Source of the DNA: Rhodospirillaceae bacterium
GTDB taxonomy: Bacteria; Pseudomonadota; Alphaproteobacteria; Rhodospirillales; Rhodospirillaceae
Assembly (NCBI GenBank): GCA_041919675.1
Contig: JAYRTJ010000006.1
Coordinates: 1,622-65,621 of the forward strand
Direction: 5' to 3'
DNA: 64,000 bases
Shown here: in pieces, positions 1 to 64,000 of the stretch
Layout: each line of letters starts with the position of its first letter
How positions within the stretch are numbered: the first letter of the stretch is position 1
The notes under the pieces: model-generated
What the model was told of the DNA's origin: nothing
What the model saw: only the letters and a program-made list of their open reading frames with translations
The model's database searches: none
Made by a program: the position numbers and the translations under genes

Positions 1-1
1 A

Positions 2-115
2 GCGCTCGTGAGCGCGGCGGGACTGGGGGACAATCTCGTACAGGCCATGGTGAGCAAGGGACTTGAGCCCCTGGAACAGGCCTATGAAGACTTTCAGGAC
101 CGGCCCAGACGTTAA
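2..115 (+). CDS. 3' end of an unidentified CDS entering from the left edge (partial)
   Basis: Frame is open from the window edge to TAA 113-115 (...GLEPLEQAYEDFQDRPRR*). Third positions are mostly G/C. Too short to assign a family. Confidence 0.3.
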   Translation, partial: ALVSAAGLGDNLVQAMVSKGLEPLEQAYEDFQDRPRR

Positions 116-125
116 AACTGGGCCG

Positions 126-386
126 CTAAACCAACGCGCTGGCAATCATCTTCCGAAGAGTCCTGTCGCGTTTGAGATGCCACTCGCGGCTCATGGCCGC
201 GCTGCGGTCGGCATGGCGCTCCGCATAAAGCAGGAACCACACGCGTCCCCGCGTCGAGCGCGCGCCGGCGCCGTCATTGTGCTTGGCGATGCGTTGATCG
301 AGATCGGTGGTCCAGCCCACGTACGTGCGGTAACCACCCTTCCCCAGGCTGCCGATCACATAGACGTAGCAGGTATCGCCGCTCAT
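126..386 (-). CDS. GIY-YIG nuclease family protein (small, single domain)
   Basis: MSGDTCYVYVIGS..GGYRTYVGWTTDLDQRIAKHN..AMSREWHLKRDR fits the GIY-YIG pattern. Started at internal ATG 386, whose ATGA overlaps the stop of the upstream gene; the track ORF 126..443 is longer. Confidence 0.8.
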   Translation of the reverse strand: MSGDTCYVYVIGSLGKGGYRTYVGWTTDLDQRIAKHNDGAGARSTRGRVWFLLYAERHADRSAAMSREWHLKRDRTLRKMIASALV

Positions 387-2173
387 GGCGTTTCGGTGAC
401 GGCGAATTCCCGAGGCGCGCGCCCCTCCACATGCCGCGCCCACATCATCGCGAATGCACGCTCGATGTTGCGCGTGTAGCGCAGCGTGTCGAACAGCGGC
501 GCGGAGGCGCGGTTCTTCCGCAACCGTTCCCGGAGCGCCTTCAAGGCGGCCGGATCGCGGGCCAGTTCAAACGCGCGGCGCTCATAGTCGGCCGGCGACG
601 TCGTCACCAGTTCGGGAAGGCCCGCCGCGATCAAGATGCTCGTCGCCACCCTGCCCGCGAACGTTTCACCCGTGCAGGTCAGAAGCGGAAGCCCGCCCCA
701 TAACGCGTCGCTGGCGGTCGTATGAGCGTTATACGGGAAGGTATCGAGAAACAGGTCGGCCACGGCGTGACGCGCGAGATGCGCGCCGATGGCCACGCGT
801 TTTGCGAATACAATCCGCTCCGGCGCGATGCCGCGCCTGGCGGCCTCGGCCTGCAAATTCCGCGCGGCGACGGGGCTATTCTCCAGAAGCCAGAGCACGC
901 TGCCGTCGACCGCCGCGAGAAGGCGCATCCAGATCTCGAACACGTCGGGCAGGATCTTGAAGCCGTCATTGAAGCAACAAAACACGAAAGCGGATTCGGG
1001 CAGGCCCATATCCTTGCGCAAGGGCGTTTGTAGCGCGCCGTAGCGCGCCAGCGCCGTGGGCTGGTAGCAGTGGGGAAGCTGCACGATCCGTTCGCTGAAA
1101 TGCGCGCGATGTTCGAACGGGGTGATCACCGGATCGCCGATCACATAATCGTAGCAAGGGGCTGCGGCGGTGCCGGGATATCCGAGATAGTTCACCTGGA
1201 GGGGTGCGAGACGGCGCGCGAAGATGGCGGGCGGGCGGCCCGTGTAGAGATTGAGGTCGATCGCGATATCCAGATTCTCGGCGCGCGCGAGGGCTTCGAT
1301 CTCGGCGTCGGAACGGTCCTCGCACTCGATCATGCGGTCGACGGACTTGGCGATATTCATGCGGATCGCATCCCGCCGCCCGCCGACCGCGAAGGCGATC
1401 ACCTCGAAGTGCGAACGGTCGTGCGCCTCAAGCAGGCCGGCGATCAGATGCGAAACCGGATGCGCGCAGAAGTCGGTCGAGAAATAGCCGAGACGGATCC
1501 TACCCGCCGGCTTCGACGCCGTCCCAGCGGACGGCGTGGGCGCGGGCGGGACATGGAGGGCTTCAAAATAGGCGGCGGCGGCCTTGCGCTGTTGCGCGCC
1601 GGTAGCCGGAAGGGCCAGGAGCCAGAACGGGCGCGTGGCCGGACGGCCGCTTTCGACGGCGGCGATCAGGGCATCGAGCTGCCCGGGCATTTCGTCCCAC
1701 CGGCAGATCTGCATCGCGTAATGCAGCGCCTGGCCGAGGATGAACTTGATATCGGGCTTGAGGCGCGCGGCCGCGGCCAGATCGCCGACGCCGGCCTCGG
1801 GCTCGCCCAAGGCGACAAAGGCGGCGCCGCGCGCGGCAAGCGCTTCGGGAAACTCGGGCGCAAAGGCCAGGACTTTGAGGGCGTCCGCAAGCGCCTCCCG
1901 GTACCGGCCGAGCGCCACATAAGCCTGGGCGCGGACGGTCTGGGCGCGCAGGTCGTAGTTGCTGGACGACAGCGCATCGCTCGCCAGCGCGATAGCCTCA
2001 TCCGCGCGGCCCGCGTCGCAGGCCAGCGCCGCGCGGGCGCCGAGCGCCCCTGCCCGCGCGACCGTATTCCGCGGGTCCTTTGTCAGCACCTGCTCAAAGC
2101 GCAGGAGCGCCTCTTTAAGGCGCCCCTGTTCTTCGAGATCGATGGCTTCGTCGAGGATCGCGGCAATATCCAT
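383..2173 (-). CDS. TPR-repeat protein with C-terminal GT41 (SPINDLY/OGT-like) glycosyltransferase domain
   Basis: N-terminal TPR-like helices. C-terminal motifs: VNYLGYPGTAAAPCYDYVIGD, FVFCCFNDGFKILP, DLFLDTFPYNAHTTASDALWGGLPLLTCTGETFAGRVA. Confidence 0.85.
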   Translation of the reverse strand: MDIAAILDEAIDLEEQGRLKEALLRFEQVLTKDPRNTVARAGALGARAALACDAGRADEAIALASDALSSSNYDLRAQTVRAQAYVALGRYREALADALKVLAFAPEFPEALAARGAAFVALGEPEAGVGDLAAAARLKPDIKFILGQALHYAMQICRWDEMPGQLDALIAAVESGRPATRPFWLLALPATGAQQRKAAAAYFEALHVPPAPTPSAGTASKPAGRIRLGYFSTDFCAHPVSHLIAGLLEAHDRSHFEVIAFAVGGRRDAIRMNIAKSVDRMIECEDRSDAEIEALARAENLDIAIDLNLYTGRPPAIFARRLAPLQVNYLGYPGTAAAPCYDYVIGDPVITPFEHRAHFSERIVQLPHCYQPTALARYGALQTPLRKDMGLPESAFVFCCFNDGFKILPDVFEIWMRLLAAVDGSVLWLLENSPVAARNLQAEAARRGIAPERIVFAKRVAIGAHLARHAVADLFLDTFPYNAHTTASDALWGGLPLLTCTGETFAGRVATSILIAAGLPELVTTSPADYERRAFELARDPAALKALRERLRKNRASAPLFDTLRYTRNIERAFAMMWARHVEGRAPREFAVTETP

Positions 2174-2206
2174 TGCCGCGAAACTAACAGACCGCGGGAC
2201 TCGCCG

Positions 2207-3400
2207 CTATTGGGCTTGAACGCGCAGGCGATTCCGGCGCTTGAGCCACCACATGGAGATGCCGGTGACGACGAACAGCAGCGGCAGGAAGCCCGACAGG
2301 AACACCAGGGTCCACCAGATCCAGCCCAGGCCGTTGCCGGCGTGGAACTGGCGCTGCCAGACGAGCCACTTGTCCTTGGTCGAATAGTTGGACTGCGGAT
2401 CGCGCAGCTCGATCACGCTTTGCTTCCACGGATCGAGGATCACCGTGGCTTGCGGGACGCCGTTGTAGTCGCCCGCGCGCGAGAACTGGATGCGGTACGG
2501 CTGATCGGGGCGCGGCGGGAAGTTGACGCTGCGCACGACGCCGCCCGGAACCGCGTCGAGGGCCAGCGCCACGGCCTCGTCGACCGCCATGGCCTCTTGG
2601 CCGTCCACCGGCGTGACGTTGATCGGACGCGGGTTGCGGGCCTCGCGCACCACCTGGCCGGCATCGACCATGGAGTTGATGGTGGTCGGGAAGCAGATAT
2701 AGACGCCCGAGACGCTGACCAGCACGAACACCAGCCACCCCCAGATGCCGACCGCGCCGTGCATGTCGCGGTTGGTCTTGATGGCGCTCTTGCCGAATTT
2801 GAAGGTGAAGGCCTGCTTGATCTGGCTCTTGCGCGGCCACCACATCACCATCCCGGAAATCCCGAGGAAGGTCATGAACACGCCCAGCCAGCCGACGACC
2901 TGGCGGCCGTAGAGGTTACCGGGCAGAAGCAGACGGCCGTGGAGATCGTGCATCATGCGGTCGAAGGACATGCCTTGCGGACGGCCCGGCGCCTGAGCCC
3001 GTTCGGCCGTCAGCGAGTCCGGCGCGACGGTCACGCGGATCTGGCCGGCGCCCGGCGGACCGGGGCGAGCCTCCTCGCCTTCGGCGCGCGGCGCGGCGAA
3101 GCGCACGGTTGCCGTGCCTCCCGGCTTGCCCGGCGCGTCGTAGCCGGCAAGGCGCGCGCCTTCGGGTGCGACAGCCTGCGCGGCCTGGATGATTTCAATG
3201 ATCGGACGCTGCGGCGCCGAAGCCGGGTCGAAGCGCTCCGGCAGATGATCGATCATCTGCACGCTGCCCGACAATCCGAGCAGCACGAACGGGATCGAGA
3301 AGATGATTCCCATCCACAGATGAATCGTGGCGAGAAGCTTCTTGATCGAGAAGCTTGCGCCTTTGGAACGCACCTGCGTTCCGGTTGTGATTTCAGTCAT
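2207..3400 (-). CDS. PepSY-associated TM helix protein (PiuB-like iron-regulated membrane protein)
   Basis: IKKLLATIHLWMGIIFSIPFVLLGLSG at the N-terminus and ...WWTLVFLSGFLPLLFVVTGISMWWLKRR at the C-terminus. Start moved to ATG 3400 (MTEITTG...). The track ORF extends to 3658, into the neighbouring receptor gene. Confidence 0.8.
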   Translation of the reverse strand: MTEITTGTQVRSKGASFSIKKLLATIHLWMGIIFSIPFVLLGLSGSVQMIDHLPERFDPASAPQRPIIEIIQAAQAVAPEGARLAGYDAPGKPGGTATVRFAAPRAEGEEARPGPPGAGQIRVTVAPDSLTAERAQAPGRPQGMSFDRMMHDLHGRLLLPGNLYGRQVVGWLGVFMTFLGISGMVMWWPRKSQIKQAFTFKFGKSAIKTNRDMHGAVGIWGWLVFVLVSVSGVYICFPTTINSMVDAGQVVREARNPRPINVTPVDGQEAMAVDEAVALALDAVPGGVVRSVNFPPRPDQPYRIQFSRAGDYNGVPQATVILDPWKQSVIELRDPQSNYSTKDKWLVWQRQFHAGNGLGWIWWTLVFLSGFLPLLFVVTGISMWWLKRRNRLRVQAQ

Positions 3401-3600
3401 GACTTTGCCACCGCCAAAAAAAGATTCGTTACGCCAAGAAGCACGGCCCGCCTCCACGCGGAACATGCCTCCGTTTACCTCGTACCGCCGAGAGAAGGAA
3501 TGAACGGCGGAGCTCTCGTAAAGGAGGAAAAACGAGAAGCTCCGCCGTTCGAAGGCCGCGGTGGCGGTTGTGGAGCGCGGCCCGAGTTCCGTTGGTCTCC

Positions 3601-5916
3601 TTAGAAGCTGTAGTTCACGCTGAGCTGAGCGGCGCGACGGTCGCCCGGCGTCGCCCAACCGTTGTTACGGATGCGGATGAAGTACTTCTTGTCGAAGATG
3701 TTGTTGACGTTCAGCTGCACACCCAGATTTTCCATGATCTGGTAGCTGGCCATCGCACGATGCGTCCAATAGCCGTCCGTCGTATACAGCGCGCCCGACG
3801 TATTGAGATACCAGCGGCCCTGATAGGTGGCGCCGTAGCCGAGCGTGATGTTGAACGGCAGCGTATAGGTGGTCCACAGGCTGACGGCATGATCCGGCAC
3901 GTTGCCGAGCTCGTTGCCGGCCTGCGGATCGGGAAGCGCGGGCGTATTGCCGCAACCCGTGGCGCCGGGCGTGCGTAGGCAGAACTCGGACACGCTGCGG
4001 ATGATCTTGCTCTTCAGGTAGGTATAGTTGGCGAACACCATCCATTCTGGCGTGATGGTGCCGGCGGCGCCGAGCGCAATCCCATCCACCCGCGCGCTGC
4101 CGTCGAGCTGCTGCTCGGGCACGATCGGGTCGTTCGACGCCACGCGGAAGTTGGTACGGGCGTTGCGGAACAGCGAGCCCGTGAGCGAAAGCTGGTTTTC
4201 GAGGAGATTCCACTTCGCGCCGATTTCGTAGTTCTTCGCGGTTTCGGGGTCGACACTGCAGGTCGCGGCCGTGCACGAGCCGTTGACCGAGGTCTTGGAC
4301 GGCGCCTTCGAGTTCCCGTAGGCGACATAGAGGCTGGCTTCCGGCACCGGCTTATAGACGGCGCCGACGCGGTACGAGAACAAATAGTCTTCGTTCTCGA
4401 ACACTTGGCCCTGCGAGGTGAATGTTCCGTTGGTATAGGTGGCGGTCGTGTGCGTGCCGTCGTTGTGCTCGTAACGCAAGCCGCCGTTGATTTCGAACTG
4501 CGGCGTGATCTCCGCGGTTTCGAACAGGTAGATCGCTTGGTTCTTGAGCGTGCCGTCCTGCGAGGCGGCCTGGATGAAGTTGACCGGGCCGGTGTAAGTC
4601 GTATCCGGGTTCGAGATGTTCATCAGCGGGTAGGTCGGCGTGACGTTCGCCGCCGTACGCTGGATGTTGCCGTTGTCGAGATGGAACGTCTCGCTGGAGA
4701 CGCCGATGCCGAGCACCGTGGTGTGGCGGACATCGCCGGTCATGAAACGCGAGGTGAGATCGAGCTGATTATAAAAGTTGGTGTTCTTGGTATCACGCGT
4801 GGTACCGCGCGGACCGCTCGGCAGGAAGGTGCCGGCCGGCGTACAAGCCGCGCCCGTCGACGGATTGATACCGGCCGACGAACACCAGGTGCCCTGCGGG
4901 GGATTGACCACCGAGTACTGGGTGACCTGCTGATAGCGGGTCAGATTGCGGACCGAGAAATTCTCGTCGAAGTCGTGCTGAATGATGGCGGTGCCGGCAT
5001 CGAGGTTGATGCGCTGCACATCCATATTGGCGTAGCCGTAATAGAGGCCTGGATCCGACCCGGCGATGGCGCCGTTGTTGAAGGCGTTCTTGAAGTAGCC
5101 CACGCCGTATTGCGGCGTGTTGTTGTCGTGCTGATGCACGAAGCTGAGGGTGAAACGCGTCGGCGTACCGAGGCCCAGCGCGATCGACGGTGCGATGCCC
5201 CAGCGCTTGGCCTCTTCGACCTTACGGCCAGGCATGTTCTGGCTGTGGCCCATGAGGTTCAGGCGGATCGCGGAGGTCTCCGTGATAAGCTGATTGGTGT
5301 CGACGGTGCCGCGGAAGTAGCTGTCGGTGCCGACGCCGGCCGACAGGTCCGTGAACGGTTGGGCCTTCGGCGTCTTTGAAACGATATTGATCGTCCCGCC
5401 AACGGAGCCAGAGCCGCCGTAAACGGAGTTGGCGCCGTTGACGACTTCGATCTGCTCAAGGTTGAACGGATCGGAGCGGGTGTACTGGGCGCTGTCGCGC
5501 ACGCCATCGACGGTGATGTCGCTGTTCGCCGTGAAACCGCGCAGGTTGACGGAATCGCCGTAACCGCCGCCGCCTTCACCGGCGCCGAACGTAATGCCGG
5601 GAACGGTGGACAGAACTTCGCGCAGGCTCATCATGTTCTGTTCGCGGATGACCTCCGCCGGGATCACGGTGATGGTCTGCGGCGTGTCGAGCAGCGGCGC
5701 GGTGTATTTCGGCGAGTCCGGGATCTCGACTTTATATTCTTGGGGCGCGTCTTCCTCGACGCCGACGGCCGGGACGGCCAGGGGCTGGCCGCTCTGCGCG
5801 AACGCGGGCGCGCTGAAGACCACGGCGGTGGTGCTCAAAAGAGCGTAAAGTGCGCCGCGGCTGCCACGGTCGCGGGTGAAGGCCATGTCGGAGGCCGGCA
5901 TCGTTCTCGACGTCAT
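3601..5916 (-). CDS. TonB-dependent siderophore receptor
   Basis: Signal peptide ...AFAQSG, a plug region (ETPQTITVI, NLRGF), a long beta-barrel and terminal ...LSVNYSF. Fur-box-like site lies upstream. Confidence 0.9.
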   Translation of the reverse strand: MTSRTMPASDMAFTRDRGSRGALYALLSTTAVVFSAPAFAQSGQPLAVPAVGVEEDAPQEYKVEIPDSPKYTAPLLDTPQTITVIPAEVIREQNMMSLREVLSTVPGITFGAGEGGGGYGDSVNLRGFTANSDITVDGVRDSAQYTRSDPFNLEQIEVVNGANSVYGGSGSVGGTINIVSKTPKAQPFTDLSAGVGTDSYFRGTVDTNQLITETSAIRLNLMGHSQNMPGRKVEEAKRWGIAPSIALGLGTPTRFTLSFVHQHDNNTPQYGVGYFKNAFNNGAIAGSDPGLYYGYANMDVQRINLDAGTAIIQHDFDENFSVRNLTRYQQVTQYSVVNPPQGTWCSSAGINPSTGAACTPAGTFLPSGPRGTTRDTKNTNFYNQLDLTSRFMTGDVRHTTVLGIGVSSETFHLDNGNIQRTAANVTPTYPLMNISNPDTTYTGPVNFIQAASQDGTLKNQAIYLFETAEITPQFEINGGLRYEHNDGTHTTATYTNGTFTSQGQVFENEDYLFSYRVGAVYKPVPEASLYVAYGNSKAPSKTSVNGSCTAATCSVDPETAKNYEIGAKWNLLENQLSLTGSLFRNARTNFRVASNDPIVPEQQLDGSARVDGIALGAAGTITPEWMVFANYTYLKSKIIRSVSEFCLRTPGATGCGNTPALPDPQAGNELGNVPDHAVSLWTTYTLPFNITLGYGATYQGRWYLNTSGALYTTDGYWTHRAMASYQIMENLGVQLNVNNIFDKKYFIRIRNNGWATPGDRRAAQLSVNYSF

Positions 5917-5945
5917 ATGAAAGTGTCCCCTCGAAGCGAATAAGT

Positions 5946-5964
5946 GATAATGCGAATCAGTCTT
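5946..5964. promoter_or_regulatory. Fur-box-like operator upstream of the receptor gene
   Basis: gataatgcgaatcagtctt matches GATAATGATAATCATTATC at 14 of 19 positions by hand count. It sits in an AT-rich island about 30 nt upstream of the receptor start. Confidence 0.5.
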
Positions 5965-6104
5965 GATGCGAGTGACTATTAATTGCGATTCTCGGGAACC
6001 GCAAGCGAAAAATTACAGCATGGACGTTGGGGCCGGAATCTTAACTTATTGATTTTACGTAAATATTTACCGCACCTGCGGCGCTCCTAATAAATATCGA
6101 CCGT

Positions 6105-6145
6105 GACAATGATTCGCAATTGCATTACTAATGATTCGCGTTTGC
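6105..6145. promoter_or_regulatory. Two overlapping Fur-box-like repeats upstream of tonB
   Basis: gacaatgattcgcaattgc (12/19) and actaatgattcgcgtttgc (11/19). The decamer aatgattcgc occurs twice, 22 nt apart, 45-85 nt upstream of the tonB ATG. Confidence 0.4.
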
Positions 6146-6188
6146 GATGTTTTACCCGCCTTAATCACACGGTTTCGTTTTTCCCGCG

Positions 6189-6971
6189 ATGAACAGCCTG
6201 ACCACGCCTCGCCCGCTTCTCGATGCGCCGCACGCCTCCAGCGGCGTCGCCTCACAGCCCTTGTCCCTGAAGGACTTCGCGCGCACGGCGCAACCCGATC
6301 CTTTATCGAAGGGACAGCGCGCCTTCGGCGGCGCGGTCGCGCTCGGGATTCAGGTGCTTTTCATTCTGGGGGTCGCCTACGGCACCATGCGCGAGATCGC
6401 GCCGCAGCTTGAGAACCTCACGATCGTCAACGTGCTGGAAGAAACGCCGATGATCGAAGAGCCGCCGCCGCCGCCGCCGGTGATGGTCGCCGCGCCGGTG
6501 CTGACGATGCAGATGCCTTTGGTCACCATCACGCCGCCCGAGCCGCCGAAGACGGCGCCGACGGCCGTTGTGTCCGACATGCCGGCTCCACCGCCGCCGC
6601 CGCGCATCGACGACGGCGAGCGCCTGCGCCAAGTCACCGACTTCCAGCGCGCGCTTCAGCGCCATCTGCTGCGCCAGTTGATGTATCCGGCGCAAGCGCG
6701 CGCGCGCAGGGAAGAAGGCATCGTCTACGTGCGCGTGGCCATGAGCCGCGCCGGCCAGGTGATTTCCGCGAAGGTCCAGGATGCGTCGGATTTCCCGCAG
6801 CTCAACGCCGAAGCCATCGCCGTCATTCAGCGCGCGCAGCCGCTGCCGCTGCCGCCGCCCGCGGTGATGGGCGAGCCGGTCGACCTGATCATTCCGGTGA
6901 CGTTCAATTTACGCGGCGGCCGTGGGGGCCGCGGCGGCGGACGCGGCGGCGATCACCACCGCGCGGAATAG
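6189..6971 (+). CDS. tonB: TonB family energy transducer
   Basis: N-terminal anchor, Pro-rich spacer (EEPPPPPPVMV...PPEPPKTAP...PPPPPR) and a TonB C-terminal domain (YPAQARARREEGIVYVRVAM...IIPVTFNL). Ends in an unusual RGG-rich tail. Confidence 0.85.
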   Translation: MNSLTTPRPLLDAPHASSGVASQPLSLKDFARTAQPDPLSKGQRAFGGAVALGIQVLFILGVAYGTMREIAPQLENLTIVNVLEETPMIEEPPPPPPVMVAAPVLTMQMPLVTITPPEPPKTAPTAVVSDMPAPPPPPRIDDGERLRQVTDFQRALQRHLLRQLMYPAQARARREEGIVYVRVAMSRAGQVISAKVQDASDFPQLNAEAIAVIQRAQPLPLPPPAVMGEPVDLIIPVTFNLRGGRGGRGGGRGGDHHRAE

Positions 6972-6977
6972 CCTCGG

Positions 6978-7805
6978 TTATTGAGGCGTTTTATCCCACT
7001 CGCCGACCCACACGTCCTGCCCGCTCGCGGCATTGCCGAGCCGTGAGAGCAACGCGGGTTTGAGCTCCGTGCCGCTCTTGAGAAGAAGCTGACCCGACTT
7101 GTCCAGCAAATCACGCGCGAGGATCGCGCCCGGCCGCACGTCCTCGATCCGGCAGGCGCGCACGTTCTTCAGTTCGGCATCGCGGAAGTATTTCACGGCA
7201 TGGACGCTCGCGAGTCCCCCATGCGAGGCGCGCGGCTGCGCGGACGTCGTTTCGCCGATCACATCCCCCGGACGGATGACACGGGCCGGACCGCCGATGC
7301 CCTTGGGTTTCTCCGGATCCACCGCCGAAGGCATCACGCCGGGCACCGCCGCGTAGAGGCTTGGATCTTGCAGAGTCCACGTACGGTGAATCCCCGCCTC
7401 GATCGTCTTCACCAGCTTTTCGATTGAAAGAGGCGCGACGGCGAATCCGTTGACGTCGAGTTTCTTCGCGGCCATCACCGCCGCGGAGTCCGGTTTTCCC
7501 GTGAGGATGATCACCGGCGTGCGCGGCGGGGTCTTCGGCAGCGACTTGGTCCGGATTTTGCGCAGAAGCTCGAGCCCGCCCTCGGGCGCCATGTCCCATT
7601 CGACGATGACGCAATCGATGGCCTGGCCGAGCCGGGTGAGAAGCTGAACGGCGGTGTCGATGCTGGCGGCATGTTTGACGTTCTTCGCCTTCCCGCGCAT
7701 GACCGCGGTCTGCGCCATATCGCGGTAAAACGGCTTATCGTCGACCACGAGGAACGCGGTCTTGGAGAAATCGACATCTTGTTGCAGAGGCGCGCCGACG
7801 GTCAT
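6978..7805 (-). CDS. Response-regulator receiver protein with an uncharacterised C-terminal domain
   Basis: REC pattern LVVDD...VIVEWDMAPEGGLELLRKIR...VIILTG...NGFAVAPLSIEKL. The position normally Lys-Pro reads Ala-Pro. The C-terminal ~100 aa is not recognised. Confidence 0.75.
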   Translation of the reverse strand: MTVGAPLQQDVDFSKTAFLVVDDKPFYRDMAQTAVMRGKAKNVKHAASIDTAVQLLTRLGQAIDCVIVEWDMAPEGGLELLRKIRTKSLPKTPPRTPVIILTGKPDSAAVMAAKKLDVNGFAVAPLSIEKLVKTIEAGIHRTWTLQDPSLYAAVPGVMPSAVDPEKPKGIGGPARVIRPGDVIGETTSAQPRASHGGLASVHAVKYFRDAELKNVRACRIEDVRPGAILARDLLDKSGQLLLKSGTELKPALLSRLGNAASGQDVWVGEWDKTPQ

Positions 7806-7912
7806 GCTATCAACCTGTAATTTCTATATTTATAACAAATATACCCCAGAGTAGCACAGCGAAAGGTTGCGGGTCCAAAGAGTAACGCAACGGCTGCGGC
7901 GAGGTTGCCGCA

Positions 7913-8509
7913 TTGGATGTAGTGTTGGAGACCATGGTCCTGAAACCGCTCAAAACCCTTTTGCGCGCCTATAAGAATCGGCGAATCCGGCGCCTGCCCT
8001 CGCGCATATTCCTGGAAACGGTGGTCATCCCGGCGCTGGCGAAGGCCGGCCGCCGGCGCATGCTGTTCGTCGGCACGCGCGCGTACAACCGGCCGGCTTA
8101 TGAGCGCTGCGCGGCCGAAGGCATTTTGGTGTGGAGCATCGATATGGATGCCGCCGCGGCCGCCGACGGCGCGCCGGACGGACACTTCGTCGGTAACGTC
8201 TGCGATATCGAAGCGCTGGCAGGGGGGCGGCGCTTCGATGTCATCATATTCAACGGGGTCCTCGGCTGGGGCCTCAACAACGCAGCCGAAGCCTTGAGGG
8301 CGGTGAAAGCCATGAAGAACGTCGCCGCGCCGGGCGGTCTGCTCCTTGTCGGCTGGAATCCGGGCCTGACCGACGGCGCGGAGATCGCGGCGATGCGCCC
8401 TCATCTCGCGCCCGTGTCCGTCGGCGCGATTCCCGAGGACATCGCGTTTCCGCCGCGCGGCGCGGCGCAGCGCTATCCGCACCGCTACGAACTTTTCACC
8501 TTCGCCTGA
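7913..8509 (+). CDS. Class I SAM-dependent methyltransferase-like protein
   Basis: RMLFVGTRAYN (motif I-like), FDVIIFNGVLGWGL, APGGLLLVGWNPG. Start uncertain: TTG 7913 or ATG 7934. The stop overlaps the next start (TGATG). Confidence 0.6.
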   Translation: MDVVLETMVLKPLKTLLRAYKNRRIRRLPSRIFLETVVIPALAKAGRRRMLFVGTRAYNRPAYERCAAEGILVWSIDMDAAAAADGAPDGHFVGNVCDIEALAGGRRFDVIIFNGVLGWGLNNAAEALRAVKAMKNVAAPGGLLLVGWNPGLTDGAEIAAMRPHLAPVSVGAIPEDIAFPPRGAAQRYPHRYELFTFA

Positions 8510-9387
8510 TGCCCATCAAAAAAGACATCTGGCGCATCGGCGCGGTTCGGGCCCCGGCCGCCGAGATCCTACAGCGCGGCCTTGAGGGGCATGACGTGAC
8601 GTGGCTTTGCGATATGCCGCCGCTCACATTTCTGGCCGATCCCTTCGGCGTCTGGCGCGGCGGGCGGCTCTACGTATTCGCCGAAGCTTACGATTACCGC
8701 GACCGGCACGGCGTCATCGAAGCGCTGACCTTCGACGCCGGGCTGCGTCTGATCGCGCGGCGCGAGGTGCTGCGCGAACCCTGGCATCTGTCTTACCCCT
8801 TCATCGTCGAGACGGGCGGCGAGACTTACATGATGCCGGAGGGCTTCCGCTCGGGCGGCGTGTCCCTGTACCGCGCGGCCGCGTTTCCGCACCGCTGGGA
8901 ACTGGTGCGGCGCATCACGCTCGACGAAGCGCCGATCGATGCGACGCCGGTGTTTCACAACGGCATGTGGTGGATGTTCTACACCCCCGCGACCACGCGC
9001 GAGGCCAAGGTGAGCGCGTTGCATGTCGCTTTCGCGTCCCGCCTTGAAGGGCCCTGGACGCCGCATCCGATGAATCCCGTGCGGTTCGATCCGTCGAGCT
9101 GCAGACCCGGCGGCACGCCCGTCGTCATTGACGGCGCGCTGGTGCTTCCCATGCAGGATTGCCGCGCCACCTACGGCGGCGCCATCCGGCCGCTCACCGT
9201 CACGCGGCTGACAACGGCGGATTTCGAAGCCGTTCCGGGCCACGTCCTGACGGCGCCGGAGGCCGACGGATTTCACACGGTTGCGGGCGCCGGCGCACTG
9301 ACGCTGATCGACACCAAGCGCTTCCACATCTCGCCGGCGTCGCTGGCGCTAGACGTACGCCACGTTCTCCGCAAAGCGTTCCGGTAG
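8509..9387 (+). CDS. Predicted beta-propeller-type glycan-modifying protein
   Basis: FLADPFGVW..GRLYVFAEAYDY...EPWHLSYPFIVETGGETYMMPE...NGMWWMFYTP. The family name (glucosamine inositolphosphorylceramide transferase family) is from memory, not from a search. Confidence 0.55.
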   Translation: MPIKKDIWRIGAVRAPAAEILQRGLEGHDVTWLCDMPPLTFLADPFGVWRGGRLYVFAEAYDYRDRHGVIEALTFDAGLRLIARREVLREPWHLSYPFIVETGGETYMMPEGFRSGGVSLYRAAAFPHRWELVRRITLDEAPIDATPVFHNGMWWMFYTPATTREAKVSALHVAFASRLEGPWTPHPMNPVRFDPSSCRPGGTPVVIDGALVLPMQDCRATYGGAIRPLTVTRLTTADFEAVPGHVLTAPEADGFHTVAGAGALTLIDTKRFHISPASLALDVRHVLRKAFR

Positions 9388-10506
9388 CGCCGCGTCCGCG
9401 TGGCGGGCGCGGTGGACACGGTCGAACATGTCGAGGTGCGCGTCCGCGATCGGGCCGATCCGATACGCGTCCACCGCGCCCGCGAGGACGCGGGGATCGG
9501 GCGCCGGCTGCGCCAGCGCGAGGTCAAGCGCCTCCGACATCGAGACGTGATCGCCGATGGGCGAGACGTGACAGCCCGGCAGTCCGATGAGGAGGTCGTT
9601 GATCGCAGGGGTGCAATCCGTGCTGACCACCGGGCGCCCCGCCGCAAGAGCTTCGACGAGCACGGCGCCGAAACCCTCGTAGTACGAGGACATGAGGAGA
9701 AGCCGCGCCTTGGCGAGCCGCGGCGAGATATCGCGCACATAACCCGCGAATTCGACGCGGTCCTGCACGCCCAGGCTCGCGGCGAGGAGAGTCAGGTTCT
9801 CGATCTGCGGACCGTCGCCGAGGAAGACGAGGCGCGCGGTGCGGTCCTGCATGCGCGCGAGCGCGCGGATCGCGACGTCGAAGCCTTTTTCCTTCACCAG
9901 GCGGCCGGCGGCGACGATGACGTTGCCGCAAGCGCGCGTCGGCGCGCGCGGCGGCGGCGCATCGTCGAGAACCGGCAGGCGAATGTACTGGGTGATTTTG
10001 CGTCCCAGCACTTTGTCGGCGTGCGGCACGGTCGAGGGCGACAGCGCGATGGCGGCGTCGATGCCGCGCAATCGGTGACGCGTGAGGATGTTGTAGCCGA
10101 ATTGTTCAGCCGCGCCGCGGCCATGGCGGTACAACGGCGTCGAGATTTGCGTGACGATGCCCGGCGCCTCAGCGGGGTCCATGCCTCTGAGTTCGTTCAA
10201 GACCGGCCAATGGTAGTTGCCGGGGCAGAACAGCACGTCGACCGGACGGGTCTGGAGAAACCCGCGCAGCGCCCGGCCGAACCGGCGGCGCGAGCCGGCC
10301 GCGCGCGGAATTGCCGGCGCGCATTCGACCACGTCCACATTTTGGCCGATAAGATTGACAAGAGGGCCTTTCAAGGCCCCGCAGAAGGCGACGACTTTCC
10401 GGCCGGTGTCCGCCCACCGGTTCATCAGGCGAATGGCGATCCGTTCCGAGCCGCCGAGCGGAAAGTCATGAAAAATAACGCCGATATGGCCGGCATTCTG
10501 TCGCAT
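9349..10506 (-). CDS. Glycosyltransferase family 4 (GT-B)
   Basis: HIGVIFHDFPLGGSERIA...GRLVKEKGFDVAIRAL...SSYYEGFGAVLVEALAAGRPVVSTDC. Start moved to ATG 10506, preceded by GGGGGAG. Its 3' end overlaps the convergent gene by 39 nt. Confidence 0.85.
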   Translation of the reverse strand: MRQNAGHIGVIFHDFPLGGSERIAIRLMNRWADTGRKVVAFCGALKGPLVNLIGQNVDVVECAPAIPRAAGSRRRFGRALRGFLQTRPVDVLFCPGNYHWPVLNELRGMDPAEAPGIVTQISTPLYRHGRGAAEQFGYNILTRHRLRGIDAAIALSPSTVPHADKVLGRKITQYIRLPVLDDAPPPRAPTRACGNVIVAAGRLVKEKGFDVAIRALARMQDRTARLVFLGDGPQIENLTLLAASLGVQDRVEFAGYVRDISPRLAKARLLLMSSYYEGFGAVLVEALAAGRPVVSTDCTPAINDLLIGLPGCHVSPIGDHVSMSEALDLALAQPAPDPRVLAGAVDAYRIGPIADAHLDMFDRVHRARHADAALPERFAENVAYV

Positions 10507-10727
10507 CAACTCCCCCCAACTTCCCACCCGGCGCCGGTTTTCCGGTCTTCGACCGCGCCCTTCTTGGAGGCCGGTCATACGCGTGCGTATATGGAAGATG
10601 CCGCCAGGAATGGTTGCCCCTACGGGCGCCCCGTCAGCCATTGGTTTGGGCGAGGAAACGCGATAAATCAGAGGCTTCTTGGGTGGGGACCCTGGTGATG
10701 GACCGGTGATGGGCGCGAGTTTTTAAG

Positions 10728-11270
10728 GTGACCGAGGCTGTCCTCGGCGTTCTGATGACGGAGTATCTCGCCATGCGCGAGGTGCTGTTGCGCTTCCTGG
10801 CGGCCCGGTTGGGTGACGCGGCGGCGGCGGACGACATTTATCAGGAGCTGTTCGTGCGCCTGAAGAGCGGCGCCCTGCCCGCCGATCTCGCCAATCCGCG
10901 CGGATACCTGTTCCGGATGGCCTACAATCTCGCCAACGAATTCTCGCGGGCGCGCCGCCGTCAGGACGCGCGCGATGCGCACTGGACGGAAACGACAACA
11001 CACAAGGTCGGAACCGATACGATCGCCGACGCCACGGCGGCCGACGAGGCGCTGGCGTCGAAAGAAAGATTAACGGCTGTCATGAAGGCCCTGGACAGTC
11101 TGCCGGCCAAGAGCCGGGAGGTGTTCGTGATGTGCCGGGTTCAGGGGTTGAGCCACCGGGATATCGCCGAAGTGATGGGTATTTCGACCAAGACAGTGGA
11201 AAAACACATGACTGCGGCCTTGAAACACCTCACTTTATTTCTGCGGTCCACAGAGGGGGAGCGGCATTAG
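10728..11270 (+). CDS. ECF (FecI-type) RNA polymerase sigma factor
   Basis: Region 2 (DDIYQELFVRL, YLFRMAYNLANEFSRARRR) and region 4 (SREVFVMCRVQGLSHRDIAEVMGISTKTVEKHM). Start may be ATG 10755. Confidence 0.85.
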   Translation: MTEAVLGVLMTEYLAMREVLLRFLAARLGDAAAADDIYQELFVRLKSGALPADLANPRGYLFRMAYNLANEFSRARRRQDARDAHWTETTTHKVGTDTIADATAADEALASKERLTAVMKALDSLPAKSREVFVMCRVQGLSHRDIAEVMGISTKTVEKHMTAALKHLTLFLRSTEGERH

Positions 11271-11309
11271 CCGCGGCATCTGCAAGATGAGTACCTTAAA
11301 AGGTGGATT

Positions 11310-12287
11310 TTGAGCATTTCTGCAACCACAGCCGGTGAAACGGAACGCCTTCAAACGGCGGCCGCGTGGCATGCGCGCCTGGAAACGGGCGCCGACGCGT
11401 GGGAAGCCTTTACGCTCTGGCTCGAAGCCGACCCGCGCAACCGCGCGGCTTTCGACGCCGTGGACGCCGCGGCGAGCGAAGCGGTGGAGCTGCTGTCGCT
11501 GAACCGCGAAATGACGGTCCCGGCGCCGCCACCGGCCGCGCGCCGCTTCTCGACGCGCGCCTTCCTCGGCATCGGCGGGATCGCGGCGGCGGTCCTTCTG
11601 ACCATCGTGGCGCGCCCCGACATCTTCCAGCCGGACGAACACGAGATCGTCGCGACCGTGGCGGGCGAGCGGCGTGACGTCACGCTCTCCGACGGTTCCA
11701 CTGTCCATCTCAACACCAATACCCGGGTCGCGGTGACCATGAGCCGCGGCACGCGCAATGTGCGCCTCGAAAAAGGCGAAGCGCTGTTCGAAGTCGCGCG
11801 CGATCCCGCGCGTCCCTTCCATGTGGCGGCGGGCGACCGCGAGGTGCGCGTCGTGGGAACGGCCTTCAACGTGCTGCGCCATGACGGCCGCATCACCGTC
11901 ACGGTCGAACGCGGCGTCGTGGACGTCACGTCCGACGGCGCGCGGACCAACGTGCGCCTTGGCGCGGGCGACCAATACGCCGCCCGGGAAGGCGTGCGCG
12001 CCTACCAGGTCGCCAAGATCGACCCGACCATCGCCGCGGCGTGGCGCGACGGCCGGGCCGTCTTCAACAATGCGACTCTATCTGAAGTTGCTTCGGACCT
12101 TTCCCGCTACTATGGGAGGCCGATCGTGGTCCGTGACGCCGACGTCGCGGCCATGCGCTTTTCCGGGATTCTCAAGATCGAGGACCAGCTGACCACGGTC
12201 AAACGCCTCGAAGCCCTCCTCCCCATTGTTGTTGCCGAAAATGGGGATGAAGTAAGATTGGAACGGGAAGCCCCGCCCTCCAAATAA
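11310..12287 (+). CDS. FecR family anti-sigma/sensor protein
   Basis: AAAWHARLETG...WLEADPRNRAAFD, one TM segment, and a periplasmic FecR domain (VHLNTNTRV...GEALFEVARDPARPFHV..REVRVVGTAFNV). Confidence 0.85.
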   Translation: MSISATTAGETERLQTAAAWHARLETGADAWEAFTLWLEADPRNRAAFDAVDAAASEAVELLSLNREMTVPAPPPAARRFSTRAFLGIGGIAAAVLLTIVARPDIFQPDEHEIVATVAGERRDVTLSDGSTVHLNTNTRVAVTMSRGTRNVRLEKGEALFEVARDPARPFHVAAGDREVRVVGTAFNVLRHDGRITVTVERGVVDVTSDGARTNVRLGAGDQYAAREGVRAYQVAKIDPTIAAAWRDGRAVFNNATLSEVASDLSRYYGRPIVVRDADVAAMRFSGILKIEDQLTTVKRLEALLPIVVAENGDEVRLEREAPPSK

Positions 12288-12312
12288 TCCGGGGCGCGCA
12301 ACGCGAGGGGGA

Positions 12313-14754
12313 GTGTTGCACCCGTTTGAAGCTGTTTCATCGCCGCGCACCCGGCGCGCTCGGGTATTCCTGGGCGCGGTGGCGTTTGCCTGCGTTTTCG
12401 CGCGCGCGCCGCTCGCGGCTGAAGACACCAAGCGGTTCAACATCCCCGCCCAAGCGCTGTCCAGCGCGCTGGTCTCCCTTGCCGCCCAGGCGGACATCTC
12501 CATCGGTTTGACGGGCGTCGTTCTCACCAATCAGCTCAGCGCGCCGGTGTCCGGCAACCGCACGGTGGCGCAGGCGCTTGAGGACCTCTTGGCCGGCACC
12601 GGCCTCGCCTTTGAAATGGTCGACGCGGGAACATGGCGCATCTTCGCGCGCCCGCTCACACGCGACGTGAAGCTTGAAGAGCCCACCATCCCGCTGACTC
12701 TTCCCCCGATCGAGGAGATCGTGGTCACCGCAATCAAGCGGCCGATGTCGCTGCAGACCGCGTCGCTGTCGGTCGGCGCCGTGACCGGCGGGACCTTCAC
12801 CGATTACGGCGTGCGCTCGACGCAGGAAATGACCTCGTTCGTCGCCGGGCTCTCCACCACGAACCAGGGGCCGGGGCGCAATAAATTCGTGATCCGCGGC
12901 ATGTCGGACGGGCCCTTCACCGGCAACACGCAATCGACCGTGGGGCTTTACATCGACGAAACCCGCGTCGTGTTCAACGCGCCCTCGCCGGCCCTGCAGC
13001 TGCACGACGTCGACCGCGTCGAAGTCATTCGCGGCCCGCAGGGCACGCTTTACGGCGCGGGCTCCATCGGCGGACTGGTGCGCGTCATCACGCGCCAGCC
13101 CGTGATGAACAAACTCGAGGCGCGCGCGACCGTGGAAGGCAGCACGGTGGCCCATGGCGGCGCCTCGCACGCGGCCGACGCGATGGTCAACGTTCCGCTT
13201 GTCGCCGACAAGCTGGCCTGGCGCACGGTCGCCTACGAGCGCTTCGACAGCGGTTACATCGACGACAGCGGGCTGGACCGCCGCCAGGTCAACCGCACCC
13301 GCATCCGCGGCATGCGCTCAAACGCAAAACTCCGTCTCGGCGCCGATTGGATCTTGGGGACCGCGGTCGTTTATCAATCGACGCGCGCGCGCGACACGCA
13401 GTATTACAACGCCGCGCTGGGGCCGTTCGACCGCGCCAACATGCTCGGCGAGCCCAACGCCAACGACTTCCTGACCCTCAACGCCACGGTCGAAGGCGAC
13501 CTCGGCTGGGCCGAGGTCACCTCCACGACGGCGTGGATCCACCACCGCGTCGACACGCTGTTCGACGCCTCGCTGGCGTTGCCGACGCTGATCCGGATCC
13601 CGGTCGAACCGACCGCCTTCAACCAGGATAATTTATACCGGACGATCAATCACGAGACGCGGCTTGCCTCGGCGCCGTCGGGCCCCTGGAGCTGGGTGGC
13701 CGGCGTCTTCGTCTCGCACCGCTATGACAAATCGATCTCGCTGCTGACGCGCGTGCGTCAGACGCCTGAAGATACGTTCTATGTGAAGAACCGCCACGAC
13801 TTCGGAACCGAAGCCGCCGTCTTCAGCGAGGTGCAGTACCAACTGAATCCGAAGCTGCGGTTCGGCGCGGGCCTGCGGGTGTACTTCGGCGAAGTGAACG
13901 TCGAGGCGAACAACACGGCGGCGATCGAGGACGGCCCGGCGGCGGCGATTGGATATAACCGTAAAACCGGCGCGACGCCGAAAGCCGAGGTCTCCTACCG
14001 GCTGACGCCCGATCACTTCTTGTACGCCCAAGCGACGCAGGGTTTCCGGCTCGGCGGCGTGAATATCTCGAGCCGCATCTCCGCGCCGCCGCCGGGCGGG
14101 CGGCCGGTGACGGTGCAGAACTTCGATTCGGACCGCTTGTGGAACTTCGAGATGGGATCGAAGTCGGCCTTTCTCGATCACCGCCTGAACCTCAATGTCA
14201 CGCTGTTCTATTCCTTGTGGCGCGACATGCAGGCCGATCTGATCCGCCCCAACGGCCTGTCATTCACATCCAATCTCGGCAACGGCCGGAACAAGGGCGC
14301 CGAGCTGGAAAGCATCTATGCGGTCACGGACCAGTTGCGTTTTCTCGCCAACGTCTCGTGGAACAATCCCACGGTGCCTTCGACGGGCATGGCCGGGGCG
14401 GTCACGAACCGCCTGCCCGGCGCGCCCAAGTTTGCCGCCGCTGTCGCCGCGCAGTACCAGCGGTCCATCGGCCGCGGCTTTACCGGTTTTGTGAACATCA
14501 AATCCGAATTGCTTGGAAAGGCGGCGCTGGCGATCGGCACCCTGCCGATGTCGAGCGTGCCCGTCTACCACACCGCCAACCTGCGCCTGGGCGTGTTCAA
14601 TCCGCATTGGCGCCTGTCGGCCTATGTGACCAACCTCACGAACGCAACGTCCAATACCTACGCGTTTGGAAATCCGTTCTCGCTCGGGCATATCTCGCAA
14701 GCGATCCCGGTGCGGCCGTTGACGGTGGGTGTATCGGCCACCTGGACGCGCTAA
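12313..14754 (+). CDS. TonB-dependent transducer (FecA-type receptor with N-terminal STN signalling domain)
   Basis: STN domain FNIPAQALSSALVSLAAQADISIG...VSGNRTVAQALEDLLAGTGLAF, then plug and barrel. Immediately follows the sigma/anti-sigma pair. Confidence 0.9.
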   Translation: MLHPFEAVSSPRTRRARVFLGAVAFACVFARAPLAAEDTKRFNIPAQALSSALVSLAAQADISIGLTGVVLTNQLSAPVSGNRTVAQALEDLLAGTGLAFEMVDAGTWRIFARPLTRDVKLEEPTIPLTLPPIEEIVVTAIKRPMSLQTASLSVGAVTGGTFTDYGVRSTQEMTSFVAGLSTTNQGPGRNKFVIRGMSDGPFTGNTQSTVGLYIDETRVVFNAPSPALQLHDVDRVEVIRGPQGTLYGAGSIGGLVRVITRQPVMNKLEARATVEGSTVAHGGASHAADAMVNVPLVADKLAWRTVAYERFDSGYIDDSGLDRRQVNRTRIRGMRSNAKLRLGADWILGTAVVYQSTRARDTQYYNAALGPFDRANMLGEPNANDFLTLNATVEGDLGWAEVTSTTAWIHHRVDTLFDASLALPTLIRIPVEPTAFNQDNLYRTINHETRLASAPSGPWSWVAGVFVSHRYDKSISLLTRVRQTPEDTFYVKNRHDFGTEAAVFSEVQYQLNPKLRFGAGLRVYFGEVNVEANNTAAIEDGPAAAIGYNRKTGATPKAEVSYRLTPDHFLYAQATQGFRLGGVNISSRISAPPPGGRPVTVQNFDSDRLWNFEMGSKSAFLDHRLNLNVTLFYSLWRDMQADLIRPNGLSFTSNLGNGRNKGAELESIYAVTDQLRFLANVSWNNPTVPSTGMAGAVTNRLPGAPKFAAAVAAQYQRSIGRGFTGFVNIKSELLGKAALAIGTLPMSSVPVYHTANLRLGVFNPHWRLSAYVTNLTNATSNTYAFGNPFSLGHISQAIPVRPLTVGVSATWTR

Positions 14755-14927
14755 CGCGGCGCATCCCGTATGCCACGCCCCCGGCCGTCAGGGAGATTGA
14801 CGGACCGGCGGCGTGCTTCCGCCTATAACCTGGGAGCAGGCGAAAAGCCGGTTCCCTGGAGGGAGGAGCCTCAGACAACCGGCGCATTCTGAACGCGATG
14901 CATGGCCGCAACGTGAAAGGGCGACGC

Positions 14928-15116
14928 TCAATCGTTTCTCGCAAACCATCTAAACCAGCGAGCCGGAGTTTCTTTCGCGAGATCGTCCGCGACTCTTTCC
15001 CAATCGTCCGCCAACCGGAGAAAAAGCTCCTTTTCGAAGGAATGAGGCACGGTCTCTGCGTCCCGCCGCGCTTGTTCCGCCTGCCGGCGGCAAGCCTTGG
15101 CACGTGAATTCAGCAT
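14928..15116 (-). CDS. Small hypothetical protein (62 aa)
   Basis: ATG with GAGGG about 10 nt upstream. Helical sequence CRRQAEQARRDAE...ELFLRLADDWERVADDL resembles small orphan proteins common in alphaproteobacteria (from memory). Confidence 0.4.
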   Translation of the reverse strand: MLNSRAKACRRQAEQARRDAETVPHSFEKELFLRLADDWERVADDLAKETPARWFRWFARND

Positions 15117-15189
15117 TCGCCCGATACCCTCGGCATCTTAGGGCGACCCCGGCGGTCGACACCGGGGTCCTCGCAAGGCCAATTCCGGT

Positions 15190-16476
15190 TCAAAGGGCTT
15201 TATGAATCATCCCCGGATTCAGATCCTTCAAACTGGTCGCACCCACCTGCCGCAAGGCGGCGTTGAATTCCGCCTTCACGATCTGGATGACCCTGTCGAC
15301 ACCGGCTTCGCCGAACGACCCAAGGCCCCAGATATACGGCCGGCCGAAGCCGACCATCGTTGCGCCCATGGCCAGCGCCTTGACGATATCGAAGCCGCGG
15401 TAGAAGCCGCCGTCCACGAAGATCGGAACCCGACCCTTAACGGCCGGCGCGATGTCCGCCAGAGAAGCGATGGTCGAACCGCCGGTATCTTCGTTACGGC
15501 CGCCGTGATTCGAAATATGGATGCCATACCCGAGCTTGACGCATTGCAGCGCGTCCTGGACGTCCATAATGCCCTTGATGAAGATCTGCATCTTCGTGAT
15601 GTCGCGCAACCGCTTGATAAACTCCCACGTCAGCGAGTCGCGCGGCTCCTTGTCTTCCCACAGCGCGGCGGGCACCTCGGAGAATTGGGCCATGGCCGCG
15701 GGATCGCGGATCGTCTGCTTCGGATCGGTCTTACTCACGGTGTGGCAGGTCATGCAAAGACGCTTGTCCTCGCGCCGCTGACGTTCGAACTGCGACTGCT
15801 TGCGGTTTCCCGTGCCGTCCACCGTGACCAGCATCGCCTTGCAGCCGCTGCGCTCCGCGCGCTGGACGATCAGCTTCGTGATCTCCCAGTTCGACTGCTG
15901 ATACAGCTGGAACATGACCGGGCCCGCGCTGTCGCGAAGCTTGTTGGCCTGCTCGGTCGGAATCGTGGTGTTGGTCGCAAGTCCTTGCGCGATATTGTGC
16001 CGGCCGGCGGCGCGCGAGGTGCCGGTTTCGGCGTCCGGATGGTACGTCGTCAGGCGGCCGATCGGACACAGGAAGAACGGCATGGAATATTTATGGCCGA
16101 AGATTTCCCTGCTCGTATCCGCCTGCCGCACGTCGATGAGGCGGCGCGAGCGGATGACGAACTTATTTTGATCCTGCCTGTTCGCGCGGTAGGAACCCTC
16201 GCCGTCGGCGCCGGTCGACATGTAGCCCCAGTGCGCGGGCGGGACGTTCTTATGGGCAACCGCTTCCAGTTCGAAGATGTCAATCGCGTCTTGAGGCTTG
16301 TCGACGATGTAATTTGGATCGTACGGCTTCCAGATATAGGGGTCGTCGGGACGCGTCTGAAGTTCGAAGGCGGTGTTGGCGAGCGCCTCCCGGGCACTCA
16401 TCGCAAGCACAGGGCTTGCCGCCAGATATTGAAGAAATTTCCGACGGTTGTTCTTGACGTTCGCTGGATCGATCAT
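15190..16476 (-). CDS. FMN-dependent alpha-hydroxy-acid dehydrogenase/oxidase family protein with Tat signal
   Basis: NRRKFLQYLAASPVLAMSAREALA (twin-arginine motif); FMN_dh motifs (ISNHGGRNED, PIFVDGGFYRGFDIVKALAMGA). Start set to ATG 16476 after GGGGGG; the track uses TTG 16488. Confidence 0.85.
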   Translation of the reverse strand: MIDPANVKNNRRKFLQYLAASPVLAMSAREALANTAFELQTRPDDPYIWKPYDPNYIVDKPQDAIDIFELEAVAHKNVPPAHWGYMSTGADGEGSYRANRQDQNKFVIRSRRLIDVRQADTSREIFGHKYSMPFFLCPIGRLTTYHPDAETGTSRAAGRHNIAQGLATNTTIPTEQANKLRDSAGPVMFQLYQQSNWEITKLIVQRAERSGCKAMLVTVDGTGNRKQSQFERQRREDKRLCMTCHTVSKTDPKQTIRDPAAMAQFSEVPAALWEDKEPRDSLTWEFIKRLRDITKMQIFIKGIMDVQDALQCVKLGYGIHISNHGGRNEDTGGSTIASLADIAPAVKGRVPIFVDGGFYRGFDIVKALAMGATMVGFGRPYIWGLGSFGEAGVDRVIQIVKAEFNAALRQVGATSLKDLNPGMIHKAL

Positions 16477-16581
16477 GGTTCCCCCCAATAAACAAAAATT
16501 ACCGCTCTTCCGCGCGCTGCGGCGGGCAGCGCGCGGCCCCTCCTCAAAGTCGGCACACGCGTTTGGAAAAGCGCTCCTTGG

Positions 16582-17919
16582 CTAGACCATGATCTCGCTG
16601 ATGGCGTCGGACGTCGTGTTGCTTCCGCCGCCGAAGGTCTGGATTTCCATGCCGAGGAGGCGCATCGCGGTCAGAGACATCCGCGCCATCGGCGCGCCCT
16701 TCATGTCCAGGTGCAGGCCGGTCTTCAGCTTGCCGCCCGCGCGCCCGGCGGTGAACATGGGCATGTCCTCGAGGCCGTGCGTGCGTGCGTTCGCATCGCC
16801 CGTATCGGCCACGATCAGCATGTTGTCGAGAAGCGTGCCGTCGCCTTCCTTGATCTTCTCGAAAGCCTTCACGAAGGAGGCAAAGCCTTCCATCGAGCGG
16901 CGCACGAACCACGAGCACGTCGGCTGGTAACCGAGCTTGTCGTCGATCGGCTCCTCGTGGGTGCTGGTGTGATGCGGCTTTTCGTATCCCGGCTTGATGG
17001 TGTTCGAGGACATATCGGCGTAGGCCATGTTCACGACCCGCGTCTGATCGCACGCAATCGCCATCGCCAGCAGCTCGGACATCATCTCATTGCGCTGAAC
17101 GACGAACGGAGATTCGTTGTTCATCTTCAGTTCGGATTCATCGGGCGCCTTCGACGGATGGCAGGCGGCGATGGGTTCGGGTTTCGTCAACTGCTGAACG
17201 AACTGTTTCTCGAGGTGACGCAGGCCCGAGAAATACTGATCGAGGCGAGCCTTGTCTTCCGCGCCGACCCGTTTATTGAGCCAGTCGGCTTCTTCCATCA
17301 CCGCCGACAGGGCGCTCTTGCGCGACATGGCGCGCGGGCTCGGCTTGAAGTCCGCGGCGTTTGGATCGTTGAACTCGGGCCCAAACAACCGCGTGTAAAA
17401 CTCGAGCGGTGAATATTCGGCCGGATTCGGCGTATTCGGGTCTTCATACGAATAGGAGGTGCGCGCATTCCCGGTCGCGGTCGCGGTCAGAGTCTTGAAG
17501 CGCTGCGTGCGGCTGATCTGATTGGCGATCTTGATGTCCCAGGTCTCCGCCGTGAGGCTATTGCCGTTCGGCGGCGAGCCGGTGCGCGCGATGATCCAGC
17601 CGGTGACATGGCCCACGAGGCCCGCGCTGTCGCGGAAAGCCGTGAAGTTCGTGAGAAGATTGAGGTGCTGGCGAAGCGGAGCCAGAGATTCGATTTCCTC
17701 GGGGAATTCGAAATCCTTCCCCGTCGTCTTGGGAACGAACACCGAGCGGTTATGCCCCAGACCCCAGCTCCACAGGGCAAAGCGCGTCGGAATGGGCTTG
17801 CCGTCGGCAAGCGCCGTGCCGTTGCCGTTGAGGAAACAATTCAGAAGCGGCAGGCCGACCGTGACGGCGCCGCCGTTCAACATGCCGCGCAGGACGCGCC
17901 GGCGAGAGAAATCGTTCAT
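16582..17919 (-). CDS. DUF1552 family protein with Tat signal
   Basis: MNDFSRRRVLRGMLNGGAVTVGLPLL... plus a His-rich segment KPHHTSTHEEP. Typical partner of the upstream DUF1592-type gene. Start ATG 17919; GTG 17931 is possible. Confidence 0.8.
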   Translation of the reverse strand: MNDFSRRRVLRGMLNGGAVTVGLPLLNCFLNGNGTALADGKPIPTRFALWSWGLGHNRSVFVPKTTGKDFEFPEEIESLAPLRQHLNLLTNFTAFRDSAGLVGHVTGWIIARTGSPPNGNSLTAETWDIKIANQISRTQRFKTLTATATGNARTSYSYEDPNTPNPAEYSPLEFYTRLFGPEFNDPNAADFKPSPRAMSRKSALSAVMEEADWLNKRVGAEDKARLDQYFSGLRHLEKQFVQQLTKPEPIAACHPSKAPDESELKMNNESPFVVQRNEMMSELLAMAIACDQTRVVNMAYADMSSNTIKPGYEKPHHTSTHEEPIDDKLGYQPTCSWFVRRSMEGFASFVKAFEKIKEGDGTLLDNMLIVADTGDANARTHGLEDMPMFTAGRAGGKLKTGLHLDMKGAPMARMSLTAMRLLGMEIQTFGGGSNTTSDAISEIMV

Positions 17920-17939
17920 GACCTTTTCCACTCCTTAGA

Positions 17940-19697
17940 TCAGTGATTCGAAGCAACTTTATTCGGCGGCGAGGCCGCGGCCGATTTTTTCGGCGCCGGC
18001 GCATCGGGCACGCTGACGGCCGAGAACGCGGGATGCATGACAATCGAGCGCAACAGCGGCCGGAGGCGGTATTCGTCGTCCGCGAACCCTTTGTTCAATT
18101 CCGCCAGGGTCGCGTTTGACGACGCCGGGACCACCGACGCGGTCGCATAGCTGAAGGCGCGCCGCACCAGGCAAGACGGCACCAGCGGGCTGTCGTGAAG
18201 GACCTGCGCCAGGCCTTCAACCGTCGTGAAGGCTTTGCCGTCGAGGTTGCCGCTGGTATCGATCGCGGCGCCTTTTTCCGTTTCACGGTACCGGCCGGCC
18301 CCGTCGAACCTCTCCAGCGAGAGGCCGATCGGGTCGGTGATTTTGTGGCAGCCCGCGCAAACCGGGTTCGCGAGGTGCATGCCGACCCGTTCACGCGCGG
18401 TGCGAAGACGCGGATCCGGATTTTCGACAGCGGAGAAATCGACATTCGCCGGCGGCGCCGGCACTTTCTGGCAGAGCAGCAATTCGCGCAGCGCCTTGCC
18501 CCGCAACGTCGCGGAGCTGCGTGTCGCATGCGAGGCGCGCGCCAGGAAGCTGGCGTGCGTCAGGATGCCGGATCGCTCCGCCTCCGGGGGGAACTCGTAC
18601 GCATTCCAACCCGCCGACGTCTGGACGCCGTACAGGATGCCCAAGGGCGGCGAAAGGAATGTCTGACGTGTGGTGAAGAGATCCCTGTAGTCGCCGTTTT
18701 TCACCAGGAGCTGGTCGACCACCGTCCGCAGAGTCTGTTCACGCGCCTCCGCCGGCAAGCCGCCCAGGAAATACGGATAGACCGTCGCGTCCTTGCTGAG
18801 CGTTTCGAGATCCTCGAGACCGAACATGTCGTCGAAAAAGGCGCGGACGCCGGCTTCCAGGCGGACACTGGCCAGCATTTCGTCGACGATACGGCCCCGG
18901 GATTTCTCGCTGAAAAGATCGCCCTTTTTCGCCGCGGCCAGCAGCGCGGGGCCCGGCGCCGCGTTCCACAGGAAGAGACTCAGGCGCGAGGCCTGCGAAT
19001 AGGCGTCCAGGCGCATCTGCCCCGGGCGCTTGGGGTCGGGCTCTTCCGTTTCGGCGACCAGCAATACGCTGGGACTGAGGAGCACGCTCTCAAGCACGAC
19101 CTGGATGCCGGCATAGAAGTCGTTTTGCCGGTTTGCCGCCGCGCCGGCCTCTTCGACAAGCTTGGCCACATGCCCTTTGGGCGGAGGCACGAAATAGAGG
19201 TTCTCGACGACACGCGTCAGGAATTTGGACGCGCAGGCGTTATCGGCGGCGCCGGCGTCCGCCGGCTTGCAGGGGAACAGCGTGTCCCTGCGGCGCGCGT
19301 CGACGACCTGCGCGGACAATAGGCCTGCAATCTTCTGATAGGTTTCGAGCTGCGCGTCGCTCACCCCGGCGAGCGAGGTGCCGGCCATCAGCACGCCGTC
19401 CGTCCGCGCGACCGGTGCGAATTTCACATCCGTCGTGATGTCGGGACCGAAGAAATGCTGGATCGTATTGAGATATTGCTTCGTGGTCAGAAGCCGCAAG
19501 TGGCTCGGTATTCCGGCGGCGGCGCCGGATTCGGCCGGCGGCGCCTTACGATCCGCCGCGTGTGTCGCCACGGGAATCCCCAAGGCAATCCCCAAGGCAA
19601 TCCCGGCGAGCGCCGTCGCCGATACAAGGGTCTTCTGAAGAGCCGAACGGCCGCCCTTCCGCTGCGATGACCCCAACCGCATTAACATTCCAAACAA
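17940..19697 (-). CDS. DUF1592/DUF1588/DUF1585-type exported protein with CXXCH motif
   Basis: SRLSLFLWNAAPGPALL, SGILTHASFLARASH, NPVCAGCHKITDPIGLSLERFDGAGRYR. Signal-like segment LAGIALGIALGIPVATHA. Start uncertain (19688 or 19697). Confidence 0.8.
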   Translation of the reverse strand: MFGMLMRLGSSQRKGGRSALQKTLVSATALAGIALGIALGIPVATHAADRKAPPAESGAAAGIPSHLRLLTTKQYLNTIQHFFGPDITTDVKFAPVARTDGVLMAGTSLAGVSDAQLETYQKIAGLLSAQVVDARRRDTLFPCKPADAGAADNACASKFLTRVVENLYFVPPPKGHVAKLVEEAGAAANRQNDFYAGIQVVLESVLLSPSVLLVAETEEPDPKRPGQMRLDAYSQASRLSLFLWNAAPGPALLAAAKKGDLFSEKSRGRIVDEMLASVRLEAGVRAFFDDMFGLEDLETLSKDATVYPYFLGGLPAEAREQTLRTVVDQLLVKNGDYRDLFTTRQTFLSPPLGILYGVQTSAGWNAYEFPPEAERSGILTHASFLARASHATRSSATLRGKALRELLLCQKVPAPPANVDFSAVENPDPRLRTARERVGMHLANPVCAGCHKITDPIGLSLERFDGAGRYRETEKGAAIDTSGNLDGKAFTTVEGLAQVLHDSPLVPSCLVRRAFSYATASVVPASSNATLAELNKGFADDEYRLRPLLRSIVMHPAFSAVSVPDAPAPKKSAAASPPNKVASNH

Positions 19698-19766
19698 AGC
19701 GCCCTCCGCTCTAGTGAGCCGCTCTCCGCCTCGCGGACGCGGCCGAAGCCAATTTTCATCGGCGCG

Positions 19767-20969
19767 TTACCGCGCCCCGCTGGTGGAAACCTTGCCGTGG
19801 TCCGGTCCCGCGACCGTATCGGCCACCTGTTTTTCCGGATGCACCACGCGCGCACGAACGCCCGTGACCATGAGCGTGCCGGAAATGGCGGTGTTCGCTC
19901 CGGTCTCCGGATCGGGGTAAGCGTCGGCCAGCCGGCGCAGCGCCTTGTAGAAGGACCTCGAATCGAGCTTCCCGTAGCTGATCTGATGCGAACCGAAGCG
20001 GCGATTGACCCCGCGGTAATGGCTTTCGATATCGATATAGCCCGCGATGGCGCCTTCGATTTTCTCCGGCGACAGCTTCAACTCGAAGTGCGTGTCGTGC
20101 ATGAGCTCGGTCGCGGCCTCCTCGTGCTGATGCTGCGTCGGCCACACGAAATCGCCCGACTTCGTGGTCGTCAGCACGCCGGCGACGATCTTGCCTTTGA
20201 ACGTATGGATGAAATCCCGGCCGTAGACCGTGTCGATGCGCTGCGTGGTATCGACCTGGAAGTCACCCTTCGCGTCCCGCACCAGGGCGTCGAGGCCGCG
20301 GTATGTGGTGATCGTCACGTCGTCGTCGTTTTCAAGACTGTCGACGTCCGTCAACTCGATGATGGTGCGATTGTAGGTCCTGCTCTCGAAGTATTGCGTT
20401 TCGAAAAGAACCTGCGAGGACCCCAGGCGATAACTGGGGATGCAGCCGACCGCGCGGTAGAGCTGGTTGTCGATCCCGGGTTTTCCGTCGGGCGACGTGA
20501 AATCGCTGGGCTTTACCTTACCGTCGAGGTTGACGCCGTAGCTGATCTTTCCTTCGATTTCCTGGACGGGAAATTTGTCGGGGCCGGCCTTCGGCCACCA
20601 CACCTCGGCTTCGCGCGCAATCGTGGTGTCGGCCAGCTGATATTTTTTGCCTTCGATCTGCGGATACATCGCGGCGAACTGCTCGCGGGCGCCGAAGTCG
20701 TAAAGACCCTTCGGGCATTCGGCGTTGGTTTCCTTCCCCGCCGCATCCATCGCCTGGTAGATGCCGTAGGTGCGCGTGGTGAGCACGTAACCGATCGTGC
20801 GGCCGGATATTCCGGATTCATTCGCGGCAAAAGCGGGCGCGGCAAAAGCGAGCGCGGCGAAAGCGAGACCGCCGCCGGCGCAGATCGTCGCGGCAACGCC
20901 GGCGACCGCCATTTTGAGCGCCCCGCGCCGCGCGTTCGAGATTTCCTTTTTCACCTGCGTCTCCCTCAT
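19767..20969 (-). CDS. Exported hypothetical protein (no family recognised)
   Basis: Signal peptide ...AFAALAFAAPAFAANES. Lies 7 nt downstream of the preceding gene's stop. Coding-like composition. Start set to ATG 20969. Confidence 0.6.
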   Translation of the reverse strand: MRETQVKKEISNARRGALKMAVAGVAATICAGGGLAFAALAFAAPAFAANESGISGRTIGYVLTTRTYGIYQAMDAAGKETNAECPKGLYDFGAREQFAAMYPQIEGKKYQLADTTIAREAEVWWPKAGPDKFPVQEIEGKISYGVNLDGKVKPSDFTSPDGKPGIDNQLYRAVGCIPSYRLGSSQVLFETQYFESRTYNRTIIELTDVDSLENDDDVTITTYRGLDALVRDAKGDFQVDTTQRIDTVYGRDFIHTFKGKIVAGVLTTTKSGDFVWPTQHQHEEAATELMHDTHFELKLSPEKIEGAIAGYIDIESHYRGVNRRFGSHQISYGKLDSRSFYKALRRLADAYPDPETGANTAISGTLMVTGVRARVVHPEKQVADTVAGPDHGKVSTSGAR

Positions 20970-20976
20970 CTGCTGA

Positions 20977-22365
20977 CTAGCGGCCGCCGCGCCCGGCATA
21001 ACCGTCGCGCGTTTCAAAAATGTCGCGGTAGATGATCGCGGCATAGCCGTTGCGCCCGCCGTTGGCCTCGCCCCATCCGTTCGCATTGATGTCGGTGGGC
21101 TTACGGTCGCCATAACCCTTGTACCCGGCGAAGGTGTAGATGGGACGGCCGCGGAACGTGTAGACGTTCAGCGCTCCCGGGGCGCCCGCCGCAGCCTGCT
21201 TTCCGGTTTTCGGGTCGATCGGCATCGTCCCCCAAACCTGGTTTCCGGTCTTCGTCCCCGTGGGCGCGATCAGATAAGGGAAGGCCTTGATGCAGAGATC
21301 GGGATCGCCGCCGCCGCACATTGCAAAGCGATAAAGTTGCGGCGAGTCCGGCGTGTCGCAGCTCAGCTGATCGGGCGCATCGTCGGTACACACATACCGA
21401 TAGATCGTCATGCCGTTTGAATCACCGAGCCCCATGCCGACGATCGTCGGCTTCATCACGAAACCGGCGGGCGGTTTCGGCGTCATCTGGGTGTACACAT
21501 TCCGCCAGCCCGGGATATCGCTGCCGTTCTGCGACCCCAATTTCGTGTCCTCGATGTAGCGGTAGACCGGACGTCCGCGGAACGCCCACTGCAACACGCC
21601 CGGCGAACGCTCGAACGGCGTCCACTCGCCAACCCGCGTCGCGGAGGTTGCCGCAAGAATGGGTTCCCACTCGCTCAGGCACTCGTCTTTGCAATTGGAC
21701 TTGTTGCGGCCGTCGCGGTCGTACGTGTAGACGGACAAGCCGTTGCGCAACGTCACCAGGCGCCCCGCCATCGTCGTATGCACCGCGAATTGGCCGGGCA
21801 CATTCGATTCGGCGCCGAGCGGGTTGCGCACCGCGCCGCCTTCGCCGATGAAACCGAGGTCGGTCCCGCCCAGCACGTCGCCCGGGCGCTTGTCCAAAAC
21901 GGACGTGTACAGACCGTAGCCGTCATAGGCCCATTGCTTCGTGCCGTCGGGACGCGTGAGGACCGTCCACTTGCCTATCGGCTTTGCGTCGGCCGGCGCA
22001 TGCACCACGGGCCATAACGTCGTACAGGCGGGCCGGGTTTCGGCCTCGGGCATCAGCAGCCCGCCGGGATACGGGCTCTGCGTGCCGCTGCTTTCGCGCG
22101 CGGGTTCGCCGCCGCACGTGGGCTTGCCCCTGTCCTCGCCCGCGGTGCCGTTGCGCAAGGTCCGCTTCGGCCAGGTGTAGAGGGTCTTTCCTTGCCCGTC
22201 GGCATAGACCGGCCCCTCCAGTTCGTTGACGAGCACCTGGAAACCGGGCGGCATCGGCACGCGGGCAAAATCTTCTTTCGGCTCCGCCGCTTGGAGGGTC
22301 GACAGCCCGGCCATCGCCGTGAAACCGGCGATCGAGAGGAAGAGAATATTCAGGCGAAGTTGCAT
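20977..22365 (-). CDS. Exported protein with about six 'secreted repeat of unknown function' units (COG4315 / Lipoprotein_15-like)
   Basis: Signal MQLRLNILFLSIAGFTAMAGLSTLQA. Recurrent units: GPVYADGQGKTLYTW, KQWAYDGYGLYTS, LVTLRNGLSVYTYDRD, LQWAFRGRPVYRY, NGMTIYRYV, LNVYTFRGRPIYTF. Start trimmed to ATG 22365. Confidence 0.7.
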   Translation of the reverse strand: MQLRLNILFLSIAGFTAMAGLSTLQAAEPKEDFARVPMPPGFQVLVNELEGPVYADGQGKTLYTWPKRTLRNGTAGEDRGKPTCGGEPARESSGTQSPYPGGLLMPEAETRPACTTLWPVVHAPADAKPIGKWTVLTRPDGTKQWAYDGYGLYTSVLDKRPGDVLGGTDLGFIGEGGAVRNPLGAESNVPGQFAVHTTMAGRLVTLRNGLSVYTYDRDGRNKSNCKDECLSEWEPILAATSATRVGEWTPFERSPGVLQWAFRGRPVYRYIEDTKLGSQNGSDIPGWRNVYTQMTPKPPAGFVMKPTIVGMGLGDSNGMTIYRYVCTDDAPDQLSCDTPDSPQLYRFAMCGGGDPDLCIKAFPYLIAPTGTKTGNQVWGTMPIDPKTGKQAAAGAPGALNVYTFRGRPIYTFAGYKGYGDRKPTDINANGWGEANGGRNGYAAIIYRDIFETRDGYAGRGGR

Positions 22366-22555
22366 CGTCAGGTGTCTCTCTCGTGTTCGATCGAGGGTTA
22401 GGCGCCGCCGCCCCCTACTCCCAAGTACGCAGGTCCTCCGACGAACCCGACAGTTGGCTCCGGCGCCGGTTTCCCCTGCCGCACCGCACTTTTTGCAATG
22501 CAATAGAGCTCGTTTTTCGGGATTGGCCCGGCCGCCGGGCCCGTCCTCCGCCGCG

Positions 22556-23299
22556 CTATTTCTTCAACGGGATGAGGCCCGCATCCTTATAGGCTTGAGC
22601 GGCGCCCGCCGACGCGAGCACGTCGATCACCTTCGCGGCATCCTGCGCGCGGCGACCGGTTTTCACCGCCGCCGCCGTCACCACGATCCGCAGTTGATGC
22701 TCGTCGGGCAGCGGCACGATGTTCGTCAGGCCCGCGAGACGAAGCTCGCTGATTTGCTGACCGACGGAGGCGAGCTTGCCCTCGATGATCCGCGTGCCCA
22801 TGAGCCCCGCGCCGGTCTGGCTCTTCGCCTTCATCGCTTCGGTGAGGCCGAGCTTCTCAATGACGCCCGCGATGTGGCGGCCGCTCTGCGCGGTCGAATA
22901 GCCGAAGGACGGCGTTTCCGTCAGGAACCTGGCGAGGTCTTGCGAGGACGCGAGTTTAGGCGGCTTCGCATCACGCGCCACGGCGATGCCCACCGTGGAG
23001 ACCGCCACGTCGTGCTGCCCGTCCACACGCGCACGCATGGCTTCGGGGGCGAGCGAGTTCTTGGAGGTGACCACGAGATCGCCCGCGTCGCCCTTTGTCA
23101 GCCGTTCGACAATGACGTCGGTGGTCGCGAATTCGAGCGCGATCGCGACGCCCGCTTGCGCCTCGATGACCGGCGTCAGGGCCGTGACCGCGGCTTGCGC
23201 ATAAGCCGGGACCAAAACACGCAACGGCGCATCGGCGGCAAATGCCGGGTTGACGGCCAGCAGGAGGACGACGGCGCCGACGAATTTCGCGAATGTCAT
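22556..23299 (-). CDS. Periplasmic substrate-binding protein (ModA/PBP2-like), orphan
   Basis: Signal MTFAKFVGAVVLLLAVNPAFA. Two-lobe binding-protein-like sequence. No permease or ATPase gene nearby. ATG 23299 follows GAGGA. Confidence 0.65.
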   Translation of the reverse strand: MTFAKFVGAVVLLLAVNPAFAADAPLRVLVPAYAQAAVTALTPVIEAQAGVAIALEFATTDVIVERLTKGDAGDLVVTSKNSLAPEAMRARVDGQHDVAVSTVGIAVARDAKPPKLASSQDLARFLTETPSFGYSTAQSGRHIAGVIEKLGLTEAMKAKSQTGAGLMGTRIIEGKLASVGQQISELRLAGLTNIVPLPDEHQLRIVVTAAAVKTGRRAQDAAKVIDVLASAGAAQAYKDAGLIPLKK

Positions 23300-23391
23300 G
23301 GGCACGTCCTCATCGACAACTTGGAAAGATAGACACGGATTTCAGCGAGACCCGGGCCGCGACATTTGCGCCGCGGCCCGGCCCCTTACGT

Positions 23392-24474
23392 CTACTTCTG
23401 CAAAATCAGCTTCTGAACGCGCCAGTTGGACGTTTCGGCAACGTAGATCAGGTACTCGGACGGACAGGCGAGCTGATGGCCGCCGGAGAACGAACCGAGT
23501 TGGCGGCCCGAGCGCCCGATGACGCCGAGCACTTTGCCGTCCGTCGTGAGCTTGAAGATGCGCCCCGGCCAGGTCGACTCTCCGAGGAACAGGACTTTGT
23601 CGTTGTCCGGCGGGATACACAGCGAGTTGGGCGCGCCGACGCCCTGGTTGATGGCCTCGCCCTTCGGCGTATTGCCGTTGACGGACCGGCTGGTCGGATC
23701 GGGCGGCACCGTGACAGAGAATTTCCGCAGGAATTTCCCGTCCACGTCGAAAACCTGAACGCGCTGGTTTCCGCGATCGCCGACATAAACGTTGTCGTTC
23801 TTATCGATGGCAATGGCGTGCGGCGTGCGGAATTGACCGTCGCCGGTGCCGTGGTCGCCCCACATTTTCACGAAGTCGCCGTTCTTGTCGAACTTGGCCA
23901 CGCGCGCGTTGACGTAACCGTCGGTGATGTAGGAGTTGCCTTTGGAATCCCAAGCGATGTCCGTCGGCAAGCGGAAGTTCCCCTCGACCGCCGGCAGATG
24001 TTCGCCCGGCTTCGGCTTGGGACCGCCGCCGCCCTCGACTTCCGCCACCCCTTCCTGCCTGCGGCCGTACACCGTCATGACGCGGCCCGCCGGACTGAAC
24101 TGGACGATCATGTTCGAACCCTTGTCGATCGTCCAGATGTTGTCGGCCTTGTCGATGCGCACGCTGTGCGCGGCCGCGAAACCATAAAGGCCCTTGCCGA
24201 TCTCGCGGATGAATTTGCCGCTCGCGTCGAACTCATACAGTTGAGCCGCCGCCTGCCCGAAAACGGGCCCCGCGATTTCAGGCGTCGAGCGCGTAAAGAC
24301 GAAAACATTGCCTTTCGAGTTGGTCGCGACGCCAGCCACTTCACCGAAGTTCTGGCCGTTGGGCAGATCCGGAAAATTCGGAACCGACGTGAATTTGATT
24401 TGAGGCACGCTTTGTTGCGCCAGCGCCGGGCCGGCCAGGAACGCCAGAAGAAGCGCCGCGAGATGTTTTTTCAC
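23392..24474 (-). CDS. NHL-repeat six-bladed propeller protein (peptidyl-alpha-hydroxyglycine alpha-amidating lyase-like)
   Basis: Signal (M)KKHLAALLLAFLAGPALAQQ. NHL repeats: YITDGYVNARVAKFDKNGDFVKMWG, VYVGDRGNQRVQVFDVDGKFLRKF. GTG start preceded by GGAGGA. Confidence 0.8.
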   Translation of the reverse strand: MKKHLAALLLAFLAGPALAQQSVPQIKFTSVPNFPDLPNGQNFGEVAGVATNSKGNVFVFTRSTPEIAGPVFGQAAAQLYEFDASGKFIREIGKGLYGFAAAHSVRIDKADNIWTIDKGSNMIVQFSPAGRVMTVYGRRQEGVAEVEGGGGPKPKPGEHLPAVEGNFRLPTDIAWDSKGNSYITDGYVNARVAKFDKNGDFVKMWGDHGTGDGQFRTPHAIAIDKNDNVYVGDRGNQRVQVFDVDGKFLRKFSVTVPPDPTSRSVNGNTPKGEAINQGVGAPNSLCIPPDNDKVLFLGESTWPGRIFKLTTDGKVLGVIGRSGRQLGSFSGGHQLACPSEYLIYVAETSNWRVQKLILQK

Positions 24475-24557
24475 TTAAGTCCTCCCCGATGGAAAACGAT
24501 GGACGGATCTCACGCCCGGCAGGCCATGGCCGCCGGACGTGAGAGTCTCTCTGCGTC

Positions 24558-27500
24558 TTAGTAGGTAAAGCGCAGGCCGGCGCGGAACACGGTCCCCATG
24601 ATGTCGTAGATACCGGCCGCTCCCGTCGCCAAGTTGATGTAATTGGCGACGGTCGGGATTTGCGCGGGGTCGCGGTTGAAGATGTTCTTCACGGTGAAGT
24701 ACGCCGTCGAACGCGCGGGCCCCAGATCGAACGCATAGGAGAAGTTGGTGTCGAGGTAGAAGGCGCCGGGCAAGCGGTTGTTGTTCACCGTCAGGTTGGC
24801 CGCCGTCGACGTCGGGCAACCCGTCGTGCACTCGATATACTCGGCGTTGAGAAGCCCCGAGCTGAGGGCGCGGCCGGTCACGGTGACCGTGATCGGATCG
24901 AGGTTATAGGTTGCCGAGGCGTTCAATCTCCAATTCGGCGGAGACCCGCCGCTGTTCACGCCGACCTGATTGGTGGGCGGTGAAAGCTTATTGTCCTGGT
25001 AGTTGCGCAGATAGAAGGTCGCGTTGCCGTGCAGCGTGACGCTGCCGTCGAAGTCGGAAAACACGTCCGCAAGCTCGAAGCGATAGCTCGATTCGACGTC
25101 GACGCCCCTGAGGTCCTGCTCCGCGATATTGAAGTTCTGCCGTCTCACTTCGTTGATCACGCCGTTGATGCGCGTGATGTTGGGGCAGAACTCGGGCCGC
25201 TGGCCGTTGACGCAGTAGTCAATGATGTTCTGGGAGGTGACGGTGCCGATGCCGCCCTTCAGTTTCACGTTCCAATAGTCGACGGACGCGCTGAAGCCTT
25301 CGAGGAAGCTCGGCTGCAACACCACGCCGACGCCCAGCGTGTCGGCCTTTTCCGGCTCCAGGTTGGCATTTCCCGACGCGAACTGCCGGACCGTCGGCGT
25401 GGAGTTCGTAACGGGATCCCGAAGCGTTCCCAGCGAGAAGGCCGAGGGCTGGAACAGTTCCTGGATGTTCGGCGCGCGGATGTCGCGAGAGCGCGTCACG
25501 CGAAGCCGGATATCGGGAATCGGCGCGAACGTCGTTCCCAGCTTCCACGTGGTCACATAGCCGGCCAAGCTATAGTCCGTCGCACGGACGGCGGCGCTGA
25601 CGTCCCAACTGTCGGCAAAGGAGGCGTCATTGACGATCGGGATAACGGTTTCGATCGCGCCTTCGGTCACGGACTGCTTGCCGTCGAGCACCGGCAGGTT
25701 GGCGACGTTGTGGCCGCTCACGACCGACGTCGCGTCGGGGGTGTTGAGCACGTCTTCGATGCGGTGTTCCGCGCTGAGCGCCAAGGACACGGGGCCGGCC
25801 GGAAGAGAGAAAGGCTCGCCCGAAACCGAGGCGGAAAAGACGGCCTGTTGGACCTTGTTCCAGCTTTGAGAATCGATGCCGGTCATATAGGCGCGGCCGC
25901 CGGAGTTTTCATTATTGACGCCGATCCCCATGGGATTCCACGGCGAGCACGGATGGCTCGGGTCAGTCAGCTTGATGCGGCAAACGATGGCGCCCGTCGT
26001 CGGGTGGTACACCGCGTCCGTCGCGAGACGGAAGTTCTCGAGCGTAAACGTGTTGTAGAAATGCAGCAGCGGACGGCTGACCCCGTAGGACGCATATGCG
26101 TTCCAGTTCCACTCCGAACTGAACGCATCGAATTTGCCGTCGAACCCCAAGGAGTTCTGGTTCGTGATGCGCAGATTGTCGGCATAGTGGTCGCCCATGT
26201 CGTAGTTCCAGCTGCCGACCTGGATCGTCGTGACGTTGGCGGCGAGCATGGCCGCGCGCACCGTCGCCGGAAGATACGCGTTATCGATCCTGACGGCCGG
26301 CCCTGTCGCGTTGAGAGTCTGCGGCGGGCTGACGACACCTTGCTCGCGTGAACTGGTCCACGACGACTGAACGTGGAAATTCACATTGTCGGTCAGGTCG
26401 TACGCCACGCGGGCGAAGACGTTCTGGCGATGGGCCTCGAACGCCATCTGGTAGTGCTGCCGGTAGTCCGTGGCCTGCCAATCGCCGCCTTGCGTGTTCG
26501 ACGCCGTGGTGATCGGCCCGTAGTTGAACTGATAGGGAACGCCGCCCTGCCCGAAAGCGACCCCCTTCAGCGGACCGGAGACGACCATCCCGCCCCACGT
26601 CCCGCCGGTGAATCCGACATTGTCGAGCACGAGCTGGTTTGGCTGCCCGTTGGTCGCGGTATAGGCGGGATTCAACATCATCACGCGGCCGATGCGGTTC
26701 CACTTGCGCCCGCCGTCCCCGTCGGTCCCGCCGTTGTACGACTCTTCGCCGGACAGCAGAACGTGGCCGCGGCCGTTGGCGAACGGGAACCCGGCGGATA
26801 ATTTGACCGAGAAGTTCTTGGCGTCGCCGTAAACGGTCATACCGGCGCTGACATCGCCTTTGATGCCGGTGAAATTCTTATCGAGAACGAAGTTCACGAC
26901 GCCCGCGACGGCGTCCGAACCGTACACGGCCGACGCGCCGCCGGTGACGATGTCGACACGCGTGACCAGCTGTTGCGGATAGGAGCTGATATCCACGTTC
27001 TGGCCAGACGCCGACGATCCGACGGTCCGTTGGCCGTCGAGGAGAATCAGCGTTCTTTCCGCACCGAGACTGCGCAGGTTCGCGTTGCTTTGACCGCTGG
27101 TGGACGACGACAGGCCGGCGGACGTCGTTGCGCTTACGCCGGCCCCGGAGAAGGCGGGCATTTCCGCAATGAGCACCGCGAGATTGGGATCGGGCCTGTT
27201 CGCCAATTGCTCGGCCCCGATGACGGCGAGAGGCGTCGGCGCCTCATACCCCTCGCGCACGATGCGCGATCCCGTCACGACCACCTCCTCGAGAGGCCCC
27301 ACCGGCTGCACGGACGCCGCCTGGCTGGACCCGGACGATTGCGGAGGCACCGCGGCGCCCTCGGCCGCGACCTTCGTGAAAGTTGAAACTTCAGAGGTTC
27401 TCTGCGGTCCCGCGACGACATAGACGCCTTTGCCGTTCGTCCTGACCGTCAGGCCCGTCCCGGCGACGAGCGCATTCAACGCTTCTTCCGCGGTCAAGCG

Positions 27501-27782
27501 TCCGGCGACACCCGCGGTGCGCAGGTTGGCGACTTCCTTCTCGGAAAACGCGAGAGAGATCCCCGTTCTGCTCTCCACCTCGCGCAGCCCCGCGGTGAGT
27601 GTGGTTGCGCCGATTTGCATGTCATAGCGCTGGTTCGGTTCGGCGGCCCAGGACGTATTCCCGTAAATCGCCGGCGTGAGCGCCAGCGTGGACATCAAGA
27701 CCGTCCGCAAACACTTGCGCTTCAGTCCGCGGAATATTCCCCCCGCCGCCACAACGGACGTCGTCGTTTTCGAACGCAACAT
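24558..27782 (-). CDS. Large TonB-dependent transducer with N-terminal STN domain
   Basis: STN domain YDMQIGATTLTAGLREVESRTGISLAF...EEALNALVAGTGLTVR, plug (VVVTGSRI...), long barrel, terminal ...FRAGLRFTY. Start trimmed to ATG 27782 after GGGGGGAAG. Confidence 0.9.
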   Translation of the reverse strand: MLRSKTTTSVVAAGGIFRGLKRKCLRTVLMSTLALTPAIYGNTSWAAEPNQRYDMQIGATTLTAGLREVESRTGISLAFSEKEVANLRTAGVAGRLTAEEALNALVAGTGLTVRTNGKGVYVVAGPQRTSEVSTFTKVAAEGAAVPPQSSGSSQAASVQPVGPLEEVVVTGSRIVREGYEAPTPLAVIGAEQLANRPDPNLAVLIAEMPAFSGAGVSATTSAGLSSSTSGQSNANLRSLGAERTLILLDGQRTVGSSASGQNVDISSYPQQLVTRVDIVTGGASAVYGSDAVAGVVNFVLDKNFTGIKGDVSAGMTVYGDAKNFSVKLSAGFPFANGRGHVLLSGEESYNGGTDGDGGRKWNRIGRVMMLNPAYTATNGQPNQLVLDNVGFTGGTWGGMVVSGPLKGVAFGQGGVPYQFNYGPITTASNTQGGDWQATDYRQHYQMAFEAHRQNVFARVAYDLTDNVNFHVQSSWTSSREQGVVSPPQTLNATGPAVRIDNAYLPATVRAAMLAANVTTIQVGSWNYDMGDHYADNLRITNQNSLGFDGKFDAFSSEWNWNAYASYGVSRPLLHFYNTFTLENFRLATDAVYHPTTGAIVCRIKLTDPSHPCSPWNPMGIGVNNENSGGRAYMTGIDSQSWNKVQQAVFSASVSGEPFSLPAGPVSLALSAEHRIEDVLNTPDATSVVSGHNVANLPVLDGKQSVTEGAIETVIPIVNDASFADSWDVSAAVRATDYSLAGYVTTWKLGTTFAPIPDIRLRVTRSRDIRAPNIQELFQPSAFSLGTLRDPVTNSTPTVRQFASGNANLEPEKADTLGVGVVLQPSFLEGFSASVDYWNVKLKGGIGTVTSQNIIDYCVNGQRPEFCPNITRINGVINEVRRQNFNIAEQDLRGVDVESSYRFELADVFSDFDGSVTLHGNATFYLRNYQDNKLSPPTNQVGVNSGGSPPNWRLNASATYNLDPITVTVTGRALSSGLLNAEYIECTTGCPTSTAANLTVNNNRLPGAFYLDTNFSYAFDLGPARSTAYFTVKNIFNRDPAQIPTVANYINLATGAAGIYDIMGTVFRAGLRFTY

Positions 27783-28038
27783 AGCTTCCCCCCAAAGGAT
27801 GTTGTTCTCTCGCGATAGTTTGCGAGCCCACGAAAAAAAGTATCGGTTTGCCTCCCAGCAAAGCCCTATACGCAAGTGCCTTCGGCAACCCGACAGGCGC
27901 AGGTTCGAAAAAGATCACATGCATGTGCCGCACATTTAGATGCAGTGCGAAACGCGAAGGGCCTACCCAGTCGCGCTTTTATCTAGTTAAATCTTCCGCG
28001 CGTTCCGGCGCACCGCCGGCGGGGGAGAGCGTTCTAGC

Positions 28039-28587
28039 GTGGGGATGGATGATAGCAACGCATTAGGACCGCGGCTGCGCTTAGAAGAAGTCATCCTTCT
28101 ATATGAGCAGGAGTTGCGAAGGTTCTTGACTAAACACCTGCGGAACAGCGCGGATATCGACGACTGCCTTCAAGAGACTTTTCTTAAAATATGGACAAGC
28201 GCCCAGCGGCATGAGTTGCGGGACGATATCCGGGGGTATGTATTCACCGTGGCTTTGAATGTGATCCGGGACAAACGGCGCCGCGACCAGGCGAGACGCA
28301 GGGATTTACATACAGAGATGTCGGATTCCATCGAGAGCGTGCGTACTGTAGGGGTGGAGGACCAGCTTTACTGGACGGAAGCCGTGAGATTGATGGAATC
28401 GGAGCTGCAGGCCCTGCGGCCTTCGACACGAAACATCTTTTTGAAGTACCACTTGGAGCACAAGACCTACGCCGACATTGCAAACGAACTGGGGATCTCG
28501 GTTCGCACGGTCGAGCGGGAAATCGCGCGGGCAATGCAGCATATGACCGCAGTCTTGGGAAATTCACTTTTTGTAAACGATCGATGA
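28039..28587 (+). CDS. ECF (FecI-type) sigma factor
   Basis: DIDDCLQETFLKIW, YVFTVALNVIRDKRRR, STRNIFLKYHLEHKTYADIANELGISVRTVEREI. ATGA overlap with the next gene. Confidence 0.85.
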   Translation: MGMDDSNALGPRLRLEEVILLYEQELRRFLTKHLRNSADIDDCLQETFLKIWTSAQRHELRDDIRGYVFTVALNVIRDKRRRDQARRRDLHTEMSDSIESVRTVGVEDQLYWTEAVRLMESELQALRPSTRNIFLKYHLEHKTYADIANELGISVRTVEREIARAMQHMTAVLGNSLFVNDR

Positions 28588-29612
28588 GCATGACCGACGA
28601 TACTCCCTCCACGGCGCCAGAATGGGTCGCACGCATGAATGCGGGGCCATTGTCGCCGGAATTGCGCGCCGCTTTGGACGCGTGGCTGGCGAAGGACCCG
28701 CGGAATCAGGCCGACTTTACCTTGGCGCGCCTCACCTGGACCGTGGCCCAGAAGCTCAACACCAGCGAAGTCGCGCACAACGAGCTCCGTGCGTTGAACG
28801 CCGCCCCGGCCGTCCACGGTTGGGACTGGCGCCGCTTGATTGCGGCGACTTTCGGCGCGAGTCCGCGCAGATGGGCGCCGGCCTTCGCGGCCGTCCTGCT
28901 CATCGTCGCCGGAGCGGCTTGGCTGGCGAATCCGCCGCGGTCCCCGGACGGCATGGCCCTGCTCGACAACGGCCGCAGCGCATCGACGGTCGTGGGCGAG
29001 ATCTCGAACTATGTGCTTCCGGACGGCTCGAAGGTGACCATCAACGCGCAGTCGGGCGTCCGCGTGGCGTTCACGCGCGCGCAACGCAAAATCATCCTCG
29101 AAAGCGGCGAAGCGTTCTTCGAGGTCCAGCACGACGACACACCCTTTGTGGTGGTCGCGGGATTGCGCTCGGTCGTCGTCACCGGCACGAAGTTCGACGT
29201 AAAGCTGGATTCCTACCGGAGCGGCCTGCAGGTCGCCGTCGTCGAAGGTCATGTGAATGTCGGCGATCACGAAACCGAAGCGAAGGACGCCGCCAAATTG
29301 CAGGCGAACGACGTCTTCCGGTTCTTGGACAACGCTCCGCCCGAGCGCCTGGCCGTTGCCGCGAACCTGGTTTCGGCCTGGCAGACGCGCCGGTTATATT
29401 TCGAGGGCACAACCGTCGGCGACGTCTTGTTCTCGGTCAACCGCTTCGCGCGAAAGCCGCTGCGGCTGGGCGACCCGCAACTCGCCGAATTGCCGCTGAG
29501 CGGCAGCTTTTCCGCCGGCGACACGGATGCGGTGCTGTTTTCCCTGCACTCGCTGTACAGGATCGAAGCCAAAGACAGCGGCGACGCCTTGATCCTGGAC
29601 ACGGCGAAGTGA
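28584..29612 (+). CDS. FecR family anti-sigma/sensor protein
   Basis: EWVARMNAGPLSPELRAALDAWLAKDPRNQADF, one TM segment, and a FecR domain (GEAFFEVQHDDTPFVVVAGLRSVVVTGTKFDV). Confidence 0.85.
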   Translation: MSMTDDTPSTAPEWVARMNAGPLSPELRAALDAWLAKDPRNQADFTLARLTWTVAQKLNTSEVAHNELRALNAAPAVHGWDWRRLIAATFGASPRRWAPAFAAVLLIVAGAAWLANPPRSPDGMALLDNGRSASTVVGEISNYVLPDGSKVTINAQSGVRVAFTRAQRKIILESGEAFFEVQHDDTPFVVVAGLRSVVVTGTKFDVKLDSYRSGLQVAVVEGHVNVGDHETEAKDAAKLQANDVFRFLDNAPPERLAVAANLVSAWQTRRLYFEGTTVGDVLFSVNRFARKPLRLGDPQLAELPLSGSFSAGDTDAVLFSLHSLYRIEAKDSGDALILDTAK

Positions 29613-29630
29613 GCCCGAGATCGTCGATAC

Positions 29631-31235
29631 CTATCCGGCGGCGCGCGTGAAGATCAGGCTGTAGACGCGGGGACGAATGAAGCGGATTCCCCGCGCCTTC
29701 CCGGCGGAATCGCGCACGATCGCGATCAAGCCGTCCGCGTCGCGGTAAACGTCGCGGGAAAGAGGCGTGAGCGCCGCCGCCGCGCTGGGACGGTTGACCG
29801 GCGCGAGGATAAGGCGCCCCTCCTTTACCGACAGAACCAGTTCACCGTTCGCTTCCGCACTCGTGTAGCGGCCGGCGAGCGCCTCGAGCTCGGGCAACCG
29901 CGGCGCATAGGGATCGACCTTGCGGAAGGTCGTGACTTCGCCGTCGGCGGTGCGGCTTTCCACGGCGCCGTCCTTGAAGATCATTTCCGCGCCGGCGTTG
30001 CGATAGCGGCGCGCGTCCAAACGGACGAGGTCCACCTCACGCTTGCCTTCGGCGAATTTGAGCGCCCCGCCGCCGGCGACCACCCGCGCGCTGCGGCCCG
30101 TACGCTCGTCGATATACAGCCCCTGCGCCTGCGATAATTCCGCGTGAGGGGCCGCGCCCGCCGCAGGCACAGGCGCCGCGGCCGGCAGGAGCGGCGCGGC
30201 CGCCTCGCGACCCACCCGCGCGGCATTGATCTCCTCTCCATTGCAGAGCACCGCGACGCTCACCCCTTGAGACGGATAACGGGCGAGCCACGCGCGGTAA
30301 GCCGCCGTGCCGCCGCCGTGAGAGATCTCGGCCACGCCGTTGTAGACGCCGTGCTGGAGCCCGCGCGCATAGGCGATCTTGCGCCCGCTCGTGAGCACCG
30401 CCCGCTCTTCCAAATGCCCGGTGACGAATTCTCCGAGCTTTCGCGCCGTCAGCGCCGCGTTCCACTTGAGAAGGTCGCCTGCCGTTGTCAGCAGGCCGCC
30501 ATGCCCATATGTGTCTTCGAACGGCATTTCCTGCGTATAACCTTCGGCGGTCTTCTCGCGATAGGCGACGGCGCGATCGGGCACGACGCGGCGGAAATCG
30601 TCGCGCCATGTCGTTTTGCTCATCCCCAGCGGGATGAACATGCGCTCGCGCGTGAAGGCGGGAAGCGATTTGCCGCTCACGCGCTCGACGATGAAGGCGG
30701 CGAGGTTGAAGCCCGTATTGTTGTAGGAATACGCTTCGCCGGGTTTAAAGTTCAGCGCACGCTGACGGCCGGCGATTTCAAGGACTTCCTGGTTGGTGCG
30801 AAATACATAGGAGCGCGGCCAACCGGCGAGGCCGGAGACTTCGCCCCAGTCGCGCAGGCCGTTCGTGTGACTGAGAAGATGGTTGATCGTAATGGGCGTG
30901 CCGTAGTCCGGCAGCTCGGGGATATACTTGCGAATATCGTCGGTGAGCGCGATTTTGCCCTCCTCGACCAGCATCAGGATCGCCGCCGCGGTAAATTGCT
31001 TCGCGATCGATCCCGCTTCCATGACGGTCTCGGGCGTAATGGGCACGGCATGCTCGAGGTCGGCCAAGCCGTAAGCCCCAAAAACCGGCGGTTGCCCTTG
31101 GCGCGCGACGCCGACCGCGCAGCCGGGCGCCTGCGGATCCTCTCCCTTGAAAGCCATCGCGGCGTCGGCCGCGTGCGCGCGCAGCGGCGCAATGGCGACG
31201 GTGCATAGCAATACCCAGCGCGGTACATAGCGCAT
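29631..31235 (-). CDS. Serine hydrolase (beta-lactamase/transpeptidase-like family), exported
   Basis: Signal ...APLRAHA, SxxK (GSIAKQF) and YxN (YSYNNTGF). Extended C-terminal domain. Confidence 0.85.
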   Translation of the reverse strand: MRYVPRWVLLCTVAIAPLRAHAADAAMAFKGEDPQAPGCAVGVARQGQPPVFGAYGLADLEHAVPITPETVMEAGSIAKQFTAAAILMLVEEGKIALTDDIRKYIPELPDYGTPITINHLLSHTNGLRDWGEVSGLAGWPRSYVFRTNQEVLEIAGRQRALNFKPGEAYSYNNTGFNLAAFIVERVSGKSLPAFTRERMFIPLGMSKTTWRDDFRRVVPDRAVAYREKTAEGYTQEMPFEDTYGHGGLLTTAGDLLKWNAALTARKLGEFVTGHLEERAVLTSGRKIAYARGLQHGVYNGVAEISHGGGTAAYRAWLARYPSQGVSVAVLCNGEEINAARVGREAAAPLLPAAAPVPAAGAAPHAELSQAQGLYIDERTGRSARVVAGGGALKFAEGKREVDLVRLDARRYRNAGAEMIFKDGAVESRTADGEVTTFRKVDPYAPRLPELEALAGRYTSAEANGELVLSVKEGRLILAPVNRPSAAAALTPLSRDVYRDADGLIAIVRDSAGKARGIRFIRPRVYSLIFTRAAG

Positions 31236-31350
31236 GAAGTCCCTCCCCCGAACTCAGCCCTTGCTCATCCTGGTACGCAGGCCGCCCGCTCCACCCGACA
31301 ACCGGCTGTCAGGGGACATCGGCAAGAATGAAGCCGTGAGAAAAGGAGAA

Positions 31351-31477
31351 AACAAAAATCGACCCCTCCCTGACCCTCCCCTTTCAGGGGAGGGAAAAAT
31401 TAAACGGGGCCGCCGCCGCTTGATCCTTTTTTCCCTCCCCCTGAAAGGGGGAGGTTAGGAGGGGGTCGTTTTTTGTT
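31351..31477. repeat. About 127-bp MITE-like element with imperfect 40-bp terminal inverted repeats
   Basis: Left end aacaaaaatcgacccctccctgaccctcccctttcagggg matches the reverse complement of the right end at 34 of 40 positions by hand count. Its core also occurs at 48.9-49.1 kb. A solo hairpin ccctgccctttcaggggaggg lies at 31486-31506. Confidence 0.6.
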
Positions 31478-31518
31478 GCTGTTTGCCCTGCCCTTTCAGG
31501 GGAGGGAAAAAAGGAAGA

Positions 31519-34500
31519 TCAGTTGATCTGGCTGAGGGGTTTGCCGCCGATCATGTCCTTGTAGTCGATCATGAAGGACTTGAACTGTTCGGCCTGCTCG
31601 ATCTGCTGGCGGACGGCGGCGACATCCATCACGCCGCGTTCGCGCGGCGTGGTGATGAGCGAGAAGGCGTCGCGGTAGGGCGTGTCGCTCATGGGCACCG
31701 TATAGCGCTGGCGCACGCGCACCAGCGTGCGTTCATCGCCCGCCAGCGTCAGCGCCGTCGCCCAATCCAGGATGATGCGCGCGTTCTGGCCGCTGAGGGT
31801 GGTGCCTTCCGGCTCCGGGGCCAGTTCGGACAAGGCCGCGGCGGCATTCGCCCACTGCTGGGCGCGCCAGTAGATCTCGGCGCGGAGCTGCTTGGTCTCG
31901 GGGGTCGTGTCGGTGCCGAGCAGAAGGACGGCTTCATCGACCTTGTTGAGATCGGTGAGCGCACGGGCTTCAAGACGGCGGCGCTGGGCGTTCAGTTCGC
32001 GGCCCGCTTCGGGCGTGGTGGTGTCGTTGAGCACGTCGAGCGCCTTCTGGGGCTGCTCGTCCAGGAGGTAGATCAGCGCCAACCTCGAGCCGATACGCGC
32101 GCGCTCGACGCCGGTGACGCGGAACTGCACCTGACGCTCCAGGAGGAGCGCGGCCTGCTGCAGAAGGTCGACGGACACGAGGCGGTCCGCGAGCTTGCGG
32201 ATCATCTCGTCCCCCTTCTCGCCCGGCGGCACGAGCGAGCGGAACTCCTCGAAAAGACCGATGGACGTGACGGGCGAAAGTTTATCCGCCTCGCCGTCGA
32301 GATAGAGTTTCTCGAAGATGCCGGTCATTTTGTTGGCGGCCTCGTTCACGCGCTCGTCGCCCGAGAAATAGGACGTGGTGATCTTGAGCGTGCGCAGCGC
32401 CGTGCCGTAGTCCTTCTCCTCGCCGTAGAGATCGGCAAGACGCAGGAGCATTTCCAGTTCGGTGTGATCGCCGCGCCAGCGGTAGCGCAACTTTTCGAGC
32501 CCCTCGATCAACTGCGCGGCGGTGACGGTGCCGAGCTTGTGTTCGAGCTCGAGACGGTCTCGCGTCGCCAGCACGCTATACATCAGGGACGGGCTCTGTT
32601 CGGTCTTGCGGAACTGCTGCAGCGCGACCTGGAGTTCGCCGATCTTCTCGTTCAGCTTGCCGTCCATATAGTCGATGGCGGCGAGTTCGTTCACGGAGGG
32701 CGTCTCTTTGCGGACCATGTCGAGGAAACCCTGCGCGCCGAAATCGTCGCCGGCGTCGATCGTGGCCTCGACGCCCATGAGCGCCAGCGGGATCTTCACC
32801 CGGCGCGGATAGGCGCGGATCAGCGCGCCCGTCTGGATCATGGTTTCGGCCTGGGCCTTCGGATCGCTGATCTGCGAGCGCGCGGCGGCCAGCCAGAAGT
32901 GGGCGTCTTCCTCATTGGCCAGCGTGAAGTGGTTGAAGTCCTCGGCCGCGTCCTGATAACGGCGCATCATGAACAGCGCCGCCCCGCGCAGGGCGCGGAA
33001 CTGGGCCGTGTTCTCCATGTCCTGGTCGTTGGCGGCCATCACGCGCAGGATCCCGAGCGCTTCCGGATAGAAGCCGTTCACGAATTCAAAGCGGGCGAGG
33101 CGCAAACGCGCCTGCTGACGGGTATCGGGGCGCTCGTCGCCGAGGGCGTATTGAAGGGCCTGCTTGTTGCGCACGTAGTCGTCGGCGCGGCCGATCTGCC
33201 AGTCGGCGATATTGAGCAGCCGCTGCATGTCTTCGTCGCCGCCCAGCGCACCGGCGACCTGCATCCCGTCGCGCGAAAGCGCCATGCCGCCGTCGACGTC
33301 GATGTCGACGCCCAACCGGGAAGCCTGCGCGCGCACGCCGTCGCTCTTGGGAACCACGACCACGCCCTGCGCGGTCGCGGGCAGATCGACTTCGGCGAAG
33401 GTGCGCTCCGGATAGACCCCGTAGCTGAGCGGAATCACGGGCACGATGAGCAGATAGTCGCCCACTTCCGGGTCTTCGACGGCGACCGTCCGGCCGGCCT
33501 CGGTGATGGGCAGGAAGAGATTCGGCTGTGGACGCTCGAGCTGCGCGTTGACCTCGATCGCCTGGGTCGGGCGCAGCGGCAGGGCGCGGAAGTCGAGCAC
33601 CCAGTCGAGGCCGTCGCGGCGCGTCGTCGGGTTGATGTCCGGACGCGTGACCATGCGCAAGATGGTGTTGTTGCGGTACGGCAACTGCTCGACGAACGTG
33701 ATGTAGGGCGCGCCGTCCTTGGCGAGCCTGGCGACATCGACCTGCTGATAACGGTCGAACACGACCCACAGGAATTCGGCGCGGCGGAAGACGGCGGCGG
33801 CGGAGGGTTCCGTCCAGGGAATGGTGAGGCTGACTTCGGCGGGCCGCGAGGTCAGCGGATCGACGCGGCCGTTTTGAGCCGCGCGCGTGACGCGGTTGCC
33901 GGACGCGTCGACTTCGGTCTTGGCGTTGATCTGGCCCTTGAGCGCGGCGGCGGCGTCCTGCGAGCCCTGCAGCGGACGCGGCGCGGGCGGCGCCGGCTTG
34001 GCGGCGGCGACTTGCGGTTCGGGCTTCGCCGGCGCGGGTTTGGCGGCTTCGGGTTTGGCGGCGGGCGGTGTGGGCGCCGCGCCGGCCGCGCCGGCCGGAC
34101 GCGCGACGGCCGCCTGCTGCTGCGGCGCCGGCGCGTTGGTGAGATCAATGGCGATGGTATTGCCGGTCGCCAGATCGTTCACCGCAAGCGCGGCGGCGTG
34201 CGGAATGATGAGCGTGGTCTGGCCGCTGTCGTAGGAGACACGCGCGCCTTTATTCGCCGCCGGCAGGCGCTGATTGAGGCTGGCGAGATTGAGCGTGCCT
34301 GTGCCCTGGAAGACGATGGCGACAGTCTCGCCGCGGCGCTCGATGCGATAGCCCGGACGCGACTGCGGCCAATCGAACGCCACACGGAAGAACGCCGGAT
34401 GCTGGCCCGTGCGCACGGCGACGGCGCGGGCGCCGGCCGGCGCATTAGGATTGGCGGGGGGATTGGTCGCCGCATTGGCCGGGGGCGCCGGTTTTGCGGC

Positions 34501-34863
34501 AGCGGTCTGCACGGGCGGCCCAATGAGATCGACCACCACCGCAGAGCCGACGGTAAAGGTCCGCATGGTGACATTCGGGCGCAGCGGGAAAGCGATGGTG
34601 CGCTGGTCGGGGCTGACGCGCGGCGGGCCGGAGATATAGGCGCCGAGGGCTTGCGCGATCGCCGCGGGCGTCATGGTGACGCTGCGTTCGAACTGGACGA
34701 CAAGATCCCCGCCCAGCACGTCGGCGGAGTAGCGCACCGGCCGATCCCATTCAAAGGCGACACGCCCGTAACCGTCGCGCGCGGCGAAGCGCACGGCGTC
34801 GGCGAAGGCGGGCGCGCTGCAAAGGATCGAGATCACAAGGACAAGTGAAAGGCGTTTCATCAT
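31519..34863 (-). CDS. Exported 1114-aa protein: three beta-rich modules with Pro/Ala linkers, then a long TPR-like domain
   Basis: Signal MMKRLSLVLVISILCSAPAFA. Module starts GRVAFEWDRPV / FRVAFDWPQS / AAVFRRAEFLWVVFD. C-terminal ~650 aa are helical repeats. The ATGATGA start overlaps the stop of the upstream MotB-like gene. Confidence 0.8.
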   Translation of the reverse strand: MMKRLSLVLVISILCSAPAFADAVRFAARDGYGRVAFEWDRPVRYSADVLGGDLVVQFERSVTMTPAAIAQALGAYISGPPRVSPDQRTIAFPLRPNVTMRTFTVGSAVVVDLIGPPVQTAAAKPAPPANAATNPPANPNAPAGARAVAVRTGQHPAFFRVAFDWPQSRPGYRIERRGETVAIVFQGTGTLNLASLNQRLPAANKGARVSYDSGQTTLIIPHAAALAVNDLATGNTIAIDLTNAPAPQQQAAVARPAGAAGAAPTPPAAKPEAAKPAPAKPEPQVAAAKPAPPAPRPLQGSQDAAAALKGQINAKTEVDASGNRVTRAAQNGRVDPLTSRPAEVSLTIPWTEPSAAAVFRRAEFLWVVFDRYQQVDVARLAKDGAPYITFVEQLPYRNNTILRMVTRPDINPTTRRDGLDWVLDFRALPLRPTQAIEVNAQLERPQPNLFLPITEAGRTVAVEDPEVGDYLLIVPVIPLSYGVYPERTFAEVDLPATAQGVVVVPKSDGVRAQASRLGVDIDVDGGMALSRDGMQVAGALGGDEDMQRLLNIADWQIGRADDYVRNKQALQYALGDERPDTRQQARLRLARFEFVNGFYPEALGILRVMAANDQDMENTAQFRALRGAALFMMRRYQDAAEDFNHFTLANEEDAHFWLAAARSQISDPKAQAETMIQTGALIRAYPRRVKIPLALMGVEATIDAGDDFGAQGFLDMVRKETPSVNELAAIDYMDGKLNEKIGELQVALQQFRKTEQSPSLMYSVLATRDRLELEHKLGTVTAAQLIEGLEKLRYRWRGDHTELEMLLRLADLYGEEKDYGTALRTLKITTSYFSGDERVNEAANKMTGIFEKLYLDGEADKLSPVTSIGLFEEFRSLVPPGEKGDEMIRKLADRLVSVDLLQQAALLLERQVQFRVTGVERARIGSRLALIYLLDEQPQKALDVLNDTTTPEAGRELNAQRRRLEARALTDLNKVDEAVLLLGTDTTPETKQLRAEIYWRAQQWANAAAALSELAPEPEGTTLSGQNARIILDWATALTLAGDERTLVRVRQRYTVPMSDTPYRDAFSLITTPRERGVMDVAAVRQQIEQAEQFKSFMIDYKDMIGGKPLSQIN

Positions 34864-35627
34864 GATCCGGGTTGCTCCGGCATGACGAGAATCTGGATCT
34901 GCTCGACGTTGCCGGCGGGCGCCTTGCGGCCCAGCACGGTGATTTCCTTGTCGTAGCCGGCGGCGGCGAACGCATCGGCGACGGTATTGGCGCGCGTGAT
35001 CGCGAGATGCCATGCTTCGGCATCGGTGTCGGCGTCGGCGCGCGCGGCTTGCGCCTGCGGCGCCGCGGCGGCCTGGCCGACGATGGCAATACGGTTATGC
35101 AGGTTGCTCAACACACCGCCCAAGTCAAAAACGCGCCGGCGCGCAGCGTCGGAAAATCCGCTGGATCCCGCATCGAATAAGCCCTCACCGGCGCCCGAGG
35201 CCGGCCAGGACAGGATAAGATATTGCGGGGTCGCGCGGAACTGGACATCGGCGAGGCTGGCCTGTTTTGCGAAGGCGGGACGCAGAACCGCTTCCAGGTA
35301 GCTGAGGTTGTCCCCGGGCACCGCCGCCACTTCCGGAAGGCGCGGCGCGTTCGCGTCCGGCAGGCCGCCCGCGAAGGCTTCGCCATATGACCGGGCGACG
35401 GGAATGAAGCGCACCATGTCGATCTTGGCCATGGAGAACAAGAGGACAAAAAACGTGAGCAGGATCGTCATCAAGTCGACGATGGTGATGAGCCATGGGC
35501 GCGCGGGGCCGGGATTGCGCTCGACCTTCGGGGCGTTGATCCGCTTGCCGAGGATGGGCAGATCCTGGATGTGCTCCGCGAGCGGGCGGAAACGCGCGTG
35601 ATGCGACATGTGATTGAGGGCGTTCAT
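34860..35627 (-). CDS. MotB-like protein (N-terminal MotB-type TM helix, degenerate OmpA-like C-domain)
   Basis: WLITIVDLMTILLTFFVLLFSM aligns with the MotB YADFMTAMMAFFLVMW segment, including the Asp. C-terminus FDAGSSGFSDAARRRVFDLGGVL...RIAIVGQ...LAITRANTVADAFAAAGY follows the OmpA/MotB pattern. Confidence 0.7.
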   Translation of the reverse strand: MNALNHMSHHARFRPLAEHIQDLPILGKRINAPKVERNPGPARPWLITIVDLMTILLTFFVLLFSMAKIDMVRFIPVARSYGEAFAGGLPDANAPRLPEVAAVPGDNLSYLEAVLRPAFAKQASLADVQFRATPQYLILSWPASGAGEGLFDAGSSGFSDAARRRVFDLGGVLSNLHNRIAIVGQAAAAPQAQAARADADTDAEAWHLAITRANTVADAFAAAGYDKEITVLGRKAPAGNVEQIQILVMPEQPGS

Positions 35628-36385
35628 CCGCCGACGCCCTCCGGGCTACGGAGAGCGGGCTTGCGCCCCCCCGCGAGGCGCGTAATCACGTCGTCGCCAT
35701 CGTCGAGCAAAAGGAAGCTGAAGCGCAGCAACGCCTCGCCGCTGGTCTGCCCGCCGACCGGTTTCAGGATGCCGACCGAGAGCGACGCCGGGGCGAGGCC
35801 GTGCGCCATGAGGCGCTCGGCGAGCAGCGCGACATTGGTTTCAGGATGCGAGGCGCGCAGCGCGAGTTCGGCGCGATAACCGCGCACGCCGCTGTCGATC
35901 ACGCCGGCGATGCCGGCGAGGATGGCGTCGCCTTCCGCGACATGCTGCGGATCGGCGAACAGCGCGAACGGCACTTCGATATCGACGCGGTCGTTGCCGA
36001 TGTTCCAGACGGTGCGCGTGCGCCATGTGTCTTCGGCCGCGATCACGGGCGCGAACACCTGCGCGACGGACGCCCGCAGGAGATCGACGGCGCGGCGGCG
36101 TTCTTCCTCGAGCATGCGCGCCTGGGAAATCGAATCCGCGGCGGCGGTTGAACTCGCCGGTTGTGCGGCGGAAGCGGGCGCCGGCGCGACCACGGTCGCG
36201 CGCGTTTGACTGGCCAGCGAGGTCATGACGGCGAAGAACGCCATGAGCAGGAAGTTGAGGGCGAGCAAGGTGATCATGACGCGGTCGCGATTGGCTTCGC
36301 CGCGCGCGGCCTCGCTGAGCATCTCCGGTGCATCCGGATATGCTTCGTAGAGAGTCTCCCGCGCTGTTGGATAGGCGCCGCTCAA
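35624..36385 (-). CDS. Second, more divergent MotB-like membrane protein
   Basis: TM helix VMITLLALNFLLMAFFAVMTSL. C-terminal region ...VDIEVPFALFAD...ILAGIAGVI...ELALRAS...LLAERLMAHGL is loosely OmpA-like. ATGA overlap with the next gene. Start uncertain (TTG 36385 or ATG 36322). Confidence 0.55.
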   Translation of the reverse strand: MSGAYPTARETLYEAYPDAPEMLSEAARGEANRDRVMITLLALNFLLMAFFAVMTSLASQTRATVVAPAPASAAQPASSTAAADSISQARMLEEERRRAVDLLRASVAQVFAPVIAAEDTWRTRTVWNIGNDRVDIEVPFALFADPQHVAEGDAILAGIAGVIDSGVRGYRAELALRASHPETNVALLAERLMAHGLAPASLSVGILKPVGGQTSGEALLRFSFLLLDDGDDVITRLAGGRKPALRSPEGVGG

Positions 36386-36645
36386 ACTTCAGAACCCCGC
36401 TTGGCCGAAGGCACACCTCCGGCCGGAATACCCACGTGTTTTCAGGAGCCTATGGGCGAATGGTGAATGCGGGGTTAAACCGGGAAAAAATTGCCCAGGG
36501 TGCGGAGAATGCCGCCCATATTCTCCGCATATTATACGGAAAATATGATTTACATTCATCGGCATAGCGGCTGGCCCTATTTTTTGGCAGCACGATTGAG
36601 CCGAAGCCATTGCGCGCTTCCGCACGCCGGGTTGAGATCGGCGCT

Positions 36646-37488
36646 TTAACGCGGCTGGGGTTTGGCGGCGGCGGGCGGCGGCGCGGGTGTTTCGGCGGCG
36701 CTGAGTTGTTTGCGCGCGGTCAGTTCTTCCGTCAGCGCCACGGCGCGGCGGGAGTCCATGGCGGCCAGGATGGGGGCGACCTTGGCGTCTTTCATCTTCT
36801 GCACGACCCCGACCAGGATCGGCATTTCGAGCGTGTCGAAGATGCGCGCGGCGTCCTTCGGCTTCATGACGCTATAGACGCGCACGAGCTGGTCGATCTC
36901 TTCCTGCTTCTGGGCGTCGTACTGCTTCAAAAGGCCTTGGATATTCTTTTCCAGGTCCTGGAGCTGGGCGATCTTGCCTTCGATGCGCGCTTCGGCGGCC
37001 TTCAGAAGACCGTCTTTGGCTTCCACTTCGCGTTCGCGGCGCTCGATGGTTTCACGGCGCTCGGCAAGGCGTTGCAGGGTATCGATCTCGGACTTGGTGA
37101 GGTTCGCCGGATCGAAGTTGAGCATCGGCGGCGGACCGCTTTCAGCGGGGGCGGCGGCTTCAGCGGGCGCGGCGGCGCCTTCAGCCGGCGCAGCGGGAGC
37201 CGCAGCGTCAGGCGCAGCGGCCGGCTTGGCGGCGTTATTCGGAGCGGCGGCTTGCGCAAAAGCCGCCGACTGTTCCATCACGAAAGACACGAGGCGTGTT
37301 TCGCCCGCGACTTCCTTGACGATGACCTGAAGCTTGAACCCGAGCATGCCGACGGCGGCGACGATCAACACCGGCAGCAGGCGGAACGACGGCGCCTTGC
37401 CGAGACGGCCGGTCATGGCGGACGCGCCCTGCTCGCGCAAAGTGCGCGGACGCGTCCGGGGCGGCATGTCGTAGGGGTGCTGGTTCAT
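36646..37488 (-). CDS. MotE/FlbB-like flagellar protein (MgtE-N-like C-terminal domain)
   Basis: One TM segment, an Ala/Pro-rich linker, a coiled coil (ERREREVEAKDGLLKAAEARIEGKIAQLQDLEK) and VYSVMKPKDAARIFDTLEMPILVGVVQKMKDAKVAPILAAMD. Confidence 0.7.
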   Translation of the reverse strand: MNQHPYDMPPRTRPRTLREQGASAMTGRLGKAPSFRLLPVLIVAAVGMLGFKLQVIVKEVAGETRLVSFVMEQSAAFAQAAAPNNAAKPAAAPDAAAPAAPAEGAAAPAEAAAPAESGPPPMLNFDPANLTKSEIDTLQRLAERRETIERREREVEAKDGLLKAAEARIEGKIAQLQDLEKNIQGLLKQYDAQKQEEIDQLVRVYSVMKPKDAARIFDTLEMPILVGVVQKMKDAKVAPILAAMDSRRAVALTEELTARKQLSAAETPAPPPAAAKPQPR

Positions 37489-37497
37489 TGTTCCAAA

Positions 37498-38184
37498 TTA
37501 CCGCGCGGACTGAAGGGCCTTCAAGAGTTCGCGCTCGGCTTCCGAACGCTCCTCTTCCAGGCTTTGCGGTTCAGGACGGGCGGCGCGTTCAAACTGGCTT
37601 TCCAGGGTGCGCTTCGGACGCGGGAAACCGGCGGACGCGGCCGCCGGAGCGGCCTGCGCGGCCCGGCCCGGCACGCCGGCTTCGGCGCGCGCGGCGCCAA
37701 GGGCCGAGCGCAGATCGGCGGCGGTTTCTTCAAATCCGGCGACGGTATGCGCAAGCGTGCCGGCGGCGGGCGCGGCGGACCGCGGCGCCACATCGGCATA
37801 GGTCGCGCGGGCGCCCGGCGCCGTCACCGGCTGCACCTGGGCGACGTTCGACACGCCTTCGCTGCGCGCGACACGCACGGCGCCTTCGAGGCGGCCGGCG
37901 AGTTCTTCGGCGCGCGCGATCATGAACGCGAGGTCGTCGCGCAGGGTCTGGGCCTTCTCAACCCGGTCCTTGAGCGAGAGGTTGGCTTCGGTGGTGGCTT
38001 TCTTGAGTTTCGGGATGCCGGCTTCGGCGCGCATCGTCGCTTCGTTGAAGCTGTTGACCACCTTCGACAATTCGTCACGCGACTTGCGGAGCGCGGTGAG
38101 ACGGCGGTTCAGGATGACGGCGTAAACGATCGTCGGGACGAGCAGCAGGATAACGACAATGTCGAGGATGGAATCGGTCGTCAT
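37498..38184 (-). CDS. Flagellar-cluster membrane protein (resembles DUF6468 family)
   Basis: N-terminal TM ILDIVVILLLVPTIVYAVILNRRL, then a helical region. Sits between fliM and the motE-like gene with gaps of only 9-130 nt. Family name is from memory. Confidence 0.6.
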   Translation of the reverse strand: MTTDSILDIVVILLLVPTIVYAVILNRRLTALRKSRDELSKVVNSFNEATMRAEAGIPKLKKATTEANLSLKDRVEKAQTLRDDLAFMIARAEELAGRLEGAVRVARSEGVSNVAQVQPVTAPGARATYADVAPRSAAPAAGTLAHTVAGFEETAADLRSALGAARAEAGVPGRAAQAAPAAASAGFPRPKRTLESQFERAARPEPQSLEEERSEAERELLKALQSAR

Positions 38185-38317
38185 GGCTCTCTCCCGAAGG
38201 GGTCTCGTTTATTATATCGGTTTCGGCAGCGAATTTCGCATCGCGGGCCATAAAAGATAGTTAACGGCGGCAATAATTGCCGGGGACCAGCCGCCCTTGA
38301 AGAACAGGTGGAAAGGC

Positions 38318-39475
38318 TTACGCGCCGACGCCTTTTTCCTTGTTGGCGCCGAGGCGGCGATGGTCGACGCGGATGGCGATATTGTTGCCGCGGCGGCCCA
38401 TTTTGCCGACGAACATCGGCTGATCGCCGCAGCGCAGGATCACGGGCGAGTCCGCGGTCGCGTTCAGGAGGAGCTTGGAGCCCACCTTCATGTTGAGGAC
38501 GCGCGAGAGCGGCAGAACCTGGGTATCGAGCACCGCCTCGAGCGGCACTTCGGTGAACCACATTTCCTCGGCCAGGTGGGTTTCCCAAATCGAGTCGCGG
38601 CCGAACTTTTCCCCCATGAACATCTGCAAGAGAAGTTCGCGGACCGGTTCGAGGGTCGCGAAGGGGATGAGAATTTCGAGGCGGCCGCCGCGGTCTTCCA
38701 TGTCGATGCGCAAGCGCGCGACGATGGCGGCGTTGGACGGCTGGGAAATGGTGGCGAAACGCGGGTTGGTTTCCAGGCGGTCGAAACGGAAGGTGACCGG
38801 CGAGAGCGGATCGAAGGCGGCGGACAAATCAGCCAGCACGACGTGGATCATGCGCTCGACCAGCGTGCGTTCGATGGTGGTGTAGGGACGCCCTTCCACG
38901 CGCATGGCCGCGGTGCCGCGGCGGCCGCCGAGCAGCACGTCGACGATCGAATAGATCATCGAGCTGTCCACGGTCATGAGGCCGAAGTTGTCCCACTCTT
39001 CCGCCTTGAAGACGGTCAGCATGGCCGGCAGCGGGATCGAGTTCAGATAGTCGCCGAAACGCTGCGAGAGAATGTCGTCCAGCGAGACTTCGACGTTGTC
39101 GGACGTGAAGTTACGCAAGGAGGTCGTCATCATGCGCACGAGCCGGTCGAACACGACTTCCAGCATGGGAAGGCGTTCGTAGGACACGAGCGCGGAGTTG
39201 AGGATCGCCTGGATGCCGGCGCGGTCGGAGCCTTCATCGGAGGCTTCGTCGAACCCCAAGAGACTGTCGATTTCGTCCTGGTTCAGGACGCGCGTGGACT
39301 CGCCGCGGGCGCCGCCGCCCATGAAATCATCGGCGCCTTCGTCGGCGCCGCCGAGCATCGCTTCCCATTCGGCCGCCATCGCATCGGCGTCCTCGCCCCC
39401 TTTCGCGGGTTCGGGCGCGTCCGTCTTGGCGTCGGCCAGCGCGGCGGCGAGTTCGTCGGATTCACTTGGACTCAT
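38318..39475 (-). CDS. fliM: Flagellar motor switch protein FliM
   Basis: N-terminal VLNQDEIDSLLGF motif, FliM middle domain and C-terminal FliN-like domain (...LNMKVGSKLLLNATADSPVILRCGDQPMFVGKMGRRGNNIAIRV). Confidence 0.9.
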   Translation of the reverse strand: MSPSESDELAAALADAKTDAPEPAKGGEDADAMAAEWEAMLGGADEGADDFMGGGARGESTRVLNQDEIDSLLGFDEASDEGSDRAGIQAILNSALVSYERLPMLEVVFDRLVRMMTTSLRNFTSDNVEVSLDDILSQRFGDYLNSIPLPAMLTVFKAEEWDNFGLMTVDSSMIYSIVDVLLGGRRGTAAMRVEGRPYTTIERTLVERMIHVVLADLSAAFDPLSPVTFRFDRLETNPRFATISQPSNAAIVARLRIDMEDRGGRLEILIPFATLEPVRELLLQMFMGEKFGRDSIWETHLAEEMWFTEVPLEAVLDTQVLPLSRVLNMKVGSKLLLNATADSPVILRCGDQPMFVGKMGRRGNNIAIRVDHRRLGANKEKGVGA

Positions 39476-39506
39476 GTACGAACCTTTTGGGTCGCTAACT
39501 TAGTGC

Positions 39507-40103
39507 TTACTGAACAATCATGTCCTTGAAGAGCACGTCCTTCACCTGCGACGGACGCACGGCGGCGTTGACGCGGTTCAGGAGCTCCTCGCGCAGGCGA
39601 TACATGCCGGCGGCGCCTTGCAGATCCTCGAGGCGCAGCTCGCGCAGGTAGACCTGGAAATTGTCGACGATGCGCGGCAGCACGTTGTCGATGCGCGCGA
39701 TGTCCGCTTCGCTGGTGAGCTCGAGGCTCACCTTGATCTTCAAGAAATTGCGGGTACGGCCGGCGGTGTTGATGTTCACCAGCATCTCGGGCATTTCGTA
39801 GAACACGGCGCCGACGCCGCTGTCCGCGCCGGCGGCGGGCGCGGCTTCGGCGGGCTTCGCATGCTCGGCGGCCGGCGCGGCATGTTCGCCTTCGGCCGGC
39901 GCCGCGGCCTGTTCTTCAGGGGCGGCTCCGCCGGAGATCATCGCGAGCAAGGGATCGGCCAGGCCGGTGAAATAAGCCGCGGTCGCGCCGCCGAGGATGA
40001 GAAGAATCGGCAGCACGACCATGAGCAACAGCTTCTTTTTGCCGCCGCCGCCGCCACCCTCGAATTCGGGCTCGTCGCCTTCGAAATCCTGTTCTTCCGC
40101 CAT
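39507..40103 (-). CDS. fliL: Flagellar basal-body-associated protein FliL
   Basis: KKKLLLMVVLPILLILGG TM segment, then FYEMPEMLVNINTAGRTRNFLKIKVSLEL...FQVYLRELRLEDL. Start ATG 40103 after AAGGA. Confidence 0.85.
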   Translation of the reverse strand: MAEEQDFEGDEPEFEGGGGGGKKKLLLMVVLPILLILGGATAAYFTGLADPLLAMISGGAAPEEQAAAPAEGEHAAPAAEHAKPAEAAPAAGADSGVGAVFYEMPEMLVNINTAGRTRNFLKIKVSLELTSEADIARIDNVLPRIVDNFQVYLRELRLEDLQGAAGMYRLREELLNRVNAAVRPSQVKDVLFKDMIVQ

Positions 40104-40210
40104 TGCCTTTAGTCCTTGCGCAAAGCGCACGTTACGGCCCGAGAGAGAGATCGGGCCTTTGCGAGGTTCCGCAAACCTACCGGGCCGGGGTTAACAATAT
40201 ACTTAATAGC

Positions 40211-40256
40211 GGGCCCTCGCCCCCCGCCCTCGCCGGCACGCGGGGAGAGGGCGCGA
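40211..40256. repeat. REP-like GC-rich palindromic unit (related copy at 41180-41230)
   Basis: gggccctcgccccccgccctcgccggcacgcggggagagggcgcg resembles cccctcgccccgaccctcgcccgcacgcggaagagggggaagaggg. The two copies flank flgF. Confidence 0.5.
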
Positions 40257-40364
40257 AGGTGCAGGCAGTTTTTGCCCCTCAAGGGCGGCAAAAGAGAGTC
40301 TTTGCCGGGGCGGAACGCCGCCTCCTGCCGCCGCAAAGCATTGTTTTATCTCGTAAAACAGCTC

Positions 40365-40380
40365 TGGCACGGCGTATGCA
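40365..40380 (+). promoter_or_regulatory. Sigma-54 (-24/-12) promoter for flgFGAH
   Basis: tggcacggcgtatgca versus TGGCAC-N5-TTGCA: one mismatch with correct GG/GC spacing. Lies 44 nt upstream of the flgF ATG. Confidence 0.65.
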
Positions 40381-40423
40381 TTAGATGGGCCAATCACTCA
40401 GCGCAAAAGCGCGGGAAAAGGCC

Positions 40424-41179
40424 ATGGATAATACGACATATATCGCGCTGTCGCGGCAGCAGGCGCTTTGGAACCAGCTTTCGGTGGTCGCCAACAACCT
40501 GGCGAACGTGAACACGACCGGCTTCAAGGGCACGGACGTTCTGTTCACGCAGTACATCGAGCGCGTGAAGCAAGACGACCGCACGTTTGAAGACAAGGTG
40601 GCGTTCACCCACGACTTCGGTCTGGTGCGCAACCTGGCGCAGGGCGCCTTCAATTACACCGGCAACACCTTCGACCTCGCCATCCAGGGCGAAGGCTATT
40701 TCGCGCTGCAGGACCAGAACGGCGGCGTGCGCTACACCCGCGCCGGCAACCTGACCGTCAACGGCGAAGGCCAGCTCGTCACCCAGGACAACCGCCCGGT
40801 GCTCGGCACCAACGACGCGCCGATCACCGTGCCGCGCGACGTCGGCGAAATCCTCGTCCAGGGCGACGGTTCGATCATCAATCAGAAGACCGCTGAATCC
40901 ATCGGCCAGATCAAGATCGTGCGCTTCGACGACGAGCGCCTTTTAAAGCAGGTCGACGGCACCTCCTTCGTCACGGTTCCCGGCCAGCAGGAAATCGTGA
41001 TGCAGAACCCGAAGCTGGCGCAGGGCGTCCTGGAAGATTCGAACGTGAACGGCATCAGCGAAATGACCCGTCTGATCGCCCTCAACCGCACCTACCAGGA
41101 CGTCACGAGAATGGTGGAACAAGAGCACGAGCGGAAACGCAAAGCGTCCGACCTCTTCGCCCGCCAGACGACCGCTTAA
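40424..41179 (+). CDS. flgF: Flagellar basal-body rod protein FlgF
   Basis: MDNTTYIALSRQQALWNQLSVVANNLANVNTTGFK... and the conserved rod C-terminus. Start trimmed to ATG 40424. Confidence 0.9.
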   Translation: MDNTTYIALSRQQALWNQLSVVANNLANVNTTGFKGTDVLFTQYIERVKQDDRTFEDKVAFTHDFGLVRNLAQGAFNYTGNTFDLAIQGEGYFALQDQNGGVRYTRAGNLTVNGEGQLVTQDNRPVLGTNDAPITVPRDVGEILVQGDGSIINQKTAESIGQIKIVRFDDERLLKQVDGTSFVTVPGQQEIVMQNPKLAQGVLEDSNVNGISEMTRLIALNRTYQDVTRMVEQEHERKRKASDLFARQTTA

Positions 41180-41247
41180 GCCCCTCGCCCCGACCCTCGC
41201 CCGCACGCGGAAGAGGGGGAAGAGGGAAAGAACAAGGAACAACGGCC

Positions 41248-42039
41248 ATGAGTATCCGAGCTCTCAGTATCGCCGCGACCGGTATGCTTGCACAGCAGAC
41301 CAACGTGGAAGTCATCTCGAACAACATCGCCAACATGAACACGACGGCGTACACGCGCCGCCGCGCGGAGTTCAACGACCTGTTGTACCAGGATCTGCGC
41401 CGTGTCGGTTCGACCTCCTCGGACGCGGGGACCATCGTGCCCGCCGGCGTGCAGCTCGGCCTCGGCGTGAAGACCGCCGCCGTGTACCGCATCTCGGAGC
41501 AGGGCTCGCTGCTCTCGACCGACAACAGCCTCGACATCGCCATCCAGGGCAAGGGCTACTTCCAGGTTCAATTGCCGGACGGCACGCAGGCTTACACGCG
41601 CGACGGTTCGTTCCAGCTTTCGCCCACGGGCGAAGTTGTCACGCACAACGGCTTCCTGGTGACGGGCCTCGGGGCGATCCCGGTCGACGCCACCTCGATC
41701 TCGATCAATCCGCAAGGCCAGATGTTCTACACCCAGGACGGCGTGGTCGCGCCGGCCCAGGCGGGTCAGCTGCAATTGGCCACGTTCGCGAACGACGCCG
41801 GTCTCGAAGCCACCGGCGACAACCTCTACCGCGAAACGCCGGCCTCGGGCCAGGCGACCGCCGGCCTGCCGGGAGCTCCCGGATTTGGCACGATCCTGCA
41901 AGGCTTCCTCGAAACCTCGAACGTCAACGTCGTCTCGGAAATCACCGACCTCATCAGCGCCCAGCGCGCTTATGAAATGAACTCGAAGGTGATCAAGACC
42001 GCCGACGAAATGGCCTCGACCATCAATCAGATCTCGTAA
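41248..42039 (+). CDS. flgG: Flagellar basal-body rod protein FlgG
   Basis: MSIRALSIAATGMLAQQTNVEVISNNIANMNTTAYTRRR...VSEITDLISAQRAYEMNSKVIKTADEM. Confidence 0.95.
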   Translation: MSIRALSIAATGMLAQQTNVEVISNNIANMNTTAYTRRRAEFNDLLYQDLRRVGSTSSDAGTIVPAGVQLGLGVKTAAVYRISEQGSLLSTDNSLDIAIQGKGYFQVQLPDGTQAYTRDGSFQLSPTGEVVTHNGFLVTGLGAIPVDATSISINPQGQMFYTQDGVVAPAQAGQLQLATFANDAGLEATGDNLYRETPASGQATAGLPGAPGFGTILQGFLETSNVNVVSEITDLISAQRAYEMNSKVIKTADEMASTINQIS

Positions 42040-42062
42040 TCCGGACTTTTAGGACGTTCGCC

Positions 42063-43475
42063 ATGGGTAAGTTGGTTCGTATGAATAAGAGCTTCGCACT
42101 GTCGCTCGCCGTCATGCTTGCTGCCTCCCCCCTCGCAGCAGCCACAACCGTCGATGGGAAAACGGGCGGCAGTGCGAACACCCTCGATGAGGGCCTGCGC
42201 CTCAACACGGCGATCACCGTGCAGGGCGACGCGGTCACCCTCGGCGACGTGTTCCAAGGCTATCTCTCGCGCCCCGAGAAAGTCGTCGCCCAGGCGCCGA
42301 AGCCGGGCCAGCGCATGACCCTTTCGGCCGAATGGCTGGAAGACACCGCGCGCACCTACGGCCTCGACTGGCGTCCGGTCAACACCTTCGACCGCGCGGT
42401 TGTGTATCAGCCGGGCCGGACGGTGAACGGCGCGGACATCATGGCGCAGGTGAAAGCCGCGCTGATCGCGAACGGCATGCCGGAAAACTACGGCGTGACC
42501 AACGCGACCACGATCGCGCCCGTCACCGTGGCGATGAAAGCCTCGACCGAAGCCGACGTGCGTGAAGCGGTGTACAACGAAACCAACCGCACGTTCTCGG
42601 CCCTCGTGCAGATCCCGCGCAACGACCCGCATGCGATTTTCATCCAGCTGCGCGGCGCCGCGTTCCCGACGGTTCAGCTGCCCGTCCTGAAGGCGGCCGC
42701 CGGCAAGAACACCGCCATCACGGCGGATATGATCGACATCATCGACGTCGCCGAAGACCAGGTGCGCCCGGCGACCCTGACCGATCCCAACCAGCTGATC
42801 GGCAAGACGCCGAAGATGTTCCTCAAAGCCGGTCAGCCGATCCGCGAGAACGACGTGACGCAGATCACCATGGTCGACGTGCCGGTGCTGGTCACCGCGG
42901 CCGACCGCGACACCCGCATCACCAAGGCCGACGTGAAGGTCGTATCGATGAACGCCGCCAGCCTGCCGGCCGACGCCGTCACCGACGCCGCCTTCCTGGT
43001 GGGCAAGACCCCGCGCCGCAACCTGGTGGCCGGAACGCCGGTCCGCCGCGCCGATGTCGCCGTCGTCAAGCAGATCGAAGTGCCGGTGCTGGCGCGCGAT
43101 GTCGCCCGCGGCACCGAACTGACCGCCGACGACATTACCTTTGTCATGATGAACGAAGGCGAAGTGGTGGGCGACGTCGTGACCGACGAAGCCGGCATCG
43201 TGGGCCAGACCGCCCGCCTGATGCTGCGCGCCGGCCAGCCGCTTCGCAAATTCTCGATGACCAAACCCATTGCCGTCGAACGCAATCAGATGGTGACCGT
43301 GATGTGGACCGTGAAGTCGATGAACCTGACCGCCCAGGCCAAGACGATGGAGCGCGGCGCGGTGGGTGAAGTGATCCGCGTGACCAACACCAAGAGCAAC
43401 CAGACCGTTCTTGCGGAAATCATCGACAGCCGCACGGTGCGCGTCGCCGCGCCCGACCAGACGTCCTCGCGCTAA
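42063..43475 (+). CDS. flgA: FlgA (P-ring assembly chaperone), expanded form with three tandem SAF-like units
   Basis: Signal peptide. Three units of the type ITADMIDIIDV..LIGKTPKMFLKAGQPIREND / ITKADVKVVSM..LVGKTPRRNLVAGTPVRRAD / LTADDITFVMM..IVGQTARLMLRAGQPLRKF. FlgA C-terminus VERNQMVTVMW...GEVIRVTN. Sits between flgG and flgH. Confidence 0.8.
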   Translation: MGKLVRMNKSFALSLAVMLAASPLAAATTVDGKTGGSANTLDEGLRLNTAITVQGDAVTLGDVFQGYLSRPEKVVAQAPKPGQRMTLSAEWLEDTARTYGLDWRPVNTFDRAVVYQPGRTVNGADIMAQVKAALIANGMPENYGVTNATTIAPVTVAMKASTEADVREAVYNETNRTFSALVQIPRNDPHAIFIQLRGAAFPTVQLPVLKAAAGKNTAITADMIDIIDVAEDQVRPATLTDPNQLIGKTPKMFLKAGQPIRENDVTQITMVDVPVLVTAADRDTRITKADVKVVSMNAASLPADAVTDAAFLVGKTPRRNLVAGTPVRRADVAVVKQIEVPVLARDVARGTELTADDITFVMMNEGEVVGDVVTDEAGIVGQTARLMLRAGQPLRKFSMTKPIAVERNQMVTVMWTVKSMNLTAQAKTMERGAVGEVIRVTNTKSNQTVLAEIIDSRTVRVAAPDQTSSR

Positions 43476-43495
43476 TTAAGTTGAAGGAAACGGCC

Positions 43496-44224
43496 ATGAC
43501 CAAGACAACCCTTTTCCGCCTCGCGGCCTGCCTGCTCACGGCAAGCATGTTATCGGCTTGCGGCACGGCCGAGCGCCTGTCGCGCATCGGCGCGAACCCG
43601 GCGATGTCTCCGGTCACGAGCCCGACCCAGCATGAAGACTACCGCCCCGTCAGCATGCCGATGCCCACCCCGCTGATCCTCGAGCCCGCCGCGAATTCGC
43701 TGTGGCGTCCGGGCGCGCGCGCCTTCTTCAAGGACCAGCGCGCCAAGCAGGTCGGCGACGTGCTGACCGTGGTGGTGAACATCCAGAACGAACGCGCGCA
43801 GCTGCAGCAGCAGACCAGCCGCACCCGCGATAATACGGAAGGCGTCAGCACCCCGAACGTGTTCGGCATCGGCGCCCTGCAGACCGACCCGGGCTTGGAT
43901 GCCACCAGCAACTCCAACTCGACGGGCACGGGTTCGATCCAGCGCTCGGAAAGCATCAACCTGCGCCTCGCCGCCACCATTCTCCAGGTTCTGCCGAACG
44001 GCAACCTCGCCCTCGCGGGCCGTCAGGAAGTGCGCGTGAACGGCGAGCTGCGCGAACTTCTGGTGGCCGGCGTCATCCGCCCCGAAGACATCCGGTCCGA
44101 CAACACCATTTCCTGGGACAAGATCGCCGAAGCCCGCGTCTCTTACGGCGGCCGCGGCATCGTCACCGACGTGCAGTCGCCGCGTTGGGGCCAGCAACTC
44201 TTCGACGTCCTGTTCCCCTATTAG
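43496..44224 (+). CDS. flgH: Flagellar L-ring lipoprotein FlgH
   Basis: Lipobox LSAC. LWRPGARAFFKDQRAKQVGDVLTVVVN...ISWDKIAEARVSYGGRG. ATG 43496 follows AAGGAA. Confidence 0.9.
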   Translation: MTKTTLFRLAACLLTASMLSACGTAERLSRIGANPAMSPVTSPTQHEDYRPVSMPMPTPLILEPAANSLWRPGARAFFKDQRAKQVGDVLTVVVNIQNERAQLQQQTSRTRDNTEGVSTPNVFGIGALQTDPGLDATSNSNSTGTGSIQRSESINLRLAATILQVLPNGNLALAGRQEVRVNGELRELLVAGVIRPEDIRSDNTISWDKIAEARVSYGGRGIVTDVQSPRWGQQLFDVLFPY

Positions 44225-44629
44225 TTTGCGGAAGGAAGCGCCGGCGGCTTAGCGGGAATCACCCCCCGCACGTCCGCCGGCCTTCCGGCCGCGCCTTCTG
44301 TCTCGCCGTTCATATCCATGGCCGGCGCAGAAGCAAACTCCGGGCTGGTGGAGATCTTCCACCAGCCCTTATTTTTTCTGCGCGCGGACGATGAGCGCGG
44401 GAGCAGGCGCGTTTGCCGCCGGGTTTCGGGTGAAAATAACGCCGGCGCCCGTCAATTTTTTCGTTAACGAGAGATAAACGGCGGAACCGGGGTTTATTGA
44501 AAGCGCCTCAAAACCAGCCCGGGGAATCCTTGAAGAGTCTGAGGGTTAACGGGGCGCGGTGGGGGCGGTTTCGGGGGTTTTTGCACCGGAAGTCGATGAA
44601 ATTTGGCCGCGAAAAATGGCCCCGAGACC

Positions 44630-44656
44630 AATGGTTAAAACCGTTTGTTAACCATT
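44630..44656. promoter_or_regulatory. Perfect 9-bp inverted repeat carrying two TTAACCAT (CtrA half-site-type) motifs upstream of flaF
   Basis: aatggttaa-N9-ttaaccatt, 89 nt upstream of the flaF ATG. A TTAA-N7-TAAAC site also lies at 44464-44479. Confidence 0.4.
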
Positions 44657-44744
44657 CGGGCCCATATCTCGTGAGCGTAGAAAGTAGCGTGTTTCCACTC
44701 GATGCCTCGACACCACGGTATGACTTAGCAAAGGGGATAAACGG

Positions 44745-45098
44745 ATGAACATGATGAGCACCGCCACGGCGAACCTCACCGTATTTGAGGAAGACGCCCT
44801 CGCTTTGACCCAGGCTGCGCTGGAAATCAGCCGCGCCTATGAATCCAAGGACGAACGCCGCCTCGCCGCCGCGCTCGACCGCAATCTGAAACTGTGGGTC
44901 GGTATCCGCACCCTGGTTTCCTCGGCGGAAAATCCGCTGCCCATGCAGATCAAGGACAACCTGATCCGCCTCTCCAGCTTCGTTGCCCAGAAGACCTTCG
45001 AAATGCAGAACGGTGCGAACGCGAAGACCATCGAGTCGCTCGCGAACACCAACCTGCAGATCTCCGAAGGTCTGCTGGACAAGCGCAGCGCTCACTAA
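44745..45098 (+). CDS. flaF: Flagellar biosynthesis regulator FlaF
   Basis: 117 aa: ...ALTQAALEISRAY...LDRNLKLWVGIRTLVSSAENPLPMQIKDNLIRLSSFV...TNLQISEGL matches the FlaF family layout. No flbT or flagellin gene nearby. Confidence 0.8.
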   Translation: MNMMSTATANLTVFEEDALALTQAALEISRAYESKDERRLAAALDRNLKLWVGIRTLVSSAENPLPMQIKDNLIRLSSFVAQKTFEMQNGANAKTIESLANTNLQISEGLLDKRSAH

Positions 45099-45121
45099 GC
45101 GCCCGCTTCTTAGCAGTCATA

Positions 45122-45500
45122 CCGCTGGCGAAACGCCGCTCCGAAAGGGGCGGCGTTTTTGCATTCGATGCGATTCTTTATCCCGCGCGCGAGGCGCGCG
45201 GGTGGCCGCTGGCGAAACGCCGCTCCGAAAGGGGCGGCGTTTTTGCATTCGATGCGATTCTTTATCCCGCGCGCGAGGCGCGCGGGTGGCCGCTGGCGAA
45301 ACGCCGCTCCGAAAGGGGCGGCGTTTTTGCGTTCGCTGCGATTCTTTATCCCGCGCGCGAGGCGCGCGGGTGGCCGCTGGCGAAACGCCGATCCGAAAGG
45401 AGCGGCGTTTTTGCGTTCGCTGCGATTCTTTATCCCGCGCGCGAGGCGCGCGGGTGGCCGCTGGCGAAACGCCGCTCCGAAAGGGGCGGCGTTTTTGCGT
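45122..45500 (+). repeat. 84-bp tandem repeat, 4.5 copies, each with two hairpins
   Basis: Copies start at 45122, 45206, 45290, 45374 and 45458. Each unit holds a cccgcgcgc-gag-gcgcgcggg hairpin plus a terminator-type hairpin with a T-run. Confidence 0.95.
45131..45160 (+). terminator. Rho-independent terminator-type hairpin (first of five in phase)
   Basis: aaacgccgctcc-gaaa-ggggcggcgttttt: a 10-bp stem (one G-U pair), GAAA tetraloop and T5. Repeats at 45215, 45299, 45383 (two stem substitutions) and 45467. Confidence 0.8.
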
Positions 45501-45519
45501 TCATGCTATACACCGTTCC

Positions 45520-45972
45520 ATGACCTTCACACCCGCCGATCCGGATTACCGCGCGCGTTTCGCGCAGAGCTTCGCCCGCCAGACGGCGATGCAGACTCTC
45601 GGCATCACGGCCGCGGAGATCGCGCCCGGCAAGATCACGCTTGTCATGCCGTTCTCGGAGCGTCTCAGCCAGCAGCACGGCTTCATCCATGCGGGCGTGA
45701 TCACCACGGGCCTGGACAGCGCCTGCGGTTACGCGGCCATGTCGCTGATGCCGGCGGACGCGGCGGTGCTGAGCGTGGAGTTCAAAGTCAATCTGCTGGC
45801 CCCGGCGCACGGCGATTCGTTTGTGTTCAGAGGCGAGGTGCTTAAACCGGGGCGCACGATCACGGTTTGCGAAGGCAAGGCTTATGCAATTACAAACGGC
45901 CGGGAAAAGCTGATCGCCGCCATGACGGCCACGATGATGGCCATCGTGGGCCGCGAGAGCATACAGGGGTAA
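45520..45972 (+). CDS. PaaI-family hotdog-fold thioesterase
   Basis: MTFTPADPDYRARFAQSF...QQHGFIHAGVITTGLDSACGYAA...LSVEFKVNLLAPA. The track ORF 44983..45972 is an artefactual read-through of the repeat array. Confidence 0.85.
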   Translation: MTFTPADPDYRARFAQSFARQTAMQTLGITAAEIAPGKITLVMPFSERLSQQHGFIHAGVITTGLDSACGYAAMSLMPADAAVLSVEFKVNLLAPAHGDSFVFRGEVLKPGRTITVCEGKAYAITNGREKLIAAMTATMMAIVGRESIQG

Positions 45973-46036
45973 GCCCCAGCCTCACAAAAAAGCCGCCTCC
46001 TCTCGCCATGAGGACAGGGCTGGATAGGGACTGCGT

Positions 46037-46918
46037 CTACTTCTCGACCGCCAGATCGCGCTTCGACCAATCTTCGAACGAACCGTCGTAGAGCACGGCG
46101 TCGTACCCCAGCGTACGCGCGGCGAAGACGATGCCGGACGCCTGCTGGCCGATGTGGCAATAGACGATCAGCTTATCGCCTTTCTTGACGCCGGCTTTCT
46201 CGAAAGCGGCCTGAAGCGCGGCGGCGGACGAGATCTTCGACGTCTCGTCGGTGAGCGCGGTGATGGGCACGTTCTTCGCGCCGGCAATATGACCTGTCTT
46301 GTGCGGGGCTTCCTTCGAGCCGCCGGTTTGCGTGCCGTCGTAGAACGCCGGAATGCGCGCGTCGATGACGGCGTAACCCGGCGCCTTCACGTGATCCTGC
46401 ACAAACTTCGCATCGACGACGGCGTCCTTTTTCATCTTCAGCGGCGAGAGCGAGCCGATGTGATCGGCCGGCGTTTCGGCGGTCAGCGGGCGGCCTTCGC
46501 GCTCCCAAGCGGCCATGCCGCCGTCCAGCAACGATGTCTGCGCGCCGAGGCCGGCGGCGTCGAGGGTGAAGACGACGCGGGTGGCCTGCTGCGGCGCTTC
46601 GGCATAGTAGACGATGATTCGCGAGCGGTCGCCGATGCCGAAGCCGGCGAGCCGCAGGCGCAACGCCTGCTCGGACAGCATTTCGAGCGTGCCGGCGTCG
46701 GACGACATCGAGATGTCGGCGAGCCGCACCAGGCGCGCGCCCGGAATGTGCCGCGCGTAGCTGTCGGGCGAACCCACATGCAGGATGACGAGATTGGGGT
46801 TGTCCGCCTGTTCGGCGAGCCAGGCGGTGGAGACCAGCATGGCGTCACGCGGCGCCGGCGCCGCGGCGGCGGTGAGCACAAGGAGCGCAAGCGCGGCGAC
46901 GGCGGCGCGGAGTGTCAT
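46037..46918 (-). CDS. Exported two-domain rhodanese-type sulfurtransferase
   Basis: Signal MTLRAAVAALALLVLTAAAAPAP, tandem rhodanese domains and active-site loop VYCHIGQQASG. Confidence 0.85.
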   Translation of the reverse strand: MTLRAAVAALALLVLTAAAAPAPRDAMLVSTAWLAEQADNPNLVILHVGSPDSYARHIPGARLVRLADISMSSDAGTLEMLSEQALRLRLAGFGIGDRSRIIVYYAEAPQQATRVVFTLDAAGLGAQTSLLDGGMAAWEREGRPLTAETPADHIGSLSPLKMKKDAVVDAKFVQDHVKAPGYAVIDARIPAFYDGTQTGGSKEAPHKTGHIAGAKNVPITALTDETSKISSAAALQAAFEKAGVKKGDKLIVYCHIGQQASGIVFAARTLGYDAVLYDGSFEDWSKRDLAVEK

Positions 46919-47063
46919 AAGAGGTCCCTCCCCGGGAAAGATGTGGCGGCTACCCTAGCCCGGGATTTGTAACCGGGAAAGCGCGCGACATGCGCGACAA
47001 CGCGCCAAACCGGTAAAATGCGCGTGGCATCAATGATGTGCACGGCGATGTTGCGCGCGACAT

Positions 47064-48425
47064 TCACGCGACATCACGCGACATTGTGGCGGCGTCTTGT
47101 GATGAGGCGGCGGCGACCTCCCATTTCTTGGGGCCGTCGACGCCGGAACGCTTGGCGCGGACCGCCCCGTGGCGTTGAAGCTGGGCCATGAGAAGGCGCG
47201 CGGTTTGGGCATTGCGGACCGAGGGCGGGCCGGCGCGGTAGATATCGCGCAGCTCGACCACCTGCCCGGCGCGGGTGCGCTGGAGCCATGCGAGCAGGAG
47301 ATCGGCTTCTTCCAGTTCGCGTGTGACGGCCGTAAAGTCGGCAATATGCAGGGCTTCGGCCGCGTAGTAACGCGCGAGCGTCATGCCGGCGGTCATATGC
47401 GACGCACTCAGCTCGCTCAGGCCGGGATCTTCAAAAAACGCGGTCACAGCGGCGAGTCGCGCCGCATGTTCGGGCAAGCCGCCCGCGAGCGCACGCACGC
47501 TCGACAACCGCGCGCCATCGGCCATTTCAGCTTCGATCTCCCGCGCGAAGGCGAACCAAGCCTGAGCGGCGTCACGCGACAACGCCAGCACACGGCGGGT
47601 GTTCGGCTCCTCGCGCATGACATGTTCGACCAGACGCTGCGCATAAGCGGTGAGCGCGGGGTCAGGCGTTTCATGGCCTCCCTCGTCCGCCGCCCAAGTC
47701 CGCGCACCAATAAGCGAGGCGGGATAAACCGCGAGCAGACGCCCGAACAGATCATGGCGCGCGAGGCCGGGATCGGCCAGAAAAGCCCGCGCATCCCTGG
47801 GCGTCGCGACGACATGGGCGGAAAGACGGGCGTCTGCGTTCGCGCCATTCCACAAGGCGCACAAGCCGAGCGCATCCAGACGCTTGCGCTCCGGCCCATG
47901 ACCGACAAGCGCGGTGCAATCCTCCGCCACAAGCAAGGCGCGCGGCGACATATCCACCCAGGCGAAGCTTCTGGCCACGGCGCCTTCGCGCAGGAAGTGG
48001 GGTTTCAGCCGCGGCAGGCTGCGCCCCTCCTTCTCCATGGCCGCGCGGTAGAGATCGTAAACGGGGTCTGTGACCGTGCGCGCTTCGAGGGCGCGCAGCG
48101 GCGCCAACGAAAGAGCTGTGGCCGCGCCGGCATGCTCGCCGCTTTCGGCGATGGTGAGGAAGAACGCCGAGACCGGGCGGATTTCGCCGGTGGGCAGGCG
48201 GAGATCGATGTGGCGCTGCGCGATGAGCGCGGCGACGGAGAGGACCGCGTGGGCGGCGAGCGCGGACGGGGTTTGGGTGCGGACGGCGATGGCGGAGGCC
48301 GCGGCGGTGAGGGTGGGGCCGAGGGACACGAGCGGGAAGTCGCAAGCGAGGGAACGCGGATGGAACAGAGAGGCCGCCCGCGCTTGCGATGATGAAGGTT
48401 CAGCGATGGGTTCCAGTTGCGCCAT
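47064..48425 (-). CDS. DUF3987 (YfjI-like) protein, typical of integrative or phage-derived elements
   Basis: Layout and length match the YfjI/DUF3987 family (from memory). AT-rich divergent promoter region upstream. Start trimmed to ATG 48425 (MAQLEPIAEP...). Confidence 0.65.
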   Translation of the reverse strand: MAQLEPIAEPSSSQARAASLFHPRSLACDFPLVSLGPTLTAAASAIAVRTQTPSALAAHAVLSVAALIAQRHIDLRLPTGEIRPVSAFFLTIAESGEHAGAATALSLAPLRALEARTVTDPVYDLYRAAMEKEGRSLPRLKPHFLREGAVARSFAWVDMSPRALLVAEDCTALVGHGPERKRLDALGLCALWNGANADARLSAHVVATPRDARAFLADPGLARHDLFGRLLAVYPASLIGARTWAADEGGHETPDPALTAYAQRLVEHVMREEPNTRRVLALSRDAAQAWFAFAREIEAEMADGARLSSVRALAGGLPEHAARLAAVTAFFEDPGLSELSASHMTAGMTLARYYAAEALHIADFTAVTRELEEADLLLAWLQRTRAGQVVELRDIYRAGPPSVRNAQTARLLMAQLQRHGAVRAKRSGVDGPKKWEVAAASSQDAATMSRDVA

Positions 48426-48592
48426 GGGGTCACCTTGTAGTTGTTTCAGGGAAAAATAAACATACCAGGGACTTTTTGTCAATAAAATAGTGAGTCCACG
48501 GCTGGGCCCGGATTATAATGTTCTTGTTTTGTTCTAAATATCGGCATAAGTTCCTGTTCCCTCACAAAATGGGGCTGATGCAGGAGGCGAAG

Positions 48593-48859
48593 ATGGCGTC
48601 TTACGTTGGAAGCGCGGGAGACTGGGTCCGTCAGGTCGTGGAACGCTCGCAGGCGCAGCCGATGAGCACGGAGGAGGTCTGGAAAAGCCTCGAGCGCTAT
48701 GTGGGCGCCGGCGACAAGGCGCTGATCCGCCTTCAGGCCGTTTTGGAATATATCGACGCGGAGCTGGTGGACCGGCGCGGCGGCGTGGTGATGCGCGATC
48801 TGTGGAACACGGTGGCGGATTATCAGGAACGCGTGCAGGAAGCCGCCGCCGCGGCCTAA
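48593..48859 (+). CDS. Small hypothetical protein (88 aa), divergent from the DUF3987 gene
   Basis: GGAGG lies 5 nt before ATG 48593; TATAAT at 48514-48519. No family recognised. Confidence 0.45.
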   Translation: MASYVGSAGDWVRQVVERSQAQPMSTEEVWKSLERYVGAGDKALIRLQAVLEYIDAELVDRRGGVVMRDLWNTVADYQERVQEAAAAA

Positions 48860-48870
48860 GGGGACGGCGC

Positions 48871-49110
48871 ATAACGACTTCTAAAACAACAAACGACCCC
48901 TAAAACATCAAACGACCCCTAAAACATCAAACGACCCCTCCCTCGCCCTCCCCTTTCAGGGGAGGGAAAAATTAAACGGAGCCGCCCTCGCTTGATCCTT
49001 TTTTTCCCTCGCCCTCCCCTTTCAGGGGAGGGAAAAATTAAACGGGGCCGCTGTCGCTTGATCCTTTTTTTCTCTCCTCTTTCAGGGGAGGAGAAAAATT
49101 GAATGGAGCG
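48871..49110. repeat. Composite repeat: 19-bp tandem (about 3.5 copies), then 66-bp units (about 2.6 copies) of the same family as 31351-31477
   Basis: aaacgacccctaaaacatc appears twice exactly, with degenerate flanking copies. Then ccctcgccctcccctttcaggggagggaaaaattaaacggRgccgc..cgcttgatccttttttt starts at 48940 and 49006, with a degenerate copy at 49072. Confidence 0.85.
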
Positions 49111-49288
49111 CCGAAGTAGCGGACGGCAACCGGGGCGAAATCATGAAGCCGATGCACGCGCGCAACACGTTCAAAGGGGGCGCTTTTCCGGAACAATGAA
49201 ACGAGTCGGCTTATTTTACGTGTGCGTGCGACACGACGAGCCGCGGATCAAGCGGCCGCCATTTGGAAGAAACAGGAAAGGGTATGTC

Positions 49289-49855
49289 ATGCGTAACGCA
49301 GCTTTGATGACCGTCGGTCTCGTGACCGCGCTGGGCGCGGCGTTCGCCATGCCGGCGCTGTCGGACGGCCCGGCCAGCAGTTCGGCCTACAATCTGCATG
49401 ACGACGATCATGCCGAATATGTGCAACGACAGACCGATGCCTACGCCACGGCCCAAAATACAGTCATGACCGCCGCGGAGGAAAGCATCGACGTGCAGGC
49501 GCGCCGCCTGCCGAACGGCGCTCCGGTCGCGGTGCGCGGCATGGTCACCACGGTTTCCGGGAAATCGATGGTGATTGAACGCGCCGGCACGCGCATCCAC
49601 GCCCGCCTGCCGGGCCTGGTGAGCGACGAGATCCAGCGCGGTGACGATGTGACCGTCTTCGGCCGCGTCTCTACCCGCGGGGACGACCTCGCCGTGCGGT
49701 CGGAAGCCGTGCTGCTGATGACCGGCATGGACCGCGGCCACTTGTTCCTGTCGCCGTCCAAGCTGGACTCGGTGAACAAACTGAACGCCTCGGTCAGCCG
49801 CGGGCAGGCCCGCAACGCCCTTGATTACTATCGGTACAACTTCACGCCGCTCTAA
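49289..49855 (+). CDS. Exported hypothetical protein, possibly OB-fold (YgiW/BOF-like) core
   Basis: Signal MRNAALMTVGLVTALGAAFAMPALS after AGGAAAGGG. VAVRGMVTTVSGKSMVIERAGTRIHARLP...GDDVTVFGRV is OB-like (tentative). The track start 49103 lies inside the repeat element. Confidence 0.55.
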   Translation: MRNAALMTVGLVTALGAAFAMPALSDGPASSSAYNLHDDDHAEYVQRQTDAYATAQNTVMTAAEESIDVQARRLPNGAPVAVRGMVTTVSGKSMVIERAGTRIHARLPGLVSDEIQRGDDVTVFGRVSTRGDDLAVRSEAVLLMTGMDRGHLFLSPSKLDSVNKLNASVSRGQARNALDYYRYNFTPL

Positions 49856-49874
49856 GGAGGGTGAAGTTGACGAA

Positions 49875-49908
49875 GAACCGCCGCCCCGGGAACGGGCGGC
49901 GGTTTTTG
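49875..49908 (+). terminator. Rho-independent terminator between convergent genes
   Basis: ccgccgccc-cgggaac-gggcggcgg followed by ttttt (49902-49906). Confidence 0.75.
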
Positions 49909-49949
49909 TTGGCGTTCCCCGCGAAAAATACAGGAAATAAGTTTTCGCT

Positions 49950-50525
49950 CTACTTCTGCTTCTTCGCGGGGAGCGTGTAGGCGTAGATCACGGCGGTGCC
50001 GATCTTTTCGGTTTTCTCCGGCTCCCAGCCGGGCACCGCGAAATCGTGGCAAACGATGCGGGTGCCGGGCTTCAGGACGCCAAGGGTCGGCTCCAGCTTC
50101 TGCAGCATCTCGGGCAGCAGATAGATCGTCACGACGCTGGCTTCGGAGAAGTCGAAGCGGAAGACATCTTTTTCGACAAAGGACGTGCGGCCGGCGACGC
50201 CGGCGCTTTTCGCATTCGCGTTGGCTTCCTTGTTGCGCACCGGATCGATGTCCACGCCCACACCCTTGGCGGCGCCAAAATCGCGCACGGCCGAGATCAC
50301 AAGCCGGCCGTCCCCCGAACCCAGGTCGTAAACGATGTCGTTCGCGCCCACCTTCGCGGCCGTCAGCATCGCATCGACGATCGGCTGCGGCGTCGGCACG
50401 TAAGGGGCGTCGAGCGGAACCCCCGTATCCCCGACAAAGCGCGGGCTGCTCGCGGCCGAACCCGGCGCAGCGGTGAAAAGAAGACCGGCCGCAACGACGC
50501 CGGCGAGCACACGCGTGAAACTCAT
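49950..50525 (-). CDS. Class I SAM-dependent methyltransferase with N-terminal signal/anchor
   Basis: MSFTRVLAGVVAAGLLFTAAPGSAA, then IVYDLGSGDGRLVISAV...GVGVDIDP. Start trimmed to ATG 50525. Confidence 0.75.
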   Translation of the reverse strand: MSFTRVLAGVVAAGLLFTAAPGSAASSPRFVGDTGVPLDAPYVPTPQPIVDAMLTAAKVGANDIVYDLGSGDGRLVISAVRDFGAAKGVGVDIDPVRNKEANANAKSAGVAGRTSFVEKDVFRFDFSEASVVTIYLLPEMLQKLEPTLGVLKPGTRIVCHDFAVPGWEPEKTEKIGTAVIYAYTLPAKKQK

Positions 50526-50710
50526 CGTCAACAACTCCCACAGATTGGAGGCGAACTTTGACACGTCTTTCACGTTCAGTTCAAATTATACAGGCCTGTC
50601 AGAGACTTATCCGGGGATAAGTTCGCACGCACAAGCCTTTGGAATATTGGAACAAATTTTCTTTCGCTGCGTTTTCCGTCCGTTGCAAGGTGGGCGGGGA
50701 AAAGGGTGTC

Positions 50711-50974
50711 ATGTACGCGATCTATTTCAACGACAGCGCCGGTGGGCGCTCTTTTATTGCCGCGGTCGACGACAAGCACTCGGCCATGTCCATGGCTAAA
50801 CTGTTGTCGCGCCAGGATCCAAGAGACGTGGTGGTGGTCGAGAACCGCGTGATCGGGGATACCGTCTTGCTTGCTGTGTTCCGCCGCGGCGCACGTCAAG
50901 CCGATGAGCAGGACAGCGACCTCGCGCCCGAACGGACGCCTTCCGCGACGGACGCGTCCGGCGAGCATGCCTGA
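50711..50974 (+). CDS. Small hypothetical protein (87 aa)
   Basis: ATG 50711 follows GGGGAAAAGGG. MYAIYFNDSAGGRSFIAAVDDKHSAMSMAKLL...; no family recognised. Confidence 0.4.
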   Translation: MYAIYFNDSAGGRSFIAAVDDKHSAMSMAKLLSRQDPRDVVVVENRVIGDTVLLAVFRRGARQADEQDSDLAPERTPSATDASGEHA

Positions 50975-51052
50975 CCGGGCGCGGCTGCGATGCCCGGGGC
51001 GCGCTGAAACAGCGCAAAAATATCGGAATTAAGTTTCGCTCCAGTTCGTTCA

Positions 51053-51124
51053 TCGGAGCGGTGGGTCTGCGCTTTTTAGTCGGAGCGGTGGGTCCGCACT
51101 TTTTAGTCGGAGCGGTGGGTCCGC
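51053..51124. repeat. 27-bp tandem triplication spanning the dksA stop codon
   Basis: tcggagcggtgggtYgcRctttttag at 51053 and 51080; a third copy (51107) forms the last codons of dksA. Confidence 0.9.
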
Positions 51125-51522
51125 TCCATACGCTCGTGGCGTTCCTGGGCTTCGATGGACAGGGTCGCGATCGGGCGCGCTTCAAGGCGCTTCAGGCTGA
51201 TCGGGTCGCCGGTCTCTTCACAATATCCATACGTGCCTTCTTCGATGCGCTTCAGCGCCGCGTCGATCTTGGAGATGAGCTTGCGGGCGCGGTCGCGCGT
51301 GCGCAGCTCGAGAGAACGTTCCATCTCCGTCGAGGCGCGGTCGGCGAGATCGGGCTCCTGCGCGCCGCCTTCCTGCTGCAGCGTTTCGAGAGTCTCTTCA
51401 GACTCCTTCAGGAGCTCACCACGCCAGTTCAGAAGCTTGCGGCGGAAATATTCCTGCTGCTTCGCATTCATGAACGGTTCTTTTTCGGTGGGCCGATAGT
51501 CCGGCGGAACCGTGAGGGTCAT
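51103..51522 (-). CDS. dksA: RNA polymerase-binding transcription factor DksA (single-Cys type)
   Basis: FMNAKQQEYFRRKLLNWRGELL...DLADRASTEMERSLELRTRDRARKLISKIDAALKRIEEGTYGYCEETGDPISLKRLEARPIATLSIEAQERHE. Start ATG 51522 after GGAGA. Confidence 0.9.
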   Translation of the reverse strand: MTLTVPPDYRPTEKEPFMNAKQQEYFRRKLLNWRGELLKESEETLETLQQEGGAQEPDLADRASTEMERSLELRTRDRARKLISKIDAALKRIEEGTYGYCEETGDPISLKRLEARPIATLSIEAQERHERMERTHRSD

Positions 51523-51760
51523 CGGAAGAGATCTCCGTTGCGAATGGCGCGGGAATATATGGGGACGCCCCACCTGTCCGCAAGGTGGCGTATATCTATG
51601 ATTTAAAACGATTTTTAAGAAATAAAGTGGCTTGAGTTACACGGAGCGAGCGCGGAATAGGGGTCACACACCCCTTCGCGCACCCATCATGAGAATATCA
51701 AAGGTCTTCAGGCGAATGGGTCTCCGAGCTCAATTCCGCGGGCAACCTGGGCGCGCGCGT

Positions 51761-52216
51761 TCAGATCCGGCGGCTGAGCTTGGCGATTTCGACTTCGGCG
51801 CGGAGTTCGATTTCGTCGAGCAGGCGCGAAATCACCGCGTCGGCGCCGCGTTCGCGCTTTTCACGCACCATGCGGGCGAGATCGCCCAGACGATCCTTGG
51901 GCACCGTGCCCAAAAGCAGGCCGCGGCGGATTTCCTCGAGACGGTCGAGAAGCTCGGCCCCGCGCTGCGCGCGGCGCTTGCGTTCCTGATAGTCCGGCCC
52001 CGCGCCCTCGGCGCCCACGGATTGCGCGGCGAGGATGCCGCCGACGTTCACGACGCCCGACACGCCCTCGGCGCTGTCCGGGCCGGACGTCTCGTCCGCC
52101 CCGCCGAGCTTGTCGAGCTCGGCCGAGAACGCACCCGCCTTACCCGCCGGCCCCGCCTTGCGGGCCGCGCCGGGTCCCCGGACGGAGGTTGTGGATTTAG
52201 GACCTTCGACCTTCAC
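51761..52216 (-). CDS. fliX: Flagellar assembly regulator FliX
   Basis: (V)KVEGPKSTTSVRG...LLDRLEEIRRGLLLGTVPKDRLGDLARMV...LLDEIELRAEVEIAKL. Divergent from flgI, as in Caulobacter. GTG 52216 preferred; ATG 52264 possible. Confidence 0.75.
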   Translation of the reverse strand: MKVEGPKSTTSVRGPGAARKAGPAGKAGAFSAELDKLGGADETSGPDSAEGVSGVVNVGGILAAQSVGAEGAGPDYQERKRRAQRGAELLDRLEEIRRGLLLGTVPKDRLGDLARMVREKRERGADAVISRLLDEIELRAEVEIAKLSRRI

Positions 52217-52430
52217 AGAAGGCGGCCTTTCGTAACAGTCGCTAAGGCGTTGGGAGGCCTTCATTTTGGCCGCCCTGCCCTGGTCCCCTAATGTCGCCTA
52301 CGGGACCGTCTTATTCAACCGGGTAAGAATTGCCGGGCCAGATGGGCCGGAAGTGCCTCCAATCGCTCTCCCGCCCCGTTTACCCCTCATAAATCATCAT
52401 AAAATCAATAGCTTAGAAGAAAACAAAAGC

Positions 52431-52446
52431 TGGCACGCTTTTCGCA
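52431..52446 (+). promoter_or_regulatory. Sigma-54 (-24/-12) promoter for the flgI operon, with an IHF-consensus site at 52403-52415
   Basis: tggcacgcttttcgca versus TGGCAC-N5-TTGCA (one mismatch). aatcaatagctta fits WATCAANNNNTTR about 20 nt upstream of the -24 element. Confidence 0.6.
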
Positions 52447-52539
52447 TCCAAACCGTCGGGAAAGTACGTGTGCGCCCCGGACACTCACCGGACATTCACC
52501 GGACACTCATGGGACCGCACCGAAGAAGACGAGGATGAA

Positions 52540-53739
52540 ATGACTGCTGTACGCCGCCTGGTCATGACTGGTTCTGGAACCGCGCCGCCTTCGCGCGGGC
52601 TCCGCCCGCGCTCCGGCGTGCTGAACCGCCTTTGGATGATCGGCATCCATGTGTTCATGTTCGCCCTGCTCCTGACGGCGAGCTCGGCGCATGCGGCCTC
52701 GCGCGTGAAAGACATCGCCGGCTTCGAAGGCGTACGCGAGAACGTGCTGGTCGGCTACGGCCTGGTGTTCGGCCTGCAAGGCACCGGCGACGACCTGAAG
52801 AAGATCGGCGCCACCAAGCAGTCGCTGCTCGGCATGCTCGAGCGTCTCGGCATCAACAGCCGCGACGACCGCTTGGAAACGGCGAACGTCGCGGCGGTGA
52901 TGGTGACGGCCACACTGCCGGCGTTCGCGCGCCAGGGCGGCAAGGTCGACGTGACCATCAGCTCCATCGGCGACGCGGACAGCCTGCAGGGCGGGAGCCT
53001 CGCGGTCACCCCGCTGCTCGGCGCCGACGGCGAAGTGTATGCGCTGGCGCAAGGCAACGTGCAGGTCGGCGGCTTCACCGCGCAGGGCGCGGCGGCCACC
53101 GTGACCCGCGGTGTCCCCACGTCGGGCCGCATCCCCAACGGCGCCACCGTGGAACGTGAAGTGAATTTCGCGCTGACCGGCATGAAGGCCGTGAAGATCG
53201 CGCTGCATAACCCCGACCTGACCACCGCGCGCCGCATCTCGGACGCGATCAACGCCTACCTCGGCACCACCGCGTCGGCCGCGATGGATCCCGGTACGGT
53301 GCAAGTCGTGCAGCCGGAAGGCTACACCGGCACCATGGTCGAACTGATGACGGCCGTTGAACAGCTGCGCGTCGAGCCGGACCAGCCGGCGCGCGTGGTG
53401 ATCGATGAAAATACCGGCGTGATCGTCATCGGCGACGACGTGCGCATCTCCACGGTTGCGATCGCGCAGGGCAATCTCACCATCCGCGTCACCGAAACGC
53501 CGCAGGTTTCGCAGCCGGCGCCGTTCTCCGAAACCGGGGAAACGGTGGTCGTCCCCCGCACCGATATCGAGGTGGACGACGACAGCGATCGCCGTTTGGC
53601 CGTCGTGAACGCGGGCGTGTCGCTCCAGGAACTGGTGAACGGCCTCAATGCCCTCGGCGTCGGCCCGCGCGACATGATCTCGATCCTGCAGGCCGTCAAG
53701 GCCGCGGGCGCGATGCAGGCCGAAATCGAAGTGATGTAA
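52540..53739 (+). CDS. flgI: Flagellar P-ring protein FlgI
   Basis: Signal ...LLLTASSAHAASRVKDIAGFEGVRENVLVGYGLVFGLQGTGD...LQELVNGLNALGVGPRDMISILQAVKAAGAMQAEIEVM. Confidence 0.9.
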   Translation: MTAVRRLVMTGSGTAPPSRGLRPRSGVLNRLWMIGIHVFMFALLLTASSAHAASRVKDIAGFEGVRENVLVGYGLVFGLQGTGDDLKKIGATKQSLLGMLERLGINSRDDRLETANVAAVMVTATLPAFARQGGKVDVTISSIGDADSLQGGSLAVTPLLGADGEVYALAQGNVQVGGFTAQGAAATVTRGVPTSGRIPNGATVEREVNFALTGMKAVKIALHNPDLTTARRISDAINAYLGTTASAAMDPGTVQVVQPEGYTGTMVELMTAVEQLRVEPDQPARVVIDENTGVIVIGDDVRISTVAIAQGNLTIRVTETPQVSQPAPFSETGETVVVPRTDIEVDDDSDRRLAVVNAGVSLQELVNGLNALGVGPRDMISILQAVKAAGAMQAEIEVM

Positions 53740-53764
53740 GCGAGAAGATTTTAGGACAACGGAT

Positions 53765-54229
53765 ATGGACGCCGCCGCTTCGCTTCTCGACAACGCCAGA
53801 GACGCTTACGCCACGGGCCTGTCGGCCCAAGTGGCGAAGAAGACCGGCGGCAGCGCGCCGAGCGCGGCGTTGCCGGGCATGAAATTGTCCGCCGCCGACG
53901 AAAAGAAGGCGCGTCAGGCCGGCAAGGACTTCGAGGCTTTTTTCATCGGCCAGATGATGGAGCACATGATGGCGGGTATCGAAACGGATCCGACGTTCGG
54001 CGGCGGCCCCGGCGAGGACATGTGGCGCTCGATGCTGAACCAGGAATACGGCAAGGAACTGGCGAAGTCCGGCAAGCTGGGCATCGCCGACCATGTGATG
54101 CGCGGGATGCTGCTGGCGCAGGAACAGCGCGATCAGGGCACGACCCAGGTCCGCCTCTCCAAGACCGGACAGACCGGTGAAGAGCTGCAGACCGCAGCGC
54201 AGCCCGTCGTCAGCCAGATCCGCCGGTAG
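53765..54229 (+). CDS. Rod-binding protein (FlgJ N-terminal domain / CheL-like), no muramidase domain
   Basis: ARQAGKDFEAFFIGQMMEHMMAGI...GEDMWRSMLNQEYGKELAKSGKLGIADHV. Confidence 0.8.
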   Translation: MDAAASLLDNARDAYATGLSAQVAKKTGGSAPSAALPGMKLSAADEKKARQAGKDFEAFFIGQMMEHMMAGIETDPTFGGGPGEDMWRSMLNQEYGKELAKSGKLGIADHVMRGMLLAQEQRDQGTTQVRLSKTGQTGEELQTAAQPVVSQIRR

Positions 54230-54252
54230 TCAGTACGTAAAGAGTATCGCTC

Positions 54253-54870
54253 ATGAATATGGTCCGCCGAGATCTACCAAACCAAGCCCAGCGCACAACG
54301 ACGCCGGCCACGCCCGCGCGTCCAGGGGCGCCGGCGGGTCAGCGTCCCTTGAACATGCCGCAGCGTCCCGGCGCGGCGCCGCAGCCGCAAGCCGCGGCCG
54401 CGAGCCCGGCCCCGACCGGCGGCCGTCTCCTTCCGCCGTCCGCCAAAGCCGACGAGATGATGATGGTGATGCGCCAATTGACCGAACTCCTGACCAAGGA
54501 GAACGCGGCGCTGAAGAAGCACAAAATGGATGAAGTCAAAGCGCTTGCCGAACGGAAAGAACAGCTGGCGCGCCTTTACCAGGGGCACATGAACGCCGTG
54601 CACAAGAACAAGAACGTGCTCGCGGCCCTGGAGCCGGCCAAGAAAAACGCCATCGCCCATTCCGCCATGAAGCTCGGCGAGCTGATGCAGCAGAACGCCA
54701 GCCTTCTCAAGGCCAACATCGAGTCCATCAACATGTTCTTCAAGTCGGTGACGGAAGCCCTCAAGAACCGCCACGAAGAACGCTCCGCCTCCTACTCGCG
54801 CTCGGGATCCCTCGGCCAGTACGCCGTGACCAAGCGCAGCCTGGCGGTCAGCTTCAATCAGACGATGTGA
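54253..54870 (+). CDS. Flagellar-cluster protein, FlgN/FlaN-like candidate chaperone
   Basis: Pro/Ala-rich N-terminus, then helical LTELLTKENAALKKHKMDEVKALAERKEQLARLY... Lies directly upstream of flgK. The functional call rests on position and composition only. Confidence 0.5.
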   Translation: MNMVRRDLPNQAQRTTTPATPARPGAPAGQRPLNMPQRPGAAPQPQAAAASPAPTGGRLLPPSAKADEMMMVMRQLTELLTKENAALKKHKMDEVKALAERKEQLARLYQGHMNAVHKNKNVLAALEPAKKNAIAHSAMKLGELMQQNASLLKANIESINMFFKSVTEALKNRHEERSASYSRSGSLGQYAVTKRSLAVSFNQTM

Positions 54871-54878
54871 GCTAAGTC

Positions 54879-57065
54879 ATGTCGCTTAATCTCGCACTCA
54901 CTTCGGCGATCTCGGGCCTGCAAACGGCCCAGGCCGGCCTTGACGTCATCTCGAACAACATCGCGAACGTCCAGACCGAAGGCTATACCCGCAAGCAGTT
55001 CCAGCCGCAGTCCATCGTGCTCGCGGGCATGGGCGCGGGCGTCGCGCTGGGCGACATCGTCAACAAGGTCGACCAGAACCTGCTGCGCGACCTGCGCGGC
55101 CAGAAGAGCCAGCTCGGCCTCCTGCAGACGCAGAACAGCTATTTTCGCCGCGTCCAGGATACGTTCGGGACGACGCAGTCCAACAGCTCGATCTCGAATC
55201 AGCTGAACAAGATGCAGCAGGATTTCACCACGCTCACGGCCTCGCCGGAGACGGTGAGCCAGCAGCTCGCGGCCGTGCAGGCCGGCGTGTCGACGGCCCG
55301 CAATCTCGCGGACATGAGCAAGACCGTCCAGACCCTGCGCATGAACGCCGACGTGGAGATCGAGCAGTCGGTCCAGAACATCAATTCGCAGCTGACCAAC
55401 ATCGCGTTCCTGAACGATCAGATCGCCTTCAACGCGGCCACCAACCGCCAGACCGAAGACCTGGAAGACAAGCGCGACGTCGCGCTGAACAAACTGGCCG
55501 AACAGATCGACATTCGCTACTTCAAGAATGCCAACGGTTCGCTCACGGTGTTCACCAGCGACGGCACGACCCTTGTCGATTCCTCGCCGGTGCCGATGTC
55601 GCACGCGGCCCTGACGCAGGTCGGCCCGTCGACGAGCTACGCCGGCGGCGACTTCAACGGCATCTTCGCCGGGGTGCGCGACATCACCGGCTCGATCCGC
55701 GGCGGCAAGCTGAAAGGCTTGATCGAGATGCGCGACAACACCCTGCCCGACATGCAGGCGCAACTCGACGAACTCGCCCGCGCCCTCAAGGAGCAGGTGA
55801 ACCAGGTGCACAACCGCGGCACCTCGTATCCCAACATCGTCAACAACCTCACCGGCAGCCGCAAGTTCACTGCGCCGTCGGAGCAGGCCGTCACCTTCTC
55901 GGGCGCCGAGCCCGTGATCATGCTGTACAACCAGCAGGGCGAAGAAATCGCCTCGTCCCGCCTGTTCGACACCAGCGGCATCAACTTCACGAACGGCTCC
56001 TCGCTGGATGCCCTTGCCACGGACATGCAGAACTGGATCCAGGCGCAGGATCCGCAGCTCGTCAATGCGACGGTGCAGTTCACCGCCGACGGCCAGATGT
56101 CGATCAATCTCGGCACGGACGTGGTCGGCATCGCCTTCCGCGACGAAGAGTCGGCCATCAAGGGATCCAGCCAGAAGGACGTGACCGCGCAGGTCGATCT
56201 GGACGCCGACGGCACCTACGACAAGACCTACAAGGGCTTCTCGAACCTGTTCGGCCTGAACGACTATTTCGCGACGACGCCCAACCTCTCGCAGTGGGAT
56301 ACGGGCTTCAAGCCCGCCAATTATTCGCTGAATATCCCCGCGGCGACGACCTTGAAGTTCGCCGACGCCACCAGCATGGCGAGCGGCACCAACCAGATTT
56401 CGTCGATCACGATCAATCCGGCGGACTCGCTGGAAGTGATCCGCGACAAGATCAATTCGGACCCACTGCTGCAAAACCGGATCAGCGCCGACGTCATTCC
56501 GGAAGGTTCGGGCAAACGCCTGCGCATCCAGCATGAACAGGGCGAAGACCTGATCATCACGGAAGCCGGCGGCACCACGGGCATGGACTCGCTCGGCCTC
56601 AATTGGACCGCGACCGGGTACTCGCAGAACCTGAAGGTCAGCCAGACCCTGGTGGACGACAGTTCGCGCATTGCACGCGGCGACATTCAGCTCGACCCCT
56701 TGACGGGCGAGTACCTGCTGGCGAACGGCGACAACACCGTCATCGCCCAACTCGCGGCGGTCATGACCGGCCCCGGTTCGTTCCTGCCGGCCGGTTCACT
56801 GTCGGGGTCCGGCGTGACCTTCGCGGACTACGGCGCGGCGATCGTCTCGCGCTCCTCGACCCAGGCGGCGTCGGCCGACACGAATTTGAAGCTGCAGGGC
56901 GATCTGCACGAAGCGCTCGAAACCAAGCAGTCGGAAGTCTCGGGCGTGAACCTCGACGAAGAAATGTCCCAGCTGATGGTCTACCAGCAAACCTACGCCG
57001 CCTCGGCAAAGGTGATCTCGACGACCCAGCAGCTGCTGGATATCTTGAATGACCTGATCCGCTAG
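54879..57065 (+). CDS. flgK: Flagellar hook-associated protein 1, FlgK
   Basis: MSLNLALTSAISGLQTAQAGLDVISNNIANVQTEGYTRK...VNLDEEMSQLMVYQQTYAASAKVISTTQQLLDILNDLIR. Confidence 0.9.
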   Translation: MSLNLALTSAISGLQTAQAGLDVISNNIANVQTEGYTRKQFQPQSIVLAGMGAGVALGDIVNKVDQNLLRDLRGQKSQLGLLQTQNSYFRRVQDTFGTTQSNSSISNQLNKMQQDFTTLTASPETVSQQLAAVQAGVSTARNLADMSKTVQTLRMNADVEIEQSVQNINSQLTNIAFLNDQIAFNAATNRQTEDLEDKRDVALNKLAEQIDIRYFKNANGSLTVFTSDGTTLVDSSPVPMSHAALTQVGPSTSYAGGDFNGIFAGVRDITGSIRGGKLKGLIEMRDNTLPDMQAQLDELARALKEQVNQVHNRGTSYPNIVNNLTGSRKFTAPSEQAVTFSGAEPVIMLYNQQGEEIASSRLFDTSGINFTNGSSLDALATDMQNWIQAQDPQLVNATVQFTADGQMSINLGTDVVGIAFRDEESAIKGSSQKDVTAQVDLDADGTYDKTYKGFSNLFGLNDYFATTPNLSQWDTGFKPANYSLNIPAATTLKFADATSMASGTNQISSITINPADSLEVIRDKINSDPLLQNRISADVIPEGSGKRLRIQHEQGEDLIITEAGGTTGMDSLGLNWTATGYSQNLKVSQTLVDDSSRIARGDIQLDPLTGEYLLANGDNTVIAQLAAVMTGPGSFLPAGSLSGSGVTFADYGAAIVSRSSTQAASADTNLKLQGDLHEALETKQSEVSGVNLDEEMSQLMVYQQTYAASAKVISTTQQLLDILNDLIR

Positions 57066-57200
57066 GGATTCAACGAGCCAAGATGATGTCCAAGACTTTT
57101 GATTTTGCGCGCGCTCTTGTCGGAAAACCGGAAGACCACTTTTCCGGATCGCGCGCCTTGAACGATCTGATCCGGTAACGGATGAGATAGGAGTAGAGCC

Positions 57201-58766
57201 ATGGTCACGCGTATTTCAACGTCGGTCTCGAACCAGGTCCTGGTCAACCGCATGCTGGAGCAGCAGCAGCGGGTGAACAACGAACAGCAGCAGCTGTCGA
57301 CCGGCTTCAAGTCGCAGGACTACATCGGCATCGCGCAGGACAGCTTCCGCCTCCTGAATATCGAAAACGAGCGCGCGCGCCTTTCGCGTTACATGGCCAA
57401 CAACGACCTCTTGGCGACCACCCTCAAGGCTCAAGCGACCTCGGCCACGGGCGTCGACGACACGGCCCGCATGATCCGCAGCGAACTGATCCAGTTCGCC
57501 AGCCGCGACCTGACGGCGCAGAACCCCGAGACCCAGACGGCGGTGCAGGATCTGCAGCAGAAGGTGTTCTCGGCCTTCAGCCAGGTGCAGTACTTCCTCA
57601 CCCAGAAGATCGACGGCAAGTACATTTTCGGCGGCGCCAAAAGCGACACGCCCCCGATCAGCTTCGACTATAAGAGCCTGCGGGAGTTCCAGCAGTTCTA
57701 CGACGGCATCAACGCCGTCTTTCCGTCCACGCGCGTGGCGAATCTCGTGGACCTGTCGATCGAGAACAAGAACGTGAACTACACGAGCACGACCGTCGCC
57801 TCCAACCCGATGACGCTGGTGACCGGCTCGGCGAACGATTTCATCACGTCCACCATCGACCAGACCGCGACCGGCAACCTCCTGTTCTCCAACGTGGGGT
57901 CCAACGGCAAGATCACCGCGACCACGCCGGGTTCTTTCCGCGCCCTCCAGGTCGGCCAGACCTTCATCCTCGACGGTTCGACCTTGTCGAACAACGGCGT
58001 CTACACCATCACCGGGGTGTCGCCCGACGGCATGACCATCACCCTCGACCAGAACGTGACCGCGGGCGCCGAAACCTCGGGCTCGGTGGAGATGGGCCTT
58101 ACAATTCCCAACGGCACCGCGATGGCGCTTTCGGGCTCCACCAACGGCAACAACGGCGCCTACACCGTGCGTTGGCCGACGAACGCGGAACTGGCGGCGG
58201 CGGGTTACGATCCCAACGCCGGCCAAGTCGTCAGCGGCGACATGATCTTCCTGGACAACCAAGTGCCCGTTTCGGGCGTGCCCGAGACCATCAGCCTCAA
58301 CTCCCGCGCCTTCCTGACAGGCACCAGCCTGTCCACGGAACAGCGCATCAGCGACACGCAATCGCTTTCCTTGGACGTGACCGGCCTCGATCCGGCCTTC
58401 GAGAAACTCACCCGCGCGCTCGGCATCATCGCGCAGGGCGACCTGATCAATAACCCGGACCGGGTGCAGCAGGCCCTGGCCATCATCAATGACGCCATTG
58501 AACATTCGCCGTTGCAGCCGACGGAAGAAAAGAGCGACCTGCAAGCCGTGCAGGACCGCATCGGCATCAACCAGCGCGCCCTGGAAGACGCAAAAGGCGT
58601 GCAGACCTCGTTCCTCGCCTTCCTCGAAGGCCGCCAGAACGAGCTGGAAAAGGCGGACACGACCGAAGTCGCCGTGCGCCTCCAGACGGACAGCCAGGTG
58701 CTGCAGATCTCCTACGCTTCGCTCGCGAAGATGCAGGAGCTGACGCTGCTGAATTACCTGCGGTAA
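57201..58766 (+). CDS. flgL: Flagellar hook-associated protein 3, FlgL (long form, 521 aa)
   Basis: MVTRISTSVSNQVLVNRMLEQQQRVNNEQQQLSTGFK...TEVAVRLQTDSQVLQISYASLAKMQELTLLNYLR. RBS TAGGAG. Confidence 0.85.
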   Translation: MVTRISTSVSNQVLVNRMLEQQQRVNNEQQQLSTGFKSQDYIGIAQDSFRLLNIENERARLSRYMANNDLLATTLKAQATSATGVDDTARMIRSELIQFASRDLTAQNPETQTAVQDLQQKVFSAFSQVQYFLTQKIDGKYIFGGAKSDTPPISFDYKSLREFQQFYDGINAVFPSTRVANLVDLSIENKNVNYTSTTVASNPMTLVTGSANDFITSTIDQTATGNLLFSNVGSNGKITATTPGSFRALQVGQTFILDGSTLSNNGVYTITGVSPDGMTITLDQNVTAGAETSGSVEMGLTIPNGTAMALSGSTNGNNGAYTVRWPTNAELAAAGYDPNAGQVVSGDMIFLDNQVPVSGVPETISLNSRAFLTGTSLSTEQRISDTQSLSLDVTGLDPAFEKLTRALGIIAQGDLINNPDRVQQALAIINDAIEHSPLQPTEEKSDLQAVQDRIGINQRALEDAKGVQTSFLAFLEGRQNELEKADTTEVAVRLQTDSQVLQISYASLAKMQELTLLNYLR

Positions 58767-58820
58767 TCAACGGCCCGCGAGGGCGGCGCAGGCGGAAATT
58801 ATATCCGATAAATTTCGCTG

Positions 58821-60137
58821 CTACTCCGCGTGGAGCGGAAAGGCGCCGAACAGGAGGCCGGCGATCAGCAGGACAATGCTGGTCGCCGTCGCCCATTTCA
58901 GGGTGAACTTCTGATACTCGCCGAAGTCCACGCCCGCGAGACCGGCCAGGAGCCAGGTCGAGGGCACGAGCGGGCTGAGGAGATGGACCGGTTGGCCGAC
59001 GAGCGCGGCGCTGGCCATCTGCTGCGCCGACAGGCCGTAGTGCGCGGCGGCCTCGGCCAGGACCGGCAGCATCCCGAAATAGAACGCGTCGTTCGAGATG
59101 AAGAAGGTCATCGGGATGCTGACGAGCCCCGTGATGGGCGCGAGATAAGGCCCAAGAGACGGCGGGATCACGGCGAGCAGGCTCTTGGACATCGCCTCGA
59201 CCATGCCGGTCCCGGAAAGTATGCCGGTGAAAATCCCGGCCGCGAAAATCAGGGAGACGACCGCGAGCACATTGGGCGCGTGCTGCGCGACCCTGGCCTT
59301 CAGGACCGCGGGCTGCGGATAGTTCAGCGTGGCGGCGGCCGCGAAGCCGCACATGAACAGGACGGGGAGCGGCAGCACCGCCATGACCAAGAGCACCATG
59401 AGCAGCAGCGTCAGCACGGCATTCACATACACCAGGCGCGGCCGGCACATGGCGGGATCGGTGGAGACGCTGAAAGCCGCCTCCTCAAGGAGCGTGTCCG
59501 CCGCGCCGGGCAGCGACAGCGCACCGAGCCGCTTGCGCTCCCGGCGCCCCAGATAGATCGCGAGCAGAACCAGCCAGCAAAGCCCCACGGCCATGGCCGG
59601 GACGAGCGGGATGAAGACGCCCGAGGAATCGATCCGCAGCGCGGTGGCCGCGCGCGCGGTGGGTCCGCCCCAGGGAATAATGTTCATGATGCCGCTGGCG
59701 TTCAGCAGCAGGCAGGCCATGATCATCGGGTTGAGGCCGATGCGCCGGTAGAGCGGCATGAACGCGGCCGCGGTGATCATGTAAGTCGTCGAACCGTCGC
59801 CGTCGAGCGAGACCAGCGCGGCGAGCACGGCCGATCCGACCACGACCTTCACCGGATCGTTGCCGACGATTTTCAGCAGCGTCCGCACGATGGGATCGAA
59901 CAGGCCCGCATCCGTCACGATGCCGAAATACAGGATCGCGAACATCAGCATCACGCCGGTGGACACCATGCGTGCGATGCCGTCGAGCATCATGGGGCCG
60001 AGCTGACCGCCGAAGCCGGCAAGAAGGCCGAAGGCGATGGGAACGACGATGAGCGCGACAATGGGCGCCATGCGCTTCGTCATGATCAGGATCATGAACG
60101 CCGCGACCATCAGGAAGCCGAGTGCGGACAACATCAT
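58821..60137 (-). CDS. CitMHS family citrate/divalent-cation:H+ symporter
   Basis: MMLSALGFLMVAAFMILIMTKRMAPIVALIVVPIAFGLLAGFG... is a typical CitM N-terminus. Polytopic membrane protein. Start trimmed to 60137. Confidence 0.85.
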   Translation of the reverse strand: MMLSALGFLMVAAFMILIMTKRMAPIVALIVVPIAFGLLAGFGGQLGPMMLDGIARMVSTGVMLMFAILYFGIVTDAGLFDPIVRTLLKIVGNDPVKVVVGSAVLAALVSLDGDGSTTYMITAAAFMPLYRRIGLNPMIMACLLLNASGIMNIIPWGGPTARAATALRIDSSGVFIPLVPAMAVGLCWLVLLAIYLGRRERKRLGALSLPGAADTLLEEAAFSVSTDPAMCRPRLVYVNAVLTLLLMVLLVMAVLPLPVLFMCGFAAAATLNYPQPAVLKARVAQHAPNVLAVVSLIFAAGIFTGILSGTGMVEAMSKSLLAVIPPSLGPYLAPITGLVSIPMTFFISNDAFYFGMLPVLAEAAAHYGLSAQQMASAALVGQPVHLLSPLVPSTWLLAGLAGVDFGEYQKFTLKWATATSIVLLIAGLLFGAFPLHAE

Positions 60138-60253
60138 CGGGCGCGCCCGTCTACAACAGGCGCCGAGGCGCGGCGCGGCCCTCCCAGCATGGACATCTCC
60201 CCCCACCACGACGACCACGACGACCATGGCGGCCATCGTGGAACAAGTTTAGC

Positions 60254-62173
60254 TTATTCGACCATCGCGCGGTAGGCGCTCTCAAGGTCGCGGGTATAGG
60301 TGAGGCCGTCGCAAAGGCGCGACGCGCGCATCTGTTCGCGAAGCGTGGCGCGCAGAGCGGCGAGGGTCTGGGGATCGGAGATCGCCGTATCGACGATTCC
60401 CTGGATTTCGTCTTCCTTCGACGCGCACCAGGCCCTCAAGCCCGCGCTTGTCAGAAGGCTGGCGCCGACGCGCGCCGCATGGCCTTTGCCCGCGAGCGAG
60501 ACGACAGGCACGCCCATCCACAACGCCTCGCAGGTGGTTGTCGTGCCGTTGTAGGGAAAGGTGTCGAGCGCGATGTCGATCTCGCCATAGGCGGCGAGAT
60601 GCCCTTTGTCGCCGGGCTCCCAGCCGCGCAGATCGAGGCGCGCCGCATCGATGCCGTGCGCGGCGAAGCGGCGCCGCAGCGCGGCGCACGTATCCCCTTC
60701 CACGAGCGGCTTGCTCTTGAGCACAAGGCGCGCGCCGGGAACCGCGTTCAGGATGCCGGCCCAGAGGCGCACCGTGTGATCGCCGATCTTGGCGAGCTTG
60801 TTGAACGAGCCGAACGTCACGTACCCGCGCGCGCGCAGGGGCAACGGCGAAACCGCAGGCGCGTTTTCGGGCGGCGTGAAACAGTGCAGCGCATGCAGGC
60901 GCATGAGCTCCTCCGTCGTGTAAATTTCACTGCCCGGCGGATCCGTGACCGCGTCGCAAAGCCGGTAGTCCATCGCCGAAACACCCGTGGTGGCCGGATA
61001 TCCCAGCGCGCTGACCTGCACCGGCGCGGCGCGTTTGGCGAAGACCGACAGCCGGTTTCCATTGGTGTGGCCCGAGAGGTCCACCAGCACGTCGATCCCG
61101 GTCTCGCGGATCGCGGCGCGCAGGCGTTCGTCGTCCCAGGCCGCGACGTCGTGCCAGTGCGGCGTCATTTTCCTCAGCCTTGCCGTGACGTCGTCGGGCT
61201 GAACGACGTCCGAATAGGCATGGACCTCGACCTCGCGCGGATCGTGGTGACGCAGCAGCTCCTCGACGAAGAAACTGACCGAATGGCGCCGGAAATCGGC
61301 GGACACGTAACCCAGCTTAAGCGGTTTGCGGGCGGCATGGGGCGCGGGGGGAACCGGGAGATGCAGTTCGTGGCCCCAGGCGCGGTGGTGCGCGCAAATC
61401 TTCGCCGGATCGGTTTCGACATAGATATCGAGGTAAAGGCGATTGTCGGCCGCGTGGCGGTTGAGCGGCCCTTGGGCGAGCGCGGCATCGAACGTGCGGC
61501 GCGCGTTGTCGATGGCGCCCTGTTCAAGCTGGGCGACCCCGAGATTGATGCGCGCGGCGATGTTGTGCGGGTCGATCTCGAGCGCCTTGGCATGCGCGGC
61601 GGCGGCGGCGATGTAGCGCCCCTGCCCCGCGAGCGCCGCGCCGAGATTATTGTGCGTCGCCGAAACCCCGGGCGCGAGCGCGATGGACCTCGCGAACGCC
61701 TCGCGCGCCGCGTCGGGGCGTCCGGCATCGTCGTAGAGAAGGCCGAGATTGTTCCACGCGCCCGCTTGATCGGGATGCAAGGCCAGGGACGCGCGGTACG
61801 CCGTTTCGGACTCTTCGATCCGTCCGGCACGATGGTGCAAAAGGCCGAGGTTGAAATGAAGCGCGGCGTCGGGCGGCCGCAGCGTACCGGCGTGCGTGAG
61901 AGCCGCCAGCGCCTCGTCAAAACGCCCCAATTCGCGCAGCGCCTGGCCGCGCAGAACCTGCGCATCGGCGTCGGCGGCGTTTCCCGCGATCAAACGGTCG
62001 GCGAAGATCAGAGCCTCGCCGTGATGGCCGATCTCGAGACACAGCACCGCCGCCAGGTGCAAAGCCTCGCGCGGCGCATCGGCGGCGCGCGCGAGATCGT
62101 GCACCGTATGCCAAGCGGCATCCGGCAGGCCTTGATCGTAGTATTTGAGAGCGAGACTGAGGCGAGGATCCAT
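60254..62173 (-). CDS. TPR-repeat protein with GT41 (SPINDLY/OGT-like) glycosyltransferase domain
   Basis: TPR N-terminal half. VSALGYPATTGVSAMDYRLCD, VTFGSFNKLAKIGDHT, DIALDTFPYNGTTTTCEALWMGVPVVSLAGKGHAARVG. Confidence 0.85.
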   Translation of the reverse strand: MDPRLSLALKYYDQGLPDAAWHTVHDLARAADAPREALHLAAVLCLEIGHHGEALIFADRLIAGNAADADAQVLRGQALRELGRFDEALAALTHAGTLRPPDAALHFNLGLLHHRAGRIEESETAYRASLALHPDQAGAWNNLGLLYDDAGRPDAAREAFARSIALAPGVSATHNNLGAALAGQGRYIAAAAAHAKALEIDPHNIAARINLGVAQLEQGAIDNARRTFDAALAQGPLNRHAADNRLYLDIYVETDPAKICAHHRAWGHELHLPVPPAPHAARKPLKLGYVSADFRRHSVSFFVEELLRHHDPREVEVHAYSDVVQPDDVTARLRKMTPHWHDVAAWDDERLRAAIRETGIDVLVDLSGHTNGNRLSVFAKRAAPVQVSALGYPATTGVSAMDYRLCDAVTDPPGSEIYTTEELMRLHALHCFTPPENAPAVSPLPLRARGYVTFGSFNKLAKIGDHTVRLWAGILNAVPGARLVLKSKPLVEGDTCAALRRRFAAHGIDAARLDLRGWEPGDKGHLAAYGEIDIALDTFPYNGTTTTCEALWMGVPVVSLAGKGHAARVGASLLTSAGLRAWCASKEDEIQGIVDTAISDPQTLAALRATLREQMRASRLCDGLTYTRDLESAYRAMVE

Positions 62174-62226
62174 CGCCTCTTATAACCTGAAGAACGCCTC
62201 TCCAGGTTACAAGAATGCGGTTTGGA

Positions 62227-62505
62227 TTATTGGGCCGACGGAACGACGGCGCTGGTGGCGGCGACCGCCGGGTTGGCGCCGGCGCGCTTGTCGAGCAGGC
62301 TGGCGATCTTCGCCGTATAAACGCGATTGATCTCCGCCTGCTTGGCTTGGTCTTCCAGGGCGGCGGTCATCTGCACGCGGCACTCGTGACGGTCACTGGC
62401 CAGCAGCTTCGAAGAGTTGCAAACCCGCGTGTAGTCCGTCGCGGCGACGGCGACGTTCGCGGCGCCGAGGCTCAGCAGGGCGGCAAAAGACAGAACCAGT
62501 TTCAT
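62227..62505 (-). CDS. Small secreted protein (92 aa)
   Basis: AGGAG lies 6 nt before the ATG. Signal MKLVLSFAALLSLGAANVAVAA. Two Cys residues. Sits between two GT41-type genes on the same strand. Confidence 0.6.
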   Translation of the reverse strand: MKLVLSFAALLSLGAANVAVAATDYTRVCNSSKLLASDRHECRVQMTAALEDQAKQAEINRVYTAKIASLLDKRAGANPAVAATSAVVPSAQ

Positions 62506-62689
62506 GACGCACTCCTAAATCGAAATGGAAAGCTCGTTGGGCGGCTCTCCTTGGAAGACGAGGCGGGAATGTATGGGCCGACATGCGCCGGCGCAAGGAT
62601 GCATGCTGCATGGCAGCAATGCACGGGAAAATACCTTATATGCTATTGATTTAATTTAATAATATGACCGCTGTCACCGGCGGTTCACA

Positions 62690-64000
62690 CTATAGAGTTT
62701 TCACCAGCACGCCCTGGATGGAATCCTCCGGGCGAAGTTCGGGCGGCGACTTCAGCATGTGGGTGGCCGGCCCTTCGCACCAGCGGCGCCACAGCGCGCG
62801 GTAGGTCTCTTCCAACGTGCGGGTAAAACCAACCTCATCGCGCAGAGCCGAGCGCTCCATGGCGGGGCGCAGCGTGGACCGGATCTCGGCAAGGCGTCGC
62901 GGATTGCGTCCAAAGGCGATGGCGCGGGCGATGTAGTCCTCGGCCGACGACGCCACGAGTTCGTCCGCGATCCCCACCGCCGTCAGGAGACTGAGGCCGA
63001 CGCGGCCGCGGTGATTGTCGCCCGCGAAGGTCAGCACCGGCACGCCCATGTAGAGCGCTTCGCAGGTGGTGGTCGTTCCGTTGTAAGGGAAAGTGTCGAG
63101 CGCGAGATCGACACCGCCGTATTTGCCGAGATGCTCCTGCACCGACGGCACGAACGCGGTCATCTCGATGCGGCCGGCGTCGATGCCGTGGCGGGCGAAA
63201 TCGGCCAAAACACGCGCGCGCACGCGTTCGTCGCGCATCTGCTTGCACTTGATATAGAAGCGCGAGTCGGGCACCGCTTTCAGGATCGCGGCCCACGCCG
63301 CGATGGCCGGTTCGGTCACTTTCGGCAGCACATTGAACGAGGCGAAGGTGACGTAGCCTTTTTCAAGATGAGGCGCCGGCGCCGGAGGCGTCGCCTTGCC
63401 GGACGGGCGGTATAAATGGAAACAGTGCGCAAGACGCACGATCTCCTCCGTGCACCATCGCTCGCTGCCCGGCGGATCGGCGCGCCCGTCGGTGATGCGA
63501 TAATCCATGGCGGGCACGCCGCTGGTCTCCGGGTAACCGAGATACTCGATCTGCACGGGCGCGGGTTTGAGCGCGCAGACCGGCAGCCGGTTGCCCGAGG
63601 TATGCCCGCCGAGATTCACCAGGAGATCGATGCCGTCGTCGCGCAGCCTTTGGGCAAAGGCATCGTTGGTGAAACCGGCGCTTTCAACCCAGAGATCGGC
63701 GCCTTTGCGCATCCCTTCGGTGATGACGTCGGCGCGCGAGGTATCGGAATAGAGGCAGATCTCGAACTTATTCCGGTCGTGTTTCTCGAGCAGCGCTTCG
63801 AAGAAATAGGAAACGGAATGCGCCCGGAAATCCGGGGAGAGGTAGGCAACGCGCAGGCGGCGGTCCGGATCCCTTGTATTCGTATGCGGCCGGTCCAAGG
63901 CCGGTTCGTCCGTCGAGAAGCGCCGGGCGAATTCCTTGTGGATCGCGAAGATGTCTTCGTTGGAGAGATCGGGCTCGTACAAGCTGGCGAACGCATAGTT
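62690..64000 (-). CDS. GT41 (SPINDLY/OGT-like) glycosyltransferase, 5'-truncated by the window edge
   Basis: IEYLGYPETSGVPAMDYRITD, VTFASFNVLPKVTEPA, DLALDTFPYNGTTTTCEALYMGVPVLTFAGDNHRGRVG. The frame stays open upstream of the track's TTG 63982 to the window edge. Confidence 0.8.
   Translation of the reverse strand, partial: NYAFASLYEPDLSNEDIFAIHKEFARRFSTDEPALDRPHTNTRDPDRRLRVAYLSPDFRAHSVSYFFEALLEKHDRNKFEICLYSDTSRADVITEGMRKGADLWVESAGFTNDAFAQRLRDDGIDLLVNLGGHTSGNRLPVCALKPAPVQIEYLGYPETSGVPAMDYRITDGRADPPGSERWCTEEIVRLAHCFHLYRPSGKATPPAPAPHLEKGYVTFASFNVLPKVTEPAIAAWAAILKAVPDSRFYIKCKQMRDERVRARVLADFARHGIDAGRIEMTAFVPSVQEHLGKYGGVDLALDTFPYNGTTTTCEALYMGVPVLTFAGDNHRGRVGLSLLTAVGIADELVASSAEDYIARAIAFGRNPRRLAEIRSTLRPAMERSALRDEVGFTRTLEETYRALWRRWCEGPATHMLKSPPELRPEDSIQGVLVKTL

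Follow-up and report, generated by a model that had tools for sequence, protein, structure and literature searches.

The window, the whole 64,000-nucleotide stretch of DNA analysed here, holds ten genes between positions 15190 and 29612, which are transcribed divergently from a shared control region (Table 1). The stop codon of the sigma factor gene and the start codon of the anti-sigma gene overlap in an ATGA, and the eight minus-strand genes, from the receptor to the FMN dehydrogenase, are separated by 83, 92, 190, 7, 84, 20 and 105 nt. Each product carries an N-terminal hydrophobic, signal-like segment in a crude hydrophobicity check, and the FMN dehydrogenase and DUF1552 proteins have twin-arginine motifs. 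Pfam, the ORF coordinates and the hydrophobicity check thereby agree with an earlier, sequence-only reading of this DNA on the ten genes, their domains, gaps of 7-190 nt, the ATGA overlap and the Sec or Tat signals. No convincing internal terminators were found in the operon, which contains one weak terminator-like site, and the ORFs and Pfam matches within 15190-29612 include no permease, ABC ATPase or cytoplasmic enzyme. The neighbourhood also has genes for TonB, a PepSY_TM protein and two other receptors, and a unit in the textbook fecIRA order adjoins the locus at 10710-14754.

Table 1. Features of the locus, with coordinates in the window
Feature	Coordinates	Strand	Basis and remarks
Tat-signal FMN-dependent alpha-hydroxy-acid dehydrogenase (FMN_dh), CxxCH in loop-4 insertion	15190..16476	-	Pfam 1.3e-96; accessory
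Tat-signal DUF1552 (HXXSHH) protein	16582..17919	-	Pfam; core module
PSD/PSCyt3 protein, DUF1587-1595-1592-1588-1585, one CAGCH haem-c motif	17940..19682	-	Pfam; core module
'UNK', exported ~380-aa protein of an unnamed family	19767..20969	-	No Pfam/NCBIfam family; core module
Cys-rich Lipoprotein_15 (COG4315) repeat protein	20977..22365	-	Pfam; core module
Orphan periplasmic solute-binding protein SBP_bac_11	22556..23299	-	Pfam; variable slot
Exported six-bladed NHL propeller, PAL-like / lactonase-like	23392..24474	-	Pfam NHL, DUF5128, SGL; accessory
TonB-dependent transducer, STN + Plug + barrel, 1074 aa	24558..27782	-	Pfam; operon gene 1
Divergent control region of receptor and sigma genes, candidate promoters	27783..28038		
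ECF sigma factor, FecI-like	28039..28587	+	Pfam Sigma70_r2 + r4_2; divergent from receptor gene; conserved in L001
FecR-type anti-sigma / signal transducer	28584..29612	+	Pfam DUF4880 + FecR
Exported PF00144 (beta-lactamase-family) serine hydrolase	29631..31235	-	Pfam; beyond the interval described in the sequence-only reading

The complete gene order is also found in two other genomes closely related to that of the window (L001/L008, two loci of the same contig, and L091). The relatives are without exception MAGs and carry conflicting taxonomic labels. Judged by gene neighbourhoods, however, the widely conserved unit is not the eight-gene set but a cassette of five genes, encoding a ~1000-aa TonB-dependent receptor, a haem-c DUF1592-type (PSD) protein, a Tat-exported DUF1552 protein, a Lipoprotein_15 repeat protein and the ~380-aa UNK protein; its hosts are certain uncultured Proteobacteria. 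The co-occurrence survey covered 79 loci with 116 UNK genes, 37 of the loci having full flanks. Among the latter, Lipoprotein_15 is present in 31, PSD plus DUF1552 in 23 and a receptor of the same subfamily in 21, while such receptors flank the cassette in 31 of all 79. The Lipoprotein_15 gene lies directly upstream of the UNK gene in 73 of 116 cases, and for 37 of 38 PSD genes the next gene is DUF1552. Two five-gene cassettes stand in tandem in L023, one MAG has at least 12 UNK genes and at least eight PSD/DUF1552 pairs, and paralogous cassettes number at least 6-12 per genome. UNK is also naturally fused with Lipoprotein_15 (seven representative proteins), with the PSD/DUF1592-type protein and with tannase/feruloyl esterase. 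It is this combination of synteny, tandem duplication and natural fusion that places the four exported core proteins together. Of the remaining genes, the solute-binding protein occurs in one, ECF/FecR in two, the FMN dehydrogenase in five and the NHL propeller in 13 of the 79 loci. The eight-gene cluster proposed as a unit therefore stands as a syntenic arrangement in two close relatives but not as a conserved entity: PSD-DUF1552, Lipoprotein_15-UNK and the receptor recur widely, ECF/FecR and the FMN dehydrogenase rarely.

These counts bear on whether the locus is a system at all. A signalling-regulated receptor could simply lie beside independent exported proteins in a gene-dense, paralog-rich region; UNK genes do occur in arrays without any partner gene, the FMN dehydrogenase is found alone elsewhere, accessory content differs among loci, and the operon contains a 190-nt gap as well as the weak terminator-like site. 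Yet the genes from the receptor through the FMN dehydrogenase share one strand with short gaps, their order is identical in three genomes, whole five-gene cassettes are tandemly duplicated, PSD-DUF1552 adjacency is near-obligate (37/38), and core families are joined in gene fusions, which makes mere neighbourhood highly improbable. The complete order in two other genomes, together with the core in dozens of loci, argues that the arrangement did not arise by chance.

Few families of unknown function are as abundant in Planctomycetes, Verrucomicrobia and many Proteobacteria as the DUF1552/DUF1592-type pairs. In the window, a CxxCH-bearing DUF1592/DUF1588/DUF1585 gene is followed immediately, after 20 nt, by a DUF1552 (HXXSHH) gene. 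The CAGCH motif of the PSD protein is present in 41 of 41 relatives, and DUF1552 relatives have the HHxx[ST]H motif in 42 of 42 and the RR motif in 40 of 42 sequences. A profile search with DUF1552 against the PDB found nothing. The top ~33 Foldseek matches of its AF2 model (pLDDT 50) almost all belong to the alkaline-phosphatase superfamily, none of them significant (E>=0.027, TM<=0.26), and DUF1552 may, as a weak lead, share that fold. UNK matches nothing in Pfam or NCBIfam, and the Foldseek comparison proposed for it, made with an AF2 model of pLDDT 78.8, gave no PDB relative at E<=1e-3; its family comprises at least 843 clusters at 90% identity and at least 1107 at 50%, with two invariant Cys and Asp-rich motifs. 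Six repeat units can be made out by eye in the Lipoprotein_15 protein, as had been claimed, although only three stretches pass the Pfam thresholds. The pair resembles the 'Planctomycete-specific' PSCyt3/PSD + DUF1552 pairs of Rhodopirellula and Verrucomicrobia (PMC5615132) in its two families, their order, the CxxCH and the Tat-type partner, but its hosts are Proteobacteria, and it forms part of a larger cassette that also includes a TonB-dependent receptor, Lipoprotein_15 and UNK. The only paper found to discuss the pair calls its function unknown (PMC5615132), and the literature searched contains no experimental work on any of the four core families; the view that this combination is not a described system is borne out accordingly.

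The PAL-like nature ascribed to the NHL propeller agrees with a sequence match to the PAL structure 3fvz (E=4.9e-18, residues 44-251, four blades); the His/Tyr/His/Arg positions of the PAL motifs seem to be present, as a lead only. The SBP_bac_11 protein, which occurs within the 79 loci only in L008, and also in L091, has no match in the PDB by sequence. It had been called an orphan ModA-like protein, and orphan it is, with no permease or ATPase gene nearby; identity with ModA was rejected at 20.7 bits, far under the NCBIfam cut-off of 288. In relatives its slot is taken by an MFS permease (L012/L092), a tannase, a PEBP, or an SDR plus a metallo-beta-lactamase-fold (MBL) hydrolase, and in L092 dienelactone hydrolase and MFS genes follow downstream. 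With MFS, tannase or MBL in this slot, the lack of an inner-membrane transporter holds within 15190-29612 but is specific to the window locus rather than a property of the system. In L013 the gene immediately preceding the receptor, in the same orientation, is an ortholog of the PF00144 hydrolase (905 bits), and no sigma/anti-sigma genes intervene; L001 lacks the hydrolase gene. The PF00144 hydrolase is thus probably an ancestral upstream member of the operon. The PAL-lyase/glyoxylate link is conjectural: the FMN dehydrogenase subfamily also occurs as a stand-alone gene, and the tannase, PF00144, metallo-beta-lactamase-fold and dienelactone hydrolase genes of relatives make hydrolysis of esters or lactones an equally plausible chemistry. 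Judging from the accessory genes of the paralogous loci, the substrate is more likely to be organic matter with ester or lactone bonds, possibly aromatic, than an iron chelate.

In the receptor, the Pfam STN match (7.9e-09) covers residues 106-154 of the long ORF, ahead of Plug and barrel. On alignment STN is a discrete extension of ~95 aa, found in the receptors of the window, L001 and L012, whereas those of L013, L014 and L023 cleanly lack it. An N-terminal STN before the plug, an adjacent anti-sigma protein with DUF4880 and FecR domains and an ECF sigma factor with regions 2 and 4 give the trio all sequence hallmarks of a cell-surface-signalling unit, the role proposed for it in the sequence-only reading. 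STN and the regulators are, moreover, present or absent together. Both the extension and the sigma/anti-sigma pair are found in the window, L001 and L091, both are missing from L013, a close ortholog (receptor 1818 bits), and in L012 the DNA upstream of the receptor is lost at the contig end. Since L013 lacks the two regulators and exactly the ~95-aa STN, the switch appears to be an add-on coupled to this receptor, and the co-occurrence pattern agrees with a putative functional coupling of the pair to the receptor at 24558..27782. ECF/FecR accompany the cassette only in a narrow clade (2/79 loci), so that regulation by the sigma factor would not be general. The FecR gene has an exact copy on a Logan contig. 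The control region shares several blocks with that of L001, and in these two sequences, the only ones comparable, no sigma-dependent promoter was identified.

The trio resembles FecIRA, as known from E. coli ferric citrate and Pseudomonas siderophore systems, in its STN receptor, its DUF4880 + FecR anti-sigma, its ECF sigma regions 2 + 4 and the adjacency of the genes. It differs in that the regulators, instead of preceding the receptor gene in a common direction, are transcribed away from it, and in that the operon encodes seven exported proteins and no ABC importer; the receptor itself is ~300 aa longer than FecA-type receptors. Orthology to FecI, FecR and FecA proper was rejected, all NCBIfam scores being far under the cut-offs: 74.8 bits against 185 for the sigma factor, which is therefore not a FecI ortholog, 77 against 385 for the FecR protein and 40 against 1100 for the receptor. 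Because this architecture is best known from iron uptake, one has to consider that the unit imports a chelate of iron (or molybdenum, tungsten or copper), with the haem protein and DUF1552 releasing or reducing the metal in the periplasm and Lipoprotein_15 and the ModA-like protein carrying it. The weak ModA-likeness of the binding protein, the Cys-rich Lipoprotein_15 protein and the TonB, PepSY_TM and receptor genes nearby would fit. The receptor, however, is far under every NCBIfam siderophore, haem and B12 receptor cut-off, and at E<=1e-3 it has no match among the other receptors in the window. In departure from FecIRA, no site resembling a Fur box was detected in the control region, whereas the best such site in the window (14/19) belongs to the siderophore-type receptor at 3601-5916. 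The binding protein is confined to the window's clade, there is no ABC importer, and the many paralogous cassettes, with their tannase, MBL, SDR, MFS sugar-type permease and dienelactone hydrolase genes, are better matched by organic substrates. Metal acquisition is thus quite unlikely; Fur control of the receptor operon was rejected on a best match of 11/19.

The reading that we consider probable, though far from certain, is that the locus is an operon for TonB-dependent uptake and periplasmic processing, a proteobacterial analogue of polysaccharide-utilisation loci (PULs), in which a conserved five-gene cassette has been placed under a cell-surface-signalling switch. The FecIRA mechanism is established, and by analogy ligand binding to the 1074-aa outer-membrane receptor, whose STN signalling extension is evident from sequence, would signal through STN to FecR, release the ECF sigma factor and turn on the divergent receptor operon. 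The imported compound would then meet Lipoprotein_15, UNK, the single-haem-c PSD/DUF1592 protein and Tat-DUF1552, which group together as described above. These four may capture the substrate and transform it chemically, with Lipoprotein_15 and UNK as putative binding or targeting parts and the haem protein and DUF1552 as a putative catalytic or redox pair. Locus-specific accessories might act next, namely the lyase- or lactonase-like NHL propeller, the exported esterase-type PF00144 hydrolase and the periplasmic FMN dehydrogenase, whose CxxCH could bind a haem covalently and so feed electrons into the cytochrome pool of the periplasm. Finally, the orphan binding protein would hand the product to a transporter encoded elsewhere.

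In Bacteroides PULs, ECF-sigma/anti-sigma pairs reportedly control the locus by trans-envelope signalling that runs through SusC-like transporters (Martens et al. 2009). These loci share with the present cassettes a nutrient-type TonB-dependent transporter with a signalling extension that activates a set of genes for exported proteins, as well as many paralogous loci per genome with a constant core and variable enzymes. The cassette, unlike a PUL, has no SusD partner, glycoside hydrolases or lipoprotein signals; its constant core is PSD/DUF1552/Lipoprotein_15/UNK rather than SusC/SusD, its hosts are Proteobacteria, and most copies lack the sigma/anti-sigma pair.

Taken literally, the absence of an inner-membrane transporter would mean that oxidation of the substrate takes place outside the cytoplasm and serves only to yield energy: electrons would enter the respiratory chain from the FMN/haem dehydrogenase and from the haem-c PSD protein, and no carbon would be imported. 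Conserved CxxCH motifs in two proteins, the export of all products, the missing permease and the cytochrome c genes that recur in 11 related loci agree with such incomplete oxidation. But a related locus (UNK 58% identical) has an MFS permease inside the operon, with CoA-transferase and acyl-CoA dehydrogenase genes downstream, the window's own solute-binding protein implies onward transport, and most cassettes have no FMN dehydrogenase. Electron harvesting is therefore an unlikely account, and uptake with periplasmic processing remains the preferred one.

The cassette is likely a new kind of nutrient-processing kit. The locus and its relatives tie the DUF1552/DUF1592 pair to a specific subfamily of TonB-dependent importers, to ester-hydrolase accessory genes and to a further two exported families, of which one has neither a name nor a structural relative; in the window genome a dedicated sigma/anti-sigma switch is added, which makes the system experimentally tractable. 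More tentatively, the receptor-PSD/DUF1592-DUF1552-Lipoprotein_15-UNK cassette could be an undescribed modular machine for uptake and periplasmic processing, a proteobacterial counterpart of Sus-like loci that has diversified to at least a dozen copies in each genome of uncultured lineages, both Steroidobacter/Woeseia-like ones and those labelled 'Rhodospirillaceae'. On that conjecture, TonB-dependent import of complex, possibly polyphenolic-ester organic matter would be the first functional context for the 'Planctomycete-specific' pairs and for a family of over 1000 clusters that Pfam does not cover, and the Tat-exported FMN dehydrogenase a new class of flavocytochrome c. If the cassette were a general periplasmic processing kit, the carbon-degrading annotation of abundant soil, freshwater and sediment bacteria would change.

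The FMN dehydrogenase, with its CxxCH and Tat export, provides a separate and easily testable enzymological lead. To our knowledge, covalent haem on a Tat-exported flavoprotein has no precedent, so that the CxxCH could serve another role; the subfamily occurs as a stand-alone gene in other lineages, and its link to the cassette may hence be loose. The protein has a full-length PF01070 barrel (324 bits against a cut-off of 24.9, profile positions 1-349 of 350) with an SNHGGR active-site stretch, and falls under all NCBIfam equivalog cut-offs (LldD, lactate oxidase, MftD). Its closest PDB entries, at 160-245 bits, are lactate oxidase, glycolate oxidase and flavocytochrome b2; it aligns with lactate oxidase across the HG(G/A)R region. 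It shares the complete barrel with the flavocytochrome b2 / L-lactate oxidase / glycolate oxidase family but differs by its twin-arginine signal, by the invariant CxxCH within a lengthened loop-4 insertion and by the lack of a cytochrome b5 domain. By these sequence features it is a member of an undescribed Tat-exported subfamily, none of whose members was found in the literature searched. Among 120 homologs, RR is present in 115 and CxxCH in all, at an invariant position and with variable middle residues.

The locus has an operon-like layout: in the ORF list and translations, eight minus-strand genes follow one another from 27782 down to 15190, and two plus-strand genes (28039-29612) diverge from them (see table). 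In transcription order the minus-strand genes are separated by 83, 92, 190, 7, 84, 20 and 105 nt, and alignment with L001, a related locus in a MAG labelled Rhodospirillaceae, confirms a conserved ATG start and ribosome-binding region for the receptor. Every product has a signal-like N-terminus in a crude hydrophobicity check, twin-arginine motifs are present in the DUF1552 protein and the FMN-dependent dehydrogenase (FMN_dh), and no permease, ATPase or cytoplasmic enzyme is encoded within the interval. The sequence-only reading had described these same domains, gaps, gene overlap, export signals and absences, and proved correct in all checkable details. Scans for sigma-70 promoters and terminators gave matches at or below shuffle expectation and so carry no information; searched for exact matches, the FecR of the window returned one 1.5-kb contig only.

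Features of the locus and its surroundings; families of the ten locus genes, 15190 to 29612, are Pfam assignments
Feature	Coordinates	Strand	Remark
Siderophore-type receptor	3601-5916	-	left part of window
Region upstream of siderophore-type receptor	5917-6188
ECF sigma, second signalling unit	10710-11267	+	left of locus
FecR, second signalling unit	11310-12287	+	left of locus
STN receptor, second signalling unit, 813 aa	12313-14754	+	left of locus
62-aa ORF	14928-15116	-	immediately downstream of FMN_dh
FMN_dh	15190-16476	-	last in transcription order
DUF1552/HXXSHH	16582-17919	-
PSD (DUF1587-1595-1592-1588-1585)	17940-19682	-	one CAGCH motif
UNK	19767-20969	-	no Pfam family
Lipoprotein_15 repeat protein	20977-22365	-
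SBP_bac_11 binding protein	22556-23299	-
NHL propeller	23392-24474	-
TonB-dependent receptor (STN, Plug, beta-barrel), 1074 aa	24558-27782	-	first in transcription order
ECF sigma	28039-28587	+	divergent from receptor operon
DUF4880+FecR anti-sigma	28584-29612	+	ATGA overlap with sigma gene
Exported PF00144 beta-lactamase-family serine hydrolase	29631-31235	-	right of FecR
Large ORF, about 1160 aa	31519-35013	-

The eight-gene set had been put forward as the unit, and it is indeed kept whole in close relatives: together with the second signalling unit, all of it recurs in L001 (on the same contig as L008), whose UNK protein is 84-90% identical to that of the window, depending on which of two measures is taken, and in L091, a 124-kb JGI metagenome contig with an FMN_dh 93% identical. 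This full order is restricted to one narrow clade, however, and what is conserved more widely is a smaller cassette. The UNK family has at least 843 relatives (90%-identity clusters), all of them unnamed and devoid of Pfam domains; its profile matches 1107 clusters (50% identity) among 1.84 billion representatives at E<=1e-3 and 675 at E<=1e-10, and across genomes, one per species, at least 522 sites encode it. For the best 79 of these sites, ORFs were searched with the ten proteins of the locus. In these 79 loci, a Lipoprotein_15 gene directly precedes the UNK gene in 73 of 116 instances and another UNK gene does so in 23 of 116, while DUF1552 directly follows PSD in 37 of 38. Among the 37 loci with complete 10-kb flanks, Lipoprotein_15 is present in 31, PSD with DUF1552 in 23 and a receptor of the same subfamily in 21; these receptors match that of the locus at 500-1800 bits, against which the two other receptors in the window give no match at E<=1e-3. 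The most frequent order is receptor-PSD-DUF1552-Lipoprotein_15-UNK, two such five-gene units stand in tandem in locus L023, and one MAG encodes, among the best 80 matches, at least 12 UNK, 12 Lipoprotein_15, eight PSD/DUF1552 and six receptor genes. Conservation and duplication of the cassette are evident from these comparisons. Accessory genes are sparser in the best 79 loci (NHL 13, FMN_dh five, ECF/FecR two, binding protein one), and one of the two ECF/FecR cases is unrelated to the cassette.

The best 79 loci lie throughout in uncultured MAGs labelled Rhodospirillaceae, 'Marinimicrobia', Steroidobacteraceae, Woeseiaceae, Povalibacter or Gammaproteobacteria. Several cassette-rich MAGs (among L009-L022) are recorded as 'Candidatus Marinimicrobia', yet share 57-65% protein identity with MAGs that bear the label Rhodospirillaceae; the taxonomy given in these records looks doubtful. 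At L006/L048 (10001-14791), L031, L037, L049 and L077, three or four UNK paralogs stand in a tandem array without PSD, DUF1552 or receptor, so the family also lives outside the cassette.

Gene fusions tie the core proteins together. Nine of ten longer proteins scanned among those matched by the UNK profile are fusions: seven join UNK to Lipoprotein_15 repeats, in both orders, one to a complete PSD with its CAGCH motif, and one to a tannase/feruloyl-esterase domain. Gene-calling artefacts were considered and rejected; we regard the fusions as real, since the protein sequences read through unbroken and six of the seven Lipoprotein_15 fusions reverse the usual gene order. They are classical Rosetta-stone evidence that UNK works with Lipoprotein_15 and PSD, and the tannase fusion suggests that it could also serve an esterase. 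That the genes of the locus are merely co-located is very unlikely in the light of such fusions.

The signalling switch can be traced by comparison with L013, a close ortholog of the locus (receptor 1818 bits) that has NHL, Lipoprotein_15, UNK, PSD and DUF1552. The L013 receptor is collinear with that of the window except that precisely the ~95-aa STN segment is missing; immediately upstream, on the same strand, lies an ortholog of the PF00144 hydrolase (905 bits), with no sigma or anti-sigma genes between. The window has its sigma/anti-sigma pair at exactly this position, between hydrolase and receptor. L013 has neither STN nor regulators and the window has both, so the two were gained or lost together, the pattern to be expected of a single signalling unit that serves this receptor. 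The arrangement also suggests that the hydrolase, which is missing from L001, once headed the operon and that the pair was inserted behind it. The receptor of L012, a locus also sampled as L092 in MAG RH-23may17-595, carries an STN, and its contig ends 400 bp upstream, so it has no bearing on co-occurrence with regulators. A short divergent ORF (MGKRGFGAEQIVSKLRQIEVLMAQGKT) stands at this end (1-83 of L092, minus strand) and may be the N-terminus of an IS3-type transposase; if it is one, the assembly broke at a mobile element beside the receptor gene.

Between receptor and sigma gene, the divergent control region contains blocks conserved in the two sequences compared, those of the window and L001. 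No Fur-box-like site was found there, the best match being 11/19. The single best match in the window, GATAATGCGAATCAGTCTT (14/19), lies instead in the region upstream of the siderophore-type receptor. With the caveat that the host's iron regulator may differ, the contrast between the two regions is useful internally. The upstream region also holds a second site (13/19), separates the siderophore-type receptor and an adjoining PepSY_TM protein from a TonB gene, and probably acts as a divergent promoter under iron control. In its working, the locus itself would resemble a FecIRA unit joined to a utilisation locus. Scores far below the cut-offs place it outside the Fec family proper, and its reading as a metal-acquisition (iron-uptake) system is distinctly unlikely.

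FMN_dh truly belongs to the family of lactate oxidase, glycolate oxidase and flavocytochrome b2, though it reaches none of the equivalog cut-offs. A CxxCH motif (RLCMTCH, residues ~237-241) lies in its extended loop after strand 4, a loop-4 insertion. The motif occupies the same position in 120 of the 120 best homologs, down to 44% identity, with middle residues free to vary (CATCH, CSGCH, CGTCH, CTACH, CIECH and others), and a twin-arginine motif is present in 115 of them. More distant members of the subfamily are stand-alone genes. The group looks like a distinct subfamily of periplasmic alpha-hydroxy-acid dehydrogenases that may bear haem c (flavocytochrome-c-type), of which the literature searched contained no description.

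A variable slot lies between the receptor/NHL genes and the core. The window has an orphan binding protein there, which as a ModA was rejected (20.7 bits against a 288-bit cut-off). Related loci have a tannase/feruloyl esterase (L013), a PEBP protein (L014), an SDR with a metallo-beta-lactamase-fold protein (L018), a metallo-beta-lactamase-fold protein (L029 and L061) or an MFS permease (L012/L092). Further genes of L092 encode a dienelactone hydrolase, a second MFS protein, an acyl-CoA dehydrogenase, a CoA-transferase and an IclR regulator. The lack of an inner-membrane transporter, proposed as a property of the system, is therefore specific to this locus, and the slot and L092 genes point to ester or lactone hydrolysis with onward catabolism of an organic acid, not to a system from which nothing reaches the cytoplasm. 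That the locus serves periplasmic oxidation for energy only is unlikely; like metal acquisition and mere co-location, this alternative ranks lower mainly on paralog numbers, accessory gene types, the MFS gene and the fusions.

The best-supported reading, to which we give somewhat better than even chances, is an operon for TonB-dependent uptake and periplasmic processing that is built on a conserved, heavily paralogised cassette; the best-supported account of this clade adds that a cell-surface-signalling switch was inserted and that locus-specific accessory enzymes were acquired. Of the earlier interpretation, the signalling unit stands, while the eight-gene set and the absence of a transporter do not generalise. 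By analogy with the established FecIRA mechanism, the receptor would relay a signal and the operon would be auto-induced; Lipoprotein_15 and UNK would bind the substrate, PSD and DUF1552 would have a redox or catalytic role, the FMN enzyme would deliver electrons and the binding protein would take part in a hand-off. The substrate may be organic and of ester type, which is a guess. Sus-like loci of Bacteroides under ECF-sigma/anti-sigma control (PMC2709373) are the nearest analogue, but the locus is not one of them, as it has neither SusD nor glycoside hydrolases. We class it as a TonB-dependent utilisation locus under signalling control, the core of which is uncharacterised and repeated widely. 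The PSCyt3/DUF1552 pair within this core (PSCyt3 being PSD) is known but uncharacterised, and its association with the receptor subfamily, Lipoprotein_15 and UNK appears to be undescribed in the literature searched. The cassette and its fusions should be useful to specialists in TonB-dependent uptake and in 'Planctomycete-specific' DUFs, and its sigma switch opens the question to experiment.

The individual proteins offer few further clues to function. UNK gave a fairly confident model (pLDDT 78.8, pTM 0.76) for which Foldseek found no match at E<=1e-3 and no solved structural relative; its top matches are beta-barrel resemblances (PsbO, LbpB/TbpB; TM<=0.16) too weak to interpret. Two cysteines are invariant in the family and its conserved motifs are rich in Asp, and Pfam at E<=1 gave only scattered single matches across all 30 members. 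DUF1552 relatives keep RR in 40 of 42 and HHxx[ST]H in 42 of 42; the model, from a 30-sequence alignment, is poor (pLDDT 50), and its Foldseek list is almost purely alkaline-phosphatase superfamily with no significant match, so that such a fold is only a lead. CAGCH is present in 41 of 41 PSD relatives. PDB sequence searches gave nothing usable for DUF1552 (also as a profile), Lipoprotein_15, PSD or the binding protein, and the NHL protein matches peptidyl-alpha-hydroxyglycine alpha-amidating lyase (3fvz) over four blades (E=5e-18), below designed 'Pizza' NHL proteins. Literature searches found no functional study of DUF1552/1592/1588/1501, COG4315/PF03640, periplasmic FMN/haem enzymes or tannase with TonB; the PSCyt3/DUF1552 pairing has explicitly been called unexplained (PMC5615132), and a CBM2-DUF1592 protein has been detected in a lignocellulose-degrading community.

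The second signalling unit (10710-14754, plus strand) has the textbook fecIRA order, is convergent on the FMN_dh gene and adjoins the cluster in L001 and L091 as well; beyond it, leftward, lie glycosyltransferases, TonB and a response regulator. The 62-aa ORF beside FMN_dh belongs to no known family, has no signal peptide and has counterparts called in L001 and L091 (33 of 62 residues identical to the L001 copy). On the right, the large ORF, after which come MotB-like and flagellar genes, has faint TPR/AMIN-like matches only, and its homolog in L001 directly abuts FecR.

Follow-up and report, generated by a model that had tools for sequence, protein, structure and literature searches.

This study focused on a question raised by the interval between two genes of a Rhodospirillaceae bacterium, flaF and a gene for a PaaI/4HBT-type thioesterase (paaI) downstream of it: why is it filled with an 84-bp unit repeated head to tail, each copy carrying a strong hairpin followed by a run of T? 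The whole stretch of DNA that was analysed, 64,000 nucleotides long, is referred to as the window, and coordinates are those of the window unless a related locus (prefix L) is named. A preliminary description had proposed that the array acts as an unusually strong transcriptional insulator or, alternatively, that it is a series of tandem small RNAs released by read-through from flaF. Comparison with related genomes points elsewhere. The array is probably a locus-specific, copy-variable tandem repeat (VNTR or minisatellite) derived from a duplicated flaF terminator module, with redundant termination as its effect at most, and it is neither a set of RNA genes nor protein-coding.

Structure of the array

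The tandem repeat search (TRF) delimited an array at 45122-45506 with a period of 84, 4.6 copies, 97% matches and no indels, and the score of 721 made it by far the strongest tandem array in the 64-kb window. The features of the locus are collected in Table 1. Unit starts proposed earlier, at 45122, 45206, 45290, 45374 and 45458 (the last one partial), were borne out by the sequence and by TRF, as was the beginning of the array 24 nt past the flaF stop codon (45096-45098). The 31-mer of the terminator occurred five times in the window, always inside the array and with two mismatches in the copy at 45384, while the 27-mer of the second hairpin (hp2) occurred four times, 4/4 of them exact; the chance expectation from shuffles was 0 for both.

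The shared substitutions said to separate copies 1 and 2 (GCATTCGATGCG, A-type) from copies 3 and 4 (GCGTTCGCTGCG, G-type) were found as described, and so were the two changes in the terminator stem of copy 4, where an A/G mismatch results from C>A at 45391 and an A-U pair replaces a G-U pair through G>A at 45401. With both changes the hairpin energy is -17.6 kcal/mol, compared with -23.4 kcal/mol without them. The G>A change recurs in relatives, GGAGC being the common allele (L056, L030, L057). The terminator that forms the partial fifth unit is homologous to the single terminator preceding paaI in L005.

Three forward open reading frames run through the array. They stay open because 84 nt equals 28 codons, for which homology is not needed, and the earlier judgement that they are spurious is upheld by the units of relatives, which at 85 and 86 nt break all frames; a protein-coding array is rejected on this ground. 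Further intergenic tandem arrays occur in the window at 48873-49109, with 19-bp (3.5 copies) and 66-bp (2.7 copies) hairpin units, and at 51053-51124, with a 27-bp unit in 2.7 copies. Local tandem duplications seem to arise readily in this lineage.

Table 1. Features of the flaF-paaI interval and its flanking genes (window coordinates)
Feature	Position	Strand	Basis or remark
flaF CDS, 117 aa	44745..45098	+	Pfam FlaF PF07309, E 2e-16
flaF 3' leader, with conserved TCATACCG motif at 45117-45124 straddling the array start	45099..45129	+	
Hairpin 1, GAAACGCCGCTCC-GAAA-GGGGCGGCGTTTT, T-run 45156-45160	45130..45160	+	Putative ancestral flaF terminator
Hairpin 1, copies at +84	45214-45244, 45298-45328, 45382-45412, 45466-45496	+	
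Hairpin 2 (hp2), CCCGCGCGC-GAG-GCGCGCGGG, 9-bp GC stem	45182..45202	+	-19.3 kcal/mol
hp2, copies	45266-45286, 45350-45370, 45434-45454	+	
Unit 1, 84 bp, A-type GCATTCGATGCG	45122..45205	+	TRF, alignment of units
Unit 2, identical to unit 1	45206..45289	+	Alignment; exact short-read contigs
Unit 3, G-type GCGTTCGCTGCG	45290..45373	+	Alignment; run X2 contigs exact over 45301-45366
Unit 4, G-type, stem with C>A at 45391 (mismatch) and G>A at 45401	45374..45457	+	
Unit 5, partial, terminator only, then unique sequence toward paaI	45458..45506	+	
PaaI/4HBT-type thioesterase gene, 150 aa	45520..45972	+	Pfam 4HBT PF03061, E 4e-11

The flaF terminator

Each unit had been described as holding two hairpins, which holds true; the stem of the terminator, given as 10 bp, has instead 9 GC-rich pairs (one of them G-U) and is lengthened to 12-13 pairs by flanking A/T pairing. 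This hairpin (hairpin 1) begins 31 nt past the flaF stop, has an energy of -23.4 kcal/mol and a GAAA loop, and is followed by T5, so that its U-tract of 5 bases is under the canonical 7-9. A simple consensus terminator scanner did not flag the terminators of the array, which is probably a limit of its tail rule, in that the flanking A/T pairs are counted into the stem and too few T are left.

For comparison, 51 loci encoding FlaF relatives were gathered from species-representative genomes, together with 10 loci encoding the identical FlaF. All of them belong to Rhodospirillaceae-type MAGs of uncultured bacteria, recovered from sludge, wastewater and fresh water. All of the 33 orthologous loci (33/33) have a strong hairpin with a T-run 25-45 nt past the flaF stop, with energies of -15 to -28 kcal/mol. 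When these 33 loci were aligned (alignment A1), the 13-pair stem showed standard pairs in 95.6% of cells, and both sides had changed in 8 of the 13 pairs. This covariation was equalled by none of 500 shuffles, and controls in which the stem was slid paired at 49-62%. Examples of compensatory pairs are GCCGCTCC/GGGGCGGC, GCCCTCC/GGAGGGC, GCCCCCG/CGGGGGC and GGCGCTTCC/GGAAGCGCC. Because its position is conserved and its stem covaries across the 33 loci, the GAAA-loop hairpin is to be read, from sequence comparison, as the ancestral and selected intrinsic terminator of flaF. The earlier recognition of the GAAA hairpin and its T5 as a real intrinsic terminator thus gains the support of relatives, in which it is conserved and covarying behind flaF.

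Upstream of the terminator stem, at a distance of 6-14 nt, lies the motif TCATACCG, which is nearly invariant across alignment A1 (33 loci) although the terminator stems have changed completely. Within the array it is kept by copy 1 only, the later copies reading GGTGGCCG. It may be a conserved 3'-UTR element, for example a processing or binding site.

Copy number in related genomes

Close relatives proved freely variable in the number of units, with 1, 2.3, 2.5, 2.6 and 4.6 copies (those of relatives are lower bounds, since short-read assemblies can collapse identical units), a degree of variation that speaks against the functional readings put forward earlier. The locus L056/L066 (GCA_050247565.1), with flanks 99.5-99.6% identical to the window and with FlaF and PaaI proteins identical to those of the window, has 2.6 units, and its flaF-paaI gap measures 254 nt against 421 nt in the window. 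It carries private variants, namely an 85-nt unit with CTCGCGCGC-AGAG-GCGCGCGGG and CCGCCGGCG at one junction, that are also present in contigs of the sequencing runs X3 and X4. L003 has 2.3 units of 84 nt and a deletion that begins inside the third terminator stem and takes most of paaI, leaving its last ~117 nt. L057 has 2.5 units of 86 nt, mutually diverged, and L004 has two terminators 108 nt apart, in which the post-stop leader is part of the duplicated piece and the boundary is a different one. A single terminator is found in each of L005, L006, L008, L030 and L058; in L005 the order is flaF-terminator-paaI, without hp2.

Behind its one terminator, L058 has a diverged homologue, in single copy, of the second half of the unit (GCTGCGAT...CGCGCACGCGACGCGCATGGGACGG). 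Because this locus holds the spacer half in single copy, the unit can be recognized as the terminator plus the spacer that originally lay behind it. The module that was duplicated would accordingly comprise the Rho-independent terminator of flaF and ~45 nt of following spacer, including a GC-rich palindrome. The junction between units, GGGYGG followed by CCRCTGGC, is common to several lineages with 2.3 to 4.6 units, and among these L003 and L057 belong to lineages ~6-12% diverged in DNA. A single initial duplication, by illegitimate recombination or by replication slippage beside the stable hairpins, may have founded the array, and copies would later have been gained and lost by slipped-strand mispairing or by unequal recombination between units. 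The identity of units 1 and 2 suggests that the last expansion was recent. That units with the same junction persist in L003 and L057 may be due to selective retention rather than simply to slow loss.

Relatives further removed carry other duplications immediately after the flaF terminator: a 17-bp tandem repeat in L023 (~4390-4440 of that locus), and in L007 (~4500-4540), L009 (~1080-1115) and L024 (~4540-4570) an additional hairpin of related stem, the loop being inverted in L007. In L004 (4351-4570; JAYRJU010000001.1), terminator copy 1 is like that of L003/L006 and copy 2 like that of the window and L030; such mixed alleles suggest that strains have recombined or that the metagenome assembly is chimeric.

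Support from sequencing reads

Public short-read DNA and RNA runs were examined as Logan contigs. DNA contigs broke at the array, as expected. Contigs of 114 nt were recovered from three independent runs (X1, X6, X15), a length of 84+30, as a cyclic unitig has when k=31. The X15 and X6 contigs matched the window exactly, on 45122-45235 and 45217-45330 respectively, and because of these two the head-to-tail junction is proven independently of the assembly of the window. Run X2 contained both A-type and G-type units. The depth of the unit contigs was 1-1.7x that of the flanks, against ~4x expected (X1, X2, X6, X15), and words specific for unit 4, including C>A at 45391, were found in none of eight public DNA runs. 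The figure of 4.6 copies and the C>A of unit 4 are thus provisional readings of the assembly of the window. GC-rich hairpins are commonly under-covered in sequencing, and the low depth of the units may be due to such a bias or to a heterogeneous population.

Transcripts of flaF

Six sludge metatranscriptomes (X25-X28, X30, X32) contained RNA contigs of flaF, which extended from about 44691 to 45103 or 45125 at a depth of 5-11. No RNA contigs were found on 45126-45620 in four runs at 80% likeness, or on 45104-45900 in four runs at 95% likeness. For L006, which has a single terminator, the sole RNA contig, of low depth, ends 29 nt past the flaF stop. These are low-depth assembled contigs and not mapped 3' ends, and short structured RNAs are poorly captured in such data; with this reservation, the contigs fit termination at the first terminator and argue, weakly, against abundant RNAs from the array. 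Transcripts of flaF would end at the first T-run (45156-45160), and units 2-5 would catch the small fraction that reads through, being redundant and near neutral with a reduction of any read-through into paaI as their consequence.

The longest flaF RNA contig (X25, 413 nt, exact) begins at 44691, which is 54 nt upstream of the ATG. This position may be the start of the flaF transcript, inside a gene-free leader of 520 nt.

The second hairpin

No T-run lies next to hp2 on either strand. The possibility that it serves as a terminator on the minus strand was rejected, as it is followed there by ATAAAGAATC. Some hp2 hairpin is present in all lineages that bear the array; in relatives it has a shifted register or is a mismatched hairpin only, at -12 to -17.5 kcal/mol, and the single-copy homologue in L058 is weak (-7.8 kcal/mol). 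Its structure is to be regarded as putative.

Searches for dispersed copies and known RNAs

Dispersal of the REP/BIME or MITE type was looked for and no further copies of the unit modules were found elsewhere in the 64-kb window, in ~400 kb of the other loci fetched from relatives or in the two related genomes. Among 185,579 species-representative genomes, the unit occurred only behind flaF in two related MAGs, apart from one chance match, in which hp2 matched a coding region, without a hairpin, of an Aggregatilineales (Chloroflexota) chromosome (L055). JGI metagenome contigs scanned for the unit junction and for the hp2 module gave 0 matches. The array therefore shows the properties of a VNTR, with a copy number that differs among close strains, non-coding units and a single locus within the window and the related representative genomes.

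No Rfam family was found inside 45122-45506 at E<=1. Outside the array, OmrA-B scored 22.9 bits (gathering score 40) over the flaF stop on the minus strand, and RCNMV_5UTR and mir-14 matched the repeat at 48.9 kb; all three are sub-threshold chance hits. No sigma-70-like promoter was predicted at the array. The hairpins have the loops GAAA and GAG, and nothing resembling a single-stranded seed. The folding z-score of the array was -6.6, a value that any array of hairpins would give.

Alternative explanations

It is rather unlikely that the array was selected as a multi-terminator insulator, or as a copy-number rheostat in which stacked terminators set how much transcription from the flaF promoter reaches paaI and their number tunes that gene. 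Five strong, co-oriented terminators do stand between flaF and paaI, several lineages retain arrays that share the junction, and paaI, whose start lies 23 nt beyond the final T-run and which has neither a Shine-Dalgarno sequence nor a canonical promoter, could depend on read-through. However, one terminator suffices in L005, which has the same gene order; L003, L057 and L004 have lost paaI yet keep 2-2.5 units, so the array is not tied to this gene; copy number differs by two units between strains that are 99.5% identical; and TATACA before the ATG (TATAGT in L005) could give paaI a leaderless transcript of its own. The unusually strong insulator that the preliminary description had in mind as a selected design is not sustained by these observations: insulation is an effect at most, and selection for it is without support here. 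A terminator VNTR working as a heritable and reversible dial, with slippage steps setting read-through from the flagellar-class flaF promoter into paaI, is distinctly improbable, control of this read-through by copy number being required by nothing found here; if true, it would be a contingency-type locus built from terminators and not from homopolymer tracts, and a new kind of switch. The other function once considered, an array of tandem small RNAs set free by read-through from flaF in the style of CcsR/cuckoo or rtT RNAs, is very improbable. Its architecture resembles that of those systems, with repeated units of two hairpins behind a small gene, and the folding z-score, although expected of any hairpin array, agrees with it. 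This idea did not survive the comparison, in which no Rfam match, no promoter and no C-rich anti-SD motif (CCUCCUCCC) in the GAAA and GAG loops were found, each unit has a terminator of its own at the end, flaF and not a DUF1127 gene lies upstream, close relatives lack the unit or have it once, and no RNA contigs lay on the array in six metatranscriptomes that did contain flaF mRNA.

A reading at the level of DNA, with the palindromes as phased protein-binding sites or as a recombination site linked to a nearby DUF3987 islet, is extremely improbable: the palindrome is degenerate in relatives and occurs nowhere else in the window or the related genomes, and arrays are present without the islet in L003 and L057, even though the window has four perfect 9-bp palindromes at a spacing of 84 bp (8 helical turns) and the islet lies 1.5 kb away. 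It is also unlikely that, in a repeat which is itself real, the 4.6 copies and the variants of unit 4 are artefacts of assembly or consensus. Such an artefact would account for the low depth of the unit contigs (only 1-1.7x the flanks in X1, X2, X6 and X15) and for the lack of unit-4 words in all eight runs (0/8), and it would be favoured by the identity of units 1 and 2 over 168 bp, which is beyond short-read resolution. On the other hand, internal A-type and G-type units are both present in run X2, the ordered variants A, A, G, G* (G* being the altered unit 4) resemble real sequence and not an assembler loop, GC-rich hairpins tend to be under-covered in general, and at least two units are proven in independent assemblies. 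The reading as a copy-variable repeat of the flaF terminator module is the one that the comparison favours.

Relationship to known repeat systems

Intergenic VNTRs and minisatellites are well known, such as the mycobacterial MIRU-VNTRs and the tandem repeats of Ehrlichia and Wolbachia that are used for strain typing. Like these loci, the array consists of locus-specific, head-to-tail units of some tens of bases that are intergenic, 97-100% alike and variable in number between near-identical strains. It differs from usual VNTRs in having units that comprise a whole intrinsic terminator and another hairpin, and from MIRUs, which are a dispersed family with many loci, in that the unit was found at one locus within the window and the related genomes searched. 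Stacked intrinsic terminators are familiar from rrnB T1-T2, where T1 and T2 differ in sequence and do not vary within the species. In both systems one gene is followed by a succession of Rho-independent terminators of the same orientation, from which a multiplicative reduction of read-through is expected, whereas the copies described here are recent duplicates of one terminator and polymorphic in number. The 178-bp repeats distal to tyrT/tyrV of Escherichia coli, which correspond to rtT RNA (Rfam RF00391), lie behind a tRNA gene. There too the 3' flank of a gene, including the terminator region, has been duplicated head to tail into a short array, but in the present case the upstream gene is protein-coding and not a tRNA gene, RF00391 gave no match and there was no sign of a released RNA.

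The CcsR1-4 and cuckoo (ar14) small-RNA arrays of Rhodobacter and rhizobia lie behind a DUF1127 gene (PMC8034643). Each CcsR unit has two hairpins, with loops that carry the CCUCCUCCC anti-SD motif, and there is one terminator at the end of the operon (PMC8034643). The similarity to the present array lies in a small upstream alphaproteobacterial gene followed by ~4 tandem two-hairpin units. The differences are that the CCUCCUCCC loop motif is missing, that the upstream gene is flaF and not DUF1127, that every unit has a terminator, that Rfam gave no match and that the array is not conserved in relatives. In this company the array is an ordinary feature, a member of the intergenic VNTR class that acts like stacked terminators. 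Arrays of terminator hairpins can mimic batteries of small RNAs or repeat proteins, and recognizing them prevents mis-annotation. The locus could be usable as a strain-typing marker for this uncultured lineage of activated-sludge Rhodospirillaceae, and it adds one more case in which the stretch beside a stable terminator hairpin seeds local tandem duplication.

Neighbouring genes

The gene call for paaI is the same in L056/L066. The -10-like sequence TATACA upstream of it (45507-45512) ends 7 nt before the ATG, and TATAGT occupies the same place in L005; judged by this arrangement, the paaI mRNA may be leaderless and a transcript of its own. Most close relatives (L003, L004, L006, L007, L030, L057, L058) lack the paaI-like gene, and its place in L057, L058 and L004 (=L059) is taken by short ORFs (44-67 aa) on the minus strand. 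A segment of ~1.5 kb (window 46945-48500) next to the rhodanese gene contains the DUF3987 gene (47064-48482). This segment is absent from L003, L004, L006, L030 and L057 and is present only in the 99.5%-identical L056, and from this distribution it looks like a recent insertion.
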